From contig JAGORM010000001.1 of assembly GCA_018062815.1 (NCBI GenBank), positions 16,301-80,300 of the forward strand: a stretch of 64,000 nucleotides of DNA. Reading direction: 5' to 3'. Made by a program: the position numbers and the translations under genes. The stretch is from Candidatus Levyibacteriota bacterium. GTDB taxonomy: Bacteria > Patescibacteriota > Microgenomatia > Levybacterales > GWA1-39-11. Shown here piece by piece: positions 1 to 64,000 of the stretch. Positions within the stretch are counted from its first letter, which is position 1; each line of letters starts with the position of its first letter. Under the pieces are notes generated by a model. That model was not told the origin of the DNA and made no database searches. It worked only from the letters and a program-made list of their open reading frames with translations.

Positions 1-1641
1 AGTTTCCACCTCTGAGGAATTTTGTTTCAGTAGGATTTGCATGGAAGAATTAGATAAAATTGCTTTACCGTAGTCTGAGGATAAAAAGTCTTCTATGTCC
101 TGGGTAAGAGTGGTAACACCCAAATAGTATTTTCTTGCGCGCTTAGCAATTCCCTGTAAAAATGCCGCGGAGTCAGGGTTTTTCATAAGGTACCATGCCT
201 CATCAACTATTAAAATACGTTTTTTAAGTTTAGTCCTAACCCTATTCCAGATAAAATCCAAAATCACCTGCATTGCTACAGGTCGAAGAGACTCCTCCAG
301 TTGTTTTATGGAAAAAACAGTAAGCTGATTTTTGACATCATAGTTAGTTTGTGAATTTAATAATCCGGCAAACCCTCCTTTAATGTATTTTTCCAGTCTA
401 AAAGCTAAATCCTTTGCGTCTGCTTCTTCCATGTTCAGAAGAGTTTTGTATAGATCCTCAAGAATGGGAGGCTCATTTCCAAAAGTTGAAGGGTCAGGAA
501 TTATACCTTTTTGCTTATAGCATAAAACCAGTGCTCGGTCTAAAATTGCCTCCTGGGTTGGGGAAAATTCGCCAAGCATAATCTTAAGAAGTGAGTGAAG
601 GGCTAAAAATTTTATTCCAAGCTGCGCTTCGGTTCTGTCGTCTGAAAGAAGGGCGAACGGATTAATTTTTACTTCAGAGTCCTTTGAGAAGGAGATATAT
701 TCTCCGTCAAGGCCGTGACAGAGGGCTTTATACTCATCCTCAGGGTCTATGATAAGAATTTCTGTGTCAAACATCATTTGGCGCAATACTTCAAGCTTTA
801 CTAAAAACGATTTTCCAGAGCCTGATTTTCCAAAAACAACCGAATTTGCATTTTCAAAGGAGAAGCGGTCCACAATGATAAGTGAGTTATTAAGCGTGTT
901 TACACCATAAAAAATGCCGTTTGGCTGAGAGATTTCGTAGGATGTGAACGGAAACGTTGAGGCAACGGATGTGGTGTCCATATTCCGTGTGATGAACAAT
1001 TTGTCCTCACCTAAAGGAAGTGTTGTTTTAAAACCATCTTCCATTTGAAGCGTTGCTGGTTTTATAACAAGTAAATTTGACGCAAGTAGGGAGGTCAGTT
1101 CATTAGTTTTTTTATCAAGCTCATCAACAGTTTTTGCGGAAAGCGTTACATAAAGCCCGAATTGAAAAAACCGCTCAAGTCCGCGCGCCAACTCCTCACG
1201 TAGAGCAATCGCGTCTTCAAGAGATGCTCTGACCTTGGGGTCAGGTTCTATGCCGTTTTTCATGTCTGATTCAATTGTTGCCTCCATTTCTCCGATTTTG
1301 CGTTTCAAATTGGAGAGAATATCCTTACTTTCGACAGGATATATAAACATAGATACATTCATGGTTTCCTTATAGTCTATGAGTATGGAGAGCCAGTTTG
1401 GGGAAACTTCACGCGGATAATCAATTACAATAAACGTTCTATAGAATGCGTCTCCTACCCTGATGTACTTAAAATCTACTTCAACTGATGAAGGAGCAAG
1501 AAGGTCTATCAGAGACACAGATCCGCTCTTTAATCTTTCAACTCCTCGTGCGACTTGTGGTTGTGTGCTTTCTGGTGTTCCATTAGCCGTTTGTGCAGTT
1601 GTATTTTTTTCTGTTTGTTTTTTCTTTCCAATTCCTAACAT
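1..1641 (-). CDS. virB4: VirB4/TrbE/CagE-family type IV secretion ATPase; C-terminus runs off the window start
   Basis: Manual minus-strand translation from ATG at 1641: MLGIGKKKQTEK... Walker A (FGKSGSGKSF) and Walker B (LIVDEAWYLM). The N-terminal region has the VirB4/TraC N-domain pattern. No stop codon before coordinate 1. Confidence 0.8.
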   Translation of the reverse strand, partial: MLGIGKKKQTEKNTTAQTANGTPESTQPQVARGVERLKSGSVSLIDLLAPSSVEVDFKYIRVGDAFYRTFIVIDYPREVSPNWLSILIDYKETMNVSMFIYPVESKDILSNLKRKIGEMEATIESDMKNGIEPDPKVRASLEDAIALREELARGLERFFQFGLYVTLSAKTVDELDKKTNELTSLLASNLLVIKPATLQMEDGFKTTLPLGEDKLFITRNMDTTSVASTFPFTSYEISQPNGIFYGVNTLNNSLIIVDRFSFENANSVVFGKSGSGKSFLVKLEVLRQMMFDTEILIIDPEDEYKALCHGLDGEYISFSKDSEVKINPFALLSDDRTEAQLGIKFLALHSLLKIMLGEFSPTQEAILDRALVLCYKQKGIIPDPSTFGNEPPILEDLYKTLLNMEEADAKDLAFRLEKYIKGGFAGLLNSQTNYDVKNQLTVFSIKQLEESLRPVAMQVILDFIWNRVRTKLKKRILIVDEAWYLMKNPDSAAFLQGIAKRARKYYLGVTTLTQDIEDFLSSDYGKAILSNSSMQILLKQNSSEVET

Positions 1642-1678
1642 ACTATAAAATAACCCCTTTCATTATGTGTAATAAGCG

Positions 1679-2293
1679 CTACACTATAATATTTTTAACG
1701 TCATTTGTTGAGAAGTCTACGTTCATAGTCGTTTGGTTGAAAAGTTCAAAAAATACCCGTCCTAATTCCTCTGCCTTAATGACTCTGCTTGAAAGACCGA
1801 TTCGTTCAATCTGCGTCATAACATTTGTTCTTTTAGTTGCAATCGCCTCTGTAATCCGCATTTCATGTGTCTTTTTGTTGCCTCCTGATGTTGGCCCTAG
1901 CTCTAATGCGTTAAATGGGATTACCACATATGTTTTTTTATCCAATAGTCCGTCTTCTTTTATAAGCTCTTGAATGAAGTCTTTGTATAGTCTTAAGTGT
2001 TCAGCTACTCGTGCGTTTTGAGTAATTGTAATTTTGTGATCAAGGGAGGCAACATATGATGAAAGGTCAATCCTTTTGGAGACAATTACAATTTGGATCG
2101 CAAAAGAAAGAGAATTTAAAAGAGACATGTATCCATATATGCGCGCGTTTTGTTCGTCTTGCGAGAGTAGAAAAAAATTGACGGATGATACTTCCAGAAT
2201 AGAGCATGCATTTTTTCCTTTCAGCAATACGGTATCATCCCGAATGTCTTCGATCTCAATAAATGATTGCGTTGTAGACTTAATTTTAGCCAT
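1679..2293 (-). CDS. Hypothetical T4SS-associated protein; the 204-aa sequence resembles a VirB4 N-terminal domain
   Basis: ORF track; lies between the VirB3-like gene and virB4. The segment IRDDTVLLKGKNACSILEVSSVNFFLLSQDEQ matches the VirB4/TrbE N-domain pattern. No ATPase motifs. Confidence 0.4.
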   Translation of the reverse strand: MAKIKSTTQSFIEIEDIRDDTVLLKGKNACSILEVSSVNFFLLSQDEQNARIYGYMSLLNSLSFAIQIVIVSKRIDLSSYVASLDHKITITQNARVAEHLRLYKDFIQELIKEDGLLDKKTYVVIPFNALELGPTSGGNKKTHEMRITEAIATKRTNVMTQIERIGLSSRVIKAEELGRVFFELFNQTTMNVDFSTNDVKNIIV

Positions 2294-2302
2294 GGACAGG
2301 TT

Positions 2303-3418
2303 TTATAGAGTATTATGTGCTACTCCAAATAATTCACGTCTTAATTTTTCGCGTTGATCAACGGATATTACCTGAATAGGTTGAGCCACTGATCCGTCAA
2401 GCGTTATTCTTTTGTCTTGAAAGTCCTGTTTTTTTAACGTGTCTTCCATGTGTAGCGTATACATTCCGTTTGGAAGCGGAGTTGCTGCTCTAAAAAAACC
2501 ATTTGCATCAGTTCGGAACGTTCTAAGTGGCACATTTTGAGTATCAAGCACTTCCACAATGATATGAGGTAGCGGTTTTCCTCTTGGGTCAAGTATTTTG
2601 CCTTGTAAAATGTTTGCTATGTCTATGCCCCCCACAGACACTTGGGGAGGTGCTACTTGAGTTGTAGGTGGCGCTTCATCTGCTGCAGTAGTAGGGGTAG
2701 TAGTTTGAGCAGTTTTAACAGCGGGTGCTGTTTGGTTTGTAGTTTCCTGTACTGGAGGAATCGGAGTTTCCGCATGAGGGGTAGATAGTTTCTGTGTTTC
2801 AACTTCTGACACATGCGTAGCGTATGCAGGAGAAGTAGTTATCGCAGAAGCTTTTTTTTCATCTGCAATAACTTTGGTTGTAGCGCCGCCTTGTTGCATA
2901 GAACCATCTTTAAAAAGGTTATTTACGTTTTCTACCTGAGATTTTTCATCAGCATCAGGCTTAAAGTAAGAGCTTGCAAGTTGATTAAAAAGCTTTGCTT
3001 TTTGTACAGCTGCGCTGTCCTCAGAGGTTGAGCTGGTAATGTTAGTGTGAGAAGGAGGAATAAATGTAAAGTATGGCATTTGCGTTCCGTGTTTTTTATA
3101 AATATACTGATTTTCCGCGGGAATTGCCTTAAAAAAGTTGAAAAGCATTTTGTCCATAGGCCTTCCGTCAATAGGTACAAATGCCAGGCAAAGACCAACA
3201 CCCCCTGAGAGAAACATAAATGGAAGCTTTAATAAAAATGGAATTGGAAAGAAATAGAACAAAAGTGCAAAAACCCCGCCACCTAAAAGATATAGAAACT
3301 GCTTTACCGTAACAGATCCTATAAGCCTAAATTTAAATCCTGTAACATCCTGCGGGATTGGGTGATTTTCCATATAGTACAGGGTATAACGTGAAACATA
3401 TGCTTTCAAGATTATCAA
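2303..3418 (-). CDS. VirB3/PrgI-like two-TM membrane protein with a Pro/Thr-rich linker and a C-terminal carboxypeptidase-regulatory-like beta-sandwich domain
   Basis: N-terminal FRLIGSVTVKQFLYLLGGGVFALLFYFFPIP hairpin, typical of PrgI/VirB3 proteins encoded just upstream of virB4. The C-terminus GKILDPRGKPL..TDANGFFRA..LPNGMYTL is CarboxypepD_reg-like. Confidence 0.45.
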   Translation of the reverse strand: MIILKAYVSRYTLYYMENHPIPQDVTGFKFRLIGSVTVKQFLYLLGGGVFALLFYFFPIPFLLKLPFMFLSGGVGLCLAFVPIDGRPMDKMLFNFFKAIPAENQYIYKKHGTQMPYFTFIPPSHTNITSSTSEDSAAVQKAKLFNQLASSYFKPDADEKSQVENVNNLFKDGSMQQGGATTKVIADEKKASAITTSPAYATHVSEVETQKLSTPHAETPIPPVQETTNQTAPAVKTAQTTTPTTAADEAPPTTQVAPPQVSVGGIDIANILQGKILDPRGKPLPHIIVEVLDTQNVPLRTFRTDANGFFRAATPLPNGMYTLHMEDTLKKQDFQDKRITLDGSVAQPIQVISVDQREKLRRELFGVAHNTL

Positions 3419-3621
3419 AATAGGTCAAAAAAAAGATAATCTGTGCGTAGCGTGAAAAGCGTTGTGTTTTCTTGACATGCGCTTATGTTTTGCCGTACCA
3501 TGAATAGTAGAATGTTTGTAGCGTTTCTGTTATTTTGATGTCAAGAAGAGTAGCATAAAGAATCCTATAATATCAGAATATAAATAGGTAAAAGACTCTT
3601 ATGTAGGAATATTTTATAAAC

Positions 3622-3966
3622 ATGGAATTTACACAGGAAAAGAAAAAAAAGGTTGAGAAAATGATTGTTGATTCAATGATAGATGCGGTAGGCGCAGGAT
3701 TTGTCCAGGAAGACGCTCTCCCCAATATTTCTGAGTTTGTATTAAGCAGGATGGATACTATAAAAAATGAAGAAGAATTAGTCGCATTCCTTATTGAGCT
3801 TTCTCAGAAATGGTCATTTTTCTTGCCGATTGAACGCTTCATTGAAGGGGAAGCAAAGGAAGTAGAAGATAGAAAATCAGTAGATAAGGCAGAAAATCTT
3901 ATAAAAGGTGGACAATTAGATCAAGCGCTGCAGGTTTTAAAAGCTGCAGAGAAAGGAGGACTTTAA
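3622..3966 (+). CDS. Hypothetical acidic protein (114 aa)
   Basis: ORF track; contiguous with the downstream gene (5-nt gap). No recognisable motif. Confidence 0.4.
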   Translation: MEFTQEKKKKVEKMIVDSMIDAVGAGFVQEDALPNISEFVLSRMDTIKNEEELVAFLIELSQKWSFFLPIERFIEGEAKEVEDRKSVDKAENLIKGGQLDQALQVLKAAEKGGL

Positions 3967-3970
3967 GTTT

Positions 3971-5917
3971 ATGTCAGCACCAACATCACCAGACATGGGG
4001 AAAATAAAACAAGAGGCTATTGTACGAGCAATAACCGGTAAAATTGAATTGACTGATGCTGAGAAGGGGGAAAAACAGCATGAAATGGCGGCAAAGATTG
4101 CCGAGAAAAGCTTGAGAAAAAAACGCGGAGATGAGGGTAATGATCACGCTTTTATGGAAGGGTTAAGAAATCAAAAAAAAGGAGTACAAGAAATCCCCAC
4201 AGGAGATGAGGTAAAAAAGGTAATTGAAGGTGCACATATTAGTGCTGAGGATAAAAACATTGCAGATCAAACAGAGGAAGTACTGCGGGCAGTTTTCTCA
4301 GGGGATAAGGCATACTTAGAGACTCAGGCAGCAAGAACAAGCGATTTTTTAATTGCTCCAATTCGGGAAATGATGGGAAGGGACCCTGTCTTTAAAGAGA
4401 TAGCAGATGGTATTGACAAGAGCCCTGCTTCTCTAAACCAATGGGTTGATTTTGTCACGGAGCAGTTAGATTCAGGTCGCAGACCAGGAGATAACTTGTT
4501 TATGGATGATCTTCAGGCAAAATACAAAACGTTTATGGAGAAGGACAGAGAAGATTCCGTAAGTACTACGGTGATTCAAAGAAAACTTGAAAGGCAGTCA
4601 GCAAAGGAAAAGGCATTAAACGATCAGTTTGAATCAAAATTAAAAGAGGCTGGTGCGAATAGGGATAGGAAAAATGAATTTGCAAGTACAGAAAAGGGTG
4701 CAGGAAAAGATTTAATAGATTTAACACAGAAAGCTGATGATGAGAAGAATGATAGAGAGCGGATAGAGCGTGAGCTTGGCGCACTAAACTCAGATAGGGC
4801 AAGAGCACAAGAAGACGCTCTTAGCCAGAATAACCTCATAAGAAAAGACGCTGAGGTAAAGTTGCGTGAATTAAGAGATAGTATCTCTAAAAAGGAGATA
4901 GAGCTGACTCCATTTAAACAAACAATTGATAAAAAAAATGCCTTGATTTCTGAAAGAGACGGATTGGATTCTGCATATACAAAAATTTTAGACGATCAAG
5001 ATAGTCTTGAAACTCAAATTGAAGTTGCGGGTAAAGAAAAAACAAAGATAGAGGCGCAGCTTGCAAATGCCGGAGGCGCAAAAGATAAAGAAAACTTTAT
5101 AAAGGAGTTTAAGGCTATTATGGGAGACGCGTTTAGAGACACAATGCTTGCCAGATTTGACGCGGAGCAGGCAGGCGTCAGTGAATCCCTGAAGGAGTTT
5201 ATAGAAGCAGCGCGCGATCCGCACGTTAAGGCAGCATTAGAACAACTTTGGGACAGTCATAATCGTTGGAAGGATTGGGATTCGGCTTGGAAGACCCGGC
5301 TAAAGATTCCTTATGGTCGTAAAGAGGAGCCTAAGATGCAAAAAGATCTTATGAGGGAAGATGTAGATATTTTACTCAAAGAGGGTCCTGAAGGTTTTAT
5401 GAGAAGATTTCTTCATCAAAAGATGGATCCTGATACAAAAAACGCAAGTCATCCTTACGGAATGGTGTACTCAAAAGAAAAGATAGATGAACTGATTTCA
5501 GATAAAGACTTTATGGATGCCGTACAGCCAAAGGCTGCAGGATTATTGGTTCGTCAGGCTGTTAAGGCAGGTGTGCTGTCTGAGCGTCAAATGGCAGAGT
5601 TGAGAGATACAGAATGGGGAATGAGCGCAATTGAAAGCGCACTCATGATGGACAAAACAGCTGTAGAGAGCGGTAGGGCACACCAGGCAATAGACTACAT
5701 AAAGAAACACCCAAAGTTTGCATGGTGGATGCTTTTCACTATCTTGTGGCCGCCGGCAGGGTTATTTGTTGCGGGAGCATATGCAGGTAAGGAAGTTGTC
5801 TCAGGGATGTTTTCAGGCAAAAATAAAGATCACGGAGGTCATGATAAAGCGCCTGTAAATGTTGAGCCGCCATCTTCACCTCAGGCAGTACAATTGCACC
5901 CCGCGCCTGCTCATTAG
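3971..5917 (+). CDS. Large coiled-coil, tail-anchored protein (C-terminal TM WWMLFTILWPPAGLFVAGAYAG)
   Basis: 648-aa ORF rich in K/E/D/R heptad-like segments with a single C-terminal hydrophobic helix. Only short ORFs, inferred spurious, lie on the opposite strand. Confidence 0.55.
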   Translation: MSAPTSPDMGKIKQEAIVRAITGKIELTDAEKGEKQHEMAAKIAEKSLRKKRGDEGNDHAFMEGLRNQKKGVQEIPTGDEVKKVIEGAHISAEDKNIADQTEEVLRAVFSGDKAYLETQAARTSDFLIAPIREMMGRDPVFKEIADGIDKSPASLNQWVDFVTEQLDSGRRPGDNLFMDDLQAKYKTFMEKDREDSVSTTVIQRKLERQSAKEKALNDQFESKLKEAGANRDRKNEFASTEKGAGKDLIDLTQKADDEKNDRERIERELGALNSDRARAQEDALSQNNLIRKDAEVKLRELRDSISKKEIELTPFKQTIDKKNALISERDGLDSAYTKILDDQDSLETQIEVAGKEKTKIEAQLANAGGAKDKENFIKEFKAIMGDAFRDTMLARFDAEQAGVSESLKEFIEAARDPHVKAALEQLWDSHNRWKDWDSAWKTRLKIPYGRKEEPKMQKDLMREDVDILLKEGPEGFMRRFLHQKMDPDTKNASHPYGMVYSKEKIDELISDKDFMDAVQPKAAGLLVRQAVKAGVLSERQMAELRDTEWGMSAIESALMMDKTAVESGRAHQAIDYIKKHPKFAWWMLFTILWPPAGLFVAGAYAGKEVVSGMFSGKNKDHGGHDKAPVNVEPPSSPQAVQLHPAPAH

Positions 5918-5960
5918 AAAAAAAGACACTTTCAGGGGAAACGTTTATGTTGTTTGTATT

Positions 5961-6308
5961 TTATTGTGTTTTAGGAGGACTCAACAATTGATTTAACCCT
6001 ACTCCCGTGAACTGAGACAAGAGATTTATCATGACAAATGACAGCATGATTATCACTAGCCCAATAATTGCGTAAGTGAGTCTTTTTCTTGCGTTGTCCA
6101 CTTTTTCTTTATCTCCTGAAGATGTTACATATTGGTAGCCTGAGTAAATGATAAGAAATACGGCAACCACGCCGGATAAGATGAGCGCTGCATTAATTAC
6201 ATTTTGTAGTACAACCCACACGCAAGATAAGGTAGCCACCCCTGTTCCGTTTGGGTCGCCTTCAATTTTTTTGACACATGATCCCCAATCTTTTGTAAAT
6301 AAATCCAT
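5961..6308 (-). CDS. VirB2/TrbC-like T4SS pilin (hairpin two-TM pilin)
   Basis: Motif YSGYQYVTSSGDKEKVDNARKRLTYAIIGLVIIMLSFVMIN: pilin-loop signature S-x-GD-x-x-K-x-x-x-A(R/K) between two hydrophobic helices. Confidence 0.65.
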   Translation of the reverse strand: MDLFTKDWGSCVKKIEGDPNGTGVATLSCVWVVLQNVINAALILSGVVAVFLIIYSGYQYVTSSGDKEKVDNARKRLTYAIIGLVIIMLSFVMINLLSQFTGVGLNQLLSPPKTQ

Positions 6309-6369
6309 ATGCTTTTAGCATAAAACAAATATGAGAGATAATTCAAGGGGAAAGGCAAGTAGTGCAGTA

Positions 6370-6834
6370 CTATTGATTTACCGAGGGACTAGGGCCATTT
6401 CGAAGTGAAGGTATTTCAAATCCAGTAGTAAGGTAATTACCTGTAAAGATGTAAAGGACAGCGTTTATAATAACGTAGGCTAGTATAACTATAATAAGTC
6501 CCACAATAGCCGCAACTATAGTAGAGCGTGCAGTATCAATTTTCCCTTTATCTCCTCCTGAAAGAATCCACCTGACGCCGCCATACAAAAGGAAAATAAG
6601 GGACAGGACAATTCCAATAACTATAATAGCGTTTATAATAAAAGCAATCAGTTCATTTGGTGTCACATCAATATTTCCGATTGATTTAGGTGACTTAATT
6701 ATTATAGGTTCAATAGTATCAGCAAAGACTGGAGTTGCTGTAACTGACATAAGAAGCGTACCAAAAGAAACTGACGCGGTATTTATAACTTTTTGCAGAC
6801 TCATATAATTATTAGAACATGTTTTTTTTTGCAT
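6370..6834 (-). CDS. VirB2/TrbC-like T4SS pilin paralog with signal peptide and short N-terminal extension
   Basis: LLYGGVRWILSGGDKGKIDTARSTIVAAIVGLIIVILAYVIIN, the same hairpin-pilin signature. Signal-peptide-like N-terminus. Confidence 0.6.
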   Translation of the reverse strand: MQKKTCSNNYMSLQKVINTASVSFGTLLMSVTATPVFADTIEPIIIKSPKSIGNIDVTPNELIAFIINAIIVIGIVLSLIFLLYGGVRWILSGGDKGKIDTARSTIVAAIVGLIIVILAYVIINAVLYIFTGNYLTTGFEIPSLRNGPSPSVNQ

Positions 6835-6848
6835 GTCAAGAAGCGTTA

Positions 6849-7175
6849 TTATTTTCCTAACTCTTGCAGTACCTGCGCACCCAGAATAAAGCCTATAATT
6901 CTTACAATAGTAAATGACAGAAGGATTATGATAAGCCCTACAATTGAATACGTGATAGTACGCCTAGCGCGGTCAATTTTAGTTTTGTCTCCTTGAGACG
7001 TAATCCACAAAACACCTGCATACAGCATAAAGATGAGAGAGGCAATAATTCCTATTACAACTATCATTCCTAATCCAAAACTAATAATATCAGACGGAGC
7101 ACTTGCTCCTGACGGGATGTTTTCAGGAGTTTGTACCTCTCCATACCCTGGTAGTGTTAAAGATAAGTATTTCAT
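6849..7175 (-). CDS. VirB2/TrbC-like T4SS pilin paralog
   Basis: MLYAGVLWITSQGDKTKIDRARRTITYSIVGLIIILLSFTIV signature. Confidence 0.65.
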   Translation of the reverse strand: MKYLSLTLPGYGEVQTPENIPSGASAPSDIISFGLGMIVVIGIIASLIFMLYAGVLWITSQGDKTKIDRARRTITYSIVGLIIILLSFTIVRIIGFILGAQVLQELGK

Positions 7176-7176
7176 A

Positions 7177-8802
7177 TTATTGAAGGCCAGGTATTCGTAA
7201 AATGTTTACACCAATAAACTCAAGTATTGCAATTGAGAGAATAATAAATATTAATCCTGTGATTGCAGCGGTTATTTGCTCACGTGCTTGTCCCACTTTT
7301 TCTTTATTTCCCGCGGATGTCATAATGGTGTATCCTGCGCGGATAAAGAAGAGAACAGCAGCTACTCCTCCGATAGACAGCACTATGGTAAATATGTCGC
7401 GTACAAAAAATTGAGGCTCAGTGCTGATTTTTATCCCAAGAGCAGTTGGAATTTTTTTACAATACCCAGTTGCTTTATCAATATCAACAGGATCGCAAAG
7501 TGGTCGGGGAGGGAACCATGGAATTGTGGCTCCCAACTCCTTGCCATATGGGTCTTTTATGATTGTACCTATTGAGCCTTCTCCTCCTCCACGGGCTATA
7601 GTAAATGTTATAAAATACAGAGTGAAATCGTTAGGCTCACAGGTGATACCATTTTTGTTTTTCTTTAAATCTCTCCCGTCTTTAATTTTTAATATATATT
7701 TCCCCTCAGTAAGTGTTGCAATAACATTTCCGTCAGAGTCTTTTGATTCAGGGCTTAAAAAAATGGTGGCTTTTCCTGTGCTTGCTTTTGGGTCTGCGCC
7801 TTTTTCAACAAGAAGGCATTTAGGCTCACTTCTATAGTCATTATCCATTCCCTCAATCTGCATCCAGTAGTCATTATATATGTCCTCATTTTTCCCCGAT
7901 TTAATGTTTCTTCCTTTCAGCTCTACTAAAAAATCCCAACCTTTTTTCATGTTGTCGGTATTAAGAAGTTTATTTTTCTCATCTCCCTTAGGGAGTACAA
8001 CTTCAGGGTAAAAATGACTGACATAAAAGTCTGCGTGCGCTTTTACGTCATTCGGATTGACGCTCTTACTATCTTTCCCCTGTGACAGATAAACATGATA
8101 AGTTTTTCCTGCATGGAACCAATCTCCATCTACCAGGTTAGTGCTTTCTGTGCAGTCTTCTTTTAGAGTTTTTTCTCCGTCCCCGCACAGCTTTGGTAGT
8201 ATGATAGTCCCGTTTGAAACTGTTGCTTCATTCCAATCGTCATCGCTGCAGTCCTCCGGCTTACTTTTAAGGCAATAAAAATATTTGGAATTTTTTGTAG
8301 GATTAGAAATATTTTTAAAATACACTGAAACAAAAGGAACGCTTTCGTCTATATATGGCTGGTTATTTTTCTTATCTTTTTCAAGTCCACGTGTAGCACC
8401 TAACCCTTTGCAAATGTAATAAGATTCAGAAGTTATACAGTCTTCAAGTGTGGGGTTATTGATTTCATCCAAAAATCTGTCTTCGTTAGTGTTCCCTTGT
8501 TCATCAGTGCAGGAGGTATTTGTAAAAAGATTTGCATCATCAATAGTTGCCGGAAATTTGCCGCCTAAAGTTCCCAGGTATGTGCAAATCGTGTTGCACG
8601 CTGTAGGGTTATCACCGGTAGCATATACGGTTGAGAGATCTTTCATTGAAACCAGAGTTCCCTTTACGGTTTTTTGTACGTTTTTTTGACCGGTGCAGAC
8701 ATCACTATAGTCACGTCCGGTAAATACAACACCTGCCGCGAATGTAGGGGGAACGTAGTACAGACAGATAAGAAGGAAGAAAAAAAGGATAAGTTTCTTC
8801 AT
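7177..8802 (-). CDS. Secreted Cys-rich ~450-aa extracellular domain fused to a C-terminal VirB2/TrbC-like pilin module; candidate tip adhesin or minor pilin
   Basis: Signal peptide MKKLILFFFLLICLYYVPPTFAAG and many Cys residues. C-terminus IRAGYTIMTSAGNKEKVGQAREQITAAITGLIFIILSIAIL carries the pilin signature. Confidence 0.6.
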   Translation of the reverse strand: MKKLILFFFLLICLYYVPPTFAAGVVFTGRDYSDVCTGQKNVQKTVKGTLVSMKDLSTVYATGDNPTACNTICTYLGTLGGKFPATIDDANLFTNTSCTDEQGNTNEDRFLDEINNPTLEDCITSESYYICKGLGATRGLEKDKKNNQPYIDESVPFVSVYFKNISNPTKNSKYFYCLKSKPEDCSDDDWNEATVSNGTIILPKLCGDGEKTLKEDCTESTNLVDGDWFHAGKTYHVYLSQGKDSKSVNPNDVKAHADFYVSHFYPEVVLPKGDEKNKLLNTDNMKKGWDFLVELKGRNIKSGKNEDIYNDYWMQIEGMDNDYRSEPKCLLVEKGADPKASTGKATIFLSPESKDSDGNVIATLTEGKYILKIKDGRDLKKNKNGITCEPNDFTLYFITFTIARGGGEGSIGTIIKDPYGKELGATIPWFPPRPLCDPVDIDKATGYCKKIPTALGIKISTEPQFFVRDIFTIVLSIGGVAAVLFFIRAGYTIMTSAGNKEKVGQAREQITAAITGLIFIILSIAILEFIGVNILRIPGLQ

Positions 8803-8843
8803 ACCTTAATCATAGGGGTTTGCCCTTTCTAAAGTCAAGAAAT

Positions 8844-10175
8844 TTATGGAACAAAGCGGTATCCTCGGCCCTTTATAGTTATAAGGTGTGTCGGGTTATT
8901 CGGGTCTTCTTCAATCTTTCGTCTGACTCTGTATATAATTTGGTCTAGTGCTTGGTCAGTTACACCTTCCCGTGTTTTTTCATCTGACCATACGGATCCA
9001 ATTATTTCCTCTTTTGTGCATACCTTATCAGTGTTTTGAATTAAAAATCTCAGCAGCTTAAATTCTGATGGAGAGAGAACATCAGTTAGTGATTCGTTTC
9101 CGTCTTTTATCTCTTGAGTGTTTGCGTCAAGCGTTATTTTTTCAGTTGCAGGATTTGGGAAGTGAGACAAATTTTTTAAAAACAAAGGTATTTGAATCTC
9201 CCCATTTTGGATTAGATAAGAGCGTTGTAGAAAGGAATCCGCGGAAGCTCCAGCAGGGGATTTAAGAAGTATTTTTTGCTCTATCGGTATTAGTGAGTTC
9301 CAGATTTCAATCAATGCTCCTTGAATTGCTGCTTTTGACAGCAAAAAAGCTGATAAGTCTTCATATTTTTCTTCCTCCCCAAGTACTGTTTCAAGTGCAA
9401 TTCTGGACAATTTTCCGTGTCCTGCGGTGAGTTTTAGGATTTCTTTTTTTGTATTTTCTGACGCTTTTCTTCCGCTGGTTTTTTCAAGATAGGAAAATCT
9501 AAAGTCATTAGTTTCAGGATCTGAAATAGGTAGAAATACCTGGTTTCCTACAACAAATTCATAAAAGTCAGAAAAAATAGAGGGTTCCAGTAGATCTTCC
9601 AGGGGGCGGGTAGTTGAAAAAACCGCTGAAAATCTGTATTTTGCCCTGTTTCTTAATACCCGTAAATTAGTAAAGAAATGTTCATTTATGCAAGGAAAGT
9701 ATGTGTCAAATCTGTCAAAAAGTAAGACTATAGTTAGCTCCCGTTCTATGGATAAGTAGTCAATTGCGCGTTTTAATGCCTGGAAAAGGATTAATTCATC
9801 CTGAAAAGAAACCGCTTCCTTGAGAATTGTGTTTATAGCATCTTGATCTTTGTCCATTTTCCGCTCTGACAGGGAATAGGAAAGGGAGATTAGGATAAAT
9901 TTCACCAATTCATAAAAACTTCTGCCCTTTATTTCTGACAAGTCCATGTACACAAAGTGGTACCACTTATAGTTTTCCCCTAAGTGTAAGGTTCTGAGAG
10001 CGTTGTTATACGCTAAAAGCCTTAGAGTGTTTGACCGTCCTACGCCGGGTAGGCCTAATACCTGTGCTGAGTTCCCTTTTTTAATATATGAAAGAATTTT
10101 ATCTATCTCCGGTTTCCTTGCGGACGGAGGGTATAAAGACTCAAAATGCACAGGTTCAGAGGTTGGAGTAGCCAT
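8844..10175 (-). CDS. Transcriptional regulator: N-terminal AAA/STAND-type NTPase fused to a C-terminal OmpR/PhoB-type winged helix
   Basis: Walker A GLPGVGRSNT and Walker B-like IVLLFDRFD. C-terminus SPSEFKLLRFLIQNTDKVCTKEEIIGSVWSD...ITIKGRGYRFVP is the trans_reg_C signature. Confidence 0.6.
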   Translation of the reverse strand: MATPTSEPVHFESLYPPSARKPEIDKILSYIKKGNSAQVLGLPGVGRSNTLRLLAYNNALRTLHLGENYKWYHFVYMDLSEIKGRSFYELVKFILISLSYSLSERKMDKDQDAINTILKEAVSFQDELILFQALKRAIDYLSIERELTIVLLFDRFDTYFPCINEHFFTNLRVLRNRAKYRFSAVFSTTRPLEDLLEPSIFSDFYEFVVGNQVFLPISDPETNDFRFSYLEKTSGRKASENTKKEILKLTAGHGKLSRIALETVLGEEEKYEDLSAFLLSKAAIQGALIEIWNSLIPIEQKILLKSPAGASADSFLQRSYLIQNGEIQIPLFLKNLSHFPNPATEKITLDANTQEIKDGNESLTDVLSPSEFKLLRFLIQNTDKVCTKEEIIGSVWSDEKTREGVTDQALDQIIYRVRRKIEEDPNNPTHLITIKGRGYRFVP

Positions 10176-10248
10176 ATGTTAGTTTATTGTAAGCTACCTA
10201 TAAGGATAATATCAAGTTTGCAGGCGTATTTTCTCATATACTTGCCTC

Positions 10249-13200
10249 ATGAATGAAAGATTGTTGCCACAAGAATTGACAGCGGGAAGGGTATCTTCTA
10301 CACTTAATGTAAGGAGTACTATGCCAGAACCACAGAAAGAAGAATTCAATATTCCCAAAAAAATTGATAGACAGCCACTTGTTGCGGGAAGTACTTCTCC
10401 TCGTCCAGAAACTATGCAGGAGCTTATGCGTGGGCAGGCAGAACGTGAGGCAGCCCGTGCCATAGTGGAGGAGGCCAGGAAACAAGGAAAATCATTGTCT
10501 GAGGATCAAAAAAAGATTGTTTTTGAATCTGGTTTTAAACCAACTATTTATGGAGGTGCTGATGTTCCTGAGAATGATGACTATAATCCAGACAATGGAG
10601 AAGGTGAGGAAAATCAGAGGCCAGAGGTTGCAAGAAGGGGTTTTGAATTGAGACCTCCACGAGGTGTAGCTGCCGACAAACAACTTCTTGATGAAATAGA
10701 AAAATTTAATAATGTCAGTGAATTAGGTGTTGATTTTGATGATCTTAAACGCGAGGCTGAAAAAATTATGGATCTTCAGTCCTCAGACCCAAACAACCCA
10801 ATTACGTCAGAGCAAAAACAGGACCTGATAAGACAGCTTTCAAAAAAAGGACAAGAAATAGCGGCGGCAAGAATGAATAACCCGGATAGATTTGGGTTTT
10901 ATCTTGAAACGCAGGATTTGCGTGAATTAGATAGTGACCCTATGTCATGGTTAGATTCTCAATTCGGTCAAATATACGACTTGTCTAAGGCGGGAAGTGA
11001 GTTGGATTCTCCTATTTTGCAACGTGTACAGACAGAGGTGGGAGAGGCATCCGCTTATCTTCAGAAAAAATTTGGAAAATTCAGAAAAGAAGGAATAGAA
11101 AATGCAGCAGACATTGAGCGCGCAAATAGAGAGAGTAAGTTGCTACTAGAGTTTAATGAAACGTTTGCTATCAGGTTAAACCTTATTTTTGCAAGAACGG
11201 CAATTGACCAAAGGGGTATGGAGCAAATACAGGGAGCGGTAGGAAGGCTAAGGACATTAGGATTTGCAGGAGCGCAAGCTTTTGATAACGGGGCAGTTGG
11301 CGCTATGTATAACCGTATGGAAGCGATGCTTGGAAACTTGCGACTAGCTGAGGGAGGGCGTGAGCATCATCTTAACCCTGCATCCTTAAACAAGCTGCAG
11401 GATAAAACTATAGATGAGCAGATAGAGCTTGCAAAAAAGGGAGTAGGCATATTTGCAGGTAAATATAAAGAGATCTTATCAGATCCAAAAAAGCAGAATA
11501 ATGCTGATGATGTTTTAAAGCGGGAGATTACCAGATCAGTTAGAACGGCTTATGACATTTTAGTTGTATCTCAGAGAGTTGCAATTGTTGCTGCGAGGGG
11601 TAATTTTAGAGGAGACAGACAGCAGTACTTTTCTGATAACGGAGGAGCATTTGCAGTATTCAATTTAGAGCAAATGACAATTAACAAGTGGGATTTATTA
11701 AATCATGAAGAGCAGGAGTTCTTTGATTTTCTCAAGCTTGACATGGCAATTAATAATAAAAAGGGGATAGATGTCTCAAAGCTAACACGTGAACAATTGT
11801 TGGATTTAGGGGGGAGATTGTTTAGGGATTTATATGTGGTTCCTGATTTTTATTCATCCTCATGGAGAATGAATGGAATGAGAGACCAATTGGGGCGTGT
11901 AATTCAATATAAAGCGGAGAACGATAAAATGATTGAAAAGTTTATCGAAAGTTCTAATTTTACTCCGGCTGATGAAAATCTCAGAAGTTTGCAGGAGCAA
12001 ATGAGGACACAGATCCAGAATTACATGCAGGTATGGGATGAACTGAACCCTGTGCAGGGAAGGGTACAGGGAGACAGGGAAATAGCACAAAGACAAATTT
12101 CCCGTCAGATGTTTGAGAAGACCTTAACGCGTGAGCAAAGAGAGTTATGCCTTAATACACTTACACAGGATGAGAAGGCGAATGTTTTAAACACTACAAT
12201 AAAAAAGGCTGGTACACAATTAGGGAAAGAGATTGGAGATTTTGCCTTATTTGTACAGCTAAAACAGAGCTTGGGGCATTTAGGGCACAATGCTGGTTCA
12301 GCGCAGGAAATAAAGGATTATAGAGCTGGGGTTTGGGGAAAGATTCAAAAATTTAAAACAGAAGATATTATGCAGTTGATAAGAGGCCGGGCACGACCGG
12401 ATATATATACGGAAGACTACAATAATCTACGTGAGTTGTATACTCTTTTTGAGAGAAACGATTCAGAATTGGGGATATTAACAAATGAGCAAAAAGAATT
12501 GCAAAAAACGGGGGGGATAGAGGCATTTCATACATATGATAAATTTATTGAGAAATATGGGTCTGTAATACAGGCAATACGTCAAGATGCGATGCGAAAC
12601 GGTTTAACCGGTCCAGAGCAGGTAGATATGGCTAACTTAAGCCCTCGACATGTGGAGATGGTGAACAGAATGTTAGGAGGGAATGGGGCAGCGGTTACTC
12701 TCCAAAATATTTATAAGGACATGAATGGGTTTATAAATCGTCATAATATTATTAATGATTTTGTTACAAGTCAAAAGTATATAGATCTTTACAATAGAGT
12801 AATAAACGTAGAGGATGTAATGCTCGACACTCTTGAATCAATACCTGAAAATGCAGGATTCCAGAAGTTGTCAGAGTATTTTACTGCAGAATCAGGGGCA
12901 GATGCTTTGAAACGCAATTTTAATGATATAGGAAATGCAGTTAATGCAGGAAACGCATTCATTAAATTTGTTACAACTGAAGATAAGGAGGGCAGATTTA
13001 AAGAATCCAAAGCTATGAAAAGCGCTGTGGAGGCATATAATGGTCGTACAAATGGAGCTGAAGTTATGCGATTTACTTACGGGACAGAATTGTTATACGC
13101 AACTCAATATTATTGGATTAACACCTTGCGTTTAGGCGCACTGCCATTCAGAAAGCCAAGCTCCATGAAGCAGGAGCATTATGGTATTGGTGCAAAGTCT

Positions 13201-13434
13201 TTGACACGACAAGATGTACGAGGGGATTTGGATCATCATAAAACAGAATTTGTAGGGCGCGGATCCGATGCTGATAAGTGGTTTCTTCAACTGGAGGAGT
13301 TGACGGGAACAGATATGAAGTCCACAATGAAAAGAAACGCGCTAACGCTTTTGATATACGCGTTTTTAGGGATTGTTATAGGAGCTCCGGTAGGTGCAGC
13401 CTCCGCAGCATTAGCAGGAGCACAGAAAGGATAA
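10249..13434 (+). CDS. Giant (1061 aa) mostly helical hypothetical protein with a C-terminal TM anchor
   Basis: ORF track; divergent from the regulator gene. Disordered acidic N-terminus, no enzymatic motif. C-terminal LTLLIYAFLGIVIGAPVGAASAALAGA helix. Confidence 0.5.
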   Translation: MNERLLPQELTAGRVSSTLNVRSTMPEPQKEEFNIPKKIDRQPLVAGSTSPRPETMQELMRGQAEREAARAIVEEARKQGKSLSEDQKKIVFESGFKPTIYGGADVPENDDYNPDNGEGEENQRPEVARRGFELRPPRGVAADKQLLDEIEKFNNVSELGVDFDDLKREAEKIMDLQSSDPNNPITSEQKQDLIRQLSKKGQEIAAARMNNPDRFGFYLETQDLRELDSDPMSWLDSQFGQIYDLSKAGSELDSPILQRVQTEVGEASAYLQKKFGKFRKEGIENAADIERANRESKLLLEFNETFAIRLNLIFARTAIDQRGMEQIQGAVGRLRTLGFAGAQAFDNGAVGAMYNRMEAMLGNLRLAEGGREHHLNPASLNKLQDKTIDEQIELAKKGVGIFAGKYKEILSDPKKQNNADDVLKREITRSVRTAYDILVVSQRVAIVAARGNFRGDRQQYFSDNGGAFAVFNLEQMTINKWDLLNHEEQEFFDFLKLDMAINNKKGIDVSKLTREQLLDLGGRLFRDLYVVPDFYSSSWRMNGMRDQLGRVIQYKAENDKMIEKFIESSNFTPADENLRSLQEQMRTQIQNYMQVWDELNPVQGRVQGDREIAQRQISRQMFEKTLTREQRELCLNTLTQDEKANVLNTTIKKAGTQLGKEIGDFALFVQLKQSLGHLGHNAGSAQEIKDYRAGVWGKIQKFKTEDIMQLIRGRARPDIYTEDYNNLRELYTLFERNDSELGILTNEQKELQKTGGIEAFHTYDKFIEKYGSVIQAIRQDAMRNGLTGPEQVDMANLSPRHVEMVNRMLGGNGAAVTLQNIYKDMNGFINRHNIINDFVTSQKYIDLYNRVINVEDVMLDTLESIPENAGFQKLSEYFTAESGADALKRNFNDIGNAVNAGNAFIKFVTTEDKEGRFKESKAMKSAVEAYNGRTNGAEVMRFTYGTELLYATQYYWINTLRLGALPFRKPSSMKQEHYGIGAKSLTRQDVRGDLDHHKTEFVGRGSDADKWFLQLEELTGTDMKSTMKRNALTLLIYAFLGIVIGAPVGAASAALAGAQKG

Positions 13435-13446
13435 AAAGTAAAAATA

Positions 13447-15162
13447 TTATCTTCCAAACATTCCCCTAAGGAATTTTTTGCCTGCTTCTGCTGCGTGGAG
13501 TTGACCATCTTTGCCATACTCTGCTTTTGCTCCAAATGCCATTTCCTTAACCCCACTAATTCCTTTTCCTCCTACTGCCTGAGAAGCACCAAATGATGTT
13601 CTAATATCTTTCAACCCAAAGTCCATAGCGCCAACTGCTTTTCTGGTACGGTCTAATATGCTTGGCATGGATATAATAAAGCCAAAACCTATAAATGCAG
13701 CCAGGGCAGGGCTTCCACCGACAGCGTCTCCTATAAGTGGAGGAGAAAATAGTCCGCCCTGATTCCCCACATTACTCATAATAGTTTTTCCAAGTAGTAT
13801 TACCCCAAATGCCATAGGAAAGACTGATAAATGGCCCATAAGATGCCTTATCCAAGTAGAAAATCCTAATTTACTTCCCGGAAATATTCCGGCAGTTATC
13901 CAAAGCGGGGCAACTATTACGTCAATTAACACATAAATAAAGGACTTAATAAGCGTAAACCATACCCTAAATAATGAGAAGATAATAGCAATAAGGATAA
14001 TTAAAAATGTAACAATTGTAAAAAGACTGATAATTGCCGCCCTGAAGAACGATTCCACAAAATTACATCCACCCCCCGCAAACATTCCCCCTATTGGAGT
14101 ATCTCTTAACCATCCTCCCAATCCTGGTACCCATCCCAATGCCCCTAACCCTACTGTTGCTCCTACCTTACCCAGGTCTACCACCCCGCACCCAATAGAG
14201 CTAACGGCGTTAAAGGGGGTGAAGAAGACCTGGAAAAAAGATGAAATGGTTGACTCTAAAAAGTCTATGGACATATTTCCTAAAACCTTACTAACCCCAA
14301 ATGAAGTTTGTCCTGCAATCCCGATTATCCCTGGGATATGAGTAATACCAATTACGTTTGGAGTATCTATGCTAAAAGATTTGTTTACAACGCCAAATAC
14401 GGTGGATGAGGTATTAACATTTGTAGGTATAAGACTATTAAAAGTTAAGATAACAAGATAAAGGGATACATACATAAGGTCTATAAGAAGTCCTGCAATT
14501 GCGTATGAAAAAGTGACTAAAATAAGAGCTACTATTAGTTTTGGAATTTGGTTTTGAATACTCATAACAGTACGCGCATCAATTTTTACTCTAAACATGA
14601 TTGCAAGTCCAACAATGGTAAATGCCAAGACAAACGCGAGATAAGAAATATCTCTAAATCGTGCCCAAATTCCAAGAAGAGGGCGCAATCTATCAAATCC
14701 TACCCCGGTTTCCTCTGGATTATTTTGTGCATAAGCGCTGCGTGCTACCCCAAAGTTTCCAGCCATGTATGTTGCATAATCTACCCCTGAAACAGGCAGC
14801 ATAAATGTTTCTCCTATAAGTCTTCCCATAATTTGCGTTGCTCCACCTCCTTGGGTTTCATATCCTATTTGCCCACTATTTACATCTACTCCCAAACATG
14901 TTTTTTTTGGGTCTAGGGGGTTATATCCTGAAAGTATGCAGACAGTGCTTGATAAGGTGTTGATAATGGCTGATTGAGTAAGAGTATTAAGATTTTGAGG
15001 AGCTTGAGAGTTAACGTTTCCGTATAATATTTGACTGTTCGTAGTTGGGGCAGTGGTAGTTGTGGGCGTAGTAATTGTCGGTGCTTGAGCAAGAATGGGT
15101 TTTATGCTGCTTATTACAAGAAAGAAGACAAGAACGTATAGAATATGTTTTAGTTTATTCAT
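13447..15162 (-). CDS. VirB6/TrbL-like polytopic membrane protein (start moved to MNKLKHILYV)
   Basis: Signal peptide followed by a Thr/Pro-rich segment and at least 8 predicted TM helices. Lies in the T4SS-like locus, convergent with the 1061-aa gene. Call rests on architecture only. Confidence 0.45.
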   Translation of the reverse strand: MNKLKHILYVLVFFLVISSIKPILAQAPTITTPTTTTAPTTNSQILYGNVNSQAPQNLNTLTQSAIINTLSSTVCILSGYNPLDPKKTCLGVDVNSGQIGYETQGGGATQIMGRLIGETFMLPVSGVDYATYMAGNFGVARSAYAQNNPEETGVGFDRLRPLLGIWARFRDISYLAFVLAFTIVGLAIMFRVKIDARTVMSIQNQIPKLIVALILVTFSYAIAGLLIDLMYVSLYLVILTFNSLIPTNVNTSSTVFGVVNKSFSIDTPNVIGITHIPGIIGIAGQTSFGVSKVLGNMSIDFLESTISSFFQVFFTPFNAVSSIGCGVVDLGKVGATVGLGALGWVPGLGGWLRDTPIGGMFAGGGCNFVESFFRAAIISLFTIVTFLIILIAIIFSLFRVWFTLIKSFIYVLIDVIVAPLWITAGIFPGSKLGFSTWIRHLMGHLSVFPMAFGVILLGKTIMSNVGNQGGLFSPPLIGDAVGGSPALAAFIGFGFIISMPSILDRTRKAVGAMDFGLKDIRTSFGASQAVGGKGISGVKEMAFGAKAEYGKDGQLHAAEAGKKFLRGMFGR

Positions 15163-15259
15163 AGGGCAGGTAGTTTTAGTATGGCTCAGAATGCAATAAA
15201 AAGTCAAGGAACATATAAGTAGGGGTTTTAATTGACAACTATATATAAAACAGGGTATC

Positions 15260-15820
15260 ATGCGACTAGGTATGAAATTAAAAATTGCCATCCTGTTTCT
15301 TATAAGCTTTGTTTTTATATTTGTGAAAACAGCCGCAGCGCAGGTAATAGAACTTTCCCCAACCATTCCTGTATCCACCCCTACCGCAGTTGTTCAAACT
15401 GTAGACTACCAGCTTCCATATCCAGGTCTTCTCCCAGATAACCCTTTATATATATTTAAGGCGGCACGTGATAAGGTCGTAGAATTTCTTATTTCAGACC
15501 CGGTTAAAAAAGCAGAATTTTATTTACTCTCATCAGATAAAAGAGTTAACACAGGTTATTATCTTATTATAAAAGGGAAACATGACATGGGGATGTTGTA
15601 TATTTCAAAAAGTAATAGTTATTTAAGTCTTGCAAATTCTGCGACTGCACAAAGCGGAGAAAATGGAAAGAGTATCCGTGACAGATTAGACTTATCTGTT
15701 AAAAAACACATAGAGTTACTAAACTCTTTAACTAAAAGAATTGATAAAAAAAATAGCACAAAACTTGCAAATGAGATTAAGAGACTAGAAAAATTTCAAA
15801 CACTTATTAATAAGAAGTAG
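15260..15820 (+). CDS. Secreted hypothetical protein (signal peptide, K-rich C-terminus)
   Basis: ORF track; MKLKIAILFLISFVFIFVKTAAAQ signal-like N-terminus. Confidence 0.4.
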   Translation: MRLGMKLKIAILFLISFVFIFVKTAAAQVIELSPTIPVSTPTAVVQTVDYQLPYPGLLPDNPLYIFKAARDKVVEFLISDPVKKAEFYLLSSDKRVNTGYYLIIKGKHDMGMLYISKSNSYLSLANSATAQSGENGKSIRDRLDLSVKKHIELLNSLTKRIDKKNSTKLANEIKRLEKFQTLINKK

Positions 15821-16026
15821 TACTGTCTTCAGCCTTTCAAATCTCACATCTGGAATTATTTGAAATTATGTCTTGTCCCTCTGGGAATTGTCTCATTTTT
15901 GTGTCTAACGGTTTATAACTAGAACACATTAAATACTCAGCGGAAAAATGAAAAATCTCTCAAATTTCTTACATAAAAAAAGTGAGGCTAAAAAAAGACC
16001 TGCATGTTTTTGATACAGTAGTTACC

Positions 16027-16080
16027 TGTTGACAGGATAAATATAGTGTCTTACCATAGTTTTTGGCACTAAATATGGTT
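16027..16080 (+). promoter_or_regulatory. Putative promoter (TTGACA -35) overlapped by two NrdR-box-like palindromic half-sites spaced 32 bp apart
   Basis: Box 1 at 16033-16048 (aggATAAATATAGTGT) and box 2 at 16065-16080 (gCACTAAATATgGTtT), compared with the NrdR box consensus acaCwAtATaTwGtgt. TTGACA at 16027-16032. Confidence 0.4.
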
Positions 16081-16139
16081 TAAGCCTATGATAGCCAAAA
16101 AATCAATTAGGCAAATCGCAAATTGAAAACTAATACAGA

Positions 16140-16589
16140 ATGCATTGTCCATATTGTACAAGTCAGGAAACAGAAGTAGTTGAAACAAGAGTAGGTGAGG
16201 ACGGCACAAATATCAGACGCAGAAGAACATGTGCCAGTTGTCAAAAACGCTTCACAACATACGAAAGAATAGAGAACATACCATTAATTGTTAAGAAAAA
16301 AGACGGGAAACGGGAACAGTTTGACCGGGATAAATTGCAGAAGGGAATGATCACGGCAACACAAAAAACAACAGTTACAGTTGTAAACATAACACAAATC
16401 GTAGATGAAATAGAACGGGAACTAAGGGGAGGAGAAAGCGTTGAAATTGAAAGTAAAAAGATAGGGCAATTAGTTGCAGCTAAACTTAAAAAAATAGATA
16501 AAATAGCTTATATTAGGTTTTCAAGCGTTTTTAGACAGTTTGTAGATTTAGAAGATTTTCAAAAAGAATTACAAAAGCTAATAAAATGA
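16140..16589 (+). CDS. nrdR: Transcriptional repressor NrdR (zinc ribbon + ATP-cone)
   Basis: MHCPYCTSQETEVVETRVGEDGTNIRRRRTCASCQKRFTTYERIE... is the canonical NrdR N-terminus. The gene overlaps the nrdJ start. Confidence 0.9.
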   Translation: MHCPYCTSQETEVVETRVGEDGTNIRRRRTCASCQKRFTTYERIENIPLIVKKKDGKREQFDRDKLQKGMITATQKTTVTVVNITQIVDEIERELRGGESVEIESKKIGQLVAAKLKKIDKIAYIRFSSVFRQFVDLEDFQKELQKLIK

Positions 16590-19033
16590 CACAACTTACA
16601 GGACTTTCACAAAAAGTATTCATGGATCGGTATTCCTTAAAAGATAAGGAAGGTAATCCGGTTGAGAAAACCCCAGAAGAAATGTGGAGACGAGTTGCCC
16701 GTGGGATCGCGGAAGTAGAGCCTCAGGATAAAAGAGCCGAATGGAGAAAGAAATTCTATAATGTAATGAAAGACTTTAAGTTTCTGCCAGGAGGTCGTAT
16801 TTTTGCGGGGGCAGGAACCGGGTATGACGTTACTTATTATAATTGTTTTGTTATCCCAAGTCCTAAAGATTCAAGAGACGGAATATTAGATAATCTTAAG
16901 TCTATGATAGAGATTATGGCGCGTGGCGGAGGCGTAGGTCTTAATCTTTCATCTTTACGCCCTCGTGGGGCACGAGTTAAAAAGGTAAACGGTTTTTCAT
17001 CAGGCCCTATCAACTGGGCAGAACTATATTCCCTTGCAACAAAAGACATAGTCCAACAGGGTGGTTCCAGGCGCGGTGCTCTTATGCTCATGCTTCATGA
17101 TTGGCACCCTGACATAGAAGAATTTATTACTGTAAAACAGGATTTAACTCGTATAAATGGGGCAAATCTTTCCGTTTGTGTTTCTGATGCGTTTATGGAG
17201 GCAGTCAAAAAAGATGCAGACTGGGATTTGTTATACCCAGATCTAGATGATCCTCTCTATGATTCTCATTGGGATGGGAACCTGGATGAATGGAAGAAGC
17301 TTGGAGGAAAGGTAAAAGTGCAGAAAACCATTAAGGCAGCAGAGCTATGGAACCTCATTTGTGAGGCGGCTTGGCGATCAGCAGAGCCAGGCCTCCACTT
17401 TTTAGAGAGATCCAATAAAAGATCAAATACATACTATTTTGAGAAGCTTATCGCAACTAATCCTTGCGGAGAGCAGCCGTTATCTGCATGGGCGGTCTGT
17501 AATTTAGGCGCTATGAATCTGGTGGCTTATGTAAAAAATGAGAAATTTGATTATGAAACTTTCGGTGAAGATGTAAAGGTTGCAATGCGATTTCTGGATG
17601 ATGTTATTGATTCAACGTATTACTTCCTCCCTGAAAATGAAAAATGCGCAAAAGATATACGTAGAACTGGTCTTGGGATAATGGGATTAGGAGATGCATT
17701 AATCATGATGAAGTTAAGATACGGCGCAGAAGAATCTCTTCCGGTAATTGAAAAAATCTTTAAAACTCTTCGGGATAACGCATATGTTGCTTCATCGGAC
17801 ATAGCAAAAGAAAAAGGATCATTCCCTATGTTTAACCGTGAAAAATACCTAGAAGGTTATCACATTAAAGCACTTCCAAAACAAATCCGTGATAGAATTT
17901 CCAAAAATGGAATTAGAAATGCTGTGCTATTAACAATTGCTCCAACGGGTACAACAAGTCTTTTAGCGGGAACTACATCAGGGATAGAACCGGTGTATGA
18001 ATTTGAATTTGTTAGACGCTCTAAATTGGGAATAGATAGGTTGTATCATCCGCTCTATGACCAGTGGAGAAAAGATCATCCGGAAGAAAAGCGTCCATCA
18101 TACTTTGTATCCGCAAATGATCTTGCCCCTATGGATCATGCAAAGGTTCAGGCGATTGCACAGCAATACATAGACTCTTCAATCTCAAAGACCGTAAATG
18201 CTCCCAACGCTCATACTATTGATGATGTAAAAACGCTTTATATGGCAGCATATGATTTGGGTATGAAGGGAATTACCTATATGAGAGATGGATCACGTCA
18301 GGGAGTTTTATCCCGGGAAGAAAAGAAAGAGGAGCTGCCTGCAGGTGAGGCAGGGAAAAAGGAGGACTCAGTAGTTGTTCCTCCTGCAAAGTCTCCTATT
18401 CTCCGCCGCCCTATGGTAATGCGCGGGTTAACTTATAAAACACAAACCCCATTGGGAGATGCATTTGTAACCATAAACAGCGATGACAATAATAATCCAT
18501 TTGAGATGTTTGTAACTATTGGGAAATCTGGATCGGATGTAGCTGCTATGGCTGATGCGTTAGGAAGAATTATTTCATTAGTATTACGTCTTCAAAGCCC
18601 AGTTGATTCCCGTGAGCGTGTCAGGCAGATTATTGCGCAGCTTTCAGGGATTGGCGGAGTGCGTTCTGTTGGGTTTGGTCCTAATAGGGTTAGGTCAGTT
18701 CCAGATGCTATGGCAAAAGTGCTTGCTGAAGAGTTTGAATTTAAGGTGAATGGAAGAGTGGTAGATTCACCTAAAACCGCGACCCCTGCTGATGCAGCGC
18801 CAACTACAGCTAATGGTGGAGCAAGCTTGAGCGCTACTGGAACACCAGTCATTAATGCTGATGCAGTAAGTAAACCGTCACAAGAGGCAAAAATTGCAAC
18901 AGTTGAGCAGTTGCCTTTGGAGGCAGCAGAAACGCATTCTCATGCAGACGTATGTCCGCAATGTGGGGTAGCTTCATTTGTTCATGAAGAAGGATGTTCC
19001 AAATGCTACTCTTGTGGTCATGCCGAATGTTAA
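16586..19033 (+). CDS. nrdJ: Class II (adenosylcobalamin-dependent) ribonucleotide reductase
   Basis: ATNPCGEQPLSAWAVCNLGAMNL active-site region and a C-terminal Cys-rich tail (CPQCG...CSKCYSCGH), typical of NrdJ. Confidence 0.85.
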   Translation: MTQLTGLSQKVFMDRYSLKDKEGNPVEKTPEEMWRRVARGIAEVEPQDKRAEWRKKFYNVMKDFKFLPGGRIFAGAGTGYDVTYYNCFVIPSPKDSRDGILDNLKSMIEIMARGGGVGLNLSSLRPRGARVKKVNGFSSGPINWAELYSLATKDIVQQGGSRRGALMLMLHDWHPDIEEFITVKQDLTRINGANLSVCVSDAFMEAVKKDADWDLLYPDLDDPLYDSHWDGNLDEWKKLGGKVKVQKTIKAAELWNLICEAAWRSAEPGLHFLERSNKRSNTYYFEKLIATNPCGEQPLSAWAVCNLGAMNLVAYVKNEKFDYETFGEDVKVAMRFLDDVIDSTYYFLPENEKCAKDIRRTGLGIMGLGDALIMMKLRYGAEESLPVIEKIFKTLRDNAYVASSDIAKEKGSFPMFNREKYLEGYHIKALPKQIRDRISKNGIRNAVLLTIAPTGTTSLLAGTTSGIEPVYEFEFVRRSKLGIDRLYHPLYDQWRKDHPEEKRPSYFVSANDLAPMDHAKVQAIAQQYIDSSISKTVNAPNAHTIDDVKTLYMAAYDLGMKGITYMRDGSRQGVLSREEKKEELPAGEAGKKEDSVVVPPAKSPILRRPMVMRGLTYKTQTPLGDAFVTINSDDNNNPFEMFVTIGKSGSDVAAMADALGRIISLVLRLQSPVDSRERVRQIIAQLSGIGGVRSVGFGPNRVRSVPDAMAKVLAEEFEFKVNGRVVDSPKTATPADAAPTTANGGASLSATGTPVINADAVSKPSQEAKIATVEQLPLEAAETHSHADVCPQCGVASFVHEEGCSKCYSCGHAEC

Positions 19034-19255
19034 TGAGGCAGATCAATGAGCTTAGCACAATAAGGTTAAAACAATATATATAGGTAATCCAAGTGAGATT
19101 CTTGGGGTGTGCCGCAACTGTCAATCCCGATTAAATCGGGATAAACCCAGAAAACTATATATTTTGCCCTTCCCGAGCAGGAAATTTTTTTTGGCAAAAT
19201 AGACTTCTTACAACCTCGGGATAAAATTTTGTTTTAAATTGTAGTATTTATTACC

Positions 19256-19804
19256 ATGCCAATATATACAAAAACCGGAGATCGCGGTAAAACGTCACTC
19301 TTTTCAGGAAAGAGAGTTTATAAAGATGACCTTAGAGTAGAGACATATGGGACACTAGATGAACTAAATTCTGCTATTGGACTTAGCATTTCTTATATAT
19401 CTAATACAAATAAAAAGAGTAAATATATAGCTCACATACTTACAAGCGTGCAAACAACCCTTTTTTACATTGGGTCCTACTTTGCTGACCTTTCAGATAT
19501 AGTAAATGACATTGATTTTGAGAAAGAACTTAAAACCTTTGAGGATTCGATAGATCACATGATTTCTGAAATGCCTGCTTTTAATAACTTTGTGTTGCCT
19601 GGTGGGGGACAGGCAGGGGCCAGTTTGCATGTAGCAAGAACCGTTGCAAGACGCCTAGAGCGCCTTACGGTACGACTTAATAAACGCGATAAAGTTGATC
19701 CGCAGGTTATTAAGTATATAAACAGACTCTCAGATCTTTTGTTTGCTATGGCCCGTTATGCAAACTTTATAGAACGCAAAAAAGAAACAATTTGGGAGAG
19801 ATAA
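19256..19804 (+). CDS. pduO: PduO-type ATP:cob(I)alamin adenosyltransferase
   Basis: MPIYTKTGDRGKTSLFSGKRVYKDD...ETYGTLDELNS is the PduO/MMAB family N-terminal signature. Confidence 0.8.
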   Translation: MPIYTKTGDRGKTSLFSGKRVYKDDLRVETYGTLDELNSAIGLSISYISNTNKKSKYIAHILTSVQTTLFYIGSYFADLSDIVNDIDFEKELKTFEDSIDHMISEMPAFNNFVLPGGGQAGASLHVARTVARRLERLTVRLNKRDKVDPQVIKYINRLSDLLFAMARYANFIERKKETIWER

Positions 19805-19822
19805 AAATAATAATCAAAAATT

Positions 19823-21199
19823 ATGAACTATGAATTGGGAAAAACTATTGAACCTTATGCGCAATACAGGCAAAGGTATAACGTTGCGTCTCCTGTTAGG
19901 TTTCAGGAAAAAGAACTAAAAAGACAAGGAAATTTAACTAAAAGCGAAGCTGAACCTCAAATTCCGTTTCTTGCGCATGCTATTGATGAAATAAAAAATC
20001 AGGGTACGAAAGCGTTTTATATGCTCCCAGATACAGGCTTTCAGGTTCAAACTCAGGTGGATCTATTAATAGAAAACTATAAATCAGGAGTGCCTCTTTC
20101 CGAGTCACTAGCTCAAGTTCATCAAGATATTCATCATTTTAAAATAGAGTATTTGGTTGAACAGCCTGTCTTTGCTATTCCGCTAGAATTCGCAGAGTAT
20201 GAGGGGGAAAAGAGGTTGGTGGGCAATTTCTATAACGGCAAGCCATTAGTGGACGCGACCAGTAAAGAAGAGAGGCATGGTGTGGTAAAGGAAATGGTAA
20301 AGAAAGTAGAAGACCATTTGAAAGATGCTAAGCCGGGAGCGGGAGCAATGTTTATAAGCGGAAACGGGTGGAGTGGGTACGAGGGTATTGAGTATCCCGA
20401 TGCGCAGACATACTGCTATCAAGTACAGAAAGACGGAAGTATCAGAAGCTTTACCTTAAAGACAGATCTTAATATCTCTCAAAACGAAGAAGTTATGCGG
20501 CGGTTAGGGGTTTCTTCAGACGCTTTTTCTGCTGAAGTAGACGATAAAAATAGAGTTAAGCGGCTTTTAAGAAATGGACTATTTTTTGATTCAAAAGATG
20601 ATATAACCACTGAAAATATAGCTAAAACATTAATGCAAGTTAAAGGAATAAATGTGGCCTATAAAGATTCTATGGGGAAAGCACGGACTTTTACAGAGAT
20701 GTTTGATCTTTTGAAAAACCCAGACCCATTATTAAGCATAGAGGATAAGCAAAAAAAATTAACTGATGTTTTAGATAACTATATAGAGCATAGGCTGGGT
20801 AATTTTGACACCCAAACAGAAGAAGATATAAAAATTGCATTGGGATATACAATTCTTTCTCTAATGCATGAGGTTCGACCTAGCCAAAAAGATAAAAAAA
20901 TGCATGAAGGCATAGGGTATAGTGCCTCAAGAAGTGCCCTTGTCTCTTTGTCACCGCAGAATATGCTCTTTGAACTTCAGCAAATTGGTGGGTGTGCGGG
21001 TGGCGGAAAGAAGAATAAGTCAATCGTTGACTCTTTAACGCCTAGAATAGGAAATAATATGCTCGATTTAAATCAGGAATGGTTTACTTGTCCTAAATGC
21101 TCATATAAAGCAGATGGTCCTATTGGTAATACTTGTCCTGGGTGTAATCTTACAAAAGAAGATTATGCCTCAGAGGAAGGAGTAATTGTTTGTGACTAA
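19823..21199 (+). CDS. Hypothetical protein with a C-terminal zinc ribbon (CPKCSYK...CPGCN)
   Basis: ORF track; no recognisable catalytic motif. Confidence 0.45.
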   Translation: MNYELGKTIEPYAQYRQRYNVASPVRFQEKELKRQGNLTKSEAEPQIPFLAHAIDEIKNQGTKAFYMLPDTGFQVQTQVDLLIENYKSGVPLSESLAQVHQDIHHFKIEYLVEQPVFAIPLEFAEYEGEKRLVGNFYNGKPLVDATSKEERHGVVKEMVKKVEDHLKDAKPGAGAMFISGNGWSGYEGIEYPDAQTYCYQVQKDGSIRSFTLKTDLNISQNEEVMRRLGVSSDAFSAEVDDKNRVKRLLRNGLFFDSKDDITTENIAKTLMQVKGINVAYKDSMGKARTFTEMFDLLKNPDPLLSIEDKQKKLTDVLDNYIEHRLGNFDTQTEEDIKIALGYTILSLMHEVRPSQKDKKMHEGIGYSASRSALVSLSPQNMLFELQQIGGCAGGGKKNKSIVDSLTPRIGNNMLDLNQEWFTCPKCSYKADGPIGNTCPGCNLTKEDYASEEGVIVCD

Positions 21200-21344
21200 T
21201 ACAGCAGATATAGTAAGTTGCAATGAGTGTTTTAAGATAAAATGCCGGGGATGTGGCTGGGAGCCGGATAGCTCCCAAGTTCTTCTTATCCAAAAAGAAA
21301 TTCTAACCGCGTGTCCTGATTGTGGTTGGAAACCGAAAGACTAA
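21192..21344 (+). CDS. Possible small zinc-ribbon protein (about 50 aa, GTG/TTG start) overlapping the end of the upstream gene
   Basis: Manual +1-frame translation: ...CNECFKIKCRGCGWEPDS...CPDCGWKPKD* with the internal repeat C-x-x-CGW-x-P. No in-frame ATG. Confidence 0.25.
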   Translation: MTNTADIVSCNECFKIKCRGCGWEPDSSQVLLIQKEILTACPDCGWKPKD

Positions 21345-21390
21345 GATATTAACTTTAAAAAAAGGTTATTTGACATGATACAATTCACTC

Positions 21391-21822
21391 ATGTCCCAGA
21401 AATTACCCCTTGATGAATTTCTTAAAACATTTGAGAAGGTACCCCGCGTTGCAATTAGTCTACTTATTATTGACCAAGACAGGAGAGTTCTTTTAACCAA
21501 GCGCTCAATTAATCCCGGGAAAAACACATGGCATCTTCCTGGAAGCTTTATATTAAAAGGGGAGAGGGTAAAGGATTGTATAGCGCGTATCTTAAAAGTT
21601 GAGCTTGGATTTGAGGGTAGTTTTAGATTTAGGGTAGAAAATGTATTTGAAGATTTAGAAAAAGATCCACGGGGGCACATAATAGATATGATTTATAGAG
21701 TAGAGGGGGATATAATTCCTCATGTCACAGATGAGACAGAGGAGGTAGTCTATTTTAGTATCATGCCGGACAACATAGGATTTAACCACAGAGAAGTTCT
21801 TCAGGTTTTAGGGTATAAATAA
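21391..21822 (+). CDS. NUDIX-family hydrolase (degenerate Nudix box)
   Basis: LPGSFILKGERVKDCIARILKVELGF aligns to the Nudix box GX5EX7REUXEEXGU with RE->RI and EE->VE substitutions. Confidence 0.55.
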   Translation: MSQKLPLDEFLKTFEKVPRVAISLLIIDQDRRVLLTKRSINPGKNTWHLPGSFILKGERVKDCIARILKVELGFEGSFRFRVENVFEDLEKDPRGHIIDMIYRVEGDIIPHVTDETEEVVYFSIMPDNIGFNHREVLQVLGYK

Positions 21823-21982
21823 GTATAGTTTAGCCTCAAAGTATGCACTACAGCCCGTAGTAAATGACACAAAATGTGGATAACAAGTTTATAAAATAAA
21901 AGAGTAGTCCTGTAGTATGAATAGTAAAAATATAAATATTTGTTGAGCGTCTTTATTTGCAAATAAACTATATACTATATAT

Positions 21983-22687
21983 ATGTTTAGCTTCGTTTTA
22001 GACTTTATATTTCCAAAGAAATGTGTAGGCTGTAAAAAGTATGGATCTTATTTGTGTGACGTATGCTTTTCTTATATAGAGATTTTTGAGCAATATGTTT
22101 GTCCTATGTGCCTAAAGTATTCTATTACCGGAGAAACGCATCCTGGTTGCATTACGCCTCTTTCTTTAGACGGGTTAATATGTGGGGTGGTATACAAAGG
22201 GGTTGTTAAAAAAATGATTTTCAGACTTAAATATAGTCCTTATGTTTTGGATATAGGTACTACTATGGGTAGAATTGCAGTTGATGCTGTAAGCCAAAAT
22301 GAGTTATTTCATAGGGTACTCTCCTCCCATCCTATAGTTGTAGAAGTTCCTCTCTCTGCTAACAAGTTAAAAAAAAGAGGTTATAATCAGGCAGAAATTT
22401 TAGGTCAATTTTTGGCAGATGAATTGGATATTTATTTTTTGAAAGAAATACTGGAAAGAATTAAACCAACAAATCCTCAATTTAAGTTGGATAAAAAAGA
22501 ACGACAAAGAAATGTATTGGGCGCATTTGAAGTAAATAAAAAACACAGGAATATGATAAAAAATAAAGACATACTATTAGTGGATGATGTTTCCACCTCC
22601 TGTGCCACTTTAAAAGAATGCGCAAAAATTCTCAAAAGAAACGGCGCGAAAAAGGTATATGGAGTAACCTTTGCCCGTGAGATTTAA
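21983..22687 (+). CDS. comFC: ComF/GntX-family protein (double zinc ribbon + phosphoribosyltransferase fold)
   Basis: N-terminus CVGCKKYGSYLCDVCFSY...CPMC and the PRTase motif ILLVDDVSTSCATL. Confidence 0.75.
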   Translation: MFSFVLDFIFPKKCVGCKKYGSYLCDVCFSYIEIFEQYVCPMCLKYSITGETHPGCITPLSLDGLICGVVYKGVVKKMIFRLKYSPYVLDIGTTMGRIAVDAVSQNELFHRVLSSHPIVVEVPLSANKLKKRGYNQAEILGQFLADELDIYFLKEILERIKPTNPQFKLDKKERQRNVLGAFEVNKKHRNMIKNKDILLVDDVSTSCATLKECAKILKRNGAKKVYGVTFAREI

Positions 22688-22919
22688 TCTGCATGTTGTT
22701 CTTCTTTATCGCTTGGAACTGATACCATGAATAAAAGCAAGTTGTCAGGGGGAGACCTCATCCAAACAACGATTTGCAGCTAGGCGGTAGCTCTGAATAC
22801 CCCTGACTAACGAGCGTATTCTGAAATGGATGAGGTTACAAGTGATAAGAGCTTTTGCTCCACTTTTTTCGGTAGAAAAGCGGGAATTAATCGAATTTTG
22901 AATACGGTATAATACATAT

Positions 22920-23366
22920 ATGAGAATATTTAACAAACAAGCGCCAGTACAATTTAGTATTGAGGAAAAATATGAGGCAGGGATTGTTCTTCAGGGACAA
23001 GAAGTAAAGGCTATAAAATTAGGGCATGCTGATCTTACCGGATCATATGTTAAGCTGTTAGGGTCTGAAGCATATCTTATAAATTCCCGTATATTCCCCT
23101 ATGAGTATGCACGTGCGCAAAACTATCAAGAAACAAGAACTAGAAAATTGTTACTTCATAGAAAAGAGTTATTAAAGCTAAAGAGTAAACTTGCAGAAGG
23201 CAAGTACACACTGATAGGAATTTCGCTTTATGATACTAAAACAGGACTTATAAAGATAGAAATTGGACTCGCACGGGGTAAAAAGAAGTATGGTAGGGAA
23301 AAAGAAGTACGTAGGCGTGAGTTGGATTTACAATCCGAACGCGAATTTAAAGAACAAAATTATTAA
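22920..23366 (+). CDS. smpB: SsrA-binding protein SmpB
   Basis: GIVLQGQEVKAIKLGHADLTGSYVK...LLLHRKELLKL is the conserved SmpB core. Confidence 0.9.
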   Translation: MRIFNKQAPVQFSIEEKYEAGIVLQGQEVKAIKLGHADLTGSYVKLLGSEAYLINSRIFPYEYARAQNYQETRTRKLLLHRKELLKLKSKLAEGKYTLIGISLYDTKTGLIKIEIGLARGKKKYGREKEVRRRELDLQSEREFKEQNY

Positions 23367-23467
23367 AATGACCTCAAAAATGCCAGTTTTGAGGCTGAGC
23401 CACATTTGACTTGAGAAAACGTGGTGCTGAGTATCCGAAGTAAAAACCTGGCGCTGATAAGGGTGAA

Positions 23468-23496
23468 GTAGACAAATAGCCTCAGGTTTGGTATAA
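23468..23496 (+). promoter_or_regulatory. Sigma70-type promoter for ssrA (TAGACA-17-TATAAT)
   Basis: -35 TAGACA at 23468-23473, 17-nt spacer, -10 TATAAT at 23491-23496, about 45 nt upstream of the tmRNA 5' end. Confidence 0.5.
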
Positions 23497-23539
23497 TACT
23501 CTTAATCTTTTCGAGGCCAGGAACGCTTCGAAAAGACTC

Positions 23540-23940
23540 TGGGGATGCAATGCATCGACAGAAATTGCTCTTTTACAACTGCAAGCCGGCGATGGTTCAC
23601 AGCCGTAAAATAGGACCAAAAATACACGGTAAGTTTAATCTTACCCAGGGTCTCAAACGCGTTTTCGCGGATAGAGACATGTTTAAAGTAGGGCAACCTG
23701 CTTTTAACTTCGCTTAATAGCGCCTTGCTTACGCCCTTTCTTTTCTTAACGGATAAGCGTAGGTAAAAACCTTGTTAAGATAGGGTTCAAGAGTTGATCG
23801 ACCTTGAATTAGAAAAATTAGATCTTGGAATTGTTTTCCCTGTTAATTGGGTCAGAACAAAACGACAATTTAAAGATTAACTACGCTTGTAGATGTTGTA
23901 ATAAGTCATTTTTGGACGGGAGATCAAACTCCCCATCTCC
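23540..23940 (+). ncRNA. ssrA: tmRNA (ssrA), about 400 nt, predicted tag peptide ADRDMFKVGQPAFNFA followed by a double stop
   Basis: 5' GGGGATGCAATGCATCGACAG compares with E. coli GGGGCUGAUUCUGGAUUCGACGG. The 3' end has a T-arm GGGAG-ATCAAA-CTCCC and an acceptor strand CATCTCC complementary to the 5' GGGGATG (with G-U pairs), then a discriminator A. A resume-like GCG codon at 23666 opens a frame GCG GAT AGA ... TTC GCT TAA TAG. Lies immediately downstream of smpB. Confidence 0.65.
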
Positions 23941-23989
23941 ACACCATTTAACTTAGTTGTTACATCTTTATAAATGTGACACGCTTTTA

Positions 23990-24013
23990 AGCCTCCTAAA
24001 TAGGAGGCCTTTT
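23990..24013 (+). terminator. Rho-independent terminator after ssrA
   Basis: GCCTCCT-AAAT-AGGAGGC hairpin followed by CTTTTT. Confidence 0.6.
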
Positions 24014-24109
24014 TGTATCTAGCACACTACTTTGTCACACTTAAATAGTTGAGGACCATTTTTTAGGGGGAATTACAGAAGTGTATCTATAAATTGTATT
24101 TGTTGCAGT

Positions 24110-25912
24110 TTACATCTCCACAGAATAAACGGTGTTATCTGAGACTATATAGATTTTTTTATCCTTTTCGTCTGCCGCAATTGATTTTGGATTTTTCAGA
24201 CCTGAAAGAGGAATTTCTAACACGGGATTTCCACTTTTATCTATTATGTATACAATTTTCTTTTCGGGGTCGAGTATGTATAAATTTGTGTAATCTATGT
24301 CTGTGTAAATGGTAGACGTTGTAGATAGGGGTTTACCTTTATAATTAAAACTGTCTTCCTTCCCTCTGGTATATTTTTTTATAGATCCATTTGCTAGTAC
24401 ATAAATTGATGAGTCAATTGCAAAACTTGAAGGATTTTGAATTGTTGTATCATTTGTAAAATATGCTGCTTTGCTAAAGCTATCAGGAAGATATTTGTAA
24501 ATTGTCTTGTCTGTCTTTGAGAGCAGGTAGATATTTCCTCCAAAAGTATCAATTGAAATAGGGCCTGCCTGCTTTTGAATTATAGTATCTGATTCGCCAT
24601 TCTCTTTTGTGATCTGATTAACCGTTTCTCCATCCAGAATATAGACATTTTCCTCATCTGCTGTAACCCCGTGAGCAGAGTCTGCGCCGTTAAATGTCGT
24701 ATCAACTGATCCGTCAGGTTTTAATAATCCTCCCTTTGTAGGTCCAATTACTGCAATCCCTCCCCCCTTTGCTGTTATGTATTTAACGCTGGGAATTTCT
24801 GTATTTTTTCTGGCATCAAAAAAGATATTTATTCTTGATTTTCCTCCTGATACTTCACCTCCCAAAGCTTTATTCACGTTCTGCAAAAAAGAATCAAGAG
24901 TTTTCCTGGCATTACTTTCTTGCGGGAATTGGGGTAGCTTGCTTTCAACATTTGATTTTATTTCTGTCAATTCTTCTATTGCTAGACTTTTATTTAAGCT
25001 CATAAGTGCAACAGCATCTTCATACTTTTGTTTGTTTTCAGAAAGAACTAATTGTGCCTGTTCTTCCATGTGTGCGTTCTCTTTTCCTGTTTTTTCAAGA
25101 AATATACTTATTCCCAGAACTACAAATAAAAATAAAACGCAAACAATAATAAGTTGTTTTTTTGAAAGCCTTTTAAGGGATGGAAATTTTACCCTCTTAA
25201 CTATTCCTTCCAAATTGAATTTAGGCATTAGTATTTTTTTTTCTTTGTCTTCTGTATCATTTGTAAGGTCAAGGGTGTCGTTATCAGGCACAGACTCATT
25301 TTCTTCAATTACTTTTCTTTCTCCTATCATGTTCCAAATTAAAGCAGCCTCTTTTCCCGTTGGCTCATCGTGAATAAAAGGTGCAATTGACTCACTTATG
25401 TTGTGAGGGGTACCTGCGCCTAATGACTTTTCAATTTCATCTGATGAGACTGTTGAAAGTAAGCCTTCAGTTGCAACTAAAATAATATCTTCAGGTTCAA
25501 CATTCCCTGAAAAGCCGGTTGTCTTGTTGCTTTCTCCAGTTGCAATGATTGTTGTTTTTCCGTCACGTCGCAATAAAACACTGCCTGAATGAGCAATTAT
25601 TATATAAAGTGTTGTATTGACTATGGTTGTCAAGACAAGTGATAAGGATACATTTTCTGCTAGCTCGCCTACAACTGTTTCCACTGCTTTTTTGAGTGTT
25701 TCTAGATTTTTTTCATCCAATGCAAAAAACTCTCGCTGTAAACGCTCCAGGGTATCTTTTCCCAATGAAGCAATTGTTTCCTTACCTTCTTCATGAAGAC
25801 TTATGACAAGATGTAGCTTGCCCGCGCTATAAGCCTGTGCCCAAGAAGATGAGGTGGCTGTTGCGACTACTTTAGCAACTGGGGAAGAATGTTCCATTAC
25901 TCCATTATACAA
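24110..25912 (-). CDS. Membrane-anchored protein: N-terminal PP2C-like (possibly degenerate) domain, TM, coiled coil, C-terminal beta-propeller-like repeats
   Basis: IIIAHSGSVLLRRDGKTTIIATGE and DIILVATEGLLSTVSSDEI resemble the PP2C motifs GDSR.../SDGL... but lack the canonical Asp residues. TM LIIVCVLFLFVVLGISIFL. Repeats of Y/F-x-DG/N-S in the C-terminal half. Confidence 0.35.
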   Translation of the reverse strand: MYNGVMEHSSPVAKVVATATSSSWAQAYSAGKLHLVISLHEEGKETIASLGKDTLERLQREFFALDEKNLETLKKAVETVVGELAENVSLSLVLTTIVNTTLYIIIAHSGSVLLRRDGKTTIIATGESNKTTGFSGNVEPEDIILVATEGLLSTVSSDEIEKSLGAGTPHNISESIAPFIHDEPTGKEAALIWNMIGERKVIEENESVPDNDTLDLTNDTEDKEKKILMPKFNLEGIVKRVKFPSLKRLSKKQLIIVCVLFLFVVLGISIFLEKTGKENAHMEEQAQLVLSENKQKYEDAVALMSLNKSLAIEELTEIKSNVESKLPQFPQESNARKTLDSFLQNVNKALGGEVSGGKSRINIFFDARKNTEIPSVKYITAKGGGIAVIGPTKGGLLKPDGSVDTTFNGADSAHGVTADEENVYILDGETVNQITKENGESDTIIQKQAGPISIDTFGGNIYLLSKTDKTIYKYLPDSFSKAAYFTNDTTIQNPSSFAIDSSIYVLANGSIKKYTRGKEDSFNYKGKPLSTTSTIYTDIDYTNLYILDPEKKIVYIIDKSGNPVLEIPLSGLKNPKSIAADEKDKKIYIVSDNTVYSVEM

Positions 25913-26147
25913 AAATTGTCACAAGAAGCAGTAGTAATGTTGAGAAAATAACGGTGTAAGCAGTAAATTTAAGAACAGGAGAAAAAGAAACCTGGTTAAT
26001 AAGCTTTGTAAGAGATGAAATTTGACGTGCCAAAATTATTGTAAATAAAAGAAATAATAGCTCTAATAACACAAGAGCAATTTTTACAAATATATCAGGT
26101 GAGTTCAGAAAATTTGTTATGTTTGTAATTATAGTTTCTAGGTTCAT
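25905..26147 (-). CDS. Small two-TM membrane protein (80 aa)
   Basis: ORF track; hydrophobic; overlaps the downstream gene start by 8 nt, suggesting operon coupling. Confidence 0.35.
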   Translation of the reverse strand: MNLETIITNITNFLNSPDIFVKIALVLLELLFLLFTIILARQISSLTKLINQVSFSPVLKFTAYTVIFSTLLLLLVTIFV

Positions 26148-26152
26148 ATTTG

Positions 26153-26830
26153 TTATACGGGTTCATCTACTACTAATTCGCCGATTATCTTTCTTACCAT
26201 ATTTGGGTTCGGGGCACGGTCATACTCTATATTTTGGTGGATTCCCTCAGTCTGTATGAATATATCTCCATAGTCAAAAATACTCCTAATTCCGCCTGCT
26301 TGAGTAAATGATACGTCTACAATACTTGGAAGACGAGCCTCAGAAATCATTTTTACAAGTATATTTGGGACATCCAAGTCCATAGCTCGTTTATTTGTGA
26401 CTATTCCCACGTTAAAATACCATATTGAAAAATTTAATAATGTAAAGCCAAAAACTATTAAATAGTAAAATAGCGTAGAAAGTAGTAATAGTATTGGGGA
26501 TATAACTATTCCAGAAAAAAAGATTTGGGAAAGGAAAAAAATCACAGGAGGTACAAAAAGAAGGAGTATAGATGAGAGAATCCAGGGTACATTTGTGATA
26601 AAGTCACGTCTTACTAAAAGTACTACATCCTCATCTGCCTCCTGATTTTGAAATGTTACACCGTCTGGGTAAACGGACATAGATGAATAAAATTTAGGCT
26701 TTTTGTGTTCATGGTTATGGACAAGAAGCTCTGGGCTTGGATCTTTCTCTTGTGCATTTTTCTGGTGTTTATCAGGCTCTGTTTTTTGTTGACTCAAGAC
26801 AAACTCTCCTTTTAATTTTTCATTATCCAT
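26153..26830 (-). CDS. Membrane protein with a bacterial PH (bPH_2/YdbT-like) domain
   Basis: Two TM helices, then IVTNKRAMDLD...GDIFIQTEG...NPNMVRKIIGELV, typical of the bPH_2 family. Confidence 0.45.
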   Translation of the reverse strand: MDNEKLKGEFVLSQQKTEPDKHQKNAQEKDPSPELLVHNHEHKKPKFYSSMSVYPDGVTFQNQEADEDVVLLVRRDFITNVPWILSSILLLFVPPVIFFLSQIFFSGIVISPILLLLSTLFYYLIVFGFTLLNFSIWYFNVGIVTNKRAMDLDVPNILVKMISEARLPSIVDVSFTQAGGIRSIFDYGDIFIQTEGIHQNIEYDRAPNPNMVRKIIGELVVDEPV

Positions 26831-26883
26831 ATAGTATTAGAATTATTACGCTTTCCACAAAGCAAAGTAATTATATCAGAGTA

Positions 26884-28590
26884 TTACTGTTTTTCGACAT
26901 TATAGAGCGGTCCTACAATTTGCAGGTTTGCGGGTGCTCGAAGATTGAACCAGTTCTTGAATTCGTCTCCAGAGAAACTTTGTTGCGTGTTTCCTGAAAC
27001 GCTTATTGAAGACGTTTTCCCTCCACCAAAATCTGGGGAAACTGAAATATCTGAAACGCTTGTAAAAGGAGTGATCCCTTTATTCTGAAGCTCTTGTCTT
27101 ACTCGATCTTCATTCCAGGTGTCTGTCCCTTCAGGATTTGGTTTATCCGGTTGATATAAGTGTTTTCCAGCGGATGAGTCTGCTCGTCCAAGCAGAATGA
27201 CATTCACTATATCCGCAACCTCACTTGGCTTAAGCCATGCCGTTTTATTGTATTCAGGACGTGCTCCCCAGTCACAGTAAAACCATGGTGACTCCTTATC
27301 ATATGCGCGATCATTCCACTCAGCAAAGCTTGTAGGTGTGCCTACCTTCCCGTCAAACTTGCCAAGGTTTTGGATATATCCACCATGAGTGGATGCGTAT
27401 TGCGTAAAGCCAGGGTTTCCTCCATCCATTAAAACCCATCCTGCAGTTGCGTTTACTGCCTGTTCCCAATTACCGCCTTTTGGATCAGGTTTAAATACTT
27501 GACAGGCTTCAGTCGTACATATGTGACCGTTTCGTTGCGCAGAGTTTAATGCATATGTTCTAGCAGCAACAGCTTGTGCTTTCAAAACAGCAAGATTATT
27601 ATCTGTCCAAGAATCAGGTACTTCATAAATTCTTTTTACATAATCTTCAATAGAAAATGTTCCATATCCATCTACATTTATCTGAACTCCTTGGTCATAA
27701 TCTTTTTTTAATGTCATATTAGGATAATACGCTGCAAGTATTGCTTCTTCGTTTTGCCCATCTTTTGCTCGTCCCCATGCTCCGTATTGATTCATCCCAT
27801 TTCTGTGAGGCGCACCATACGTAAAAAATGCAATTCTCGGGCTAAATCCGGGATCAACGCTTCGATCATCGCTGCACCCTCTGGCTGATGTTCCTGCGGA
27901 GCGAGGAATTTTCAAGCCTGCTAATCTTTGAGACAAAATAGCCTGTTGTTTTGCTGAAAGCTCAGCAATCTGTGAAGTAAGAGTAGCCTGGTAAGCACGT
28001 GCGCCGTCTACTAATTTTTGAACATCTGCTTTTTGTGTATCAACCTGTTTCTTTATAGAGGCGAGTCTTACTTGTTCCTCTTCAAGGGCTTTTTTGCGTT
28101 CTTCAAGATCAATTATTTTTAAAGCAATTGTTGTAATTATTTCTTTGTCTTCATCCTGACCTTTTTTTTGGTATGCAATTATTTTAGTTGCGTCTTGTGC
28201 ATCTTTTGATGACAAAAATATAAGCAAAGGAGAAAACACATAATTTTTTATATAGTAGTTGCGCACTGCCTTGTTAAAAACTGCCCGTTGTTCCCCTAAG
28301 TCTATGTACCCTTTGGCAATATTTTTTTTCTTTTCGGCAATATCTGATTCAATTCCCGAAACTTGTAATGTAATCGCGTCAAGTTGTTTTTTCATGCTTA
28401 CCAGTTGGGATTCAAATGGTGCCGTTGCCCTCTGGGATGATGAAAGTGAGCTTTGGAGATCTGCGATCTTACGGCTTATATCATCAAGTTCATCAGAATA
28501 TGCCTGGGATTTTATAAAAAAAATTGAAGAAATCAAGAAAAGAATAACCACAACTAAGCTAAAAAGTTTTCTCATGGGAGTAATAATCAT
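26884..28590 (-). CDS. Secreted coiled-coil protein with a C-terminal SpoIID/LytB-like domain
   Basis: Signal peptide and a long coiled coil. NLAVLKAQAVAARTYALNSAQRNGHICTTEACQVF is the SpoIID/LytB signature. Confidence 0.6.
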   Translation of the reverse strand: MIITPMRKLFSLVVVILFLISSIFFIKSQAYSDELDDISRKIADLQSSLSSSQRATAPFESQLVSMKKQLDAITLQVSGIESDIAEKKKNIAKGYIDLGEQRAVFNKAVRNYYIKNYVFSPLLIFLSSKDAQDATKIIAYQKKGQDEDKEIITTIALKIIDLEERKKALEEEQVRLASIKKQVDTQKADVQKLVDGARAYQATLTSQIAELSAKQQAILSQRLAGLKIPRSAGTSARGCSDDRSVDPGFSPRIAFFTYGAPHRNGMNQYGAWGRAKDGQNEEAILAAYYPNMTLKKDYDQGVQINVDGYGTFSIEDYVKRIYEVPDSWTDNNLAVLKAQAVAARTYALNSAQRNGHICTTEACQVFKPDPKGGNWEQAVNATAGWVLMDGGNPGFTQYASTHGGYIQNLGKFDGKVGTPTSFAEWNDRAYDKESPWFYCDWGARPEYNKTAWLKPSEVADIVNVILLGRADSSAGKHLYQPDKPNPEGTDTWNEDRVRQELQNKGITPFTSVSDISVSPDFGGGKTSSISVSGNTQQSFSGDEFKNWFNLRAPANLQIVGPLYNVEKQ

Positions 28591-28635
28591 AACAATTTTT
28601 ATCTATTCTTACAACCAGGGGGAAGAAATTGTGGG

Positions 28636-28707
28636 TGGGCGCGGCAGGATTTGAACCTGCGACCAATTGTGTATAAGACAACCGCTCTACCACTGAGCTA
28701 CACGCCC
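28636..28707 (-). tRNA. tRNA with anticodon UAU (tRNA-Ile reading AUA)
   Basis: Reverse complement GGGCGTG-TA-GCTC-AGTGGT-AGAGC-G-GTTGT-CTTATAC-ACAAT-TGGTC-GCAGG-TTCAAAT-CCTGC-CGCGCCC-A forms a cloverleaf. The 7-nt anticodon loop is CU-UAU-AC. No encoded CCA. Confidence 0.75.
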
Positions 28708-28762
28708 AAAAAGGAAACTGTGGTAAATTATAGCACGAGAAAGGAAAATATTCGATTCGTAA

Positions 28763-31195
28763 TTATATAAGGCCGCCGTTGCCGCCACCTAGCTTATCTC
28801 CTCCGGGGTTACCAAATGGATCTTCACCTCCTGGACCTAAATCACCAAATACTTCAAATAATTTAGAACGTTTTGCTATTTCAGCCTCAACTAATTCTTT
28901 TGGCTTTCCGTATTTTAGCCTGGATAGCTCCTTAACTAATTCAGCGACCCTAGGGTTTGCCATTTTTCGTTCAGCTTCAATATCTCGAGTAAGATCCATT
29001 GAGAATGGTGGAGCGGGCTCATTTTTGATAACAGTTTTAACATATGCGTGACGTGCCTCAATATTTATCAGATCAGCTTCGGTAAAGGTTGGCTGAAATT
29101 CATGTTGCAGATAATTTGCATCAGATACGCCTACTCGGAATGATACAATAGTTCCGACGTTTCCAAAAATAGCATTTTTAATTTCCTCCTCAATTTGCCC
29201 TATGAATTGGTTTGCAACTATTAGGTTTAATCTATATTTTCTTGCCTCAGAGAGTATTTGCGCAAAATCAGGCGTTGCAAAATTTTGAAACTCATCTACA
29301 TAAAGGAAAAAATCGCGCCTTTGTTCCTGCGGAATATCTTGTCTACTCATAGCAGCAACGAGTATTTTGGGAACCAGTATAAGTCCAAGAAAGTTTGAGT
29401 TTTCTTCACCGATTTTCCCTTTGGCAAGCGAGATAAGAAGAATTTTACCCTCATCCATTGAGCGTCTAAAATTAAAAGATGAGTCAGATTGACCGATCAT
29501 ATTTCTCATCATGGTGTTTGTAACAAATCTTCCAAATTTTGAAGTAATATAATCTAATACTTCAGATTTATGAAAGTCAGAAGTTTGTGCTATCTGATCA
29601 GTCCAGTAGCGTCTGATAATAGGATCTTTTACTTTAGGGAGAAGTTCCTGGACAAAATTTTGATCAGTTAAGACGCGCATAACCTCCACAAATGTATTCC
29701 CCGGCTCGGACATAACGGTAAGCATAGCATTTCTTACAGCGTGCTCAAATCTAGGGCCTATGATACCTGTTTGATGTGGATCAAAGAGCTTATACATGAG
29801 CCCTATAATGGATGTTACCACCAAATGTTTTTGTTCTTCTGTTTGAGCCTCAAGCATATTTAGTCCCATTGGCCGTTCTGTGTCTGATGGATCAAAAAGT
29901 ATTACGTCTTCTGCGCGTTCAGGCGGAATTAGTGGCAAGATTAAATCAATTGTGTCATGAGGGTCAATAAAGCAGACTCCGTGCCCTGCCTTAATATCTT
30001 GCAGTATCATATCTTTTAGAAATTCAGATTTTCCTACACCTGTTTTCCCGACTATATACATATGTCTTCGTCTGTCGTCTTCCCCTATATATATGGGTTT
30101 TGAATTTCCCCTGTATTCACTTTTTCCAATATACAGTCCGGTTGTAGGAATACTTGCAGGTGCAGGGGCACTGCGGGCAGCTAGCCAGTGAATATGTGGG
30201 CTTTCAACAGACTTATTCGGAAAGTGGAAGATAGTCGCAAGTTCATCAACGGAAAGGACTGAACCTTTTTTGAGAAGAGGAAGTGTTCTGTAAATAAAAT
30301 CCACCATAAACATTCCCTTGAAATACTTCATTTTTTCCTTGGAGAAAGAATTGTATGAGGAGAATTGAGTAAATGAGGTAACCATATTTTCCAAATGCGC
30401 ATTTGCTGCTTCTTTTGAAGATGATGAGACAACAAGTCTTATATAAGTGTTGAAAGCAGGTTTTGACAGTTTTCCCTCTATTGCCTCCAATTCCTTTTGG
30501 TCAACTGAATATTTTGCTGTTTCAGGATTTGCCTCTCTTTTTTTAATGCCTGTTATATGTGCACGCCCCTGTTTTTTCCATTTCCCGTCAGTAGGAGTAA
30601 TAAGTATTTGGATAGCAGCAGATTCGCCTTCCTGCATTTTCCCAAGAGTTGAAACCATTGTTGACATTGGGTCAACAGGAAGTTGCTGAAAAGATTTTAT
30701 TGGAATATAAGGGGAAGATTTTAAAACAAGTCCTGCAAATGCTACCTTACTTTCATCTGAGAAAATATCATATTCTTCAGCAGGTGAAATACTCGCGTCG
30801 GGATATGCACCGTGGATTTGTTTTTCAACCATATCTTCCAACTTCTTAGGTATTGATACGTAAAACCTGATATCTCCTGTTTTAGCAACTATTTCAAATG
30901 CTATATAATCAGGTACTTTTGAAAATCCCAGTAATCCCTTTGCTCCTTTTATTCCAGAAAACGCCGAAAACATTTGTTCTGCAGCATCTATCTTTATTTC
31001 ATTCTCTCGGGGTAGTTGTACTTCAAGCAAGACCATATCAAGAGCCTTTTTCTGTCTTTCGCGGTTTTTCTTCCAAAAAAGATATGCGACATATATTCCT
31101 AAGACTGCAAATACAATCAAGCTTGTGAGGAGGATTCCTATAGCAAGAACAAAAAGAAGCGTTATGATGTTGTTTACAATGTCTACCCCTGTCAT
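28763..31195 (-). CDS. Membrane-anchored FtsK/HerA/TrwB-superfamily ATPase; type IV coupling protein (VirD4/TraG)-like
   Basis: N-terminal TM. Walker A IVGKTGVGKSEF, Walker B FFLYVDEFQNF, then SEARKYRLNLIVANQFIGQI (the arginine-finger/Q-rich motif of T4CP/HerA-type ATPases). Gly-rich C-terminal tail. Confidence 0.5.
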   Translation of the reverse strand: MTGVDIVNNIITLLFVLAIGILLTSLIVFAVLGIYVAYLFWKKNRERQKKALDMVLLEVQLPRENEIKIDAAEQMFSAFSGIKGAKGLLGFSKVPDYIAFEIVAKTGDIRFYVSIPKKLEDMVEKQIHGAYPDASISPAEEYDIFSDESKVAFAGLVLKSSPYIPIKSFQQLPVDPMSTMVSTLGKMQEGESAAIQILITPTDGKWKKQGRAHITGIKKREANPETAKYSVDQKELEAIEGKLSKPAFNTYIRLVVSSSSKEAANAHLENMVTSFTQFSSYNSFSKEKMKYFKGMFMVDFIYRTLPLLKKGSVLSVDELATIFHFPNKSVESPHIHWLAARSAPAPASIPTTGLYIGKSEYRGNSKPIYIGEDDRRRHMYIVGKTGVGKSEFLKDMILQDIKAGHGVCFIDPHDTIDLILPLIPPERAEDVILFDPSDTERPMGLNMLEAQTEEQKHLVVTSIIGLMYKLFDPHQTGIIGPRFEHAVRNAMLTVMSEPGNTFVEVMRVLTDQNFVQELLPKVKDPIIRRYWTDQIAQTSDFHKSEVLDYITSKFGRFVTNTMMRNMIGQSDSSFNFRRSMDEGKILLISLAKGKIGEENSNFLGLILVPKILVAAMSRQDIPQEQRRDFFLYVDEFQNFATPDFAQILSEARKYRLNLIVANQFIGQIEEEIKNAIFGNVGTIVSFRVGVSDANYLQHEFQPTFTEADLINIEARHAYVKTVIKNEPAPPFSMDLTRDIEAERKMANPRVAELVKELSRLKYGKPKELVEAEIAKRSKLFEVFGDLGPGGEDPFGNPGGDKLGGGNGGLI

Positions 31196-31207
31196 ATTTT
31201 TAATTTT

Positions 31208-31729
31208 CTAAGCTGCCTTTTTACCACCAAGTATCTTGGGCAATTTCCCCCATTTTAAAATTTTCCATCTGTTGTGAGTGGCTTTGTTTAGAACTTTTCC
31301 ATCTCCTTTTCCGAATGGTCCGGAATTAAGCGCATCAAAATCAGAAATAGTTGTGGTTTTTTGGGTGAGTGATACGTTATCGCCGGATACGCCCTCTACA
31401 GGATGAGTAGGTCCTGTTACCTCGGCTTGTGTCCCGTCAAGCGCTTGAACAGTTTCCTGTGCCGTAAGATGTTCGCTTGTTGGTTGGACAAACTTTTCCA
31501 ACTCCTGAGAAACTTTTGGATCTACAGATTCTTTGGCAGCTTCAATATCAGGTGAGGTTTCAAGCGTTTCCTCAACTGCCGCATCAGATACTGCGCCACT
31601 TGTTACTTCCTTCTCAATTTCTACTGCTTCCTTTGTGGCAATTTCATTTGATAGTTCCGTGCCCTTGCTCTGTGCTGACAGATCTAGGTTGGCGGGGGTA
31701 TTTTTAACTTCACCTTGTGCTTGACTCAT
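31208..31729 (-). CDS. Hypothetical acidic low-complexity protein (173 aa), probably co-transcribed with the downstream ATPase
   Basis: ORF track; 13-nt gap to the ATPase gene; E/T/S-rich. Confidence 0.35.
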   Translation of the reverse strand: MSQAQGEVKNTPANLDLSAQSKGTELSNEIATKEAVEIEKEVTSGAVSDAAVEETLETSPDIEAAKESVDPKVSQELEKFVQPTSEHLTAQETVQALDGTQAEVTGPTHPVEGVSGDNVSLTQKTTTISDFDALNSGPFGKGDGKVLNKATHNRWKILKWGKLPKILGGKKAA

Positions 31730-31821
31730 GTTTTCATGATATCACCAATAGCTTCTTTTGGCAATTTCACAAACCCAACAAAAGAGTAACAGGATGAAAG
31801 GGGAAAAAAGGCTAGTATGTG

Positions 31822-31913
31822 CGGAGGAGACAGGATTTGAACCTGCGCGAGCCTGTTTAAGGGGCTCAGGGGGTTAGCAACCCCCCGCAATGGACCAACT
31901 ATGCGACTCCTCC
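31822..31913 (-). tRNA. tRNA-Ser (anticodon GCU), class II with long variable arm and G73
   Basis: Reverse complement GGAGGAG-TC-GCA-...-TGC-G-GGGGG-TTGCTAA-CCCCC-(variable arm GAGCC...GGCTC)-GCAGG-TTCAAAT-CCTGT-CTCCTCC-G. Confidence 0.75.
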
Positions 31914-31979
31914 GAGTCTTGCAATTATACCATGGGAAAGTAGAAATATGGGTTGTTCCGTGATATAGTTTGAATACAA

Positions 31980-32064
31980 GGAGAGGTCGCATAGTGGCCT
32001 AGTGCAGCGGTTTACTAAACCGCCGTATCGCAAGATACCGAGAGTTCGAATCTCTCCCTCTCCG
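31980..32064 (+). tRNA. Class II Ser-type tRNA (G73, long variable arm) with the unusual anticodon ACU
   Basis: GGAGAGG-TC-GCA-TAGTGGCCTAG-TGC-A-GCGGT-TTACTAA-ACCGC-C-GTATC-GCAA-GATAC-C-GAGAG-TTCGAAT-CTCTC-CCTCTCC-G. The anticodon stem has 5 Watson-Crick pairs; loop positions 34-36 are A-C-U. Followed by a T-run. Confidence 0.6.
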
Positions 32065-32106
32065 CATTTTTTTTAATTTCCTCGTTTTTTGGTATAATCC
32101 CCTTTC

Positions 32107-32526
32107 ATGAGCATTATTGAACTCGCAACGCCTTTGTACGAAAACAAAAACCAAAGAGCAGTCTCTGTGGAAATGAATAGAAGATATAAAAAGGGAGAAG
32201 AGTTAATACTGGATACAGCAAGAGACGCACGGTGGATTGTTTCAGAAAGTGGGTTTTCAGACATTCTTATGGTACAAGATTCGCTTCGTGCATTTGTGGA
32301 TGTAGGAATAGGAAAAAGAGATATGCAGATTGCGGAGTATACAAGATCAGCATTTTTAAACATTCCTAATCCGACAATGCAAAAAGCTATTCTTAGAGGT
32401 GCATGCCGCGAGGCAATTTTGTTTTGGGATGAAAAAATGAGCGAATCTGATGCATTGTATGAGGTGGCACAGTATGGTCCTGAAAGAATTGAATTTTTTA
32501 ATTTCCAGCTTGGTAATCTAAAATAA
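32107..32526 (+). CDS. Hypothetical protein (139 aa)
   Basis: ORF track; no motif. Confidence 0.35.
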   Translation: MSIIELATPLYENKNQRAVSVEMNRRYKKGEELILDTARDARWIVSESGFSDILMVQDSLRAFVDVGIGKRDMQIAEYTRSAFLNIPNPTMQKAILRGACREAILFWDEKMSESDALYEVAQYGPERIEFFNFQLGNLK

Positions 32527-32623
32527 AATCTTTAGCAGGAGTCAGTTCTTTGTCTTACAGTATTCTCACAATTTTCATATAGACTTTTTGTAGAGCATCG
32601 CAGTATACTAATTATAATAAGGT

Positions 32624-32935
32624 ATGTTACCTCTACTTTTAATAATACTTATAGCCTTGTGGTTTTTAGGGTATATTCACATTTCAGGTTATATCCCCAA
32701 TTTCCCTTTGTTTTCAGTTAATAATCACAGTGTATCTTTGTGGGATATCCTAATTCTCTTGGCAATAGCATGGGCAATAGGAATTCTTCCAAGTCCACTC
32801 CGTCAAATAGCTGCAGCACTTCTTGTTATTTGGTTGCTTGCAACATTCGGAATAATCGCTATAAGTGGTCTTGCACAGGTAATAGTTCTTGCCATTATTG
32901 CGGGGGTAATCCTTGCACTTCTAGATATTGTATAG
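32624..32935 (+). CDS. Small polytopic membrane protein (103 aa)
   Basis: ORF track; three hydrophobic helices. Confidence 0.35.
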   Translation: MLPLLLIILIALWFLGYIHISGYIPNFPLFSVNNHSVSLWDILILLAIAWAIGILPSPLRQIAAALLVIWLLATFGIIAISGLAQVIVLAIIAGVILALLDIV

Positions 32936-33022
32936 CTTCATATTAAGTTTAAAATACGTTATAATACATAAACTTGGAGAGCATGAGTTGAAATTTATAG
33001 GGTTTGTTTGACTCTCCATACT

Positions 33023-33109
33023 GGAGAGGTCGCATAGTGGTTTAGTGCGAAGGTCTTGAAAACCTTTATGGGGGAAACCTCATCGGGGGTTCGAATCCCC
33101 CCCTCTCCG
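33023..33109 (+). tRNA. tRNA-Ser (anticodon UGA), class II, G73
   Basis: GGAGAGG-TC-GCA-TAGTGGTTTAG-TGC-G-AAGGT-CTTGAAA-ACCTT-(variable arm ATGGGG-GAAA-CCTCAT)-GGGGG-TTCGAAT-CCCCC-CCTCTCC-G. Confidence 0.8.
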
Positions 33110-33163
33110 CCCTTTTATTAGCCTCCTCTATATAGAATTTATTAGTATCGCCATCTCAGAAAT

Positions 33164-34210
33164 ATGAAAAAAAAATTATTCATTCCCATACTTTTAATTG
33201 TCGCAATAGTTATTGCAGGATTCTTTTTTGTTCAGAAAAGTGAAAAAATACTCAGCCCGCTAGAAAAGCTAAAGCCAACTCCTACTCCAAAACCATTACT
33301 TGTCTATACATTTAAAAATCTTAGGAAAACGTCTTTCCCAAAAAAGCAAATTACCATGGGGAGAATAGTTGATGAAACAGATGACTATATTTCTCAAACT
33401 TTTTATTATGAAGTGCCAACACGTCCCGATTCTCAAGATGTAAAAAAAGTAAGTGGACTTGCAAACGTTCCCAAGAAGCCAGGCGTATACCCGGTGATTA
33501 TTATGTTAAGGGGATTTGTGCCGAGCGAAATATTCTCCTCAGGTATAGGGACTCAGCCTTCCGCGGAGCAATTAGTAAAAAATGGATACATAACACTTTC
33601 TCCTGATTTTTTAGGATTTGGGGAGTCAGACCCATTCGCACCGGATTCATTTGAGAATAGGTTTCAAACATATACAACTACACTTTCACTTTTTGCGTCT
33701 ATTAAAACATTAAATGAGGGCTTAGCAGCGAGCTATTCAGGAACAATTTTGGCAGATAGTGAAAAAATAGGTTTATGGGGGCACAGTAATGGGGGACATA
33801 TAGCGCTCTCAGCACTTGCTATAAGTGGAGCAACATATCCTACGGTTTTATGGGCGCCTGTATCAAAATCATTTCCTTACTCAATTTTATACTATACGGA
33901 TGAGTCAGATGATCAGGGTAAAACATTGAGATGGGTTTTGGCTCAGTTTGAAAAAGCTTATGACACTTATGATTTTTCTCCAGAACGATACTATAAATGG
34001 ATTAAGGCACCAATTCTTATTAACCAAGGAAGTGCAGACCAGGAAGTTCCTTATTGGTGGAGTGATGAGCTCGTAGAGAATTTGAAGTTAAATCAGGTAG
34101 ATGTGGCAGAGATAAAATATCCAGGTGCAGACCACAATATGCGTCCTCTTGAATCTTGGAATCAGGCAGTGGAGGCAACTATAGAGTTTTATAACACTCA
34201 TTTAAAATAA
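33164..34210 (+). CDS. Secreted or anchored alpha/beta-hydrolase (S9/dienelactone-hydrolase-like serine hydrolase)
   Basis: N-terminal TM or signal sequence. Nucleophile elbow GLWGHSNGGHIALSA, with later SADQEVP and ADHNM consistent with a Ser-Asp-His triad. Confidence 0.55.
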   Translation: MKKKLFIPILLIVAIVIAGFFFVQKSEKILSPLEKLKPTPTPKPLLVYTFKNLRKTSFPKKQITMGRIVDETDDYISQTFYYEVPTRPDSQDVKKVSGLANVPKKPGVYPVIIMLRGFVPSEIFSSGIGTQPSAEQLVKNGYITLSPDFLGFGESDPFAPDSFENRFQTYTTTLSLFASIKTLNEGLAASYSGTILADSEKIGLWGHSNGGHIALSALAISGATYPTVLWAPVSKSFPYSILYYTDESDDQGKTLRWVLAQFEKAYDTYDFSPERYYKWIKAPILINQGSADQEVPYWWSDELVENLKLNQVDVAEIKYPGADHNMRPLESWNQAVEATIEFYNTHLK

Positions 34211-34252
34211 GAAAATTTGAATTTTATTGTCTAGGTAACTATAATCCATTCC

Positions 34253-34807
34253 GTGGGAAGAAAAGAAGAAATATTTGGCGAAATCATGACTACTCATGTG
34301 AGGAAAATGAGGGAAAATTTTGCATTAAGATCTGAAATAAAAAGAAAAGAGCGGGATGAAAAGTGGGTGGAAAAATTAAATAAGACATGGGGAAGTCTGA
34401 TAGAGGATAAAAAACAAGAAGCAGGGGATCTGCCTTTTCGTTTTGCATATACATACACTATGGCAGAGGATAGATCTTATTACACTTTAGTAGAGGATGG
34501 TGATGCAAGGTTGGTATTTATGGATATTAATAGAGATAGAAATACGGGAGTAAGACAGTGCGTTGTTTTGTTGGATGAACAAATTGCACTTTTAGCTACG
34601 GTTAAGCCTTTGGGTTGGGAGGCAAGAGATAAGCATAGGTGGGAAGTTGTTGATGATAATAAACTACGGAAAATACATCTTGAAAATATTTATGGGAGTC
34701 TTAAAAATGCGCCCGTTTTTGATCCTCAAGGACAATTATATTGGAAAGGATTATATCCGGATACAGCAGAAGTTTTAAAGACTTTACACCCTGATGTTAA
34801 GGAGTAA
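34253..34807 (+). CDS. Hypothetical protein (184 aa)
   Basis: ORF track only. Confidence 0.35.
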   Translation: MGRKEEIFGEIMTTHVRKMRENFALRSEIKRKERDEKWVEKLNKTWGSLIEDKKQEAGDLPFRFAYTYTMAEDRSYYTLVEDGDARLVFMDINRDRNTGVRQCVVLLDEQIALLATVKPLGWEARDKHRWEVVDDNKLRKIHLENIYGSLKNAPVFDPQGQLYWKGLYPDTAEVLKTLHPDVKE

Positions 34808-34997
34808 ATGTAGATTACAAATGTGTGAATCTAAAAGTAGTTTTGAAGACTACTTTTTTTTATCTTTCTTTTGCTTTTTTTTCTCCTTTTTTGCGTGAGA
34901 ATGTCGTTCAGCCATATATTAATAGTAGATGAGTCTCTTATAAAATTCAAGAGACATTTTTTACACCAGAGAAAGAAATAGAACAATATACAAAAGA

Positions 34998-35750
34998 TTA
35001 TTTAACCTTCTGCGCGATGATAATAATTTGTGACTCCCCAAATATATAAGTAAGAATGTTATCTATCGCAGTAATGATATCTACTAAAAAGAATTTAATA
35101 AATCTTATTAATTTCCCCGCATGGGGGTTTAAGAAAAGAAAGTTTCTCATCACACTTTCTTTTTTATAAATATTTTTTATTGTAAATCCACATCTTACAA
35201 GTTTCTCTGTTAATTCTTCAACATCATAACGTCGCAAATGTCCGACATCCCTATCAAATTTACTTGCAACTCCCAATCTATAAAGAGGAGCATTTTTAGA
35301 AGGAGTAGATAAGAAAAGAGTTCCATTTGTGTTTAGCAATTTATTTATTTTTTTTAGTGCAAGATTATCATTTGGAAGGTGCTCCAAAACCTCGCTAAAA
35401 AAGATTAAGTCATATTTACCATTTGGTATTTTTTTAGGAAATTCTACAATTTCAAATTTTACATTTTTTAACAGCATATTATTTGCAGATTCATTGCACG
35501 TGTTTATCGCAGTACGTGAAATATCTATCCCTTTTACTAAATAACCTTTCGAGGCAAGGTAGAGAGAGATTGTTCCGCTGCCACAACCAATATCTAGAAT
35601 GCTTTTAACCTTTTTACTCAAACAAGAATTAAGAATTGGAAGGATATTTATATATGTGAAATTTTTTTTACTTATGATTCGGTATTGCTTACCAGAGTTG
35701 GAATGATATTTTTCGTAAAGTTTTTTATTTACCATATTTGCTGTTGACAT
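34998..35750 (-). CDS. Class I SAM-dependent methyltransferase
   Basis: ILDIGCGSGTISLYLASKGYLVKGIDIS (motif I) and DLIFFSEVLEHL (motif II/post I). Confidence 0.7.
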   Translation of the reverse strand: MSTANMVNKKLYEKYHSNSGKQYRIISKKNFTYINILPILNSCLSKKVKSILDIGCGSGTISLYLASKGYLVKGIDISRTAINTCNESANNMLLKNVKFEIVEFPKKIPNGKYDLIFFSEVLEHLPNDNLALKKINKLLNTNGTLFLSTPSKNAPLYRLGVASKFDRDVGHLRRYDVEELTEKLVRCGFTIKNIYKKESVMRNFLFLNPHAGKLIRFIKFFLVDIITAIDNILTYIFGESQIIIIAQKVK

Positions 35751-35786
35751 TTTAATCTGTTGTTGATCTAATGTAAATATAGTTCT

Positions 35787-37982
35787 ATGTTTATGAACTT
35801 TATCTCAAGATTATTTGTATTAACACTTAGCTTTTTTTTAGGACTAACAATTGTTTCACCAGTTTTTGGCGAAGAAGTTATTAGTAATTGGTCTTCTACC
35901 TCCTCGATCCCTAATTTATTGGCAAGTCACACTTCCTTTGTGATAAAAAACAAAATATATGTTTTAGGAGGATCGGCAGCTACAGGGCAAAGTCATTCTG
36001 GTGTTATCTTTAACATTCCTAGTTCCAATGGGACACTGGGTAGCTGGTTAAGTTCTACAACCTTTCCGATTGCCCCAATCTATCAGGCAACAACAGTAAA
36101 AGAAAATAATGTTTATGTGTTAGGAGGGCTTGAAGAGAATCCGGGTTCAGCCCAGGGCTTTGTCCCAAAGGTTTTCCTAAATAAAGCTTTACCTGATGGA
36201 GCGCTTTCTAGTTGGGAACCGCTTAACCCCTTACCTGTTCCCCTCGGACAAGGAGGGACAACAATAATAGGGAAGTGGATATATTATTTAGGTGGGAAAA
36301 ACAGCAACAGCGTTAGTGATAAAGTCTACTACTCGTTTATTAATGATGATGGAAGCATTGATGATTGGAGCACCAGTCTTGTGAGCCTTCCTCATCCTAT
36401 GACTGGATTAGGTGTAGTATCCTACAAGAATAATATTATTGTGGTAGGGGGAGTTGTTGGTGGTGTTGTGACGAATAAAGTCTATAAAGCAGCAGTAGAT
36501 CCCGCGAATGGTACTATTTCTGAATGGCAGGAGCTTACAAATTTACCCTCTGTTTTCAATGGAACAAATCAAGTAATAGTTGTAGAAAATAAATTAATAA
36601 CGGTAGGAGGTGGGGATAGTAATGGCCCAACAAAAAAAGTGCTATATACAACTATTAATTCTGATGGGACGATTCAAGATTGGGTGGAGAGCGGAAATGT
36701 TTTGCCTCAGCCAGTGGGCGGAGGGGCAATAGGGTATGTAAATGGGTATTTGTATAGCATAGGTGGGTATAACAATGGATATTTAAATAATGTTTATTAC
36801 AGTAAACTTAATATAGATAAAATTTTAGGCGTTCCTTTATTAAAACAGACTGATCCTTTTTGGGGAGATTTAGTTTATGATTCGGCAAATCTTTGGTCAC
36901 CACAAGACCCATCAATTGCTAGGTGGGGATGCGCTTTAACATCTGCTGCCATGACTTTTAATTATCATGGAATTGTAACATTACCAAATGATTTGCCTCT
37001 TACTCCAAAGAGGTTAAATGAATGGTTAAAAAGTGAAGTAGATGGGTATGTTGGGAGTGGGCTAGTCAACTGGCTCGCACTATCTAGACTATCTAAGGAA
37101 GCCAAGCCTAAGAACCCTGATTTTTTATATGATGCTTTGGAATATAGCAGGACAGGATTTAACTCAGTAACACTTAAAGATGATTTGAAAAACAATATTC
37201 CTTTAATTCTTGAGGTGCCAGGGCATTTTATTGTAGCGCAAGGAAGCACTAATGACACGTTTTACATAAATGATCCTTACTACTCAAAAACATTACTTTC
37301 AGACTATGGTAATACTGCTCTATCTATGGGTAAGTTTACCCCTTCAAATACTGACCTCTCTTATGTAATGTTAATTACTGATGAAGGAATAAATCTTTCT
37401 GCCTTTCAAAAATTCGGGCCTATGAGTGTACCTGCAGGATCAGGATTTCTTCAGCAGCCTTTAGTAAAAGAGGAGGGAGCTGAAAAAAGCGGGCCTCCTA
37501 TGTATTTTCATTACATTCCAAAACCCACAGATGGTGGAGATTTTTTAGTGAACATTTCTTCAAATACAATAAAGCCATATACGCTCAAAGCGTATTTTTA
37601 TGACGTTGAAGGAAGGGTGAGAATAGAAACCATAAAGGGAATTGTAGGGGATAATATTCCAGATAGTTACACAATATTATTTAATAAGCAAAACTCTCAG
37701 GCTTCTAAAATTTCAAAGAAATATTCATTCGATTCGTTAATTGCAGACTTAGATAGATTTTACAAAAATAAATTAATTACTAATTCAAAAATATATAAAG
37801 CCTTAAGACTAGATGTTGTTGAGGCAAAGAAGTTTTCAGTCAAACAAAAAAAATTATCTAGAACCCTTCTGGGGGCATTTATTATTGTGCTTGATTCAAG
37901 TCATAAAATATTTATAAAGACAGATGCATACCAGGTATTAAGACCACAAGCGGTTTTTCTATACAACTCATTAAAGCCATAA
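35787..37982 (+). CDS. Secreted protein: N-terminal Kelch-type beta-propeller repeats fused to a C39-like (papain-fold) cysteine peptidase domain
   Basis: Signal peptide. Repeated Y-x-x-GG motifs (KIYVLGG, NVYVLGG, WIYYLGG, IIVVGG, GYLYSIGG). Later ARWGCALTSAAMTFNYHG (candidate Cys) and PGHFIVAQGSTNDTFYINDP (candidate His). Confidence 0.45.
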   Translation: MFMNFISRLFVLTLSFFLGLTIVSPVFGEEVISNWSSTSSIPNLLASHTSFVIKNKIYVLGGSAATGQSHSGVIFNIPSSNGTLGSWLSSTTFPIAPIYQATTVKENNVYVLGGLEENPGSAQGFVPKVFLNKALPDGALSSWEPLNPLPVPLGQGGTTIIGKWIYYLGGKNSNSVSDKVYYSFINDDGSIDDWSTSLVSLPHPMTGLGVVSYKNNIIVVGGVVGGVVTNKVYKAAVDPANGTISEWQELTNLPSVFNGTNQVIVVENKLITVGGGDSNGPTKKVLYTTINSDGTIQDWVESGNVLPQPVGGGAIGYVNGYLYSIGGYNNGYLNNVYYSKLNIDKILGVPLLKQTDPFWGDLVYDSANLWSPQDPSIARWGCALTSAAMTFNYHGIVTLPNDLPLTPKRLNEWLKSEVDGYVGSGLVNWLALSRLSKEAKPKNPDFLYDALEYSRTGFNSVTLKDDLKNNIPLILEVPGHFIVAQGSTNDTFYINDPYYSKTLLSDYGNTALSMGKFTPSNTDLSYVMLITDEGINLSAFQKFGPMSVPAGSGFLQQPLVKEEGAEKSGPPMYFHYIPKPTDGGDFLVNISSNTIKPYTLKAYFYDVEGRVRIETIKGIVGDNIPDSYTILFNKQNSQASKISKKYSFDSLIADLDRFYKNKLITNSKIYKALRLDVVEAKKFSVKQKKLSRTLLGAFIIVLDSSHKIFIKTDAYQVLRPQAVFLYNSLKP

Positions 37983-38048
37983 GCTAAACCCCTGATTTTA
38001 GAAGTGCGGGTTGAAGATTGTCGTAATTTTCCTGCATAATAATATAAT

Positions 38049-38870
38049 ATGATGACTTTAAAGGTTGTAAAAAGAAACGGAGAGTTGGAGCCATATAGTG
38101 AAGAAAAAGTAATCCACACTATGAACCGCGTAGGTGTTCCTCCTAATATTCAGCCAGATGTTTTAAGTCATGTACGCGATCAATTCAAGGGTGATTACAT
38201 TACAACAGACGAGATATTTAAGCATGTATTTGAATACTTAAAAAAAATAGATAAAAAGGCAAGTCTCAGGCTTAATTTACGTAGGGCAATCACTGATTTG
38301 GGGCCAACAGGATTTCCTTTTGAAAAATATCTTGCCCGTATTTTTCAAGATCAGGGGTATAAAACTACAGTAGATGCGCATTTAAAGGGCGAGTGTGTTA
38401 ATCATGAAGTAGATATCATCTTAGAGAAGGACGGAAAGCGAGATATAGTGGAAGTAAAATTCCATAACGATCTTCAAGGTAAAACAGATCTTCATGTCGC
38501 CCTCTACACTTATGCTCGTTATTTAGATCTTAAAACAAAACATCAGATTGATAATGTTTGGATAATTACAAATACAAAACTAAGCCAAGATGCAGTAATC
38601 TATGCACAATGTAAAAATATGAAAATTTTGGCATGGAATTACCCATCGGAGAATCACCTGCAACATTTTGTGGAATCTCCCAAGATGTATCCAATAACTA
38701 TTCTTACGGACCTTACAAGAGAAGAAAAACTAAGACTTATTGATGACAATTTAGTATTATGTAGAGACCTTTTTGCCTTATCAGAGCAAGAAGTTGAAAG
38801 TTTTCCTTATGTGAAGCGCTCACATTTAGCACGAGCACGGGAGAATGCAAGATTACTATTAAATAGTTAG
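38049..38870 (+). CDS. ATP-cone domain fused to an Mrr-type (PD-(D/E)xK) restriction-endonuclease-like domain
   Basis: N-terminus LKVVKRNGELEPYSEEKVIHTMNRVG matches the ATP-cone. Middle region FEKYLARIFQDQGYK...NHEVDIILEKDGKRDIVEVKFH matches the Mrr_cat D...E-x-K core. Confidence 0.6.
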   Translation: MMTLKVVKRNGELEPYSEEKVIHTMNRVGVPPNIQPDVLSHVRDQFKGDYITTDEIFKHVFEYLKKIDKKASLRLNLRRAITDLGPTGFPFEKYLARIFQDQGYKTTVDAHLKGECVNHEVDIILEKDGKRDIVEVKFHNDLQGKTDLHVALYTYARYLDLKTKHQIDNVWIITNTKLSQDAVIYAQCKNMKILAWNYPSENHLQHFVESPKMYPITILTDLTREEKLRLIDDNLVLCRDLFALSEQEVESFPYVKRSHLARARENARLLLNS

Positions 38871-38980
38871 AAAGTTATTCTTATATGTTAGAGTCACTCA
38901 TTCTTTAGCTTTTGCCTCAGGCTTTATTTAAGTATTTATCGTTGACATAATGAAGGATTCATATTAGGATTAAATCAAAG

Positions 38981-39442
38981 ATGTTAAATTTTTTTACAAA
39001 AGTATTCCTTCACGGTATAGCATATGCACATTGTGATATCCCTTGCGGAATATATGATCCAAATGGTGCGCAGTTAGCAGCGCATACTGTGCTTAGAATG
39101 ACACAGTTATTAGCAGAGAAAACTGATACTCATGACATAGCAAGAATTACTCATACTAAAGAAAAGCACGGTGAGGCAGTAGAGGAAGAATTGGGTACTC
39201 TTGAGAATGATTATTTTAAGACGGAGCATTTTGAACAATTCCCGGAATTAAATAGTCTATTGTCTGATGCGGTAAAGTTATCCATTGAAACACGTCAGCA
39301 TGTAGATAAACAGAAAGCAGAGGATTTACTTGAGAAGGTTTTACAAATTTCAGAAATCTTTTATAAAACAAAGAACGTAACTCCATTAAGGGTTCCTTCT
39401 GTGTATCCGACAAAAGGAGAGATCGTAATTTATACCGCATGA
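38981..39442 (+). CDS. sodN: Nickel superoxide dismutase precursor
   Basis: 16-aa propeptide followed by HCDIPCGIYDP, the Ni-hook motif (His-Cys-x-x-Pro-Cys-Gly-x-Tyr). Confidence 0.85.
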   Translation: MLNFFTKVFLHGIAYAHCDIPCGIYDPNGAQLAAHTVLRMTQLLAEKTDTHDIARITHTKEKHGEAVEEELGTLENDYFKTEHFEQFPELNSLLSDAVKLSIETRQHVDKQKAEDLLEKVLQISEIFYKTKNVTPLRVPSVYPTKGEIVIYTA

Positions 39443-39723
39443 TTCTAGGTTTATTCCAAATAACAGGTCACAGCATGGAGCCTGGCCTTAAAAAAGGTGA
39501 TAGCGTGCTTGCTTTGGGCATATTTTCTGTTAAAAAAGGTGATGTGATTATTTTTCAAAAAGATTCAAAGTATTTTGTAAAAAGGGTAGCGGAAATAATG
39601 GGGAATAAAGTAAAAGTTCTAGGGGATAACCCTGAAGACAGTTTTGATAGTCGCAATTTTGGGGAAATTGAAAAAGATGTTATTATAGGAAAAGTAATAA
39701 AAAAAATAAAATGGTTTTTTTAA
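39439..39723 (+). CDS. sodX: NiSOD maturation protease (S26 signal-peptidase-like)
   Basis: QITGHSMEPGLKKGD Ser-nucleophile motif and ...KRVAE (Lys). Overlaps the sodN stop codon. Confidence 0.75.
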   Translation: MILGLFQITGHSMEPGLKKGDSVLALGIFSVKKGDVIIFQKDSKYFVKRVAEIMGNKVKVLGDNPEDSFDSRNFGEIEKDVIIGKVIKKIKWFF

Positions 39724-40223
39724 TAGCATTTATATTAATTGTTGTTTTACTTCTATTACTTTCAGCAGTTTGGCCTCCCGATTCTCCTTGGAGCCCATGG
39801 TGGAAAACATACAAAAAAGCAGGGGTTGCAGCTATAAGGCTTGCTAAAATAACTTCAAAAGATAAAGTATATGAGTTAGGCTCAGGAGACGCAGAATTTT
39901 TACTTCTTGTAGCAAAAGAAACTGGTGCTTCTTGTGTGGGTGTTGAAATTGACCCTTTTCGTCACATTATTGCCTCTTTAAGAGTGAGGATAAATGGTCT
40001 TGGTTCCTACATTACACTCAAGAAAAAATCATTCTATCATGAAGATATTTCTAGCGCGACAGTTGTATATATGTATTTAATACCCAGAGTTCTTAAAAAG
40101 ATTACTCCCAAATTGCAGAAAGAATTAAAAAAAGAAACACGCATTATTTCTTATAAATATAAGATGGATCTGCCTCTTATAAAAGAAGATAATATTCGTA
40201 AACTTTATATGTATCACGTATGA
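39711..40223 (+). CDS. Small membrane-anchored putative SAM-dependent methyltransferase
   Basis: N-terminal TM. VYELGSGDAEFLLLVA (GxGxG motif I) and VVYMYL. Confidence 0.4.
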   Translation: MVFLIAFILIVVLLLLLSAVWPPDSPWSPWWKTYKKAGVAAIRLAKITSKDKVYELGSGDAEFLLLVAKETGASCVGVEIDPFRHIIASLRVRINGLGSYITLKKKSFYHEDISSATVVYMYLIPRVLKKITPKLQKELKKETRIISYKYKMDLPLIKEDNIRKLYMYHV

Positions 40224-40256
40224 TTTGCATAAAGATGATATACTAGTAAAGTTAAT

Positions 40257-40523
40257 ATGGAATCGCCCCGATGTCAGAGTTGTGGGCAACCACTCTCTGT
40301 TTCTAACTTCGGTACAAATGCAAGCGGTACTTATAATGAAGAGTACTGCAGTATGTGTTTTCAGAAAGGGCAATTTACTGATTCAGACATAACACTTTCT
40401 CAAATGATGCAGATTTCCGCAAGCCATATGGTAAACGTGCTTCATATGAATGAGAATGAAGCAAAGAGTTTTGCAATAGATGTCATTCCAACACTTAAAA
40501 GATGGAAGAATATGAGAGCTTAA
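40257..40523 (+). CDS. Zinc-ribbon domain protein (88 aa)
   Basis: CQSCGQPL...YCSMCFQKG; resembles the Zn_ribbon_2 family. Confidence 0.45.
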   Translation: MESPRCQSCGQPLSVSNFGTNASGTYNEEYCSMCFQKGQFTDSDITLSQMMQISASHMVNVLHMNENEAKSFAIDVIPTLKRWKNMRA

Positions 40524-41563
40524 AGTTTTCTTTTTAGATTTAAAAGACTCCACCTTAATTTATCCGCAATTTTAATAAATTCATACATAGTAGGATTTAT
40601 AACCAAGTCATAGCTTCCCACAAATTCCGTAAGAGTCGCTCCATATCCTTGTTTAAATTTGTGAAAGCCATACCATGGATCTTTTGTATTGGGATCAGGG
40701 TTTAGTGCTCCCCACAAGTCAAACTGTTTCAGTTTTTCTTTTTTCCCAAAACGGATTGCTTCCCACATTATTAAATTGTTTGCCATCATTTCTCTATGTT
40801 CTCTGGATGATGCGCCGTAAGGATAGTAGAGAGTATCTTGGAATGAGAAAAGAACCCAAGATGTTAGTACATTTTCAGCTCCTTCTGTATCCGTGAATGC
40901 ATGGAATAGATGATATGAAAGTGCGGATTCTTTTTTTGATAATTCTTCCCAAAGTTTTTTGTGATAAGAAGAGGTGTGGGCATAAAATTTTTGTCGTGTA
41001 GTTGTTTCTTCATATAGTTTTAAAAATGTTAAAAACCCTTTTTCAGAATTATCTTCTTTAATTTTTACATTATGTTTGAGAGCAATTTTTATGTTGTAGC
41101 GTGTTTTAGGATGCATATGTGATAAGAGTGTGTCTTCCCCAGGAGTTAAGTCTAGAATAAACGAATATTTTGTGAAAAGTGGACGGAAGGATAATTTAAG
41201 CGGGATGTTTTTATTTAGTATTAATTGCTCAATCTCAAATTTTCCTTCGGGTGCAGTTATATTTGGTTCAAGCTGTATGTATATGCATTTATTTTTTTTT
41301 GCCTGATCAGCAACATCCTCAAGTAGTTTTGTGTTAGGAAGACATCCTTTTGGAAGATAGCCAATATAATATGGCAGTTGAGGAATTTTGTGAATAGTCA
41401 TTGTGTAGCAATTGGTAATATTTTTCTTTGTTCCTATTTCTCCGCGCCTTATAATTCTGATTCCTGTATTTCTTCTAAATTCTCCCCACTCATATGATTG
41501 AAGCGGATGTGTGACGGCCTTGTTATATTCCTTTTTATACTCCTCAGTGATATCTGTAAACAT
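40520..41563 (-). CDS. FemAB-family peptidoglycan interpeptide aminoacyltransferase
   Basis: N-terminus HPLQSYEWGEFRRNTG (Fem/MurM family motif); size about 350 aa. Confidence 0.55.
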   Translation of the reverse strand: MFTDITEEYKKEYNKAVTHPLQSYEWGEFRRNTGIRIIRRGEIGTKKNITNCYTMTIHKIPQLPYYIGYLPKGCLPNTKLLEDVADQAKKNKCIYIQLEPNITAPEGKFEIEQLILNKNIPLKLSFRPLFTKYSFILDLTPGEDTLLSHMHPKTRYNIKIALKHNVKIKEDNSEKGFLTFLKLYEETTTRQKFYAHTSSYHKKLWEELSKKESALSYHLFHAFTDTEGAENVLTSWVLFSFQDTLYYPYGASSREHREMMANNLIMWEAIRFGKKEKLKQFDLWGALNPDPNTKDPWYGFHKFKQGYGATLTEFVGSYDLVINPTMYEFIKIADKLRWSLLNLKRKL

Positions 41564-41602
41564 AGTTATAAGTATATAATTTTAATAAATTTGTCTATAT
41601 TT

Positions 41603-43456
41603 TTATAAAAATGGTGGTGCCCCATTTTCTATTATTTCTGTATTATTATCTAACACTTCTTGTGGTAATTCAAAGATGAATCTTGAAACGGAATTTGTTA
41701 CTCTCTGACCAAAGAAAAGGCGCCTTTTAGCAAATGTTAAATAAAGTTTTTCTTTAGCACGCGTAATTCCTACATATGCAAGTCGTCTTTCTTCCTCAAT
41801 GCTTTCAGACTCTAAAATTGACTGGGCGTGTGGAAAAAGTCCCTCTTCCATTCCTATTAAGAAAACCATTTTAAATTCTAGCCCTTTTGCAGAATGGATG
41901 GTCATTAAGGTGATTGCATTTTTTTCCGCATTTTTATCTTTCGTCTCCGGAACGTATTCTTGTTCAACCAGTGCAATATTCTCTAAAAAGTCAACAATGT
42001 TTGGAAATTCTATAGCAACTGATCTTAATTCTTTTATGTTCTCGAGTCTACTTCTGTCTTCCGGGTCAGTATCATCATACATTTTTAAGTAATTTGTATA
42101 GGATAAAACCTCATCTAATATATCAATGGTTGGTGCATCATCAATCTTTTTAAGAGCTAAAAAATTTTCAAGATATGTTGTAAATAGGCCCAGTCTTTTT
42201 TTGCCAAGTTTTTCAATTCTTTTATGTGCTACTTTATCCTTTTGATTTACAAGAAATGATAGAAATGAAATTGCATCCTTCACTTCTTTTCTTGAATAAA
42301 ATCTTGTTCCGCCCACAAGAACGTATGGAATGCTGTGATGAAGAAATGTTTCTTCAAGGGCGCGGGATTGTGCATTCGTTCGGTATAGAACCGCCACATC
42401 TTTTAGATTAAACTGGGTATCAGATGCTCTTTTCTGAAGTACTTTTTGAATGATAAATTCCGCTTCATTATGTTCACTGTCAGCTAAAAATAATTCTATG
42501 CTTTCCCCGACTTTTTTATTTGTCCAGAGCGACAGCACCGGATGACTGGTGTTGTGTGATATAACTGAAAAAGCTGCGTCAAGAATCGGTTGTGTTGATC
42601 TATAATTTTGTGATAAAGATAATTCTTTCGCTTCTGGAAAGTCTATCTTAAATCTTTCTAGATTTTTATAGTCTGCTCCTCTGAATGAATAAATGCTTTG
42701 GGAGAAATCTCCTACGATGCATATATTTCTGTATTTGCCTGATAGGAACTTAGTTAAAAGATATTGTGCAGGATTTGTATCCTGGTATTCATCTACTAAT
42801 ATATATAAAAACTGGTTTTGGTATATGGATAAAATGTCTAAATTGTTTTTAAATAGTTCTATCGTCTTGAGCATTAAATCATCAAAGTCTACAGCGTCTT
42901 GTTCTTGAAGTAATTTTTGATACACAGCGTATATTGCAGCGACTCCTTTTTGAAAATTTCCACGCGCTATTGAGGCATAGGTTTCAGGATCAATCATTTG
43001 GTTTTTAGCATCAGAGATGGTATGAAGCGCACTTTTTGGCTTAATATCTTTTGGCGAATAATCCAAGATTTCAAAAGCCTGTTTGATAACATCTAACTGG
43101 TCTTCAGTATCATATATACGAAAGGCGTGCGACAATGAAACATTCTTGCCGTATTTTCTTAATATCCTTGCGCACAGTGAATGAAAAGTTCCGACAATAG
43201 GTAAATTACTATTGTGCAAATGACTAGCCATGGCTGATTTGATTCTTTCTTTCATTTCAGATGCAGCCTTATTTGTGAAGGTAACCATAAGAATATTTTC
43301 ACCTTTAATGTTTTTTTCCTGCATAAGATATAGTACCTTGTGGATAAGAACCCGTGTCTTTCCGGATCCAGCACCTGCGAGTACTATAAGTGGTCCGTCA
43401 GTTGTTGTGACTGCGTTTCTTTGTTCGGAGTTTAATGTATTGAGAATGTCTTGCAT
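41603..43456 (-). CDS. pcrA: ATP-dependent DNA helicase, UvrD/PcrA/Rep family
   Basis: LNSEQRNAVTTTDGPLIVLAGAGSGKTRVL and later helicase motifs (VDEYQDTN, TIHSAKGLEF, YVGITRAK). Confidence 0.85.
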   Translation of the reverse strand: MQDILNTLNSEQRNAVTTTDGPLIVLAGAGSGKTRVLIHKVLYLMQEKNIKGENILMVTFTNKAASEMKERIKSAMASHLHNSNLPIVGTFHSLCARILRKYGKNVSLSHAFRIYDTEDQLDVIKQAFEILDYSPKDIKPKSALHTISDAKNQMIDPETYASIARGNFQKGVAAIYAVYQKLLQEQDAVDFDDLMLKTIELFKNNLDILSIYQNQFLYILVDEYQDTNPAQYLLTKFLSGKYRNICIVGDFSQSIYSFRGADYKNLERFKIDFPEAKELSLSQNYRSTQPILDAAFSVISHNTSHPVLSLWTNKKVGESIELFLADSEHNEAEFIIQKVLQKRASDTQFNLKDVAVLYRTNAQSRALEETFLHHSIPYVLVGGTRFYSRKEVKDAISFLSFLVNQKDKVAHKRIEKLGKKRLGLFTTYLENFLALKKIDDAPTIDILDEVLSYTNYLKMYDDTDPEDRSRLENIKELRSVAIEFPNIVDFLENIALVEQEYVPETKDKNAEKNAITLMTIHSAKGLEFKMVFLIGMEEGLFPHAQSILESESIEEERRLAYVGITRAKEKLYLTFAKRRLFFGQRVTNSVSRFIFELPQEVLDNNTEIIENGAPPFL

Positions 43457-43509
43457 ATTGCTATAATGGAGTATTCCCTATCATATGGGAATACTATTCT
43501 AACTGCAAT

Positions 43510-44187
43510 ATGGAGAAAAAACGAATAATTGCGAATTGGAAATCATATAAGACGGCAGAGGAAACTGTTCTTTTTCTTGATTCACTTAAGGCTGCATGGG
43601 ACGAGCTACCAATGCAGAATAAGGAAATAATAATTCTCCCTTCATATATGTCTTTGTCAACTGCGTATGTATACAAAGAGACAGAGGGTTTACCTATTTT
43701 TATTGGTGCGCAAGATATTTCAACATATGATGAAGGACCATACACAGGTGAAGTAAGCGGAAGACAAATTTCGGAGTTCTGTCAGTTTGTTCTTATAAAT
43801 CACTCAGAAAGAAGAAGATATAACCATGAGGGTGATCAGGAGGCAAGAGCAAAAGTTATTCAAGCACAGAAATACAATTTAACGCCTTTGTATTGTGTTC
43901 AGGATGAACAGGCTGCAGTACCGGATAATATTTCTGAAATTGTATATGAGCCTCCATCTGCAATTTCCACCTTCCAACAAGGCGCGAAAGTACAAGATTC
44001 AGCAGAAATTGAAAGGGTTTTCAGTGTTTTGGGAAAGCGTTATCCGCAGGCAAATCTATATTATGGCGGGAGTGTTGATTCGGAAAGTATTAAAAGTCTG
44101 GTTCTCTTACCTCACATCACAGGGTTCTTGGTAGGAAGCGCAAGCTTGAACCCTGAAAGTTTTGCAAAAATATTAATGGCATGGTAG
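43510..44187 (+). CDS. tpiA: Triosephosphate isomerase
   Basis: IANWKSY, INHSERR, YEPPSAIST and YGGSV motifs, compared with NWKMN/GHSERR/EPVWAIGTG/YGGSV. Confidence 0.8.
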   Translation: MEKKRIIANWKSYKTAEETVLFLDSLKAAWDELPMQNKEIIILPSYMSLSTAYVYKETEGLPIFIGAQDISTYDEGPYTGEVSGRQISEFCQFVLINHSERRRYNHEGDQEARAKVIQAQKYNLTPLYCVQDEQAAVPDNISEIVYEPPSAISTFQQGAKVQDSAEIERVFSVLGKRYPQANLYYGGSVDSESIKSLVLLPHITGFLVGSASLNPESFAKILMAW

Positions 44188-45323
44188 TAAATAAAAAAAT
44201 AGCAATTGGCGTAGGTCTTTTTATCTTAATCATTTTTCTATTGGTTCTATTCAAGGCAATGCCCATATTTTGGGGAGTTTTTATTGATAAAAAAATAAGC
44301 GTTAAGAAAAGTGATAATGGAAACATAAATATATTATTGTTAGGTATTGGAGGAGCAAAGCATGATGGGCCAGATTTAACTGATACAATTATTTTGGCGA
44401 GTATAAATCCTCAAAAAAATATTGTTCACCTTGTTTCTATACCTCGGGATTTATATGTAGATAGTCTACAAACCAAGATAAATGCAGCGTATGCAAATGG
44501 TCAAGAAAAAGGGGGGAAAGGCATATTGCTTGCACGTTCAACTGTTGCTTCAATAACAGGCATAAGGCCGGACTATGTATTTGTACTAGATTTTTCTGGA
44601 TTCATAAAATTAGTGGATTTGATAGGCGGTATTGATGTGCAGGTTGAAAACACTTTAGATGATTATGCCTATCCTGAAGAGGGAAAAGAAAATGAATTAT
44701 GTGGGACAACGGATGATGGGCTCGCGTCTTTTTCTGCGCAAATTGCAACAGGAAGTGCGACAGAGTTTGATTTATTCCCTTGTAGGTTTTTTCACTTGCA
44801 TGTGCCTTTAGGGCTTCAGCATATGGATGGTGAATTAGCGTTAAAATTTGTGCGCTCAAGACATGCCTTAGGAAAAGAAGGGTCGGACTTTGCAAGAAGC
44901 AAGCGGCAACAGTTAGTTATAAACGCGGTGAGAGACAAAATATTATCTCTTGGAACACTAGCAAATCCGGTTAAGTTGATCGGGATAATTGGAATACTTG
45001 GGGATAATATACATACTGATATCCCGGAAGGGCAATTTGATGATTTTATAAAGCTTGCACAGAAAATGAAGGGAGCAAAAATTGAAAGTACAGTAATAGA
45101 TGAAGGAGATTTAGCGCAAGAAAGGTATGGTCTACTAATGAATCCTCCGACTAAAGACTATAGAGGGCAGTGGGTCTTAATTCCAAGAATAGGCAGCGGT
45201 AATTATTCAGAAATAAAAACCTATCTTGCATGCGTTATGAAAGGTGGGAATTGCCAAATCACAAAAGATACTGTTGAGGTTGGGAGAGTATTTCCAAGTG
45301 TGTCTCCAAGTGCTAGTCAATAA
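44181..45323 (+). CDS. LytR-CpsA-Psr (LCP) family cell-wall polymer transferase
   Basis: N-terminal TM. LLLGIGGAKHDGPDLTDTIILASINPQKNIVHLVSIPRDLYV is the LCP core. Confidence 0.75.
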   Translation: MVVNKKIAIGVGLFILIIFLLVLFKAMPIFWGVFIDKKISVKKSDNGNINILLLGIGGAKHDGPDLTDTIILASINPQKNIVHLVSIPRDLYVDSLQTKINAAYANGQEKGGKGILLARSTVASITGIRPDYVFVLDFSGFIKLVDLIGGIDVQVENTLDDYAYPEEGKENELCGTTDDGLASFSAQIATGSATEFDLFPCRFFHLHVPLGLQHMDGELALKFVRSRHALGKEGSDFARSKRQQLVINAVRDKILSLGTLANPVKLIGIIGILGDNIHTDIPEGQFDDFIKLAQKMKGAKIESTVIDEGDLAQERYGLLMNPPTKDYRGQWVLIPRIGSGNYSEIKTYLACVMKGGNCQITKDTVEVGRVFPSVSPSASQ

Positions 45324-47514
45324 TCTTATAGATAATGGTTTTCCCGTCTTTGCTTTGGAAAACACTTTGACCTAGAAAGTTAAAGTTATTGGTATTTAGT
45401 TTTGGGTATTTCCTTCTTTCAAGTTCTCCGACAACTACATATGATATTTTATATTTACTAATGATTTGTCTTGCGTCTTCCATGTTTCCTTCATAGGCTT
45501 TCCGAATTTCCTCAATTCTAGGTTGAGGAATATCGTATGTTCCGCGCCATAACCATTCATGTACCGTCCATCCTAAAATAGTTGGAAGACCGGTGTTTGC
45601 TGATATTCTTGCAAAGTCAGTGTAAGAATCTCCTTGAGCTTCTAAAACAACCGGTTGTCCCTTAACATTTTTTTGCAAAAAGTCTATTGCTTCAAGATCT
45701 CCTGGATATAAACTCCTCAAATATTTAGTTCCATCCAAGCCTGAGTAGGTTTTAAGATCGCCATAGTATGATTTTATAGCAAAGTAAGGATAGATCAGAA
45801 CAAGAGTGAGCAATAAAAGACTGCAAAGTGTAAAAAATATTTTTAATATTTTTTTCCGAGTAGATATTAGAATAAAAATAATTATGTAGCTACTCGTAAT
45901 TCCTAGCATGATAAATGATTGATATACAAGTTTAAACATGGTGTTTGCGCGATAATGTTGAGGGTAAATATCTTTAGCATAAAGTATCTCAGGAAGAATG
46001 ATTAATAGAGTGGACAGGAGAATTAGTATTAGAATAAAAAGATTACTGCGTCCCGCATCTTCAGAAAATGACAAATAAGAAAAATACTTCCACCTATTTT
46101 TAAGTTGCTTATGAGTTTTTTTTGCAAAAAACAAAAAAACAAAAAAAACAAATGCGAAGAAATAGAAAAATCCATAGAGAATTAACAGCTGATATGCAGG
46201 GGATTGTTGACAATGGTCTGCTTCAAATAGAAGTGGACCGATTTTCTGCAAATTAGGAAATATTTTAGAGACACATAAAACTCCGATTCCTGAGACAAAG
46301 GGTTTAAAAAAAAGACTAAACGGAATGGTAAACACTATGTATAGCAATATGGTTATTCCCACTTCTATTATTAGATTTTCAAACGCCAACTTAGCTCCCA
46401 GAACCTTTTTAATAGGAAAAAAATGTTTTGTTTTTTTAAACTCTATTTTAATATGCGTAAGACAAAGAGTCAGAAATACAAAAAACGTAAGCAACAGATA
46501 GATAATTCCATCCCATACATTTGTCATATACATAATAGCGAGTAAAAAAGATAAAAATACAACTTGTGATTTAAATAATTTTTTTGAGCTAATGATGCTA
46601 TATAGTAAGGCAATTATAGTAAGCACAAAAGGGATATCTGCCACATGTCCGTGAAGGTCTGATACGACAAAAGAATAAAGCGGGAATTCATGGATAGTAA
46701 AAGGAATAAATCTGGTAGCATTTGGATACCAGTAGCTATTTGGAAATAAATTTGGGGTAAATGATAAAAGCCATGGAGGAACAGGATTCTCTCCTTTGTA
46801 GGCCACAAAAAATGCATAAAGTGTATGTAGATTTCCGGAGAGTGATATTAGTGTTCCTCCTAATATCCCTCCAAGAATTGAGATCCTCTTACCATATTTA
46901 GAAAACATGCTATATAAAATTGAGAAACCTCCAGTGAAGGTAAATGCGAAAAGTGTTGCGATCATAAGGTTATAGCTTACGCTTGAAGGAATTCCTGATA
47001 GTCGTGTTAATACCGCGGTTGCTAGATGCCCGAAAAAGTAATAGTTGATAGGTAGGGGAGTGAGCCAGATGTCTTTTGGCGGAAAGTAGTTTGTACGCAA
47101 TATAGAATTGACAAAGCCATAATCCATAAACTTCTCAAGCCCGTGGATGCTGGGTTCATGCGCGCGAATATATGCCCAAGCTATAATACACAAAAAGAAA
47201 ATTAATTCCTGAAAGACGATAATGCCTGAATTTTTTAATAAAAAAAAATGAGAAGATTTTTTAAATATTATAAAATTTATTATTCCTGAGACACCCATGA
47301 GAATGAGAAGTGAATATAAGTGGAACGGTAATATGTGAAGCGTTCCCAGGAGAAGTGAAGCGTAAGACAAGATACCAATTCCTATTATTTTAGAAAAAAT
47401 ATAATATCTATTTTTAGTATCCTGAAATAAGTATTTGGTGAGGGGGAAAAAAGTTATTCCTATAATAAAAAGAGTTACCCACCACCACAAGACAAAAAAT
47501 AAATCCTGAATCAT
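45313..47514 (-). CDS. Large polytopic membrane protein with a C-terminal extracytoplasmic domain (DUF2298/YYY-type putative glycosyltransferase)
   Basis: At least 14 predicted TM helices followed by about 150 aa of soluble C-terminus; co-oriented and overlapping with downstream GT-like genes. Confidence 0.35.
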   Translation of the reverse strand: MIQDLFFVLWWWVTLFIIGITFFPLTKYLFQDTKNRYYIFSKIIGIGILSYASLLLGTLHILPFHLYSLLILMGVSGIINFIIFKKSSHFFLLKNSGIIVFQELIFFLCIIAWAYIRAHEPSIHGLEKFMDYGFVNSILRTNYFPPKDIWLTPLPINYYFFGHLATAVLTRLSGIPSSVSYNLMIATLFAFTFTGGFSILYSMFSKYGKRISILGGILGGTLISLSGNLHTLYAFFVAYKGENPVPPWLLSFTPNLFPNSYWYPNATRFIPFTIHEFPLYSFVVSDLHGHVADIPFVLTIIALLYSIISSKKLFKSQVVFLSFLLAIMYMTNVWDGIIYLLLTFFVFLTLCLTHIKIEFKKTKHFFPIKKVLGAKLAFENLIIEVGITILLYIVFTIPFSLFFKPFVSGIGVLCVSKIFPNLQKIGPLLFEADHCQQSPAYQLLILYGFFYFFAFVFFVFLFFAKKTHKQLKNRWKYFSYLSFSEDAGRSNLFILILILLSTLLIILPEILYAKDIYPQHYRANTMFKLVYQSFIMLGITSSYIIIFILISTRKKILKIFFTLCSLLLLTLVLIYPYFAIKSYYGDLKTYSGLDGTKYLRSLYPGDLEAIDFLQKNVKGQPVVLEAQGDSYTDFARISANTGLPTILGWTVHEWLWRGTYDIPQPRIEEIRKAYEGNMEDARQIISKYKISYVVVGELERRKYPKLNTNNFNFLGQSVFQSKDGKTIIYKIID

Positions 47515-47564
47515 AATCTATGAAAGTATTCTACAGTGTCAACTGTTTTAAATGCAAGCTTACA

Positions 47565-48956
47565 TCACCAGTTAACGTTAGGAGATGTAAGGCAATGTGC
47601 CGCGCTACCCAGACCTGAAACTCTCATAGTGATAAGGTCGTTTTTAGGATCTGGGAATAGATCTTTACAGAGTCTCCAGGGGGCTGCATCATGATTGGTC
47701 GCATAACCTTTTATTATTTTTGTTCGCAGCTTGCCCCCTTTTATAAATTGAAGATTGTATACCACCCCATCATTTCCGGAGATTGTATTTGCCATTGAGT
47801 AGATGTTTTGCCCCAGAAGATCTGTTTTTCCCCAAAGGGAGGACGCAAATGGATCTGGGGAGATAAACAAACTTATAAGGCTGACTGAGAAAACTATAGT
47901 AACAAGTATTCTTTCAATAATAATAGTTTTAAGCTTTTGGATGCTTACAGAAAACCACAAGATAAGAAAAGGAATTATAGGTAGAGCGTAGCGCGGTATT
48001 GTGAATGTTTGTAGTGACAAAACTGAAATAAAATACAAAAAGCAAAAAAGAGCAATCGTTATTATAGCTTTAGATTTTTGATTAGGAGCAATTAATTGGT
48101 TAATAAATTTTGTTCTATCTACTTTATTAGAGAAAAATACAAAGGTGAGTATTATGCTGCTACCGATCATTATCCAGTTTGAGTTTAGGAACAGTAATTG
48201 AAGTAGCTGCTGATGGGCATACCCGTTTATAATTTGTAGAGTTATTATATTGTGAAAGACAGTGTAGAAAGTTCCTCTATCAGCAGTACTAGTAAACAGA
48301 TAGTCCTTCCACGAGCTCTTGCCTAGTGAGTGTAGAAAATATTGCCATAATCCATATGCTGCAAAAGCGGCAATATAGGGCATAAGGGTACGAATTCTTT
48401 TTTGAGAATAAATAATATCTACGGCAAGCAGAATAATAACGAATAAGATGCCTGTCTCTTTGGTTAATACGATTGCGATTAGAGACAAGGTGTATAGAAA
48501 TAATTTATTGTTCAAAAATAATGCAAGACTTATTAATATAAGATTGGTAAGAATATAGTCAGTTAAGCTGAAAATTCCACTTGAAATAAACAAAGGGTTT
48601 ATAGAGAGAAAAGTTACAAACAGGCTCGCAGTTTTTGTGTTGCTTAATTTTTTTGAAGTAATAAATCCTCCAATAATTCCTCCAAATCCTAAAATATAAC
48701 CCAGAAGAGCTGGAAACTCCGGATGTACTCCAAAGATTTGATATAGCATAGAAAGTGTAAAGACCTTTAATGGCGGATGTGCCGAGTTAAAATGTAGAAA
48801 AAATTTATCATACCCTCCTTGAAAGAAATAATAAGATTGTACAAAGTCTATATTGCCGTCTCGTAGGGGTAGAGTTGTGATAAATGGTAGGAAAAGAGTA
48901 CTAAATAAAATTAGCGAGACGAATAACCACACATTTTTTCTAATAAAATCATTCAT
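47565..48956 (-). CDS. Polytopic membrane protein, GT39/ArnT-like glycosyltransferase candidate
   Basis: At least 10 TM helices; position in an operon of GT39-like genes. Confidence 0.35.
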   Translation of the reverse strand: MNDFIRKNVWLFVSLILFSTLFLPFITTLPLRDGNIDFVQSYYFFQGGYDKFFLHFNSAHPPLKVFTLSMLYQIFGVHPEFPALLGYILGFGGIIGGFITSKKLSNTKTASLFVTFLSINPLFISSGIFSLTDYILTNLILISLALFLNNKLFLYTLSLIAIVLTKETGILFVIILLAVDIIYSQKRIRTLMPYIAAFAAYGLWQYFLHSLGKSSWKDYLFTSTADRGTFYTVFHNIITLQIINGYAHQQLLQLLFLNSNWIMIGSSIILTFVFFSNKVDRTKFINQLIAPNQKSKAIITIALFCFLYFISVLSLQTFTIPRYALPIIPFLILWFSVSIQKLKTIIIERILVTIVFSVSLISLFISPDPFASSLWGKTDLLGQNIYSMANTISGNDGVVYNLQFIKGGKLRTKIIKGYATNHDAAPWRLCKDLFPDPKNDLITMRVSGLGSAAHCLTSPNVNW

Positions 48957-48960
48957 CTAG

Positions 48961-50610
48961 TTAGTTATTAGCAGAGATTATTCTATTTAACTCTTCATAC
49001 GATAAATGTTTAGTATTTTTAAAAATAATTATTTTAGGGTGGTCGTAGACTTGAAACGACTCTTCTGATGCATCATCGTTTATTTCTATCCCAAGAAAAG
49101 AAGGGTATGAGGAGAACTCCGCAACTTTTGTATATCCTAATTTTTCCGCAAAAAGATATCTATAATACCTACTTGTTACAGGATAATTCTCTGTTAGATA
49201 AATAAGTGATCCATGAAGTCGTCTTGTTGTAAGGCTTATATAATCGGCAGATGCGAGCATATTGGCCAGATACTCTGCCTTATTATTAAACTCATTGTCA
49301 TAGATCGTAAGTTGTTCAGTTTTAAAAAACATATTTTTTCCTGGAATATATATAGGAAGTCCGTCATCCCAATGCTCTGTTAATACTAATTCGCCAGATT
49401 TAATATTTTCAAGCATCCAAAGAGACGCAGTATAGCGTGTTTGAGGTTTTGAGTAGACTGACATATACGAAAGAGCCCAAATAGCACTAGTTGTCAGAAA
49501 TATGAAAAGTATTATTCTCCCGAGAATTTTATATCTTTTTATAAAAATAGAAAGAGCAAACGCAGCATAAAGAGAGAAAAATGGTAAGAGAGGAGTCATG
49601 TATCGTATGAATTTTGCGTGCCATGAGGCAGCATACAGAAAATAAATAATGGGAAATATAAGAATAAAAAGATATGATGCCTTCCTTTTTTTAAAAGTAA
49701 AATATAAAACAAAGCCAAGCCCTAAGAGTGATAGAGCAAAAACTGGTCCCATTTGCCAAAACAAGTTATATAGTTCATACAAATAAGATATTGTTTTATC
49801 AAATTGATGGGTATATGGAACGATTACCCTTCCGGTTGCGACCCCTGTTTCATAATTCATTGATTGTAAAAATTTATGATAGGACAAAAAAGTGTATGGT
49901 GAGAACAGAAAGAAAATAGTAATAGTAAGTGCGAAAAAAAACACTGGTTTAAAAATAAAAGAAATAATATTTTTCCCCTTGGTTTTAAAGTCTATAAGTA
50001 AAAGACTTAAAAAGGGAATCATTAAAAAAGACAAAGCAGTTGTTTTTGCGGCAATTCCTAATCCAGAAGTGACAGCAAGAGCTGCAAGTAAAAAGGATCG
50101 AGGTTTTTCATAATAACACAAGGAGAGATAAGTAAGAAGAGTTACTATCAGAATGATAAAACTTTCGGTTGTTGCAAAATGTGCAATTTGTATGGACGAA
50201 ACGGTAAACGTGAAAATAAAACTTGCAATAATTCCTGTTATTTTATTAAACACCTTTTTCCCAAGTAAAAATATAACTAAAATAGTAAGAGTGGAAAAAA
50301 AAGCAGAAAAGGTTCTTCCAATCTGGTTTATATGCCCCCAGTCAGAAGTCCAAACACTTGTTTGATATACGGTATTCATCATTTCTCCACTCACTTTATA
50401 TAGGTATATTGGTAGACCTCCGTAGGCGAAAAAATCAGGGTCAAGTTGTGATACAAAATTAATTTTTGTAACAGCATTATCAATATTTCGCTCATCTGGG
50501 TGAAAGACTTGATAATTATCCCAATTTGCATTGTAGAAACGCAGGTAACCACCTAAGAGAATAATGAATACTACAAAAAATAACTGATAGTGTTTCTTTA
50601 GAAATTTCAT
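48961..50610 (-). CDS. GT39/PMT_2-family (ArnT / protein O-mannosyltransferase-like) membrane glycosyltransferase
   Basis: TM1 followed by the loop YNANWDNYQVFHPDERN (the DE-type catalytic loop of GT-C PMT/ArnT enzymes); many TM helices. Confidence 0.5.
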   Translation of the reverse strand: MKFLKKHYQLFFVVFIILLGGYLRFYNANWDNYQVFHPDERNIDNAVTKINFVSQLDPDFFAYGGLPIYLYKVSGEMMNTVYQTSVWTSDWGHINQIGRTFSAFFSTLTILVIFLLGKKVFNKITGIIASFIFTFTVSSIQIAHFATTESFIILIVTLLTYLSLCYYEKPRSFLLAALAVTSGLGIAAKTTALSFLMIPFLSLLLIDFKTKGKNIISFIFKPVFFFALTITIFFLFSPYTFLSYHKFLQSMNYETGVATGRVIVPYTHQFDKTISYLYELYNLFWQMGPVFALSLLGLGFVLYFTFKKRKASYLFILIFPIIYFLYAASWHAKFIRYMTPLLPFFSLYAAFALSIFIKRYKILGRIILFIFLTTSAIWALSYMSVYSKPQTRYTASLWMLENIKSGELVLTEHWDDGLPIYIPGKNMFFKTEQLTIYDNEFNNKAEYLANMLASADYISLTTRRLHGSLIYLTENYPVTSRYYRYLFAEKLGYTKVAEFSSYPSFLGIEINDDASEESFQVYDHPKIIIFKNTKHLSYEELNRIISANN

Positions 50611-51887
50611 GAAGAAGACAGGAGATTGGCAATTTTTTGCCCTAACTCTACGGCATAGTTCGTGCCCCTATCCCATGGGTATACCTGTTCAATATTTGCA
50701 AGATACACGTTTTTTAAAGGTGTATGAAATGAAGGTATTAGCTTGGAATAGTTTGGTGGAACAATAGGTTGTGCAAATGGGGCGCGAAAAACTTTAAAAG
50801 AAATAACATCGTTGCCATAATTTGGATTAATTTTTGAAAGCCAAGGATCGTACAGTTTTAATAAATCATTCTCATTTAATGAAAATCTTGGATCTGATGT
50901 TTCCATATAGTTTCCGACATAGACTAAATGCTCATTGTTATAGTGTTTCTTGTCCATGAAATTAGTATGTTCAACTATCGCCAAAATGGGCGATTTTATG
51001 TCACACATAGATAGCCAATATGTTCCCTCTGAAAAGAACGGGTTTTTTAACCGTAAGACTAAATTCATTGCTGCTATTCCCTTGAGCTTTCCAAGCGAAT
51101 CTTTATAGTTTTCGGGAAGTTGATTGGCAATTTTTTTAAATAAAAATGAGGGTGTAGTAACAATTATAGAATCAAATTTTTTTATATATTCTTTTCCGTT
51201 TGTTATATATTTTATGGTAGTATCATCATCTGATGAGATATTAGTTACCTCTGTTTTAAAATGAAATGTGCCTCCTTTTTTTTCTATTACATTTTGCAGG
51301 TGGGTTGCAAATTCCAAAAATCCTCCTTCAGGGTATGCTAAATTTGGTGTGCGTTTATATACACGTGCCCAAAACCAGGCAAGAGAAACAGATTTTGCAT
51401 ATTTTCCAAGCTTATTATCCATGAGCGGTTTCCATAGCATTTCATATGCTGTATTTCCCATCGTTTTCTTTAGATATGGTTCTGCCCTATAACGTTCAAG
51501 CGGTTTCCATAATGGGTTATATCTTAAAAGCGCCAAAGAGATTCCCATACGGAATCTATTAATGATATTAAGTTTTGGAAATTTTAAAACTGAAAGAGGA
51601 GAATCAAGTTGATATATATCGTTCTCTACAAAAGAACATGTAATTGGGCGTTTAACAATAACCTTGTGGTTAATCTCCTTCGCCAAAGCTAAAACACTTT
51701 TATCATTTGTGAACCAGTGATGATAGTGGTACTCAAGTGACCAGTTCCAAGCCCTTTCTTTATAGCCGATTGCTAGCCCGCCAGGCTTAGTGTCCAATTC
51801 AAAGACAGTAACGGAGTGTCCCTTTTTTGATAAATAATATGCGGCAGATAACCCGGTGAATCCAGAACCTACAATTGCAATATTCAT
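50607..51887 (-). CDS. FAD/NAD(P)-binding oxidoreductase (amine-oxidase/desaturase-like)
   Basis: MNIAIVGSGFTGLSAAYYLSKKGHSVTVFELDTKPGG is a Rossmann GxGxxG dinucleotide-binding N-terminus. Confidence 0.6.
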   Translation of the reverse strand: MNIAIVGSGFTGLSAAYYLSKKGHSVTVFELDTKPGGLAIGYKERAWNWSLEYHYHHWFTNDKSVLALAKEINHKVIVKRPITCSFVENDIYQLDSPLSVLKFPKLNIINRFRMGISLALLRYNPLWKPLERYRAEPYLKKTMGNTAYEMLWKPLMDNKLGKYAKSVSLAWFWARVYKRTPNLAYPEGGFLEFATHLQNVIEKKGGTFHFKTEVTNISSDDDTTIKYITNGKEYIKKFDSIIVTTPSFLFKKIANQLPENYKDSLGKLKGIAAMNLVLRLKNPFFSEGTYWLSMCDIKSPILAIVEHTNFMDKKHYNNEHLVYVGNYMETSDPRFSLNENDLLKLYDPWLSKINPNYGNDVISFKVFRAPFAQPIVPPNYSKLIPSFHTPLKNVYLANIEQVYPWDRGTNYAVELGQKIANLLSSS

Positions 51888-51909
51888 AAATAAAATTGAG
51901 AGAGACTGT

Positions 51910-53286
51910 TTATAGCATAAACAATAATATGGATCCTGACACTATAAAAAGAATTGAAATAGATGTCAAGAAAATACTTTGGCTTACACTTCCTGTTGGT
52001 GGTAGAGTTTGGGTTGGGGTAGTAGTTATTATTGTGGCTATAGTTGGCGTTGGTGTAGGGATTTGTGTGGGTGTTAAAATTGGAGTAACGGAAGCTGTAG
52101 GCGTAGGAATTGTTGTAGCAGTTACAATCGTAGGGAGAGCAGTAGGTGTAGGCGCAATGGTTTGAGTAGGTGTAGGTTTTGCGGATGGCGTTGCGTTTTC
52201 TGCTATCTGTGACCCAGATGCAAGAATCGTGAACGTATTTGTTACAGTTTTTGTTGCACCGTTTACATCAATAGCTTGAAGTTTTATCGCATATTCTCCT
52301 TGTGGTAGTGAAACAGCTGGTCTATATGCCCAGTTTCCATTCGGATCAGTTCTAACCTGCACATCTATTAAATCAGGTTCTGTAAATAAAGTTACTAATG
52401 AGTTTGGGAGTGCAGTGCCTCTGAATTGAGGTTTATCATCAGTGTATGTCTGCCCATTTTTAGGTGAAATAATTAAAGTTTGCATCGTTTTTTTACCGGT
52501 TGGGATTGCAAGAAGGCTTGATTTAGAGCTTGGGTTTTCTGTTTCATTGCTGGCTATAAAGGAGTAATTACTAGACAATGTGATCGTAGGTATCTCTGAT
52601 GATGGGGAGTATGTATATACTATCTTTGATGTGAGCTCCCCTTTTTTTGCTGAAAGATTAATATTTGTATTTGGTACGATCGTTAGTATTTGGTTGTGTG
52701 AAGTATTTCTTATAAGGTATGTGGGTATCGAATATTTTCCTTCAGAGTTTGTAACGGCAGATATTGGGGCAGCATTTGGTATTTTTATATCCAATAAAAC
52801 ATCATCTGCATCTTCTCCGTTTGGCATAATAACTTTTCCTGAAAGTGCATACATGTTTCCTGAAGAAGGTGCATCTCCATTAGCAGTTGTTGCAGTATAA
52901 AAATTTCCATTGTCAGTATATTCATCTCCATTTGATAGAAGTACAAATTCATACTTTGTATTTGGTTTCAGGTTTGTAATTGTTATGAAATGATTTATGT
53001 ACGCATGATTCCCTTGGTTATCTCTAGCATCAAACGCAATAGAAGGAGAATCAGGGTTATTGATTTTTACTGCGGATAATGTAGGGTCGAGTGTGGTAAA
53101 AGTAACGGTAAATGAACTGTTTGTGATATTTGATACGGATACATTTTGTGGTTCTTCATTCGGAGTTGCCTGGCTTGAAGTGAATACTCCAATTTGTACC
53201 AAGAAAGCGGTTACAAAAAGTCCTGAAATTAGTATTATGATTGCAAAAACTGTAGGAATTCTTTTTTGGAATAAACTTCTTTTCAT
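51910..53286 (-). CDS. Surface protein with Ig/FN3-like beta domains, a Thr/Pro-rich linker and a C-terminal LPPTG sorting-signal-like motif + TM
   Basis: Signal peptide. ...TPTPTIATIITTTPTQTLPPTGSVSQSIFLTSISILFIVSGSILLFML at the C-terminus. Confidence 0.55.
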   Translation of the reverse strand: MKRSLFQKRIPTVFAIIILISGLFVTAFLVQIGVFTSSQATPNEEPQNVSVSNITNSSFTVTFTTLDPTLSAVKINNPDSPSIAFDARDNQGNHAYINHFITITNLKPNTKYEFVLLSNGDEYTDNGNFYTATTANGDAPSSGNMYALSGKVIMPNGEDADDVLLDIKIPNAAPISAVTNSEGKYSIPTYLIRNTSHNQILTIVPNTNINLSAKKGELTSKIVYTYSPSSEIPTITLSSNYSFIASNETENPSSKSSLLAIPTGKKTMQTLIISPKNGQTYTDDKPQFRGTALPNSLVTLFTEPDLIDVQVRTDPNGNWAYRPAVSLPQGEYAIKLQAIDVNGATKTVTNTFTILASGSQIAENATPSAKPTPTQTIAPTPTALPTIVTATTIPTPTASVTPILTPTQIPTPTPTIATIITTTPTQTLPPTGSVSQSIFLTSISILFIVSGSILLFML

Positions 53287-53291
53287 AAAAT

Positions 53292-53630
53292 TTATATTTC
53301 TGGTATAGATATTTCATTCGTATTATCTATGGCCCTTGTAGGCGTTGGTAATATTATTGATTGTGACTGGGTAGGCGTAGGTAAAAGAGGGGTAGGTGTC
53401 GGTTGTGCGCTTTGTGTGGCAATATCTTGACCTAAGTCCACCTGTATTTGAAGTCGTGATTTAAGACTATCAATAGTTTGATTATTAAAGTTAGGAGAGA
53501 TAGGAATAATCTGTTCGGTTACATTACTATTAATTGATGATCCGTTAAAGATACTGTAAATAGTCAATGATATCCAAACGAGTACTACAAATGTTGTAAA
53601 AGCCGCAAGATAGGCTAAATTTTTTAACAT
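53292..53630 (-). CDS. Small single-TM protein with a Pro/Thr-rich tail (112 aa)
   Basis: ORF track; TM AYLAAFTTFVVLVWISLTIYSIF. Confidence 0.35.
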   Translation of the reverse strand: MLKNLAYLAAFTTFVVLVWISLTIYSIFNGSSINSNVTEQIIPISPNFNNQTIDSLKSRLQIQVDLGQDIATQSAQPTPTPLLPTPTQSQSIILPTPTRAIDNTNEISIPEI

Positions 53631-53636
53631 ATATGT

Positions 53637-54242
53637 TTATTCTTTTGCAAAATACGCTTTACCCGAAAACGACAACTCTAATTGTCCTTTATCTGTTTTC
53701 CCGGTCGTAATTTTTTGAATACTGATAATTCTTTGGAAATTTGTTACATTTTCGATAAATGTATTAACATTTTGTTCACCGCCTGTTACTTCAACCGTTA
53801 TTGTATATCCATATAATTTCCCACCCGCGTCTTGTGGGTAATATTGAAGAGGAGATACGGTTAACGCTCTCAACTCCACCTGATTTTTAGAAGCGAGCGT
53901 TTCTACTTGTCGAGTGAGTGTTGGGATATCGGGAGTTATTGGGATTGCATTATAGACCATTGGTAGGTCTGGTTTGATTTGTGAATATTCAGAATCAAGG
54001 TTGTGAAGCGCTGCAAGCTTTTTTTGTAGCGCATTATAGACGCTTTTATTATCCTCGAGCTTTTTTTGTAGATTGGTAATGGTAGAAATTGCTGGTCTAA
54101 GAATAAAAAATCCAAAGAAGGACACAGAAAAAAGAGTAAACACTATGTATAAATAGGCACCTGTTTCCTTTTTAGTTTTTACACGTAAGAATTCCTGACG
54201 TAACCAATACACTGGTTGTTTCTTTTTTGATTCTGTGTTCAT
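53637..54242 (-). CDS. PilO-like pilus assembly protein
   Basis: Short cytoplasmic N-terminus, a single TM, a coiled coil, then an alpha/beta domain. Overlaps the upstream PilN-like gene. Confidence 0.4.
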   Translation of the reverse strand: MNTESKKKQPVYWLRQEFLRVKTKKETGAYLYIVFTLFSVSFFGFFILRPAISTITNLQKKLEDNKSVYNALQKKLAALHNLDSEYSQIKPDLPMVYNAIPITPDIPTLTRQVETLASKNQVELRALTVSPLQYYPQDAGGKLYGYTITVEVTGGEQNVNTFIENVTNFQRIISIQKITTGKTDKGQLELSFSGKAYFAKE

Positions 54243-54793
54243 AGTGAAATGTCTGTTTGTTGTAATGTTGTAATTAATTTAAATCTAATTCCCTGATCAA
54301 GGCTCGTTAACTCCTCAATTGATATAGAAATAACGGATGGATTTTTCTTTAACTTGTCAATTAATGTATTAAGTGTAAATATGGAGTAGGTCTGACCATC
54401 AATTGCGATTGTTGTATCAGAAACATTTAAATTGCTTGTTAAAAATTCAGAAGTATTAAGATAGCTTACTAATTCACTTAAAAAGACTACCTTTTTTTGT
54501 GTATCTGTTTCAATAGTTTTGATAGTAGATAATCTGTTTTGAAGATTTCTATATTTTTTTTCATTTACTGCCTGAGCTTCTACAAAAATTTGTGATTTTC
54601 GTATCTGGTCGTTAAGATCAACTATCTGTCGATCAATAATAAATCTATAACCTAATGCAGCAAGTGTTAAAAGTTCAACTCCAACTATGATAACGCGCCC
54701 AGTGTTGATGGTCCATCTGATGAATATACTAGAAGTTGAATCGGTATCTTTTCTGCCAAGATTAATAGATAGGCGCTGTGCGTCATTTTGCAT
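54239..54793 (-). CDS. PilN-like pilus assembly protein
   Basis: N-terminal INLGRK (compared with the INLLP PilM-binding motif), a single TM, then coiled-coil periplasmic region. Confidence 0.45.
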   Translation of the reverse strand: MQNDAQRLSINLGRKDTDSTSSIFIRWTINTGRVIIVGVELLTLAALGYRFIIDRQIVDLNDQIRKSQIFVEAQAVNEKKYRNLQNRLSTIKTIETDTQKKVVFLSELVSYLNTSEFLTSNLNVSDTTIAIDGQTYSIFTLNTLIDKLKKNPSVISISIEELTSLDQGIRFKLITTLQQTDISL

Positions 54794-54855
54794 AGTTTAA
54801 GTGTAATGCGTTTTTGCTTGTTTGTCAAAGAAGTGAAGATTGGTTTTGAGAAGAA

Positions 54856-55170
54856 CTATTTACTCTTTTTTGAGGCCACTTTCTTAACTGTAGGCTTTGC
54901 TTTTTGAGCTAATGATGCTTTTTTTGTTTTTTCTATGACTACGCCATTTTTTGTAACTAAAGCTGACTTAATTCTTGAACCCTTATTTTTATGAATCAAA
55001 TGTTTTTTTACAGCTTTGTCGATTACCGAAAAAGCACTGGAAATGTCTTTATCGCTTTTAGATTTTTTTGCAACCCTAATGGCTGTTTCAAGCTTATTAC
55101 GAAAAAGTCCGTTTTCAATAGCAACTTTTTTGTCTCTTCTTAGTTTTTTTATCGCTGATTTTATAACTGG
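54856..55170 (-). CDS. rpsT: 30S ribosomal protein S20 (start moved to MPVIKSAIKK)
   Basis: MPVIKSAIKKLRRDKKVAIENGLFRNKLETAIR...KHLIHKNKGSRIKSAL matches S20. Confidence 0.8.
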   Translation of the reverse strand, partial: PVIKSAIKKLRRDKKVAIENGLFRNKLETAIRVAKKSKSDKDISSAFSVIDKAVKKHLIHKNKGSRIKSALVTKNGVVIEKTKKASLAQKAKPTVKKVASKKSK

Positions 55171-55334
55171 CATAATTAAATAATAGTTCCTTGGAAACCT
55201 TGTTTTCCTAAAGACAGACAATATTGTACCATGCTATACTTGAAAAATAAAGCCCAGGTGGGATTTTTTTAGTTTTGCCGCAAGCGGTGATTTACAGTAG
55301 CAAACGTTAGGTTTAAGTTTATTAAGATAGAAAA

Positions 55335-56978
55335 ATGAAAGAAATCTTTCAAAAAAGCATAAATGCGCTAATTTCAAAACAGACAAATATTTTTTCCGCT
55401 GCTCTTTTTATTATTCTAACTACGATAATATCTCAATTATTAGGACTTTTTAAATATAGAATACTCGTTTCTTTATTTGGTGCGTCAACAGAGCTTGGTG
55501 TTTTCTTTGCAGCCTTCAGGGTTCCGGACTTTATCTTTCAAGTTGTTATAGCGGGTGCGTTGTCAACATCATTTATACCTGTATTTACAGAATATGTGAC
55601 TCACGGAAAGAGGCGGGAAGCAGACTCTTTCACTTCATCACTTCTTACAATCGGTGTGATTTTCTATGTTTTGGTAAGTATCATAGTTATTTTATTCTCT
55701 TATCAGCTTGCGGAATTGGTTGCTCCGGGTTTTTCTCCTCACGAGCTTAGGTTGATGGCACAGTTCATGATTATTATTCAACTAGCTCAAATGTTTTTTA
55801 TTTTGGGTACAGTTGCAACAGCCGTTCTTCAATCTTTGCAGCATTTTTTGATTCCAGGCATAGCAACAGCAGCATACAATCTAGGAATTATTCTAGGGCT
55901 TGTAGTTTTCGTTCCTTTTATAGGTTTTTATTCAGCTACTGTTGGTGTAGTCATAGGTTCTGTTTTGTTCTTTGTAGTACAGCTTCCCCTTTTAATTCAC
56001 TCAGGATTTGTTTATAAGCCAACAATAGATTTAAAGAACGGCACATTAAAAGTCATTCATCTGATGGTACCTAGATCTGCGACTTTGATTGTAACCCAGC
56101 TTGCGATAACTGGTAATGTTTTTTTTGCATCATTTTTAGGTGCAAGAAGTTTAGTTGTTTTTGATTTAGCCCAAACTCTTGTTATGGCACCTGTATTATT
56201 ATTTGGTCAGTCAATAGCGCAAGCATCATTCCCTGCTTTATCTCAGAAAAAAAATGATAAAAAAACATTTGATTCAATTTTTGTATCCTCATTTAATCAA
56301 ATATTGTATTTAACGCTTCCACTGTCTGTTTTATTTATAGTTTTAAGAATTCCACTAATTAGACTTTTTTTTGGTGCTTCTCGCTTTGATTGGACTGCAA
56401 CGGTAGATACAGGAAGAACACTTGCGTATTTCTCAGTGTCTATTGCGGCACAGTCCTTAATATACTTATTGGCAAGAGGATTTTATGCTCATAAAGACAC
56501 AAAAACACCCTTATTTGTAACGATTTTTGCTGTTGTTATAAACATAAGCATTTCATATGTTTTTGTACTCATCTATCATCTTCCCATATTTTTCCTTGCT
56601 TTTGCATTCTCGATTTCAAACATACTTGCGTGTATTATTCTTTTCTTATTGTTAGACAAAAAAATACATTTGCCCAAAAGAAGCATTATTATAACAAGCA
56701 CAAAAATTTTATTTGCTACTTTGATTATGGGAGTTGCTTTGTATATTCCAATAAAGCTTCTTGATCAATTGGTTTTTGATACTACAAAAACAATTAATCT
56801 GATTCTCTTAACAGGTATCGCGTCTTCTGCCGGGTTAATCACCTACATATTTTTTACATGGTTATTTAATATTCAGGAAGCAAGATATGTCATAGAGGTA
56901 GTAAAGAAATTTAAAAATGGGAAAAAATTATTGCAAGACATGGGAGAATTAATAAATGGGCCTAAGCCTACCTTGTAG
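55335..56978 (+). CDS. murJ: Lipid II flippase MurJ/MviN
   Basis: FFAAFRVPDFIFQVVIAGALSTSFIPVFTEY and about 14 TM helices. Confidence 0.85.
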   Translation: MKEIFQKSINALISKQTNIFSAALFIILTTIISQLLGLFKYRILVSLFGASTELGVFFAAFRVPDFIFQVVIAGALSTSFIPVFTEYVTHGKRREADSFTSSLLTIGVIFYVLVSIIVILFSYQLAELVAPGFSPHELRLMAQFMIIIQLAQMFFILGTVATAVLQSLQHFLIPGIATAAYNLGIILGLVVFVPFIGFYSATVGVVIGSVLFFVVQLPLLIHSGFVYKPTIDLKNGTLKVIHLMVPRSATLIVTQLAITGNVFFASFLGARSLVVFDLAQTLVMAPVLLFGQSIAQASFPALSQKKNDKKTFDSIFVSSFNQILYLTLPLSVLFIVLRIPLIRLFFGASRFDWTATVDTGRTLAYFSVSIAAQSLIYLLARGFYAHKDTKTPLFVTIFAVVINISISYVFVLIYHLPIFFLAFAFSISNILACIILFLLLDKKIHLPKRSIIITSTKILFATLIMGVALYIPIKLLDQLVFDTTKTINLILLTGIASSAGLITYIFFTWLFNIQEARYVIEVVKKFKNGKKLLQDMGELINGPKPTL

Positions 56979-57056
56979 GTGTATGTATTTTTTAAATAAT
57001 GTTTTTACTTTTTATAGCACACAAGAATAATCCTCTTTTTCTTTTTATAAACAACA

Positions 57057-58484
57057 ATGGAAGATAGATTACGTCATAAATGTGGTGTATTTGGTGTGTT
57101 TGGTGAAGGACTTAACGTGTCTAAAATAACGTATTTTGGTTTGTATGCGTTGCAGCACAGAGGTCAGGAGAGTTCCGGGATTGCAGTTTCTAATGGTAAA
57201 AAAATTTCGTTTCATAAGGGGGCAGGTTTAGTAGCCCAAACATATACTGAGCAGGTATTAAAAAAATTAAAAGGGAATATTGCAATTGGCCATAACAGGT
57301 ATTCCACATCAGGAGGGATTTATGGTGCACATATGCAGCCGGTTTGTATAAAGGGAGACTTGTTGGCAGTAGCACATAATGGAAATCTTCCGGTTTTGGA
57401 AAAATTAGAAAAGTTTTTGATTTCAAAGGGGTTAAAAACGCATGGACATAATGATTCAGAGCTTATGCATATGGCAATTTCTTATTACCTTAAAGAGGGG
57501 GAAAGTATTGAGAATGCCGTACGATTTTCATTCCCTTTGTTTACAGGATCTTTTTGTCTTCTTATTATGACAAAGGACAAATTAGTTGCAGTAAGAGATA
57601 CGTATGGGATTCGTCCCTTATCTTTAGGTAAAATTAAAGGAGGCTATGTTGTATCTTCTGAAACATGTGCAATTGATACGGTATCCGCAGAATATCTACG
57701 AGAAGTTAATCCAGGAGAAATGGTTGTTATTTCTCAAGCAGGCTTACGCTCATACACCCTTGAAAAGGCAACACAGAAGCTTGATATTTTTGAGCTTGTG
57801 TATTTCGCAAGGCCAGATAGCATGATACTAGGTAAGAGTGTGCACAACATAAGAAGAAGATTGGGACAAGAATTGGCTCGAGAAGTAAAGATTGATGCAG
57901 ATGTTGTTATTCCGGTTCCGGATTCTGCGATACCTGCTGCCATAGGATATGCTGAAGCATTAGGTATTCCGTTTGATTTTGGTCTAGTTAAAAATAGATA
58001 CATTGGAAGAACATTTATATTGCCTGAGCAAATACTTAGGGAGAACAGTGTTCAGATGAAGCTGAATCCGATTCGCGAGATTATTTATGGGAAAAAGGTA
58101 GTTGTTGTGGACGACTCAATTGTAAGAGGTACTACTTTAAGAAAACTAGTTCATCTATTGAAGGCAACAGGGGCAAAGGAAGTGCATGTGTTAAGTAGCT
58201 CTCCTCCGGTAATGTTTCCTGATTTTTACGGTATTGATACTCCTGATCAGAAAGAGTTAATAGCATTTCATAAGACAATAAAACAAATAGAGAAATATAT
58301 CGGAGCAGACTCATTACATTATTTATCATATGATGGTCTTATTAGGGCAACTGATCTTCCTGAAAGCATGTTTTGTGTATCCTGCTTTACTGGTGAATAT
58401 CCAATTGATATCGGGGATAATCTAAAATCCATAGGCGTACCAAAAGCAACCGCTAAAAGGAAGGAAGTAAAAGCAAAACATTAA
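57057..58484 (+). CDS. purF: Amidophosphoribosyltransferase
   Basis: N-terminal nucleophile Cys in HKCGVFGVFGEG, plus the PRTase motif VVVVDDSIVRGTT. Confidence 0.9.
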   Translation: MEDRLRHKCGVFGVFGEGLNVSKITYFGLYALQHRGQESSGIAVSNGKKISFHKGAGLVAQTYTEQVLKKLKGNIAIGHNRYSTSGGIYGAHMQPVCIKGDLLAVAHNGNLPVLEKLEKFLISKGLKTHGHNDSELMHMAISYYLKEGESIENAVRFSFPLFTGSFCLLIMTKDKLVAVRDTYGIRPLSLGKIKGGYVVSSETCAIDTVSAEYLREVNPGEMVVISQAGLRSYTLEKATQKLDIFELVYFARPDSMILGKSVHNIRRRLGQELAREVKIDADVVIPVPDSAIPAAIGYAEALGIPFDFGLVKNRYIGRTFILPEQILRENSVQMKLNPIREIIYGKKVVVVDDSIVRGTTLRKLVHLLKATGAKEVHVLSSSPPVMFPDFYGIDTPDQKELIAFHKTIKQIEKYIGADSLHYLSYDGLIRATDLPESMFCVSCFTGEYPIDIGDNLKSIGVPKATAKRKEVKAKH

Positions 58485-58490
58485 TTTATC

Positions 58491-59090
58491 ATGAAAAAAC
58501 TTGTAATTCTAATCTCTAATACAGGTAAAGGAAGTAATTTGCGGTCGTTAATTGATGCATGTGCTAGCGGTTTACTGCAGGCTGAAATAATACAAGTAAT
58601 TTCTGATACGGAAAACGCGAACGGGCTTAGATATGCAAAAGAAAATAAAATTCCGTATAGTATTATTTTAAATAAAAATGAGTTATTGAATAAACTACAA
58701 GCGCTCTCACCTGATTTTATTTGTCTATCAGGTTGGAAGCAATTTATTTCAGAAGAAGTAATAAATGCATTTCAGGATAAAATTATTAATTTACATCCAG
58801 GAGTGATACCTGAAACCATAAACGGTGAGTATAAAAACCCTGATGGGACGAAAGCATTATGGAATAGGGGGAAATTAGCAAATATTGCAATCCAGAACGT
58901 ATTGACTGTTGGTGCAACATATGCTGGTTCGTCAATACATCGCTTAACCTACGAATTTGATTTTGGACCAGTTCTTGGAAGATGCTTTGAGAAGGTTCTA
59001 CCCGGGGATACAGTAGACTCATTGTACGCAAGGTTGAAGATGAAAGAAAACAAACTATATCAGGAGGTAATGATTCAATTATGTCAATAA
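58491..59090 (+). CDS. purN: Phosphoribosylglycinamide formyltransferase
   Basis: KLVILISNTGKGSNLRSLIDA ... INLHPGVIPE formyl-transferase motifs. Confidence 0.8.
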   Translation: MKKLVILISNTGKGSNLRSLIDACASGLLQAEIIQVISDTENANGLRYAKENKIPYSIILNKNELLNKLQALSPDFICLSGWKQFISEEVINAFQDKIINLHPGVIPETINGEYKNPDGTKALWNRGKLANIAIQNVLTVGATYAGSSIHRLTYEFDFGPVLGRCFEKVLPGDTVDSLYARLKMKENKLYQEVMIQLCQ

Positions 59091-60394
59091 AAAAAATTCT
59101 TATATTAGGCTCCGGTGGTCGTGAGCATGCGCTTGCAGACGCATATTCTAGAAATAAACACATAAGAAAGGTATATGTAGCGCCAGGAAATCCATTTATG
59201 AGTGTAAAAAACAAAAAAATCATTCCGCTTACAAACGTCGCAGCAAATAACTTTAAAGAGGTGCTTGGTGCGTGTAAAAATTACAAGATTGATCTTGTAG
59301 ATGTAGCTCAAGATGAGCCGATAGCGCTTGGTTTTATTGATCTTCTGAAGAAAGAAGGGGTGCTTTGTTTTGGACCATCACAGGCTGCTTCGGAAATTGA
59401 ATGGAATAAGGAATGGTCACGTTCTTTTATGAAAAAATATAATCTTCCGATTCCTCAATTTTCAACTTTTACAAATGAAGATGAGGCGATAGCATATATA
59501 ACCCAACAGAAGAATCAGCCGTTTTACATAAAAGCATCTGGTTTGGCCCAGGGAAAAGGAGCAATATTTGCAGACAATAAAAAAGAAGCAATCCAGGCTG
59601 TTTTGAAAATGAAGGAATTTGGTCAAGCAGGAGTGACGTTTCTAGTTGAGGAGTGTATGATTGGAGAGGAGTTTTCACTATTTGTAATTTGCGATGGGGA
59701 GGATTACCGAATAATTGGTGCGGCTCAGGATCACAAAACTGTCTTTAATAAAAACTTAGGGAATAACACGGGGGGTATGGGGTGTGTATTTCCCTCTACT
59801 TTGGTTGATAAAAAAATAATTCTTGAAACTGAAAAAAAGATTATAACCCCTTTTTTAAAAGGAATGGTTAAAGAAAAAAGAAAATATTCAGGAGTATTGT
59901 ATGTTGGTGGTATGATTACAAAAAAAGGAGTTAAGGTTGTAGAGTTTAATTCACGATGGGGAGATCCAGAGGCAGAAGTTATTCTACCTGCAATAAAAAC
60001 TGACTATCTAAAAATTGTTGAGAGTGTGCTTGATGGAAATTTGAAGAATCTCTCAGTCAAATTTGATAAAAATACGAGGGTAAGTGTTGCGGGATGTGCA
60101 TACGGGTATCCTGATAATTATAGTAGGGCAAGAGGTAAAAAGATATTAGGACTTGAAAAAAATATATCTGGAGTAAAAATATATGGGTCAGGAATAAACA
60201 AGAGAAAAAACAATTTTGTTGTATCAGGAGGTAGAATTTTTCACATAGTGGGTGTCGGGGAAAATATTACAGACGCAAGAAGAAAGGCATATGGAGCAAT
60301 AGCTGGTATTTATATCGAAGACAATAATTTACATTACAGGACTGATATTGGCTACAGAGAACTGGAAAGAGAAAATAAAAAAGAAAAAACATAA
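59081..60394 (+). CDS. purD: Phosphoribosylamine--glycine ligase
   Basis: KILILGSGGREHALADAY N-terminus and an ATP-grasp core. Confidence 0.9.
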   Translation: MSIKKILILGSGGREHALADAYSRNKHIRKVYVAPGNPFMSVKNKKIIPLTNVAANNFKEVLGACKNYKIDLVDVAQDEPIALGFIDLLKKEGVLCFGPSQAASEIEWNKEWSRSFMKKYNLPIPQFSTFTNEDEAIAYITQQKNQPFYIKASGLAQGKGAIFADNKKEAIQAVLKMKEFGQAGVTFLVEECMIGEEFSLFVICDGEDYRIIGAAQDHKTVFNKNLGNNTGGMGCVFPSTLVDKKIILETEKKIITPFLKGMVKEKRKYSGVLYVGGMITKKGVKVVEFNSRWGDPEAEVILPAIKTDYLKIVESVLDGNLKNLSVKFDKNTRVSVAGCAYGYPDNYSRARGKKILGLEKNISGVKIYGSGINKRKNNFVVSGGRIFHIVGVGENITDARRKAYGAIAGIYIEDNNLHYRTDIGYRELERENKKEKT

Positions 60395-60447
60395 GAATTT
60401 AAGCCTTATTTTCTCGTTGATTAAGTACTTCATGGTATAATCTTTGG

Positions 60448-62211
60448 ATGAATCAGGGAAACATTAGAAATTTTGCAATAATTGCTCATGTAGATCATGG
60501 AAAATCTACACTAGCTGATAGACTTCTTGTTTTGACAGACACAATTAGAAAAGAAGAAATTGGTGAGCAGTTTTTAGACTCTAGTCCGATTTCAAGAGAA
60601 AGAGGAATAACAATTAAGCTGGCTCCAGTTCGCATGAACTATAATTTGGATGGTAAAGATTATATTTTGGATTTGATAGATACTCCTGGACATGTTGATT
60701 TTTCATATGAAGTTGTTCGAACATTGTATGCCTGTGAAGGTGCAGTGTTATTAGTAGATGCTACAAAAGGGATTCAAGCACAGACAGTAGCAAACTTTAA
60801 CTATGCAAAAAAAATAGGACTTAAAGTAATACCAGTTATTAATAAGATTGACCTTCCCATGGCAAGAGTTGATGAAGTAGAGGATCACATGATTGAATCT
60901 TTAGGTTTTGAAAAATCTGAAATCCTTTATATATCTGCTAAAACTGGTGAAGGGGTAGAAGACTTACTAAAGGTAATTATAGAAAGAGTCCCTTCTCCTA
61001 CAGGGTCATCTGATGAGCCAACTCAAGCATATATTTTTGATTCAATATATGATGAGCACCGAGGTATTGTTATCTTTGTCCGAATTGAAAATGGGATCAT
61101 AAAAAAAGGTGATGAGATCGTTTTTTTATCAGATGATTCACGCGCTCAAGTTATGGATGTGGGGTTTATGAAGCCCACTTTTAATTCAAGTTCGGAGATT
61201 AGAAATGGTGAGGTGGGTTACGTTATAACCAATGTAAAAGATATAACCCAGGCAAAAGTTGGTGATACTATGACTACGGTTAAAAATCCAGGGAGTGCTC
61301 TGCCTGGGTTTTTACCTTTAAAGCCATTTGTTTACTTATCCATTTATCCATCTAGTAATAGTGAGTTCCAGGCTTTAAGGAAGGCAATTTACAAATTAAA
61401 ATTAAACGATGCAGCACTTACTATTTCTCCTGAGCACTCAACAATTTTTGGACCAGGTTTTAGGTGTGGTTTTTTAGGATTACTGCATTCACAAATAGTT
61501 ATAGAACGTCTTGAAAGAGAGGAAGGGATTGATGTTTTTACAGCTCCCCCAACAATAGAATATATGATTGATGGTAAATCCGTAACAAGCCCTAAAGATT
61601 TTGACAACGGAGCACAGACCATGTTGGAACCGTTTATTGATGGTGAAATTTACGCTCCCGCTCAATATTTAGGGAATTTGCTGGAAATAATAAACGGAAG
61701 ACGAGGACAGCAAAGTAATATTGAATATTTTGAGAAGTTGGTAAAGCTAACATTTGAGATGCCATTGGCAGCAGTTGTATATGACTTTTACGATAAGATA
61801 AAAAGTGCAAGTAGTGGTTTTGCTTCATTTGACTATGAGATAAAAGATTTCCGCACCTCAAAATTGGTAAGAGTAGATATATACGTAAATGAGCAGGTAA
61901 TCTCCGAACTATCATTCATAGTTCATAATTCCGAAGTTGAAATATTCAGCAGGAGAATTGTTGAAATTTTACGGGAAGCAATCCCAAAACACCAGTTTGT
62001 AATTGCAGTACGTGCGCAGGTGGGGGGGAAGGTTATTGCATCTGAAAAAATTTCAGCACTGTACAAAAATGTTCTTGCAAAAATGTCTGGTGGAGATAGA
62101 ACAAGAAAAGACAAGCTTTTAGAAGCGCAAAAAAAGGGAAAATCTAAAATGAAAACAATAGGGAGGGTAAGTATTCCGAAAGAAGCATTTCTTAGCGTAT
62201 TAAAGATTTAG
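60448..62211 (+). CDS. lepA: Elongation factor 4 (LepA)
   Basis: IRNFAIIAHVDHGKSTLADRLL G-domain and a LepA-specific C-terminal domain. Confidence 0.9.
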   Translation: MNQGNIRNFAIIAHVDHGKSTLADRLLVLTDTIRKEEIGEQFLDSSPISRERGITIKLAPVRMNYNLDGKDYILDLIDTPGHVDFSYEVVRTLYACEGAVLLVDATKGIQAQTVANFNYAKKIGLKVIPVINKIDLPMARVDEVEDHMIESLGFEKSEILYISAKTGEGVEDLLKVIIERVPSPTGSSDEPTQAYIFDSIYDEHRGIVIFVRIENGIIKKGDEIVFLSDDSRAQVMDVGFMKPTFNSSSEIRNGEVGYVITNVKDITQAKVGDTMTTVKNPGSALPGFLPLKPFVYLSIYPSSNSEFQALRKAIYKLKLNDAALTISPEHSTIFGPGFRCGFLGLLHSQIVIERLEREEGIDVFTAPPTIEYMIDGKSVTSPKDFDNGAQTMLEPFIDGEIYAPAQYLGNLLEIINGRRGQQSNIEYFEKLVKLTFEMPLAAVVYDFYDKIKSASSGFASFDYEIKDFRTSKLVRVDIYVNEQVISELSFIVHNSEVEIFSRRIVEILREAIPKHQFVIAVRAQVGGKVIASEKISALYKNVLAKMSGGDRTRKDKLLEAQKKGKSKMKTIGRVSIPKEAFLSVLKI

Positions 62212-62260
62212 ACTTTCTTTCAAGGCAACAGATTTTAGTTCTACAATTCTAAAGCTTTAA

Positions 62261-63349
62261 CTAGAGGATAAAGAGGAAGATGCCTATTCCAAAGGCGACA
62301 ATTAGTCCACTGACTATAGCCAGTGTTGTTTCAACACTTCCGGTAACAGGAAGCGTTGGTGAGGGGCCGGTTGTGATAGTGTCTGCTTGTGCTTGAGAGT
62401 TTGATACCGTAACTGTTTTGGTACATATTACGGTGTCACTCGTATTACCATTCGTATCAGTTAATGTTGAAATGGCGGAATATACTCCTGGGTTGGAATA
62501 AGTGTGTGGGATTTGGATACTTACAGTATTTGTTCCAATTCCGCCTGATGAGGTTGCTTCCTGGTTCGTACCGTCTCCAAAATTTAAACTTACCTTGCTT
62601 ATTTTCGCATTAGGACTTTGCCCGCTTACTCCGAAGGTGAGTGAATATGGTGCAACTCCTGACTGTCCTCCGCTTAAAACCAAGCTTTCGCATATGGGTT
62701 TTGCAGATTGAGTAGATGTTGGAGAAGGACTTACGCTTACGACTATGCTAGGAGTAGGAGTTATGGTTGATGTACTCCCACCATTCCCTATGGTTACCGC
62801 AGCTGTTCCGGTGTCGCTCAGGACGTTTTCAGTTGCCCCGTCGCTTGTCGCAAGTGATAAAGCCTGAGATAGTGGTTTATCAAATTTTACAATCGTTGCG
62901 CCTGTGGTAGTTGCAGCTTTTGCTTTCATGGTTAGTGTTCCTATTTTCGTAATTTCTTGTACTGCCTCTTGAACATTGTTTGTTGTTGAAAGGGAAATAC
63001 TTATAGTTCCGTCTGGATTTGGTTGAGATTTTTTAAGCTCTACGGGAAAGACGTTAGTATTTGGATTTAGTGATACTATCTCTATTTTTTCAGGATCTAC
63101 AGACACAGTCATTTCAACAATTGAAACAATGTTTTGCCCGGGGTCTATCTGAATATCTAGGGTAAATGTTTCACCTACTGTTGTATTTACTGTAGTAGGC
63201 GTAAAGGAAAAAATAGTAGTAGGTGCAGCTTTAGATTGCAGGTTTGTTTGACGGCTTATTACAAAAAGCGTAATCGGAATGACTGCCAAGAGCAATAAAA
63301 TATTTCCAAGGATAAAATATTTATTCTTTAGTATATTCATAATAAGCAA
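62261..63349 (-). CDS. Surface protein with Ig-like/PKD-like beta domains and a C-terminal LPVTG sorting-signal-like motif + TM
   Basis: N-terminal TM or signal sequence. ...TTGPSPTLPVTGSVETTLAIVSGLIVAFGIGIFLFIL C-terminus. Confidence 0.5.
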   Translation of the reverse strand: MLIMNILKNKYFILGNILLLLAVIPITLFVISRQTNLQSKAAPTTIFSFTPTTVNTTVGETFTLDIQIDPGQNIVSIVEMTVSVDPEKIEIVSLNPNTNVFPVELKKSQPNPDGTISISLSTTNNVQEAVQEITKIGTLTMKAKAATTTGATIVKFDKPLSQALSLATSDGATENVLSDTGTAAVTIGNGGSTSTITPTPSIVVSVSPSPTSTQSAKPICESLVLSGGQSGVAPYSLTFGVSGQSPNAKISKVSLNFGDGTNQEATSSGGIGTNTVSIQIPHTYSNPGVYSAISTLTDTNGNTSDTVICTKTVTVSNSQAQADTITTGPSPTLPVTGSVETTLAIVSGLIVAFGIGIFLFIL

Positions 63350-63478
63350 AGCACTAAATACAACCGATGCTTTTCACCTGTATACAAGCGTATCCAATTT
63401 GTAAAGTATTGTCAATCATATGACCTATCTAAAATGATCATAAAAAAAATAATGCTTTAAGGTAATTCACAAAAGGTC

Positions 63479-63507
63479 TTGACAAGACGTTAATTTTTTC
63501 TTAGAAT
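63479..63507 (+). promoter_or_regulatory. Sigma70-type promoter for groES-groEL (TTGACA-17-TAGAAT)
   Basis: -35 TTGACA at 63479-63484, 17-nt spacer, -10 TAGAAT at 63502-63507, about 30 nt upstream of the groES ATG. Confidence 0.45.
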
Positions 63508-63538
63508 TAGCAATCATTACGTCTTATTGACAAAACAT

Positions 63539-63850
63539 ATGGCAAAAGTTGCTTCTATACCAACAAATATAAAACCCCTTTTCGGAAACGTATTAGTTAA
63601 GCCTTTAGGGGCTGAAACTAAAACCGCAAGTGGTATTATTCTTCCGGACCCAGTAAAAGAAAAACCAACAATTGGTGAAATAATGGCGATCGGTGAAGGA
63701 AACATTACTCCAAAAGGAGACAGAGAGCCAATGGTAGTAAAAGTTGGGCAAAAGGTAATGTATAAAAAATGGGGAGGAAATGAGATAAAGGTGGAGAATG
63801 AGGAATGGACAATCGTTGACCAAAAAGATATATTAGCAGTTGTCGAATAG
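63539..63850 (+). CDS. groES: Co-chaperonin GroES
   Basis: MAKVASIPTNIKPLFGNVLVKPLGAETKTASGIILPD... matches GroES. Confidence 0.9.
   Translation: MAKVASIPTNIKPLFGNVLVKPLGAETKTASGIILPDPVKEKPTIGEIMAIGEGNITPKGDREPMVVKVGQKVMYKKWGGNEIKVENEEWTIVDQKDILAVVE

Positions 63851-64000
<150 letters not shown>

Follow-up and report, generated by a model that had tools for sequence, protein, structure and literature searches.

The tRNA gene with an ACU anticodon in the 64-kb window (the whole stretch of DNA that was analysed, 64,000 nucleotides) is probably a genuine, selectively maintained serine isoacceptor that reads AGU with an unmodified A34 and is typical of CPR/Patescibacteria. Ser(ACU) is a lineage-wide trait of CPR and a trait of phages rather than a peculiarity of a single genome. 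The original prediction had described three class II serine tRNAs in the window, with anticodons GCU (minus strand), UGA (plus strand) and ACU. ARAGORN and Rfam agree on all three, with the RF00005 gathering score of 29 bits as the cut-off. The features of the locus are as follows.

28763-31195, minus strand: 810-aa VirD4/TraG-like protein (DUF8128; Pfam), a conserved chromosomal neighbour
31821-31913, minus strand: tRNA-Ser(GCU), the canonical AGY decoder (ARAGORN; Rfam RF00005, 53.2 bits)
31941-31969, plus strand: promoter-like site of the ACU gene, TAGAAA, 17-nt spacer and TG-extended TATAGT (consensus match only)
31980-32065, plus strand: tRNA-Ser(ACU), class II (ARAGORN; Rfam RF00005, 52.2 bits)
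32014-32016, plus strand: anticodon ACT, read from the sequence, with A34 at 32014
32067-32074, plus strand: run of eight T immediately 3' of the ACU gene, read from the sequence
32107-32526, plus strand: orphan ORF of 139 aa, between the ACU and UGA genes (given as context)
32624-32935, plus strand: hydrophobic orphan ORF of 103 aa, also between the ACU and UGA genes (given as context)
32937-32965, plus strand: promoter-like site of the UGA gene, TTCATA, 17-nt spacer and TATAAT (consensus scan, 10 of 12 matches)
33022-33112, plus strand: tRNA-Ser(UGA), the UCN decoder (ARAGORN; Rfam RF00005, 60.3 bits)

The GCU and ACU genes are arranged head-to-head, 66 nt apart. The promoter-like site upstream of the ACU gene matches the consensus at 9 of 12 positions, contains the TG element and stops 10 nt short of the mature 5' end. 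The T-run downstream is likely a transcription stop, as judged from the sequence, with the acceptor/T-arm serving as the hairpin; a simple terminator scan makes no call at this position. The 139-aa ORF has no Pfam or NCBIfam match and its exact protein is present on just two other contigs. The 103-aa ORF has no Pfam match and occurs also on locus L241. Homologues of the DUF8128 protein, at 68-90% identity, belong to named Levybacteria, and these homologues place the window in a CPR genome of the Levybacteria type.

The RF00005 alignment of the ACU gene is full length with zero non-canonical pairs flagged. All stems are Watson-Crick paired, including the acceptor stem (GGAGAGG/CCTCTCC), the D-stem (GCA/TGC) and the T-stem (GAGAG/CTCTC). 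The anticodon stem GCGGT/ACCGC closes the loop T-T-A-C-T-A-A, in line with the ACU anticodon and fully paired stem described originally. The variable arm, GTATC-GCAA-GATAC, forms its own helix, while G18-G19 and the T-loop TTCGAAT are intact. The discriminator G73 is located at 32064 and CCA is not encoded. In E. coli, the serine identity set consists of G73 together with G1-C72, G2-C71, A3-U70 and C11-G24, and this set is complete in the ACU gene of the window. A geometry of the tRNA-Sec/allo-tRNA kind (8/4, 9/3 or 9/4) or a UCA anticodon is absent; the consensus has a 7-bp acceptor stem and a 5-bp T-stem. The covariance score of 52.2 bits is on par with that of the GCU gene and stands against a threshold of 29, so that the model, proposed originally as a means of exposing a pseudogene, does not score the gene as one.

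In the alignment, the ACU and UGA genes are nearly identical in their 5' part, which comprises the 5' strand of the acceptor stem and the D-arm. This similarity had been taken to indicate duplication. While the similarity itself is confirmed, a recent duplication is not: the anticodon stem, variable arm and T-stem differ throughout, with the pairs always compensated, and any duplication must therefore be old. Serine tRNAs of the Microgenomates type have this 5' half in common across the lineage. The ACU and GCU genes of the window differ at most stem positions.

The distribution of the gene was assessed with an anticodon-specific pattern scan of 185,579 species genomes. The pattern fixed the ACU loop and, for most sequences, positions 1-4. 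The gene is present in at least 120 genome loci, and ARAGORN calls Ser(act) in all those listed. The matches belong almost wholly to CPR lineages, with explicit CPR names on 86 of the 120 listed loci, and Ser(ACU) is carried by at least about 119 CPR species. An alignment of 126 distinct sequences shows 99.3% pairing and double compensatory changes in 19 of 25 pairs. The alignment has a covariation score of 0.624; shuffled alignments give 0.178, with none of 500 shuffles reaching the observed value, and a control with slid partners gives at most 0.10. The variable region, 14-20 nt long, contains a helix that is 97% paired and in which all five pairs covary. Two features that the search pattern did not impose are nearly invariant, namely G73 (125/126) and G51-C63 (123/126). 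G49-C65 is found in 113 members and C11-G24 in 66, the group of the window included; U36 is present in all 126 but was fixed by the pattern.

The ACU genes also group together when the anticodon is disregarded. With the anticodon masked, the nearest neighbour is another ACU gene for 119 of 122 ACU genes, and the mean masked identity to the co-located GCU gene is about 0.61 across the family. Of the 121 ACU genes found with the pattern, 71 have a GCU gene in their locus (median distance 256 nt); among ACU/GCU pairs from other genomes, 31 of 72 are head-to-head (median gap 95 nt). ACU is the sole A34 anticodon among the 263 tRNAs of the ACU loci. Two independently assembled close relatives, L004 and L249, have A34 and the same tRNA body, and the L004 gene differs from that of the window by a compensated change in the variable arm. 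The window gene is orthologous to further Levybacteria ACU genes with the variable arm GTATCGCAAGATAC, for example in L018. The conservation of A34 in the family is partly circular, as the ACU loop was part of the search pattern, and the anticodon-blind checks are small; in one of them, ACT is found in four of four metagenome tRNAs with at least 90% masked identity, and the other consists of the two close relatives L004 and L249.

The arm CGGTTTNNNAAACCGNCG was considered as a marker specific for the ACU family and was rejected, as 78 of the 120 metagenome matches listed are ordinary Ser(GCU) genes of other phyla; only the four tRNAs with at least 90% masked identity were informative. Locus L152, with the same 5' half beside Arg-GCG and a TadA-like ORF, was considered as a G34 counterexample and set aside, its contig having 70% GC and not being CPR. 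Between CPR classes, the identity among ACU genes is 0.65-0.76, compared with 0.64-0.70 between ACU and UGA genes of the same class. As the former is hardly above the latter, a single ancient origin of the CPR ACU genes is not established by the sequence comparison.

The adjacent VirD4-like protein (DUF8128) provides an anticodon-blind synteny anchor within Levybacteria. A ComF anchor was dropped, since the tRNA cluster falls just outside the 10-kb flank in most loci. In Levybacteria at 70-75% protein identity, the syntenic site contains UGA and GCU genes only and no ACU gene (L251/L253, L255, L256 and L378). In L246, UGA and GCU are present and ACU was not found at the site, the locus ending just past GCU with its far side unseen. 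Since these relatives have only UGA and GCU at the syntenic site, the ACU gene is dispensable or mobile. Codon usage was rejected as an explanation, AGU not being in excess in the window, in the CPR loci or in the phage loci. AGU makes up 0.54-0.66 of AGY codons; U-ending codons have at least as large a share in the other NNY boxes, and the AGU share is equal in relatives with and without ACU at the syntenic site.

Ser(ACU) genes are also found in phages. IMG/VR contains them in 120 viral loci listed, corresponding to 74 unique sequences. These are mostly unrelated to the CPR family, with an identity of only 70-85%; half of them have C32, and they are located in arrays of up to 27 tRNAs. The GCU partner is usually absent, Ser(gct) occurring in only 6 cases across the listed viral ACU loci. 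Among 50,697 deposited phages, BLAST with two ACU tRNAs as queries gives only weak matches, at about 75% identity.

The A34 of Ser(ACU) probably remains unmodified and reads AGU by Watson-Crick pairing, because CPR do not contain tRNA-Arg(ACG) (PMC8629427) and no TadA was found in the CPR sequences searched. The Arg tRNAs in the ACU loci examined comprise nine gcg and zero acg. Neither TadA nor any CDA-fold protein gives a hit in the 64-kb window, the part of this genome covered, and six queries retrieve no TadA or CDA-fold homologue from 1.12 Mb of pooled CPR DNA. TadA is also absent from the annotation tables of the complete genome of Southlakia epibionticum (Saccharibacteria), where only dCTP deaminase is listed. 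The TadA motif, U33-A34-C35-G36 (UACG), is replaced by UACU in the ACU tRNA. In addition, the AGN box is split between Ser and Arg and does not form a synonymous set of three or four codons, so that I34 at the ACU anticodon would miscode.

We infer that Ser(ACU) is expressed, serylated and specific for AGU, with A34 unmodified. The gene would be transcribed from its own promoter, and SerRS would charge the product through the long variable arm, G73, G1-C72, G2-C71, A3-U70 and C11-G24. EF-Tu would then bring the Ser-charged tRNA to the ribosome. In a lineage without tRNA-Arg(ACG) and without detectable TadA, A34 most likely stays adenosine, and AGU would be read by a full Watson-Crick A34:U3 pair. 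The tRNA would act alongside the adjacent tRNA-Ser(GCU), a reader of AGC and, by wobble, of AGU, and would partly duplicate it. Going by published measurements, the Arg codons AGA and AGG would barely be touched: for an orthogonal ACU tRNA in E. coli, the values are 9.4% at AGU and 0.36% at AGG, with AGC and AGA below detection (PMC11066159). Overexpression of Ser-tRNA(ACU) leads to better growth of E. coli (preprint 10.64898/2026.05.15.725136).

The original prediction had left three options for the gene, a G34A pseudogene, an inosine substrate and a genuine unusual decoder. Our results support the last, on a scale that had been missed, as the gene extends across the CPR lineage and into phages. 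It is hardly credible that the ACU gene represents a recent G34A mutation, a decaying duplicate or a sequencing or assembly error at position 34. While one base separates ACU from GCU, and relatives at 70-75% protein identity lack the gene at the corresponding site, the body of the tRNA is unlike the local GCU gene, two independent assemblies agree on A34, the Rfam score is in the normal range, the 126-sequence family covaries far beyond the controls, and other Levybacteria carry the orthologous genes described above. An inosine decoder is quite improbable. TadA or an unrecognised deaminase would produce I34, and the resulting ICU anticodon would read AGU, AGC and, to some extent, AGA. Positions 32 and 36 are the only ones at which the loop U33-A34-C35-N36-A37-A38 departs from the TadA-recognised loop of tRNA-Arg(ACG), some non-cognate ANN tRNAs are deaminated in E. 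coli (e.g. Phe-AAA; 3 of 15 orthogonal tRNAs tested), and the TadA search covered only 64 kb of the window's own genome. Against this stand the missing Arg(ACG) gene and the results for TadA, both in the pooled CPR DNA and in the Saccharibacteria annotation. AGA is moreover the most used Arg codon in the window (17.3 per 1000), and I34:A pairing would insert Ser at Arg sites. I34 in a 2:2 split box is known from no organism (PMC8007984), and the orthogonal ACU tRNA strongly rejects AGC in TadA-bearing E. coli, from which its authors infer an unmodified A34.

Two further explanations accept the tRNA as functional and assign it a different role. It is conceivable, if unlikely, that Ser(ACU) is a toxin-escape or back-up isoacceptor, an AGY decoder that is kept since A34 resists anticodon-loop nucleases or toxins hitting tRNA-Ser(GCU). 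Phages and epibiotic CPR cells would both be under such pressure from their hosts, and phage tRNAs have been reported to escape host tRNA-targeting defences. The independent recurrence of ACU in phage arrays, mostly as non-CPR-type sequences with few Ser(gct), fits this explanation, as does the failure of codon bias to account for the gene in either CPR or phages; redundancy with GCU and patchy presence are expected for a conditionally useful gene. However, the case is one of analogy only, as we know of no tRNA-Ser(GCU)-specific nuclease and identified none in the analysis, and it leaves the restriction to the AGY box unexplained. A non-translational function, in which Ser(ACU) serves off the ribosome as a serine donor or regulatory tRNA, for example in cell-wall or lipid aminoacylation, is highly improbable. 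Cell-wall tRNAs weaken the EF-Tu-binding T-stem pairs, G18-G19 and the T-loop consensus, and the pairs G49-C65 and G51-C63 are tied to strong EF-Tu binding. Both pairs are conserved in the ACU family, all elongator features are kept, G18-G19 and the TTCGAAT T-loop among them, and U33 with the U36-A37-A38 loop is typical of a reader of ANN codons. The redundancy with GCU and the presence of LPG_synthase_C, an aminoacyl-lipid synthase domain, in related Levybacteria loci would agree with such a function, and non-canonical functions have been proposed for "missing" tRNAs in reviews (PMC8007984).

The near-complete avoidance of adenosine as a wobble base has long been puzzling, most of all in two-codon boxes. 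Ser(ACU) has been placed among eight "universally missing" tRNA genes (PMC8007984), and in the most recent survey, which includes experiments, ANN tRNAs of split boxes count as sporadic accidents (preprint 10.64898/2026.05.15.725136). Searches of open-access full texts brought up no account of a natural Ser(ACU) in bacteria or CPR. An intact, covarying CPR family together with independent phage versions indicates that the ACU anticodon is viable in nature. More tentatively, Ser(ACU) in its preferred role as an AGU reader could be the first split-box ANN tRNA that is retained lineage-wide, with the lack of Arg(ACG) and TadA in CPR permitting an A34 that reads only AGU. If so, the ban on split-box A34 elsewhere would largely be a side effect of TadA or of the superwobble risk of A34, and CPR would constitute a natural test system for why it is banned. 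Ser(ACU) of CPR would allow the study of the behaviour of A34 on the ribosome, of TadA loss as a permit and of the cost in Arg-to-Ser miscoding. Cultivation and genetic work are now feasible for some CPR. Annotation pipelines should not mark Ser(ACU) genes as pseudogenes, and codon/tRNA models of CPR should include a dedicated AGU reader.

Among known tRNAs, bacterial tRNA-Ser(GCU) shares with Ser(ACU) the class II fold, G73, the pairs G1-C72, G2-C71 and A3-U70, and the loop U32-U33-N34-C35-U36-A37-A38. Many non-CPR bacteria have the CGGT/ACCG anticodon arm of the ACU family as their ordinary Ser(GCU) arm, while CPR Ser(GCU) has a different anticodon stem, cctc/gagg. tRNA-Ser(GCU) contains G34 in place of A34, and the ACU gene is additional to the GCU gene. 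The Ser(ACU) genes of phage arrays are likewise class II and Ser-type, and differ from those of CPR in their frequent C32, their array context and the usual absence of a GCU partner. tRNA-Arg(ACG), with TadA, is the one near-universal bacterial A34 tRNA. It resembles Ser(ACU) in its gene-encoded A34 and its loop U-A-C-N-A-A, but it belongs to a four-codon family box and is deaminated to I34, whereas Ser(ACU) belongs to a 2:2 split box. The view that bacterial A34 is confined to Arg(ACG), stated in the original prediction, is the textbook rule but inexact; Leu-AAG and Thr-AGU are known exceptions, and Arg(ACG) itself is absent in this lineage.

The engineered ACU tRNAs of E. coli have the same anticodon and prefer AGU over AGC by at least 10:1, leaving AGA and AGG almost unread. 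They are synthetic and operate in a TadA-positive host, and the authors of the preprint and the review regard a natural counterpart as absent. A natural and apparently unmodified A34 in bacteria with reduced genomes is known from tRNA-Thr(AGU) of Mollicutes (PMC11066159). That tRNA serves a four-fold box and reads ACU, ACC and ACG in Mycoplasma extracts, whereas the ACU anticodon lies in a split box and has been measured as U-specific. tRNA-Leu(AAG) of Lactobacillales is, like Ser(ACU), a non-ACG ANN tRNA kept across a whole AT-rich lineage. Its box is four-fold, it takes the place of the GAG isoacceptor and TadA deaminates it, whereas the CPR Ser(ACU) coexists with GCU and its A34 probably stays adenosine.

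Four tRNA genes are detected in the window by ARAGORN, three of which form a serine cluster. Scores are for the Rfam tRNA model, with a gathering score of 29:

31821-31913 (-), tRNA-Ser(gct), ARAGORN; Rfam 53.2 bits
31980-32065 (+), tRNA-Ser(act), ARAGORN; Rfam 52.2 bits
33022-33112 (+), tRNA-Ser(tga), ARAGORN; Rfam 60.3 bits

The ACU gene aligns to the model over its full length with no non-canonical pairs. Its elements, read directly from the sequence, are:

acceptor stem, GGAGAGG/CCTCTCC
D-loop, G18-G19 present
anticodon stem, GCGGT/ACCGC
anticodon loop, TTACTAA, ACT anticodon at 32014-32016
variable arm, 5-bp helix GTATC/GATAC
T-arm, GAGAG-TTCGAAT-CTCTC
3' end, G73 at 32064, CCA not encoded

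A promoter-like site (TAGAAA, 17-nt spacer, TG-TATAGT) ends 10 nt 5' of the gene, and eight T lie directly 3' of it. The original prediction of three Ser-type class II tRNAs, one with an ACU anticodon, is correct by ARAGORN, Rfam and direct reading. The leader of the Ser(UGA) gene contains GGAGAG (32976-32981) and, 30 nt further, CTCTCC (33012-33017) just 5' of the mature end; the mature tRNA starts with GGAGAG (33023-33028). The leader CTCTCC could pair with the upstream GGAGAG or with the acceptor 5' strand, a possible alternative precursor structure.

The window has a GC content of ~37% and encodes tmRNA, SmpB, ComF, a B12-dependent ribonucleotide reductase, SpoIID and a VirD4-like DUF8128 protein. 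For ComF and the VirD4-like protein, the named homologues belong to Candidatus Levybacteria/Levyibacteriota and "Patescibacteria group", which identifies the organism as a Levybacteria-type member of the Patescibacteria (CPR). Further features are:

21983-22687 (+), comF
22920-23366 (+), smpB
23541-23944 (+), tmRNA, downstream of smpB and comF; Rfam 100.7 bits, no ARAGORN call
28632-28708 (-), tRNA-Ile(UAU), Rfam 76.6 bits; adjoins the SpoIID and VirD4-like genes

Synteny of the comF-smpB-tmRNA block extends across Levybacteria. Among the matches listed, 32 of 120 CPR loci have ComF no more than 8 kb from the ACU gene, and in Southlakia epibionticum a ComFC gene is directly upstream of a tRNA-Ser. 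The position of tRNA-Ile(UAU) is kept in all Levybacteria relatives sampled (L242, L244, L246, L249, L251, L255, L256, L257, L378). According to reviews, UAU alone among the UNN anticodons is missing in prokaryotes (PMC8007984); finding it here suggests that the Levybacteria lineage reads AUA without lysidine/TilS.

On comparative sequence evidence, the window gene belongs to a CPR-wide, covarying tRNA-Ser(ACU) family. A scan of one genome per species (185,579 species) for class II tRNAs with the loop YT-ACT-AA returned at least 120 stretches, and ARAGORN finds tRNA-Ser(act) in every one of the 120 matches listed. Including that of the window, there are at least 122 ACU genes with at least 118 unique sequences. 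Among the matches listed, 86 of 120 record titles name CPR lineages (Paceibacteria, Nomura-, Magasanik-, Falkow-, Levy-, Woese-, Gottesman-, Collier- and Roizmanbacteria, Microgenomates, Minisyncoccia, Parcubacteria, Patescibacteria group, Saccharibacteria), 13 more read just "bacterium", and one match is a Schleiferilactobacillus scaffold of 255 bp with the same sequence as a viral contig. Another 19 listed records are labelled, implausibly, as Gammaproteobacteria, Pseudomonadales or Acidiferrales; their tRNAs group in CPR clusters, the tested proteins match those of the window, and the taxonomy appears to be misassigned. These TPA and other MAGs (L004, L006, L011, L016, L021, L028, L034, L039, L044, L051, L068, L073, L082, L085, L086, L094, L098, L100, L118) have CPR-type content, some on ~1 Mb contigs with Arg(GCG).

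An alignment of 126 distinct ACU sequences forms a canonical class II cloverleaf, with standard pairs in 99.3% of cells and compensatory double changes in 19 of 25 pairs. The covariation score is 0.624, against 0.178 for shuffles (0 of 500 reached the observed value) and at most 0.10 for slid partners. G73 (125/126) and G51-C63 (123/126) are conserved, neither being imposed by the search pattern. With the anticodon masked, the nearest neighbour is another genome's ACU gene for 119 of 122 genes among the matches listed; GCU and UGA genes likewise group with their own kind. No A34 anticodon other than ACU occurs in the 263 tRNAs of the matches listed. In these, a Ser(GCU) gene shares the locus (≤8 kb) in 71 cases at a median distance of 256 nt, and 31 of 72 ACU/GCU pairs, including that of the window, are head-to-head.

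The original prediction considered a G34A-mutated pseudogene, a substrate for inosine formation or a genuine unusual decoder. The ACU and UGA genes of the window do have the acceptor stem and D-arm in common. In the anticodon stem, variable arm and T-stem the ACU gene is unlike both the UGA and GCU genes, with every pair compensated. The same tRNA body with A34 is present in two independent assemblies of relatives, L004 and L249; their VirD4-like proteins share 85.6% and 87% identity with that of the window. The variable-arm stem of the L004 gene differs from the window's, yet is fully paired, while in L018 and other Levybacteria the variable arm equals the window's and the anticodon and T stems carry compensated changes. 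The compensated divergence and the A34 in both relatives argue strongly against a recent mutant, a pseudogene or an error at this position, and the score of 52.2 bits likewise speaks against a pseudogene. The ACU gene is very probably a functional tRNA gene under selection, and membership in the CPR-wide family supports a genuine unusual decoder.

The evidence also points to A34 not being deaminated, contrary to the inosine option. The loop is UACU, not UACG, the motif recognised by TadA. AGA is the commonest Arg codon in the window (17.3 per 1000), so an I34 reading A would be costly. The CPR matches listed contain nine Arg(GCG), four Arg(CCG), one Arg(CCU) and no Arg(ACG) (examples of tRNA-Arg: L019 5089-5163; L039 5280-5355; L051 1535-1611), which agrees with the published lack of an inosine-dependent Arg tRNA: tRNA-Arg(ACG) is apparently lacking in CPR, and Arg(GCG) is used instead (Shulgina and Eddy, PMC8629427). 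Often Arg(GCG) belongs to a small conserved cluster, interspersed with Ser(CGA) and Arg(CCG). A tblastn search with E. coli TadA and five diverse TadA-like ORFs gave no match either in the window or in a 1.12 Mb pool of CPR DNA, a weak negative since this is only about one genome-equivalent. In the full gene tables of the complete Saccharibacteria genome of Southlakia epibionticum, which may or may not carry an ACU gene, the sole "deaminase" is a dCTP deaminase (PMC10633639 supplements).

In E. coli, an orthogonal tRNA with the ACU anticodon reassigned AGU at 9.4% and AGG at 0.36%, with AGC and AGA below detection, and is classed among A34 tRNAs that discriminate U over C by at least 10:1 (PMC11066159). 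In at least two media, E. coli that overexpressed Ser-tRNA(ACU) had improved growth parameters (preprint 10.64898/2026.05.15.725136). The serine identity set of the ACU gene is intact and its T-stem pairs are of the EF-Tu-favouring type. Together with the E. coli data, this makes a dedicated Watson-Crick reader of AGU beside tRNA-Ser(GCU) the most likely role. The tRNA would be serylated, with A34 left unmodified, and would read AGU specifically; we regard this full mechanism as somewhat probable. Codon usage shows no sign of a benefit: AGU makes up 0.56 of AGY codons in the window, 0.63-0.66 in CPR loci with ACU and 0.57 in Levybacteria without ACU at the site, in every set about equal to or below the U-ending share of other NNY boxes.

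The same loop pattern retrieved at least 120 viral loci from IMG/VR. All 120 listed carry a class II Ser(act) by ARAGORN, with at least 74 unique sequences. Among these matches most share only 70-85% identity with the CPR family, half have C32, the genes belong to tRNA arrays with as many as 27 members, and Ser(gct) shares the locus in only 6 of 120; the AGU share (0.62) is again unremarkable. Other A34 tRNAs in the viral loci listed are Ser-AGA (four), Leu-AAG (three), Gly-ACC (two) and Thr-AGU (one). In published surveys, phages are said to lack ANN tRNAs. The independent recurrence in phages speaks for ACU as a workable anticodon. It also brings up a less likely rival driver, in which the anticodon may serve to escape tRNA-targeting host defences. 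One viral contig (L308, IMGVR_UViG_3300000970_000154) has an ACU tRNA 99% identical to a CPR-family member, and is either a misfiled CPR fragment or a CPR prophage/phage with a host-type gene.

Since the search pattern fixed the loop, A34 conservation within the matches is circular, and three checks blind to the anticodon were made. A metagenome scan for the family anticodon arm, leaving the three anticodon bases free (NNN), found the arm outside the family as well, most matches being ordinary Ser(GCU) of other phyla; all four matches with ≥90% masked identity to the CPR family carry ACT. A34 is also retained in the close relatives L004 and L249. Lastly, synteny was sampled through the adjacent VirD4-like protein. 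A relative with 87% identity has GCU, UGA and ACU. In those at 74%, 75%, 72% and 70% the 4-5 kb upstream flank contains UGA and GCU but not ACU, and one at 68% has none of the three. Together with the family divergence, this indicates a gene that is widespread and old enough for strong divergence, but not universal at the site. Between-class ACU-ACU identity (0.65-0.76) is barely higher than within-class ACU-UGA identity (0.64-0.70), so that a single origin is indistinguishable from repeated recruitment or concerted evolution.

The order and orientation of the Ser tRNAs vary among close relatives, here given with the VirD4-like gene on the + strand:

window 31821-33112, UGA(-), ACU(-), GCU(+), also two orphan ORFs in the region
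L249 2514-3320, GCU(-), UGA(+), ACU(+)
L251 3316-3584, UGA(-), GCU(-)
L378 4360-4611, UGA(+), GCU(+)

Judged from these arrangements, this small region is prone to rearrangement.

Metagenome contig L152 (Ga0315271_10000819) was considered as a G34 twin of the family and rejected, as its GC content of 70% is not that of CPR. Its Ser(GCU), which directly adjoins tRNA-Arg(GCG) (tRNAs 6937-7113), equals the window ACU gene in the first 34 bases, apart from G34, and in the 3' anticodon-stem strand. An ORF at 16-696 (-) encodes a TadA-like protein (106.9 bits, below the NCBIfam cut-off of 150), an odd pairing with Arg(GCG). Two further metagenome contigs carry tRNA-Ser(AGA), with A34 in the UCN box and the same CGGT/ACCG anticodon arm (L134 1628-1714; L171 49-136).

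We found no description or analysis of a natural CPR or phage Ser(ACU) in the open-access full-text literature; annotators must have come across the genes, given that they are part of public assemblies. The sampled phyla listed in PMC8007984 do not include CPR, and according to a 2026 preprint, seven split-box ANN tRNAs are universally absent (10.64898/2026.05.15.725136). A CPR-wide tRNA-Ser(ACU) family contradicts a published generalisation. The family has A34 in common with the known A34 tRNAs, but differs from them in belonging to a split box, in being probably unmodified and in its retention across a lineage.

Follow-up and report, generated by a model that had tools for sequence, protein, structure and literature searches.

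The window analysed in this work is the whole stretch of 64,000 nucleotides of Candidatus Levyibacteriota DNA, and the gene studied here (the target) is a complete open reading frame at positions 38049–38870 of the + strand, which encodes 273 amino acids (AA) followed by a stop codon. Homologues begin within a few residues of the same position, and the GC content of the gene (0.33–0.35) is that of its flanks. The encoded protein is composed of three domains. The ATP-cone (AA 4–82, 38058–38294, +) consists of a beta-hairpin carrying V6, K8, R9, G11 and E14, followed by helices. A hinge, L84-G85-P86-T87-G88-F89-P90-F91-E92 (38298–38324, +), joins the last helix of the cone to helix alpha-1 of a PD-(D/E)xK nuclease core of the Mrr_cat type (AA 88–196, 38310–38636, +), and the C-terminal AF1548-like_C domain (AA 204–273, 38658–38867, +) has a helix–hairpin–helix (HhH)/SAM-like fold. 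The preliminary description of this DNA had recognized the fusion of an ATP-cone with an Mrr-like PD-(D/E)xK nuclease, which is confirmed here by the Pfam match of the nuclease, by AlphaFold2 combined with Foldseek and by comparison of the family profile with a NrdR cone; it had overlooked the third domain, which is likely a non-specific DNA-binding module.

In Pfam, Mrr_cat (PF04471) matches AA 88–193 with 32 bits for a gathering score of 21 (E = 1.4e-7), the ATP-cone (PF03477) matches AA 5–72 with 25.7 bits, just under its gathering score of 25.8, and AF1548-like_C matches AA 214–249 weakly. In NCBIfam the sole match is to NrdR, far under its cut-off, and is accounted for by the cone. Many relatives carry a precomputed PF03477 match, and the family profile aligns with the NrdR cone encoded in the same genome with a probability of 93% (E = 3e-7). 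The AlphaFold2 model of the target, built on a 44-sequence family alignment, is confident (pLDDT 95.6, pTM 0.90). When this model was used in Foldseek, the first match was 1Y88, the structure of Archaeoglobus fulgidus AF1548 (TM 0.84), followed by the ATP-cones of NrdR (24–29% identity with NrdR chains) and of ribonucleotide reductases (RNRs); with its N-terminal beta-hairpin and helical bundle, the cone of the target is superposable on both. A sequence search of the PDB likewise matched AF1548 over AA 94–252 (E = 7e-35), and the NrdR cones weakly. For the nuclease core, the Foldseek matches included NucS, Can2, Card1, MspJI and AspBHI, and McrC and Cap4 are also structural neighbours. The fold does not decide the role of the protein, because defence enzymes (AspBHI, MspJI, Can2, Card1) are among these top neighbours.

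Residue conservation was counted in the best 150 representatives of clusters formed at 50% identity. The 'D...E-V-K core' of the preliminary description corresponds to D122 (38412–38414) and E135-V136-K137 (38451–38459), and the catalytic triad is present on the alignment in every representative: E92, E120, D122, E135, K137, R157 and D160 are all invariant (150/150). On the alpha-beta-beta-beta-alpha-beta core, E92 is placed in alpha-1, D122 in beta-2 and E135-x-K137 in beta-3, and E92 is the predicted fourth acidic residue of the active site. The core also holds an H119-E120 and a T174-N175-T176-K177 motif. The hinge is as strongly constrained, since G85, P86, G88, F91 and E92 are found in all 150 representatives and the motif G85-P86-x-G88-(F/Y)-P-F91-E92 is essentially invariant. 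Outside the canonical catalytic set, C116, H119, H139 and C188 are conserved in 137–142 of the 150 representatives, the H119 position being Gln in AF1548; judging from conservation, these four residues could form a metal-binding, redox-sensitive or structural site.

Residues of the cone were matched by their spacing to V48, K50, E56, F58 and K62 of Streptomyces coelicolor NrdR. The NrdR contact residues V48, K50, R51, E56 and K62 correspond to V6, K8, R9, E14 and K20 of the target and are all present, and NrdR is impaired in its binding of nucleotides when V48, K50, E56 or K62 is mutated (PMC9110341). Among the 150 representatives, K8 is conserved in 149, G11 in 143, E14 in 121, F/Y16 in 147, K20 in 147, T/S53 in 148 and K/R78 in 149; the conserved cone positions of the target include K20, T53, R74 and R78. 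These identities make it likely that the target cone binds an adenine nucleotide. Two other NrdR residues, Y128, which senses the 2'-OH of the outer nucleotide, and R51, which binds phosphate (PMC9110341), have no conserved equivalent in the family. The R51 position, an Arg in the target (R9), is Ala or Ser in 95 of the 150 representatives, and the segment F-A-S-V-Y of Escherichia coli NrdR is matched in the alignment by R-(Y/L)-x-L-(K/R) of the family, which puts Lys/Arg78 in the place of Tyr128. With the 2'-OH-sensing Tyr replaced in this way, discrimination between dATP and ATP cannot be deduced by analogy with NrdR, and for the same two reasons the ligand may be other than ATP or dATP. Since the architecture is real, the nuclease triad intact and the nucleotide-binding residues defined in NrdR kept, 'candidate nucleotide-sensing nuclease', as the protein was first called, is a fair label.

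Members of the AF1548 family and the truncated structure 1Y88

A phmmer search against 1.84 billion representative sequences gave 993 matches at E ≤ 0.001, of which 416 clusters (50% identity) at E ≤ 1e-30; the best 150 of these 416 representatives are all full length (262–335 AA). Scanning GTDB species genomes with a single peptide pattern derived from a 10-sequence alignment confirmed the family gene in at least 599 of them. Among the matches listed, the titles are overwhelmingly those of Patescibacteria (Levy-, Gottesman-, Chisholm-, Kaiser-, Yonath-, Wolfe-, Lloyd- and Uhrbacteria, Paceibacterota), with one Hadesarchaeon. Record titles are nevertheless a poor taxonomic guide: several loci (L006–L011, L015 and others) are titled 'uncultured Gammaproteobacteria' or 'uncultured Candidatus Saccharibacteria', and these GTDB metagenome-assembled genomes show synteny of the Levybacteria or Parcubacteria type, with proteins up to 93% identical to those of the window. 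A search with the AF1548 fragment found relatives in Archaeoglobaceae, Ferroglobus, Geoglobus, Korarchaeota and Pacearchaeota, almost all with a cone (PF03477 is carried by about 80 of 98 archaeal AF1548 relatives), and a Micrarchaeota member also exists. The fusion of cone and nuclease is therefore constant throughout the family, as the best 150 representatives are all full length and nearly all archaeal relatives have the cone.

The target is an ordinary member of the AF1548 family (PDB 1Y88; PF04471 and PF22357), and a bacterial (CPR) orthologue of AF1548, as its similarity to the family covers the full-length sequence and the structure, C-terminal domain included. Neither is the architecture new: relatives are named 'ATP cone domain-containing protein', 'restriction endonuclease' or 'Restriction endonuclease/ATP cone domain' in databases, NCBI among them, so that the fusion is already annotated. 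Our literature search found no functional study or biochemistry of an ATP-cone and nuclease fusion for any member.

The solved AF1548 structure differs from the target in lacking the cone and the invariant GPxGFxFE segment that carries E92. Residues 23–197 of the 1Y88 chain are 99% identical to residues 91–265 of a 265-AA protein (P0271, locus L088, 6001–6798), and the first 22 residues of the chain, which end in '...H-M', do not align to this protein. From this alignment we infer that 1Y88 is made of a tag followed by residues 91–265, the AF1548 ORF that was crystallized having been N-terminally mis-started. Such a truncation would explain why AF1548 was treated as an ORFan, with only D38, E51 and K53 predicted as catalytic (PMC1821046). 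The sole solved structure of the family is thus devoid of the sensor and of one predicted catalytic residue, which would make a full-length structure informative.

Genomic context, regulation signals and evolutionary mode

The gene order in the window is: a class-I methyltransferase (−), a Kelch/Peptidase_C39_2 protein (+), the target (+), SodN (+), an S26-type peptidase (+), a small methyltransferase-like protein (+), a Zn-ribbon protein, FemAB (−), UvrD (−), TIM and LytR. The neighbours are as described previously, with sodN and then its S26-type peptidase downstream, and the Kelch/Peptidase_C39_2 gene upstream. It also holds that the target has no methyltransferase partner: no DNA methyltransferase is nearby, and the class-I enzyme encoded two genes upstream is of a UbiG or small-molecule type. 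The two flanking methyltransferases were considered as restriction–modification (R-M) partners and rejected, one being UbiG-like and the other similar to protein-lysine methyltransferases, with no match to a DNA methyltransferase family; their PADLOC 'mad2' matches cover only the generic SAM-binding region. The SodN gene and the short S26/S24-type peptidase gene that follows it (38981–39723, +) overlap by 4 nt and form a pair conserved across Levybacteria loci, the peptidase being probably the SodN-maturation protease SodX.

A promoter-like site, TTGAAG-18 nt-CATAAT, was found by a consensus scan at 38011–38040 (+), ending 8 nt before the ATG of the target. The window and the two closest relatives (L001 and L006) share both hexamers but differ in the spacer; the conserved element reads TTGAAG-18-(TG)CATAAT, and a CATAAT-like box near the ATG recurs in more distant Levybacteria loci. 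The position of this site suggests that the target has its own promoter, with a very short leader or none (a leaderless or near-leaderless mRNA). The window also encodes a canonical NrdR, composed of a Zn-ribbon and an ATP-cone (16140–16589), whose gene overlaps the start of a gene for a class II-type RNR (16140–19033 for the pair, +). This RNR contains a TSCPD domain and itself lacks an ATP-cone, so that the genome has two ATP-cone proteins, NrdR and the target, neither of which is the RNR. The half-sites AAATATAGTGT and CACTAAATATGG, which resemble NrdR boxes, lie about 26 nt apart at 16041 and 16067, upstream of the nrdR–nrdJ operon, whereas no NrdR-box pair was found upstream of the target, and membership of the target in the NrdR regulon was rejected.

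The neighbours of the family gene were surveyed by calling genes in 78 loci of species-representative genomes and clustering the products. Three conserved, clade-specific blocks emerged. Block A, in Levybacteria, is the order of the window. In block B, in Kaiserbacteria and Paceibacteria-like genomes, the family gene is preceded by a sigma70-r4/HARE-HTH gene, a gene for a 448-AA protein without assignment, YceG and MnmA, and followed by (DUF7282), MgtC, PDDEXK_1, an Ogt DNA-binding domain, UDG and AlaRS. In block C, the family gene follows DUF2079 and precedes DinB, which is encoded on the other strand. Some loci have contexts not shared with any block, such as L072 and L078, in which genes for an AMP/thymidine-phosphorylase-like enzyme and a PRPP synthase follow the family gene. 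The archaeal contexts are CorA and DUF389; MscS and a PHP protein; an amino-acid permease, MerR, TiaS and Hjc; and Pur_DNA_glyco and rubredoxin. No operon partner conserved across clades was found in the 78 loci and the archaeal loci, the contexts being clade-specific. A gene of the MgtC family lies directly after the family gene in 24 of the 78 loci and at the second position in 5 more (for example L018, 6830–7321), the gene of the Mg2+ transporter CorA abuts the family gene in Ferroglobus placidus (L086, 4958–6001), and in Archaeoglobus the gene of an MscS channel overlaps its start. The Mg2+-transport neighbours could reflect plain synteny or a link to Mg2+/ATP homeostasis.

DNA repair genes are found within five genes of the family gene in about five independent contexts (PDDEXK_1/Ogt/UDG; DinB; UvrD/NUDIX; Pur_DNA_glyco; Hjc). 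By a rough estimate, which is not a formal test, this association is marginally above chance; the signal is weak, because the small genomes of the CPR are crowded with housekeeping genes, none of the partners recurs from one clade to another, and transporters make up most of the archaeal neighbours.

The gene order of the window is kept in relatives whose target proteins are 93, 63, 56 and 53% identical. In these four relatives the corresponding values are 94, 77, 64 and 62% for UvrD and 86, 59, 59 and 54% for FemAB, so that the identity of the target tracks that of these two neighbours; it exceeds that of TIM and SodN at the larger distances. A rough neighbour-joining tree, built without support values, separates archaeal, Parcubacteria-type and Microgenomates-type groups and broadly follows taxonomy. 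Each locus has one copy of the family gene, and a search of 2.9 million viral contigs found none. The synteny, the housekeeping-like rate, the taxonomic shape of the tree and the lack of a copy in these viral contigs together argue for a vertically inherited, single-gene housekeeping function.

A candidate nucleotide-gated endonuclease and the competing explanations

Starting from the observed architecture, intact motifs, family breadth, synteny and evolutionary rate, we infer that the protein binds a ligand and acts as a nuclease, and also how the two would be coupled, in which direction regulation would run and what the substrate would be. The reading that we favour, with modest confidence, is that the target is a catalytically competent member of the AF1548 family with a housekeeping function, a DNA endonuclease that depends on Mg2+, is gated by adenine nucleotides and likely acts in genome maintenance, not in defence. 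The nucleotide would sit in the pocket of the beta-hairpin and first helix (K8, E14, Y16, K20). In the cones of RNRs and NrdR, the hairpin and the last helices move in a nucleotide-dependent manner and the oligomeric state changes (PMC9110341), and by analogy nucleotide binding at AA 4–82 would move the last helix of the cone and alter the oligomeric state of the protein. Since the invariant GPxGFPFE hinge connects this helix directly to helix alpha-1 of the nuclease, where E92 is located, nucleotide occupancy would complete or disrupt the active site formed by E92, D122, E135 and K137. Coupling might instead come from the protein alternating between a dimeric and a higher oligomeric state. 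The HhH-like C-terminal domain would hold duplex DNA, and RNA may also be a substrate.

The most likely role for such an enzyme would be genome maintenance (DNA repair, processing or turnover) tied to ATP or dNTP status. We favour this role because repair genes are nearby in about five contexts and because NucS is among the nearest characterized folds. NucS/EndoMS is the archaeal and actinobacterial endonuclease that repairs mismatches and deaminated bases; the target shares only 15–17% identity with it, a likeness of nearest fold and not membership, and NucS/EndoMS has a different N-terminal domain, for DNA binding and dimerization, a PCNA/clamp motif, and neither a cone nor an HhH domain.

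A broader proposal, which we put forward tentatively and which is more probably wrong than right, is that the members of the AF1548 family form, besides RNRs and NrdR, a third functional class among the proteins with an ATP-cone, as a core genome-maintenance endonuclease of CPR bacteria and several archaeal lineages that is licensed or blocked by the adenine-nucleotide or dNTP pool. To our knowledge, nearly all studies of ATP-cones have dealt with their role in switching RNRs and the repressor NrdR on and off. In the AF1548 family the cone is connected with the active site of a nuclease; the family evolves under strong purifying selection and extends over the CPR and several archaeal groups, organisms in which the function of many conserved genes is not known. 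Should the cone gate the nuclease, this allosteric module would have a new output, one that directly links the nucleotide pool to DNA cutting; and if the third-class proposal is true, DNA incision, for repair or for a controlled turnover of DNA, is directly coupled to the supply of building blocks or energy in organisms of minimal metabolism.

Three other explanations compete with a maintenance endonuclease. In the first, which we consider improbable, the protein degrades imported or own DNA or RNA when adenylate or dATP is low, so as to feed the salvage of nucleotides or of pentose bisphosphate. Such salvage would be of use to those CPR and DPANN organisms in which de novo synthesis of nucleotides is missing, and the family is concentrated in the CPR, with DPANN members (Micrarchaeota, Pacearchaeota); the ATP-cone is a natural sensor of the pool, and in L072 and L078 the next two genes are those of the phosphorylase-like enzyme and PRPP synthase. 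However, this adjacency occurs in one context only, the family is also present in free-living Archaeoglobales and in Korarchaeota, the genome studied here encodes NrdR and, for the synthesis of dNTPs, a class II RNR, and an Mrr-like endonuclease makes breaks, not mononucleotides.

The preliminary description had suggested a defence function, triggered when phage infection perturbs the dNTP pool, and it had called for a survey of homologues for association with defence islands. An anti-phage or type IV-like restriction nuclease, responding to a perturbed dNTP/ATP pool, does fit some features of the protein: type IV enzymes have Mrr_cat as their catalytic domain, a sensor domain joined to a PD-(D/E)xK effector is a common layout in defence, the structural neighbours AspBHI, MspJI, McrC, Can2, Card1 and Cap4 are ligand-gated or modification-dependent defence nucleases, and the relative at locus L005 adjoins a BglII-type R-M pair. 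That pair is incidental; no DNA methyltransferase, R-M or defence gene recurs in the 78 loci, where synteny is kept in the core genome of at least three clades. PADLOC gave no significant match for the target, its best being to the generic Cas4 nuclease model Cas4_II (E = 4e-4, 18.8 bits), and for the window neighbours, UvrD included, it gave only generic domain matches. Mrr and the type IV enzymes AspBHI and MspJI differ from the target in that it has no Mrr_N or SRA-like reader of modified DNA, the cone occupying the reader's place, and in that it is conserved and syntenic, not patchily distributed in variable islands. The effectors that join a CARF or SAVED domain to a nuclease (Can2, Card1, Cap4) follow a similar sensor–nuclease logic, but they read cyclic oligonucleotides made by a partner cyclase of the defence operon, whereas the target has an ATP-cone, a metabolic rather than immune sensor, no partner and a housekeeping context. 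Together with the UvrD- and FemAB-like divergence, the single copy per locus, the tree that tracks taxonomy and the viral contigs devoid of the family, these observations do not bear out the defence function, and the target is unlikely to be a restriction or phage-defence gene.

Finally, that the target is a non-catalytic DNA-binding regulator, an analogue of NrdR whose nuclease fold and HhH domain would serve only to bind DNA as directed by a nucleotide, has very little to recommend it: NrdR does switch DNA binding with the same cone (PMC9110341), JGI names one relative 'NrdR family', and the target weakly matches the inactive-REase family NA-iREase1 (E = 0.013), but all catalytic residues are invariant in the 150 representatives, the target has an intact nuclease as its output instead of the DNA-box reader of NrdR, lacks the Zn-ribbon and scores 15.3 bits against TIGR00244 for a cut-off of 124.65, and the canonical NrdR at 16140–16589, with its box-like sites, is already present in the window.

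Other features of the window

ORFs at 10249–13434 (+, 1061 AA), 19823–21199 (+, 458 AA) and 24110–25912 (−, 600 AA) have no Pfam match at E ≤ 0.001. An 810-AA protein encoded at 28763–31195 (−) shows weak signatures of coupling ATPases of the TraG/TrwB/HerA type (DUF8128 in the 93%-identical relative) and is conserved in that relative, beside a SpoIID-domain protein; it may be a component of type IV secretion or DNA translocation in a CPR genome. ARAGORN detected a tRNA-Ile with anticodon TAT at 28632–28708 (−) and a tRNA-Ser with anticodon ACT at 31980–32065 (+), the latter adjoining a tRNA-Ser(GCT) on the other strand. The anticodons TAT (Ile) and ACT (Ser) are unusual in bacteria, in which A34 and U34-Ile tRNAs are rare.

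Follow-up and report, generated by a model that had tools for sequence, protein, structure and literature searches.

A conserved Microgenomates gene row with predicted GT-C enzymes and a predicted flavoprotein that probably decorates the cell envelope

A row of five minus-strand genes in a 64-kb stretch of DNA from a Candidatus Levyibacteriota bacterium (the window, meaning all of the DNA that was analyzed) probably serves to decorate the cell envelope. On balance, we lean toward the view that Microgenomates have inherited this block vertically as a module for glycosylating the cell envelope, fed by lipid-phosphate-sugar donors, and that it is neither a mobile cassette nor one dedicated to a single substrate. 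The observations that bear on this view are gene order, folds, family memberships, conserved acidic residues, synteny, and domain fusions.

All five open reading frames were verified at the positions listed in Table 1. Read in gene order, a 22-bp gap separates the surface-protein and flavoprotein genes, the flavoprotein and 549-aa genes overlap by 4 bp, and gaps of 4 bp and 50 bp follow between the 549-aa and 463-aa genes and between the 463-aa and 733-aa genes. An earlier sequence-only reading had described co-oriented genes with overlapping or near-touching boundaries (here −4 to +50 bp), and had placed three GT-C-fold membrane glycosyltransferases and an FAD flavoprotein together in one tightly packed block; both descriptions hold. 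The same gene order was found again in about 30 to 38 independent Microgenomates contigs, and therefore the arrangement is not due to chance. Because the whole gene order from MurJ to UvrD is conserved in the clade, adjacency alone argues only weakly for shared function.

Table 1. Features of the gene block and its flanks (window positions).
Feature	Positions	Strand	Basis or remark
LCP (LytR-CpsA-Psr) glycopolymer-to-peptidoglycan ligase	44181..45323	+	LytR_cpsA_psr 116.7 bits (cutoff 24.6), TIGR00350 93.5 bits (cutoff 62.3)
DUF2298/TIGR03662 'Chlor_Arch_YYY' membrane protein, 733 aa	45313..47514	-	predicted GT-C fold + C-terminal globular domain
Second GT-C glycosyltransferase, 463 aa	47565..48956	-	divergent PMT_2 relative, variable cluster member
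PMT_2-type GT-C glycosyltransferase, 549 aa	48961..50610	-	Pfam PMT_2 + PMT
Predicted FAD flavoprotein, 426 aa, PRK07233 family, cytoplasmic	50607..51887	-	Amino_oxidase, NF005560
Surface protein, 458 aa, candidate acceptor	51910..53286	-	fn3, Big_13, linker, LPPTG
Thr/Pro-rich linker coding region (residues 363-434)	51985..52200	-	composition scan
LPPTG coding site	51991-52005	-	residues 428-432 of the 458-aa surface protein
Small bitopic protein, 112 aa	53292..53630	-	PilP position after PilO
PilO	53637..54242	-	Pfam PilO 47.2 bits, cutoff 22
PilN-like protein	54239..54793	-	Pfam PilN 20.1 bits, under cutoff 22.8
MurJ-type lipid-linked-oligosaccharide flippase	55335..56978	+	Pfam MurJ on the identical gene in locus L001

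The 426-aa product is, judging from its sequence, an FAD flavoprotein of the amine-oxidase/phytoene-desaturase fold and a member of the PRK07233 family. It matches Pfam Amino_oxidase over its full length (81 bits), along with NAD_binding_8 and DAO, and scores 387.2 bits against NF005560/PRK07233 (cutoff 252; model positions 1–428 of 435). Thus, the FAD oxidoreductase proposed for the block takes shape as an amine-oxidase-fold flavoprotein. The protein has no TM segment and carries a GxGxxG motif at residues 7–12, and the FAD-binding residues G7, G9, G12, and E30 are invariant in 15 divergent members of a family that comprises 686 clusters at 50% identity (E<1e-30). Searches of the PDB with a flavoprotein profile returned distant MAO, PDS, and PPOX entries plus uncharacterized archaeal proteins, with no close solved relative, and matches in a single-sequence search were confined to the N-terminal FAD-binding stretch. 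Its nearest characterized families are HpnE, CrtI, and PDS, which act on isoprenoid chains, and HpnE is the next best characterized family after PRK07233.

Two candidate identities for the flavoprotein were rejected. A UGM-like mutase finds no support, as UGM structures align with the profile only toward its N-terminus (positions 2–91 for 4dsg and 4–198 for 1i8t) and no GLF domain was found. A DprE1-type VAO oxidase does not fit: mycobacterial DprE1 has the VAO/FAD_binding_4 fold, whereas the protein described here has no FAD_binding_4 match, and any similarity would be one of functional analogy.

The 549-aa protein exceeds the Pfam cutoffs for PMT_2 (34.1 bits; cutoff 26) and PMT (26.3 bits; cutoff 22.7). 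The PMT match is partial (profile positions 86–204 of 245), and no PMT_4TMC or MIR domain was found at E<=0.01. The 463-aa protein matches no family above threshold, and many of its 31 homologues carry PF13231. It aligns with the 549-aa family by hhalign (98.5%, E 2e-15), and its AF2 model (pLDDT 91.3, pTM 0.92) has STT3, ArnT, AglB, PglB, ALG12, and Pmt4 as its top Foldseek matches in the PDB. PDB sequence searches gave no informative relative for any of the three membrane proteins. Each of these two enzymes has invariant acidic residues in the loop after TM1, namely P38-D39-E40 in 16 sequences of the 549-aa family and D33 in all 31 sequences of the 463-aa family, and the positive-inside rule (basic N-terminus) predicts that this first loop is external. 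The sequence-only reading had called the membrane proteins GT39/PMT-like. This applies at the broad PMT_2 level to two of the three, and fails in that the DUF2298 protein belongs to a separate family, Pfam PMT is not matched by either the 463-aa or the 733-aa protein, and neither a full PMT nor a PMT_4TMC domain is present. An orthologue of the 463-aa protein was found in none of the other 85 fetched loci, and therefore the three-enzyme arrangement is peculiar to this lineage; the notion of three enzymes acting in sequence does not extend to a general feature of such loci.

The third membrane protein (733 aa) scores 485.4 bits against TIGR03662 (cutoff 300.25; model positions 4–725 of 727) and 317.9 bits against DUF2298. 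Its YYYxG-type motif reads N157-Y158-Y159-F-F-G162-H163, in which N, Y, Y, G, and H are invariant. Also invariant are E127, D131, and D148, which lie in a loop that is predicted to be external but follows TM4. Comparison by hhalign revealed no relation to the 463-aa family and a match to the 549-aa family for the C-terminal half only (79%), and therefore the GT-C status of DUF2298 rests on structure searches, in which modeling assigns a GT-C fold to DUF2298/TIGR03662 proteins. The C-terminal domain, which contains an invariant GWxVHEWLWRG motif, appears AglB-like by structure. A profile of this domain run against PDB sequences found no AglB or STT3, only chance TIM matches, and thus the resemblance is a structural lead only. 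Archaeal S-layer glycosylation (AglD, which combines GT2 with UPF0104/PF03706; AglB/STT3) differs from the block in this respect, since here there is no sequence-level AglB/STT3 similarity and no WWDYG motif, and the host is bacterial (CPR).

Related loci, which were sought with a 6-sequence alignment, place the flavoprotein next to glycosylation genes well beyond this clade. In Microgenomates, about 30 loci have a GT-C gene after the flavoprotein gene. The distance from the flavoprotein stop to the start of a 549-family gene is at most 50 bp in about 29 loci, and DUF2298 is downstream in about 29. One Levybacteria locus (L008) has the LCP gene directly after the flavoprotein gene and no GT-C gene, so the coupling is not obligatory at the locus level. 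In a Nanoarchaeota locus a PMT_2 gene adjoins the flavoprotein gene, and in 11 Chloroflexota loci a PF03706 (flippase-like) gene lies 0–170 bp upstream of it. Furthermore, a member of the flavoprotein family is fused to GtrA_DPMS_TM in one protein (P0300) and to an LPG_synthase_TM/flippase-like domain in another (P0272). Because PF03706 or GtrA domains adjoin or are fused to the flavoprotein in other lineages, action on a lipid-linked substrate is supported, and the earlier suggestion that the oxidoreductase modifies a lipid-linked donor thereby gains independent backing. A further fusion candidate (P0227) was rejected as a link between GT-C and flavoprotein, as its N-terminal 395-aa polytopic domain reaches only 26% against the 463-aa family by hhalign and has no NCBIfam match. 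The flavoprotein has no close relative among characterized proteins; its role rests on guilt by association, and it could be unrelated to glycosylation.

One credible alternative, although we lean against it as it stands, is that the block forms part of a cell-wall glycopolymer or lipoglycan pathway, in which the GT-Cs elongate or branch, on the outer face, a polysaccharide that is lipid-linked or bound to the wall, the LCP enzyme ligates it to peptidoglycan, and the surface protein is a mere neighbor. Mycobacterial Aft, Emb, and Mpt enzymes extend or branch such polysaccharides on the outer face, and AftA, AftB, and AftD are among the top matches by structure. The LCP gene, whose product scores above both cutoffs, is convergent with the DUF2298 gene, overlaps its 3′ end by 11 bp, and comes directly after it in about 25 loci. 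The MurJ gene is divergent from the rpsT-pilN block and is conserved in about 25 loci as well. GT-C copy number ranges between none and at least 3, and one locus (L005) has GT4 and methyltransferase insertions. In other CPR loci the flavoprotein gene sits amid four PMT/PMT_2 genes, in clusters of a polysaccharide type that also contain GT2, GT4, a Wzx-like gene, and a UDP-sugar dehydrogenase, and where the AftD GT-C domain is matched weakly, below threshold. Set against this, no priming phosphoglycosyltransferase, polymerase, or ABC/Wzx exporter was found in the window block, and LCP, TIM, and UvrD may be just conserved housekeeping neighbors. Glycopolymer synthesis fits the LCP/MurJ flanks and the variable number of GT-Cs at least as well as protein glycosylation does.

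Another proposal, made by the sequence-only reading, is a dedicated protein O-glycosylation operon in which three GT-Cs act in sequence, in the manner of Pmt, on the linker of the adjacent LPxTG protein while the flavoprotein tailors the donor. We regard this as possible but rather doubtful. The 458-aa protein has an N-terminal signal/TM segment together with Pfam fn3 (28 bits) and Big_13 (35.5 bits) domains. Its 72-residue linker, delimited by 20-aa windows in which T+P make up at least 55% (best 60-aa window, 63%), is the longest T/P-rich stretch found in the scanned proteins of the window. The sequence-only reading had described it as a (TPTx)n linker; the stretch is irregular and does not follow that repeat strictly. 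Beyond the LPPTG site lies a 26-residue hydrophobic C-terminus (TM) that lacks a basic tail. The protein resembles sortase-anchored LPXTG proteins in its LPPTG, its C-terminal hydrophobic segment, and the preceding Pro/Thr-rich, wall-spanning linker. It differs from them by the missing basic tail, by an N-terminal TM that is apparently retained, as the conserved N-terminal cytoplasmic motif (K-R-I-P-T) suggests, and by the absence of a sortase among the window ORFs scanned. The LPxTG signal is degenerate: among 38 orthologues, 8 have a strict LPxTG, 18 have [LIV]Px[TSA]G, 34 have Px(x)G, and 22 have a basic tail.

Several observations favor such an operon. Besides being co-oriented with the flavoprotein gene across the short gap noted above, the surface gene adjoins it or sits within about 2 kb upstream in nearly all of the ~38 Microgenomates loci. 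The T/P-rich linker is kept in every orthologue (38/38), ahead of Px(x)G and the TM. In addition, mycobacterial Pmt (MtPMT) prefers Pro-rich Ser/Thr stretches as acceptors (PMC12331936), and the adjacent 112-aa protein, which has no Pfam match but a position that is conserved in synteny, has its own Thr/Pro-rich stretch (residues 77–98). With two further envelope proteins in the window, these linkers make up the candidate acceptors.

However, the surface-protein gene is part of a separable pilN-pilO-small-TM module and is translationally coupled to it, with its start/stop overlapping the upstream small-TM gene in many loci. The pilN/pilO-like genes that had been noted at the 5′ end are secure for PilO, which exceeds its cutoff, and not for PilN, which falls under it and is conserved in position across loci; of the type IV pilus alignment subcomplex (PilM/N/O), a pilM gene is not adjacent here, and rpsT lies upstream instead. 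The distance from the surface gene to the flavoprotein module grows to 1.3–7.7 kb in three loci (L033, L058, and L066), and outside Microgenomates (other CPR, Chloroflexota, Nanoarchaeota) the flavoprotein loci lack the surface protein. The region's best sigma-70-like match (11/12) lies between the surface/pil module and the flavoprotein module, just upstream of the flavoprotein gene, in a promoter and terminator scan whose match totals were not above those of shuffled sequence. The three best minus-strand promoter-like matches are suggestive in placement only, and the one before the DUF2298 gene is doubtful, as it abuts the ATG. Taken with the variable GT-C number and the lineage-specific 463-aa enzyme, these points leave the surface protein only weakly tied to the glycosyltransferase operon.

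A more ambitious joint reading is a long shot. Perhaps the PRK07233 flavoprotein is an unrecognized enzyme of lipid-linked glycosylation and DUF2298 an unrecognized, protein-directed GT-C branch, the two together forming a CPR system that decorates the Thr/Pro linkers of pilus-associated surface proteins. The flavoprotein might then saturate or hydrate the polyprenyl-phosphate carrier (dolichol-like) or be a non-DprE1 oxidase of lipid-P-sugars, with a role common to CPR bacteria, Chloroflexota, and DPANN archaea, and the GWxVHEWLWRG motif of DUF2298 might bind the acceptor as WWDYG does.

It is quite improbable that the flavoprotein is functionally unrelated to the GT-Cs, as a PPOX-, CrtI-, or HpnE-type pigment or haem enzyme or an amine oxidase held in place by frozen gene order. 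The JGI label of protoporphyrinogen oxidase on its relatives, the region-wide synteny, and the locus with no adjacent GT-C genes would agree with this. In contrast, its HpnE (69 bits; cutoff 283), CrtI family (43; 238), and PPOX (32; 98) scores in NCBIfam are far under cutoffs while PRK07233 passes, the fusions to GtrA and PF03706 domains are independent, and membrane glycosylation genes are recurrent neighbors in three phyla and in DPANN archaea. To our knowledge, haem and carotenoid pathways are also generally missing from CPR genomes. Finally, ArnT-type lipid A modification or a transporter function is exceedingly improbable and can be set aside: structure searches with the 463-aa and 733-aa models do list ArnT, and JGI names one homologue 'Ara4N transferase-like', but no ArnT model matches at E<=0.01 in NCBIfam, transporter folds appear only at Foldseek probabilities of <=0.14, and Patescibacteria are, as far as we know, generally considered to lack LPS.

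For the envelope glycosylation module that we favor, we infer the donor type, the flavoprotein substrate, and the acceptor as follows. A PRK07233-type flavoprotein would be translationally coupled to GT-C enzymes, two of the PMT_2 type and one of the DUF2298/TIGR03662 type. All characterized GT-C enzymes that we know of use lipid-phosphate-linked sugar donors, and those encoded here would take sugar from a polyprenyl-P-sugar and pass it to an acceptor at the membrane's outer face, with an acidic external-loop residue (D39/E40 in the 549-aa protein, D33 in the 463-aa protein) serving the transfer. The flavoprotein most likely works at the inner leaflet, before flipping, on the lipid-linked donor or the isoprenoid carrier, and its reaction might be sugar oxidation or lipid (de)saturation. 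Surface proteins may offer the acceptor in their Thr/Pro-rich linkers, as found in the 458-aa and 112-aa proteins and in others in the genome. In addition to these linkers, or in their place, the acceptor could be a wall glycopolymer, to be ligated to peptidoglycan by the neighboring LCP enzyme. This is an equally good candidate because the block lies between a conserved LCP ligase and MurJ. No donor pathway can be seen here, since neither a polyprenyl-phosphate sugar synthase (GT2) nor a small flippase gene was found in the 64-kb window. Likewise, none of the 30 window ORFs scanned against Pfam is a GT2 donor synthase, a sortase, or GtrA, and the window holds no GT-C paralogues beyond the block.

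Known systems offer partial parallels. Three-component extracytoplasmic pentofuranose systems resemble the proposed module in that the cytoplasm supplies or tailors a monosaccharide donor on a lipid, which is then flipped and serves GT-Cs on the outside. Mycobacteria and some Bacillus clusters employ an FAD oxidoreductase to tailor this lipid-linked sugar, and their GT-Cs, of which there are several, work one after another (PMC11127046, PMC11194591). The mycobacterial set of DprE1/DprE2, AftA/B/D/Emb, and Lcp1 has a link to an LCP ligase that parallels the LCP neighbor seen here, and the pilus-gene link of TfpW pilin arabinosylation in P. aeruginosa parallels pilN/pilO. Unlike these systems, the block has no UbiA-type phosphoribosyltransferase, DprE2-type reductase, or MATE/GtrA flippase, and no pilin gene is adjacent. 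Actinobacterial O-mannosylation (Ppm1 plus Pmt, GT39; M. tuberculosis Rv1002c) differs as well, as here the PMT match is partial, PMT_4TMC is missing, three GT-Cs are present rather than one, no Ppm1 gene is nearby, and the flavoprotein partner is absent from the Pmt system.

The window proteins are bona fide members of TIGR03662/DUF2298 and PRK07233 above curated cutoffs, and both families are uncharacterized. A literature search on DUF2298, PF10060, TIGR03662/3, and PRK07233 found nothing functional, and its 'YYY' finds concern the unrelated Y_Y_Y sensor domain. Modeling now assigns the DUF2298/TIGR03662 family a GT-C fold. On our best reading, the module is built from uncharacterized families and is otherwise a variant of known extracytoplasmic glycosylation. 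As far as we found, the recurrent linkage of the flavoprotein family (686 clusters) with GT-C, PF03706, and GtrA across three bacterial lineages and DPANN archaea is not described in the literature. It hints at a so far undescribed step in the metabolism of lipid-linked sugars or of carrier lipids. CPR/Patescibacteria are ultrasmall and mostly episymbiotic, and their surface is where they contact the host. The block is core and conserved. Across Levybacteria the flavoprotein is 65–86% identical, which suggests a housekeeping role for envelope glycosylation in the clade.

The five open reading frames (ORFs) delineated by the sequence-only reading were recovered at exactly the coordinates it proposed, all on the minus strand of a window with a GC content of about 36%, and ENA contig k141_198095 carries the same block. 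In order, they encode a 458-aa surface protein, a 426-aa flavoprotein, and membrane proteins of 549, 463, and 733 aa (the last a DUF2298 protein). The first two genes lie 22 bp apart, the second and third overlap by 4 bp, and the remaining two junctions are gaps of 4 and 50 bp. The pilN- and pilO-like genes said to lie upstream in the same strand block are also present. A gene for a 112-aa bitopic protein lies 5 bp ahead of the surface-protein gene and is preceded on the same strand by genes for PilO (6-bp gap) and a PilN-like protein (4-bp overlap) and by rpsT (62-bp gap), beyond which the MurJ gene is divergent. At the other end, the last gene shares the final 11 bp of its 3′ end with a convergent LCP ligase gene, which is followed by genes for TIM and UvrD/PcrA.

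A scan of GTDB species representatives yielded 80 loci, which we annotated with phmmer and custom HMMs and, for selected neighbors, with Pfam. Gene order is conserved in Microgenomates (Levy-, Chisholm-, Shapiro-, and Blackburn-bacteria, among others) as MurJ / rpsT, pilN, pilO, small-TM, surface protein, flavoprotein, GT-C(s), DUF2298 / LCP, TIM / UvrD, where GT-C denotes a membrane glycosyltransferase fold and small-TM the counterpart of the 112-aa gene. In about 29 loci, the start of a homolog of the 549-aa gene lies no farther than 50 bp from the flavoprotein stop, and DUF2298 is likewise present downstream in about 29. What lies between flavoprotein and DUF2298 varies, with one or two (up to several) 549-family paralogs, GT4 or methyltransferase insertions, or a 545-aa polytopic family that directly follows the flavoprotein gene in place of the 549-type GT-C in several Levybacteria. 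This family has no Pfam or NCBIfam match and is a relative of DUF2298 (hhalign 95%, 463 columns aligned). No ortholog of the 463-aa gene was found in any other locus. One Patescibacteria locus (L008) runs from pilN through the flavoprotein directly to LCP, with neither a GT-C nor a DUF2298 gene in between, and this natural 'deletion' should be useful for comparative tests.

The pilN-pilO-small-TM-surface module can be separated from the flavoprotein-GT-C module, the two being 7.7 kb (L033), 1.3 kb (L058), or 2 kb (L066) apart in three of these loci. Promoter and terminator scans returned no more hits than shuffled sequence, and the overall count of sigma-70-like matches equals the shuffle expectation. 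Nevertheless, the three best minus-strand matches fall in logical places, and the strongest sits in the final 60 bp of the surface-protein gene, roughly 50 nt ahead of the flavoprotein ATG. The separable modules and the promoter-like placement weaken the case for a dedicated surface-protein/GT-C operon, without refuting co-transcription.

Coordinates of features in the window and in related loci from other genomes (L handles)
Location	Strand	Feature	Remarks
Window 51910-53286	-	Surface-protein gene	458 aa
Window 51941-51969	-	Sigma-70-like match, 11/12	Upstream of flavoprotein
Window 54800-54828	-	Sigma-70-like match, 10/12	Upstream of pilN
Window 47515-47542	-	Sigma-70-like match, 10/12	Abuts DUF2298 ATG; doubtful
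Window 62261-63349	-	362-aa protein	
Window 2303-3418, 6370-6834, 7177-8802, 28763-31195	-	CPR-type type IV secretion-like gene set	PrgI-family protein, two T4SS_pilin proteins, weak TraG/VirD4-type coupling-protein match
Window 31980-32065	+	tRNA-Ser, anticodon ACT (A34)	ARAGORN; tRNA confirmed by Rfam, 52 bits
Window 35787-37982	+	Secreted Kelch-repeat + Peptidase_C39_2 protein	731 aa
Window 38981-39442	+	Ni-superoxide dismutase	
Window 40520-41563	-	FemAB-family peptidoglycan bridge enzyme	
Window 23541-23944	+	tmRNA	
L011:11283-12920, L033:11268-12914, L004:11303-12943		545-aa family	Others also found
L008:10001-12461		pilN, pilO, small-TM, surface protein, flavoprotein, then LCP	Patescibacteria
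L056:4219-7440	+	PMT_2 GT-C + NHL beta-propeller fusion, 1073 aa	Upstream of two PF03706 genes and flavoprotein; Chloroflexota
L072:2777-4084, L083:11455-12774		UDP-glucose/GDP-mannose dehydrogenase	After flavoprotein; Chloroflexota

Elsewhere in the window, the Kelch-repeat protein, the superoxide dismutase, the FemAB-family enzyme, and the tmRNA represent ordinary CPR content. The PrgI-family protein has a T/P-rich stretch of its own (residues 225-259), and tRNA-Ser(ACT) adjoins tRNA-Ser(GCT) on the opposite strand. A serine tRNA with unmodified A34 is unusual in bacteria.

The surface protein consists of an N-terminal transmembrane (TM) segment, fn3 and Big_13 domains, and a Thr/Pro-rich stretch (residues 363-434) longer than that of any other window protein scanned. 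The stretch is irregular and not strictly the (TPTx)n repeat of its earlier description. After an LPPTG sequence at residues 428-432, the protein ends in a hydrophobic segment of 26 residues that lacks a basic tail. In each of the 38 distinct orthologs, a Gly-containing motif and a TM segment come after a T/P-rich linker; strict LPxTG occurs in 8/38, [LIV]Px[TSA]G in 18/38, and a basic tail in 22/38. The window ORFs scanned yielded no sortase, and a sortase signal at the C-terminus, although plausible, is not a secure reading. In front of the first TM segment, the orthologs (the window protein and those of L004-L073) share the cytoplasmic motif M-K-[KR]-x-[LI]-[WF]-x-[KR]-R-[IM]-P-T. A cleaved signal peptide would not usually be conserved in this way; the motif suggests a retained N-terminal anchor, perhaps with a cytoplasmic partner.

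In many loci, the ortholog gene overlaps the end of the small-TM gene located after pilO, and the 112-aa and 458-aa pair occupies the place of pilP and pilQ in pilMNOPQ operons. This pair may be a CPR-specific component of the pilus machinery rather than a free adhesin. A 362-aa protein encoded elsewhere in the window is doubly anchored like the 458-aa protein, with an N-terminal TM segment and a C-terminal hydrophobic segment, and has a weak PKD_4 match just below threshold (26.5 bits versus a cutoff of 27).

All three membrane proteins have the GT-C fold. The 549-aa protein scores above the Pfam cutoff with both PMT_2 and PMT, the PMT match being partial; a Pfam scan found no PMT_4TMC module in it, and P38-D39-E40 is invariant across its family. 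No Pfam or NCBIfam family reached threshold for the 463-aa protein, whose 31 database homologs often carry PF13231. Its family, in which D33 is invariant, matches the 549 family with 98.5% probability in profile comparison, and its AF2 model (pLDDT 91) matches STT3, ArnT, AglB, PglB, ALG12, and Pmt4. The 733-aa protein belongs to TIGR03662/DUF2298 and was placed in the fold by structure searches. The GT39/PMT-like label originally given to these proteins is sound for the GT-C superfamily but is not supported for GT39/PMT proper. Two alternatives raised against that label also fail: the NCBIfam scan and CPR biology effectively exclude a role in lipid A modification of the ArnT type, and transporter folds are excluded.

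The flavoprotein has neither a TM segment nor a signal peptide and begins with a GxGxxG Rossmann motif. It shows the Amino_oxidase fold over its full length, scores above the curated NCBIfam threshold for NF005560 (PRK07233, 'hypothetical protein'), and stays far under the HpnE, CrtI, and PPOX cutoffs. Its family comprises 686 clusters at 50% identity (E<1e-30), and no close relative has been solved or characterized. Outside Microgenomates, the surface protein is absent and the flavoprotein still keeps glycosylation partners. Other CPR loci combine it with four PMT/PMT_2 genes, GT2, GT4, DUF2304, and a Wzx-like gene; a Woesebacteria locus with GT4, two PMT_2-like genes, and a sugar epimerase; and a Nanoarchaeota locus with an adjoining PMT_2 gene. 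A PF03706 gene precedes the flavoprotein gene at a distance of 0-170 bp in 11 Chloroflexota loci, some of which also encode a UDP-sugar dehydrogenase downstream of it or a PMT_2-NHL fusion close by.

Family members are also fused to LPG_synthase_TM (PF03706, flippase-like; P0272), to GtrA_DPMS_TM (P0300), and to a methyltransferase (P0161). PF03706/UPF0104 is the MprF flippase domain and a predicted GlcN-PG flippase in Pseudomonas aeruginosa (PMC5898192, PMC12713373, bioRxiv 10.1101/2022.03.11.483950), and GtrA-type proteins are the Und-P-glucose flippases of GtrABC systems (PMC11194591). The recurrence of these partners ties the flavoprotein to handlers of membrane lipid-linked sugars. In another member (P0227, 835 aa), the flavoprotein domain follows a polytopic N-domain of about 400 aa with seven predicted TM segments, which has no Pfam or NCBIfam match and reaches only 26% against the 463-aa family in hhalign. 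If this were a true GT-C domain, it would be a direct Rosetta stone for the GT-C-flavoprotein pairing.

Our best mechanistic guess is an action at the inner leaflet, where the flavoprotein would modify a lipid-linked donor or its carrier. Saturating, desaturating, or hydrating the isoprenoid carrier seems somewhat more likely than oxidizing the sugar, because isoprenoid-acting members of this fold are numerous (HpnE, CrtI, and PDS are among the matches, and CrtN and RetSat are further examples) and we know of no sugar-hydroxyl oxidase with the amine-oxidase/PDS flavoprotein fold. The closest characterized relatives are isoprenoid-chain enzymes. The hydroxyarchaeol of Methanosarcina is cited in PMC10821996 as the product of a phytoene-desaturase homolog; the archaeal dolichol alpha-isoprene reductase is still unidentified, and a Haloferax GGR mutant kept alpha-saturation (PMC10821996).

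The acceptor cannot be read from the fold, because protein-directed (Pmt, STT3, DPY19) and glycan-directed (Aft) enzymes score almost equally. A glycopolymer acceptor is a tentative possibility, consistent with the conserved LCP and MurJ neighbors, the varying number of GT-C genes, and the polysaccharide-type surroundings of the flavoprotein in other loci. A protein acceptor at the Thr/Pro-rich linkers, as the sequence-only reading proposed, is about as tentative a possibility; it would fit the conserved linkers adjoining the cluster and the further T/P stretch of the 112-aa neighbor, and bacterial Pmt is known to prefer Pro-rich Ser/Thr sites (PMC12331936). Both could be true. Overall, the observation behind that proposal is borne out, and its O-glycosylation interpretation is supported in part.

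The block resembles extracytoplasmic glycosylation by lipid-P-sugar/GT-C systems such as Ppm1/Pmt and GtrABC, three-component pentofuranose systems and TfpW pilin arabinosylation, archaeal AglD/AglS, and mycobacterial DprE1/Aft/Emb/Lcp1, although DprE1 and the flavoprotein of the block are not alike in fold. It is a variant of this system type assembled from uncharacterized families; we found no publication on the function of DUF2298, TIGR03662, or PRK07233. The surface-protein coupling is not the most interesting result. Rather, the most interesting and transferable result is the linkage of the PRK07233 flavoprotein across phyla to GT-C proteins, PF03706, and GtrA, together with the placement of DUF2298 in the GT-C fold.
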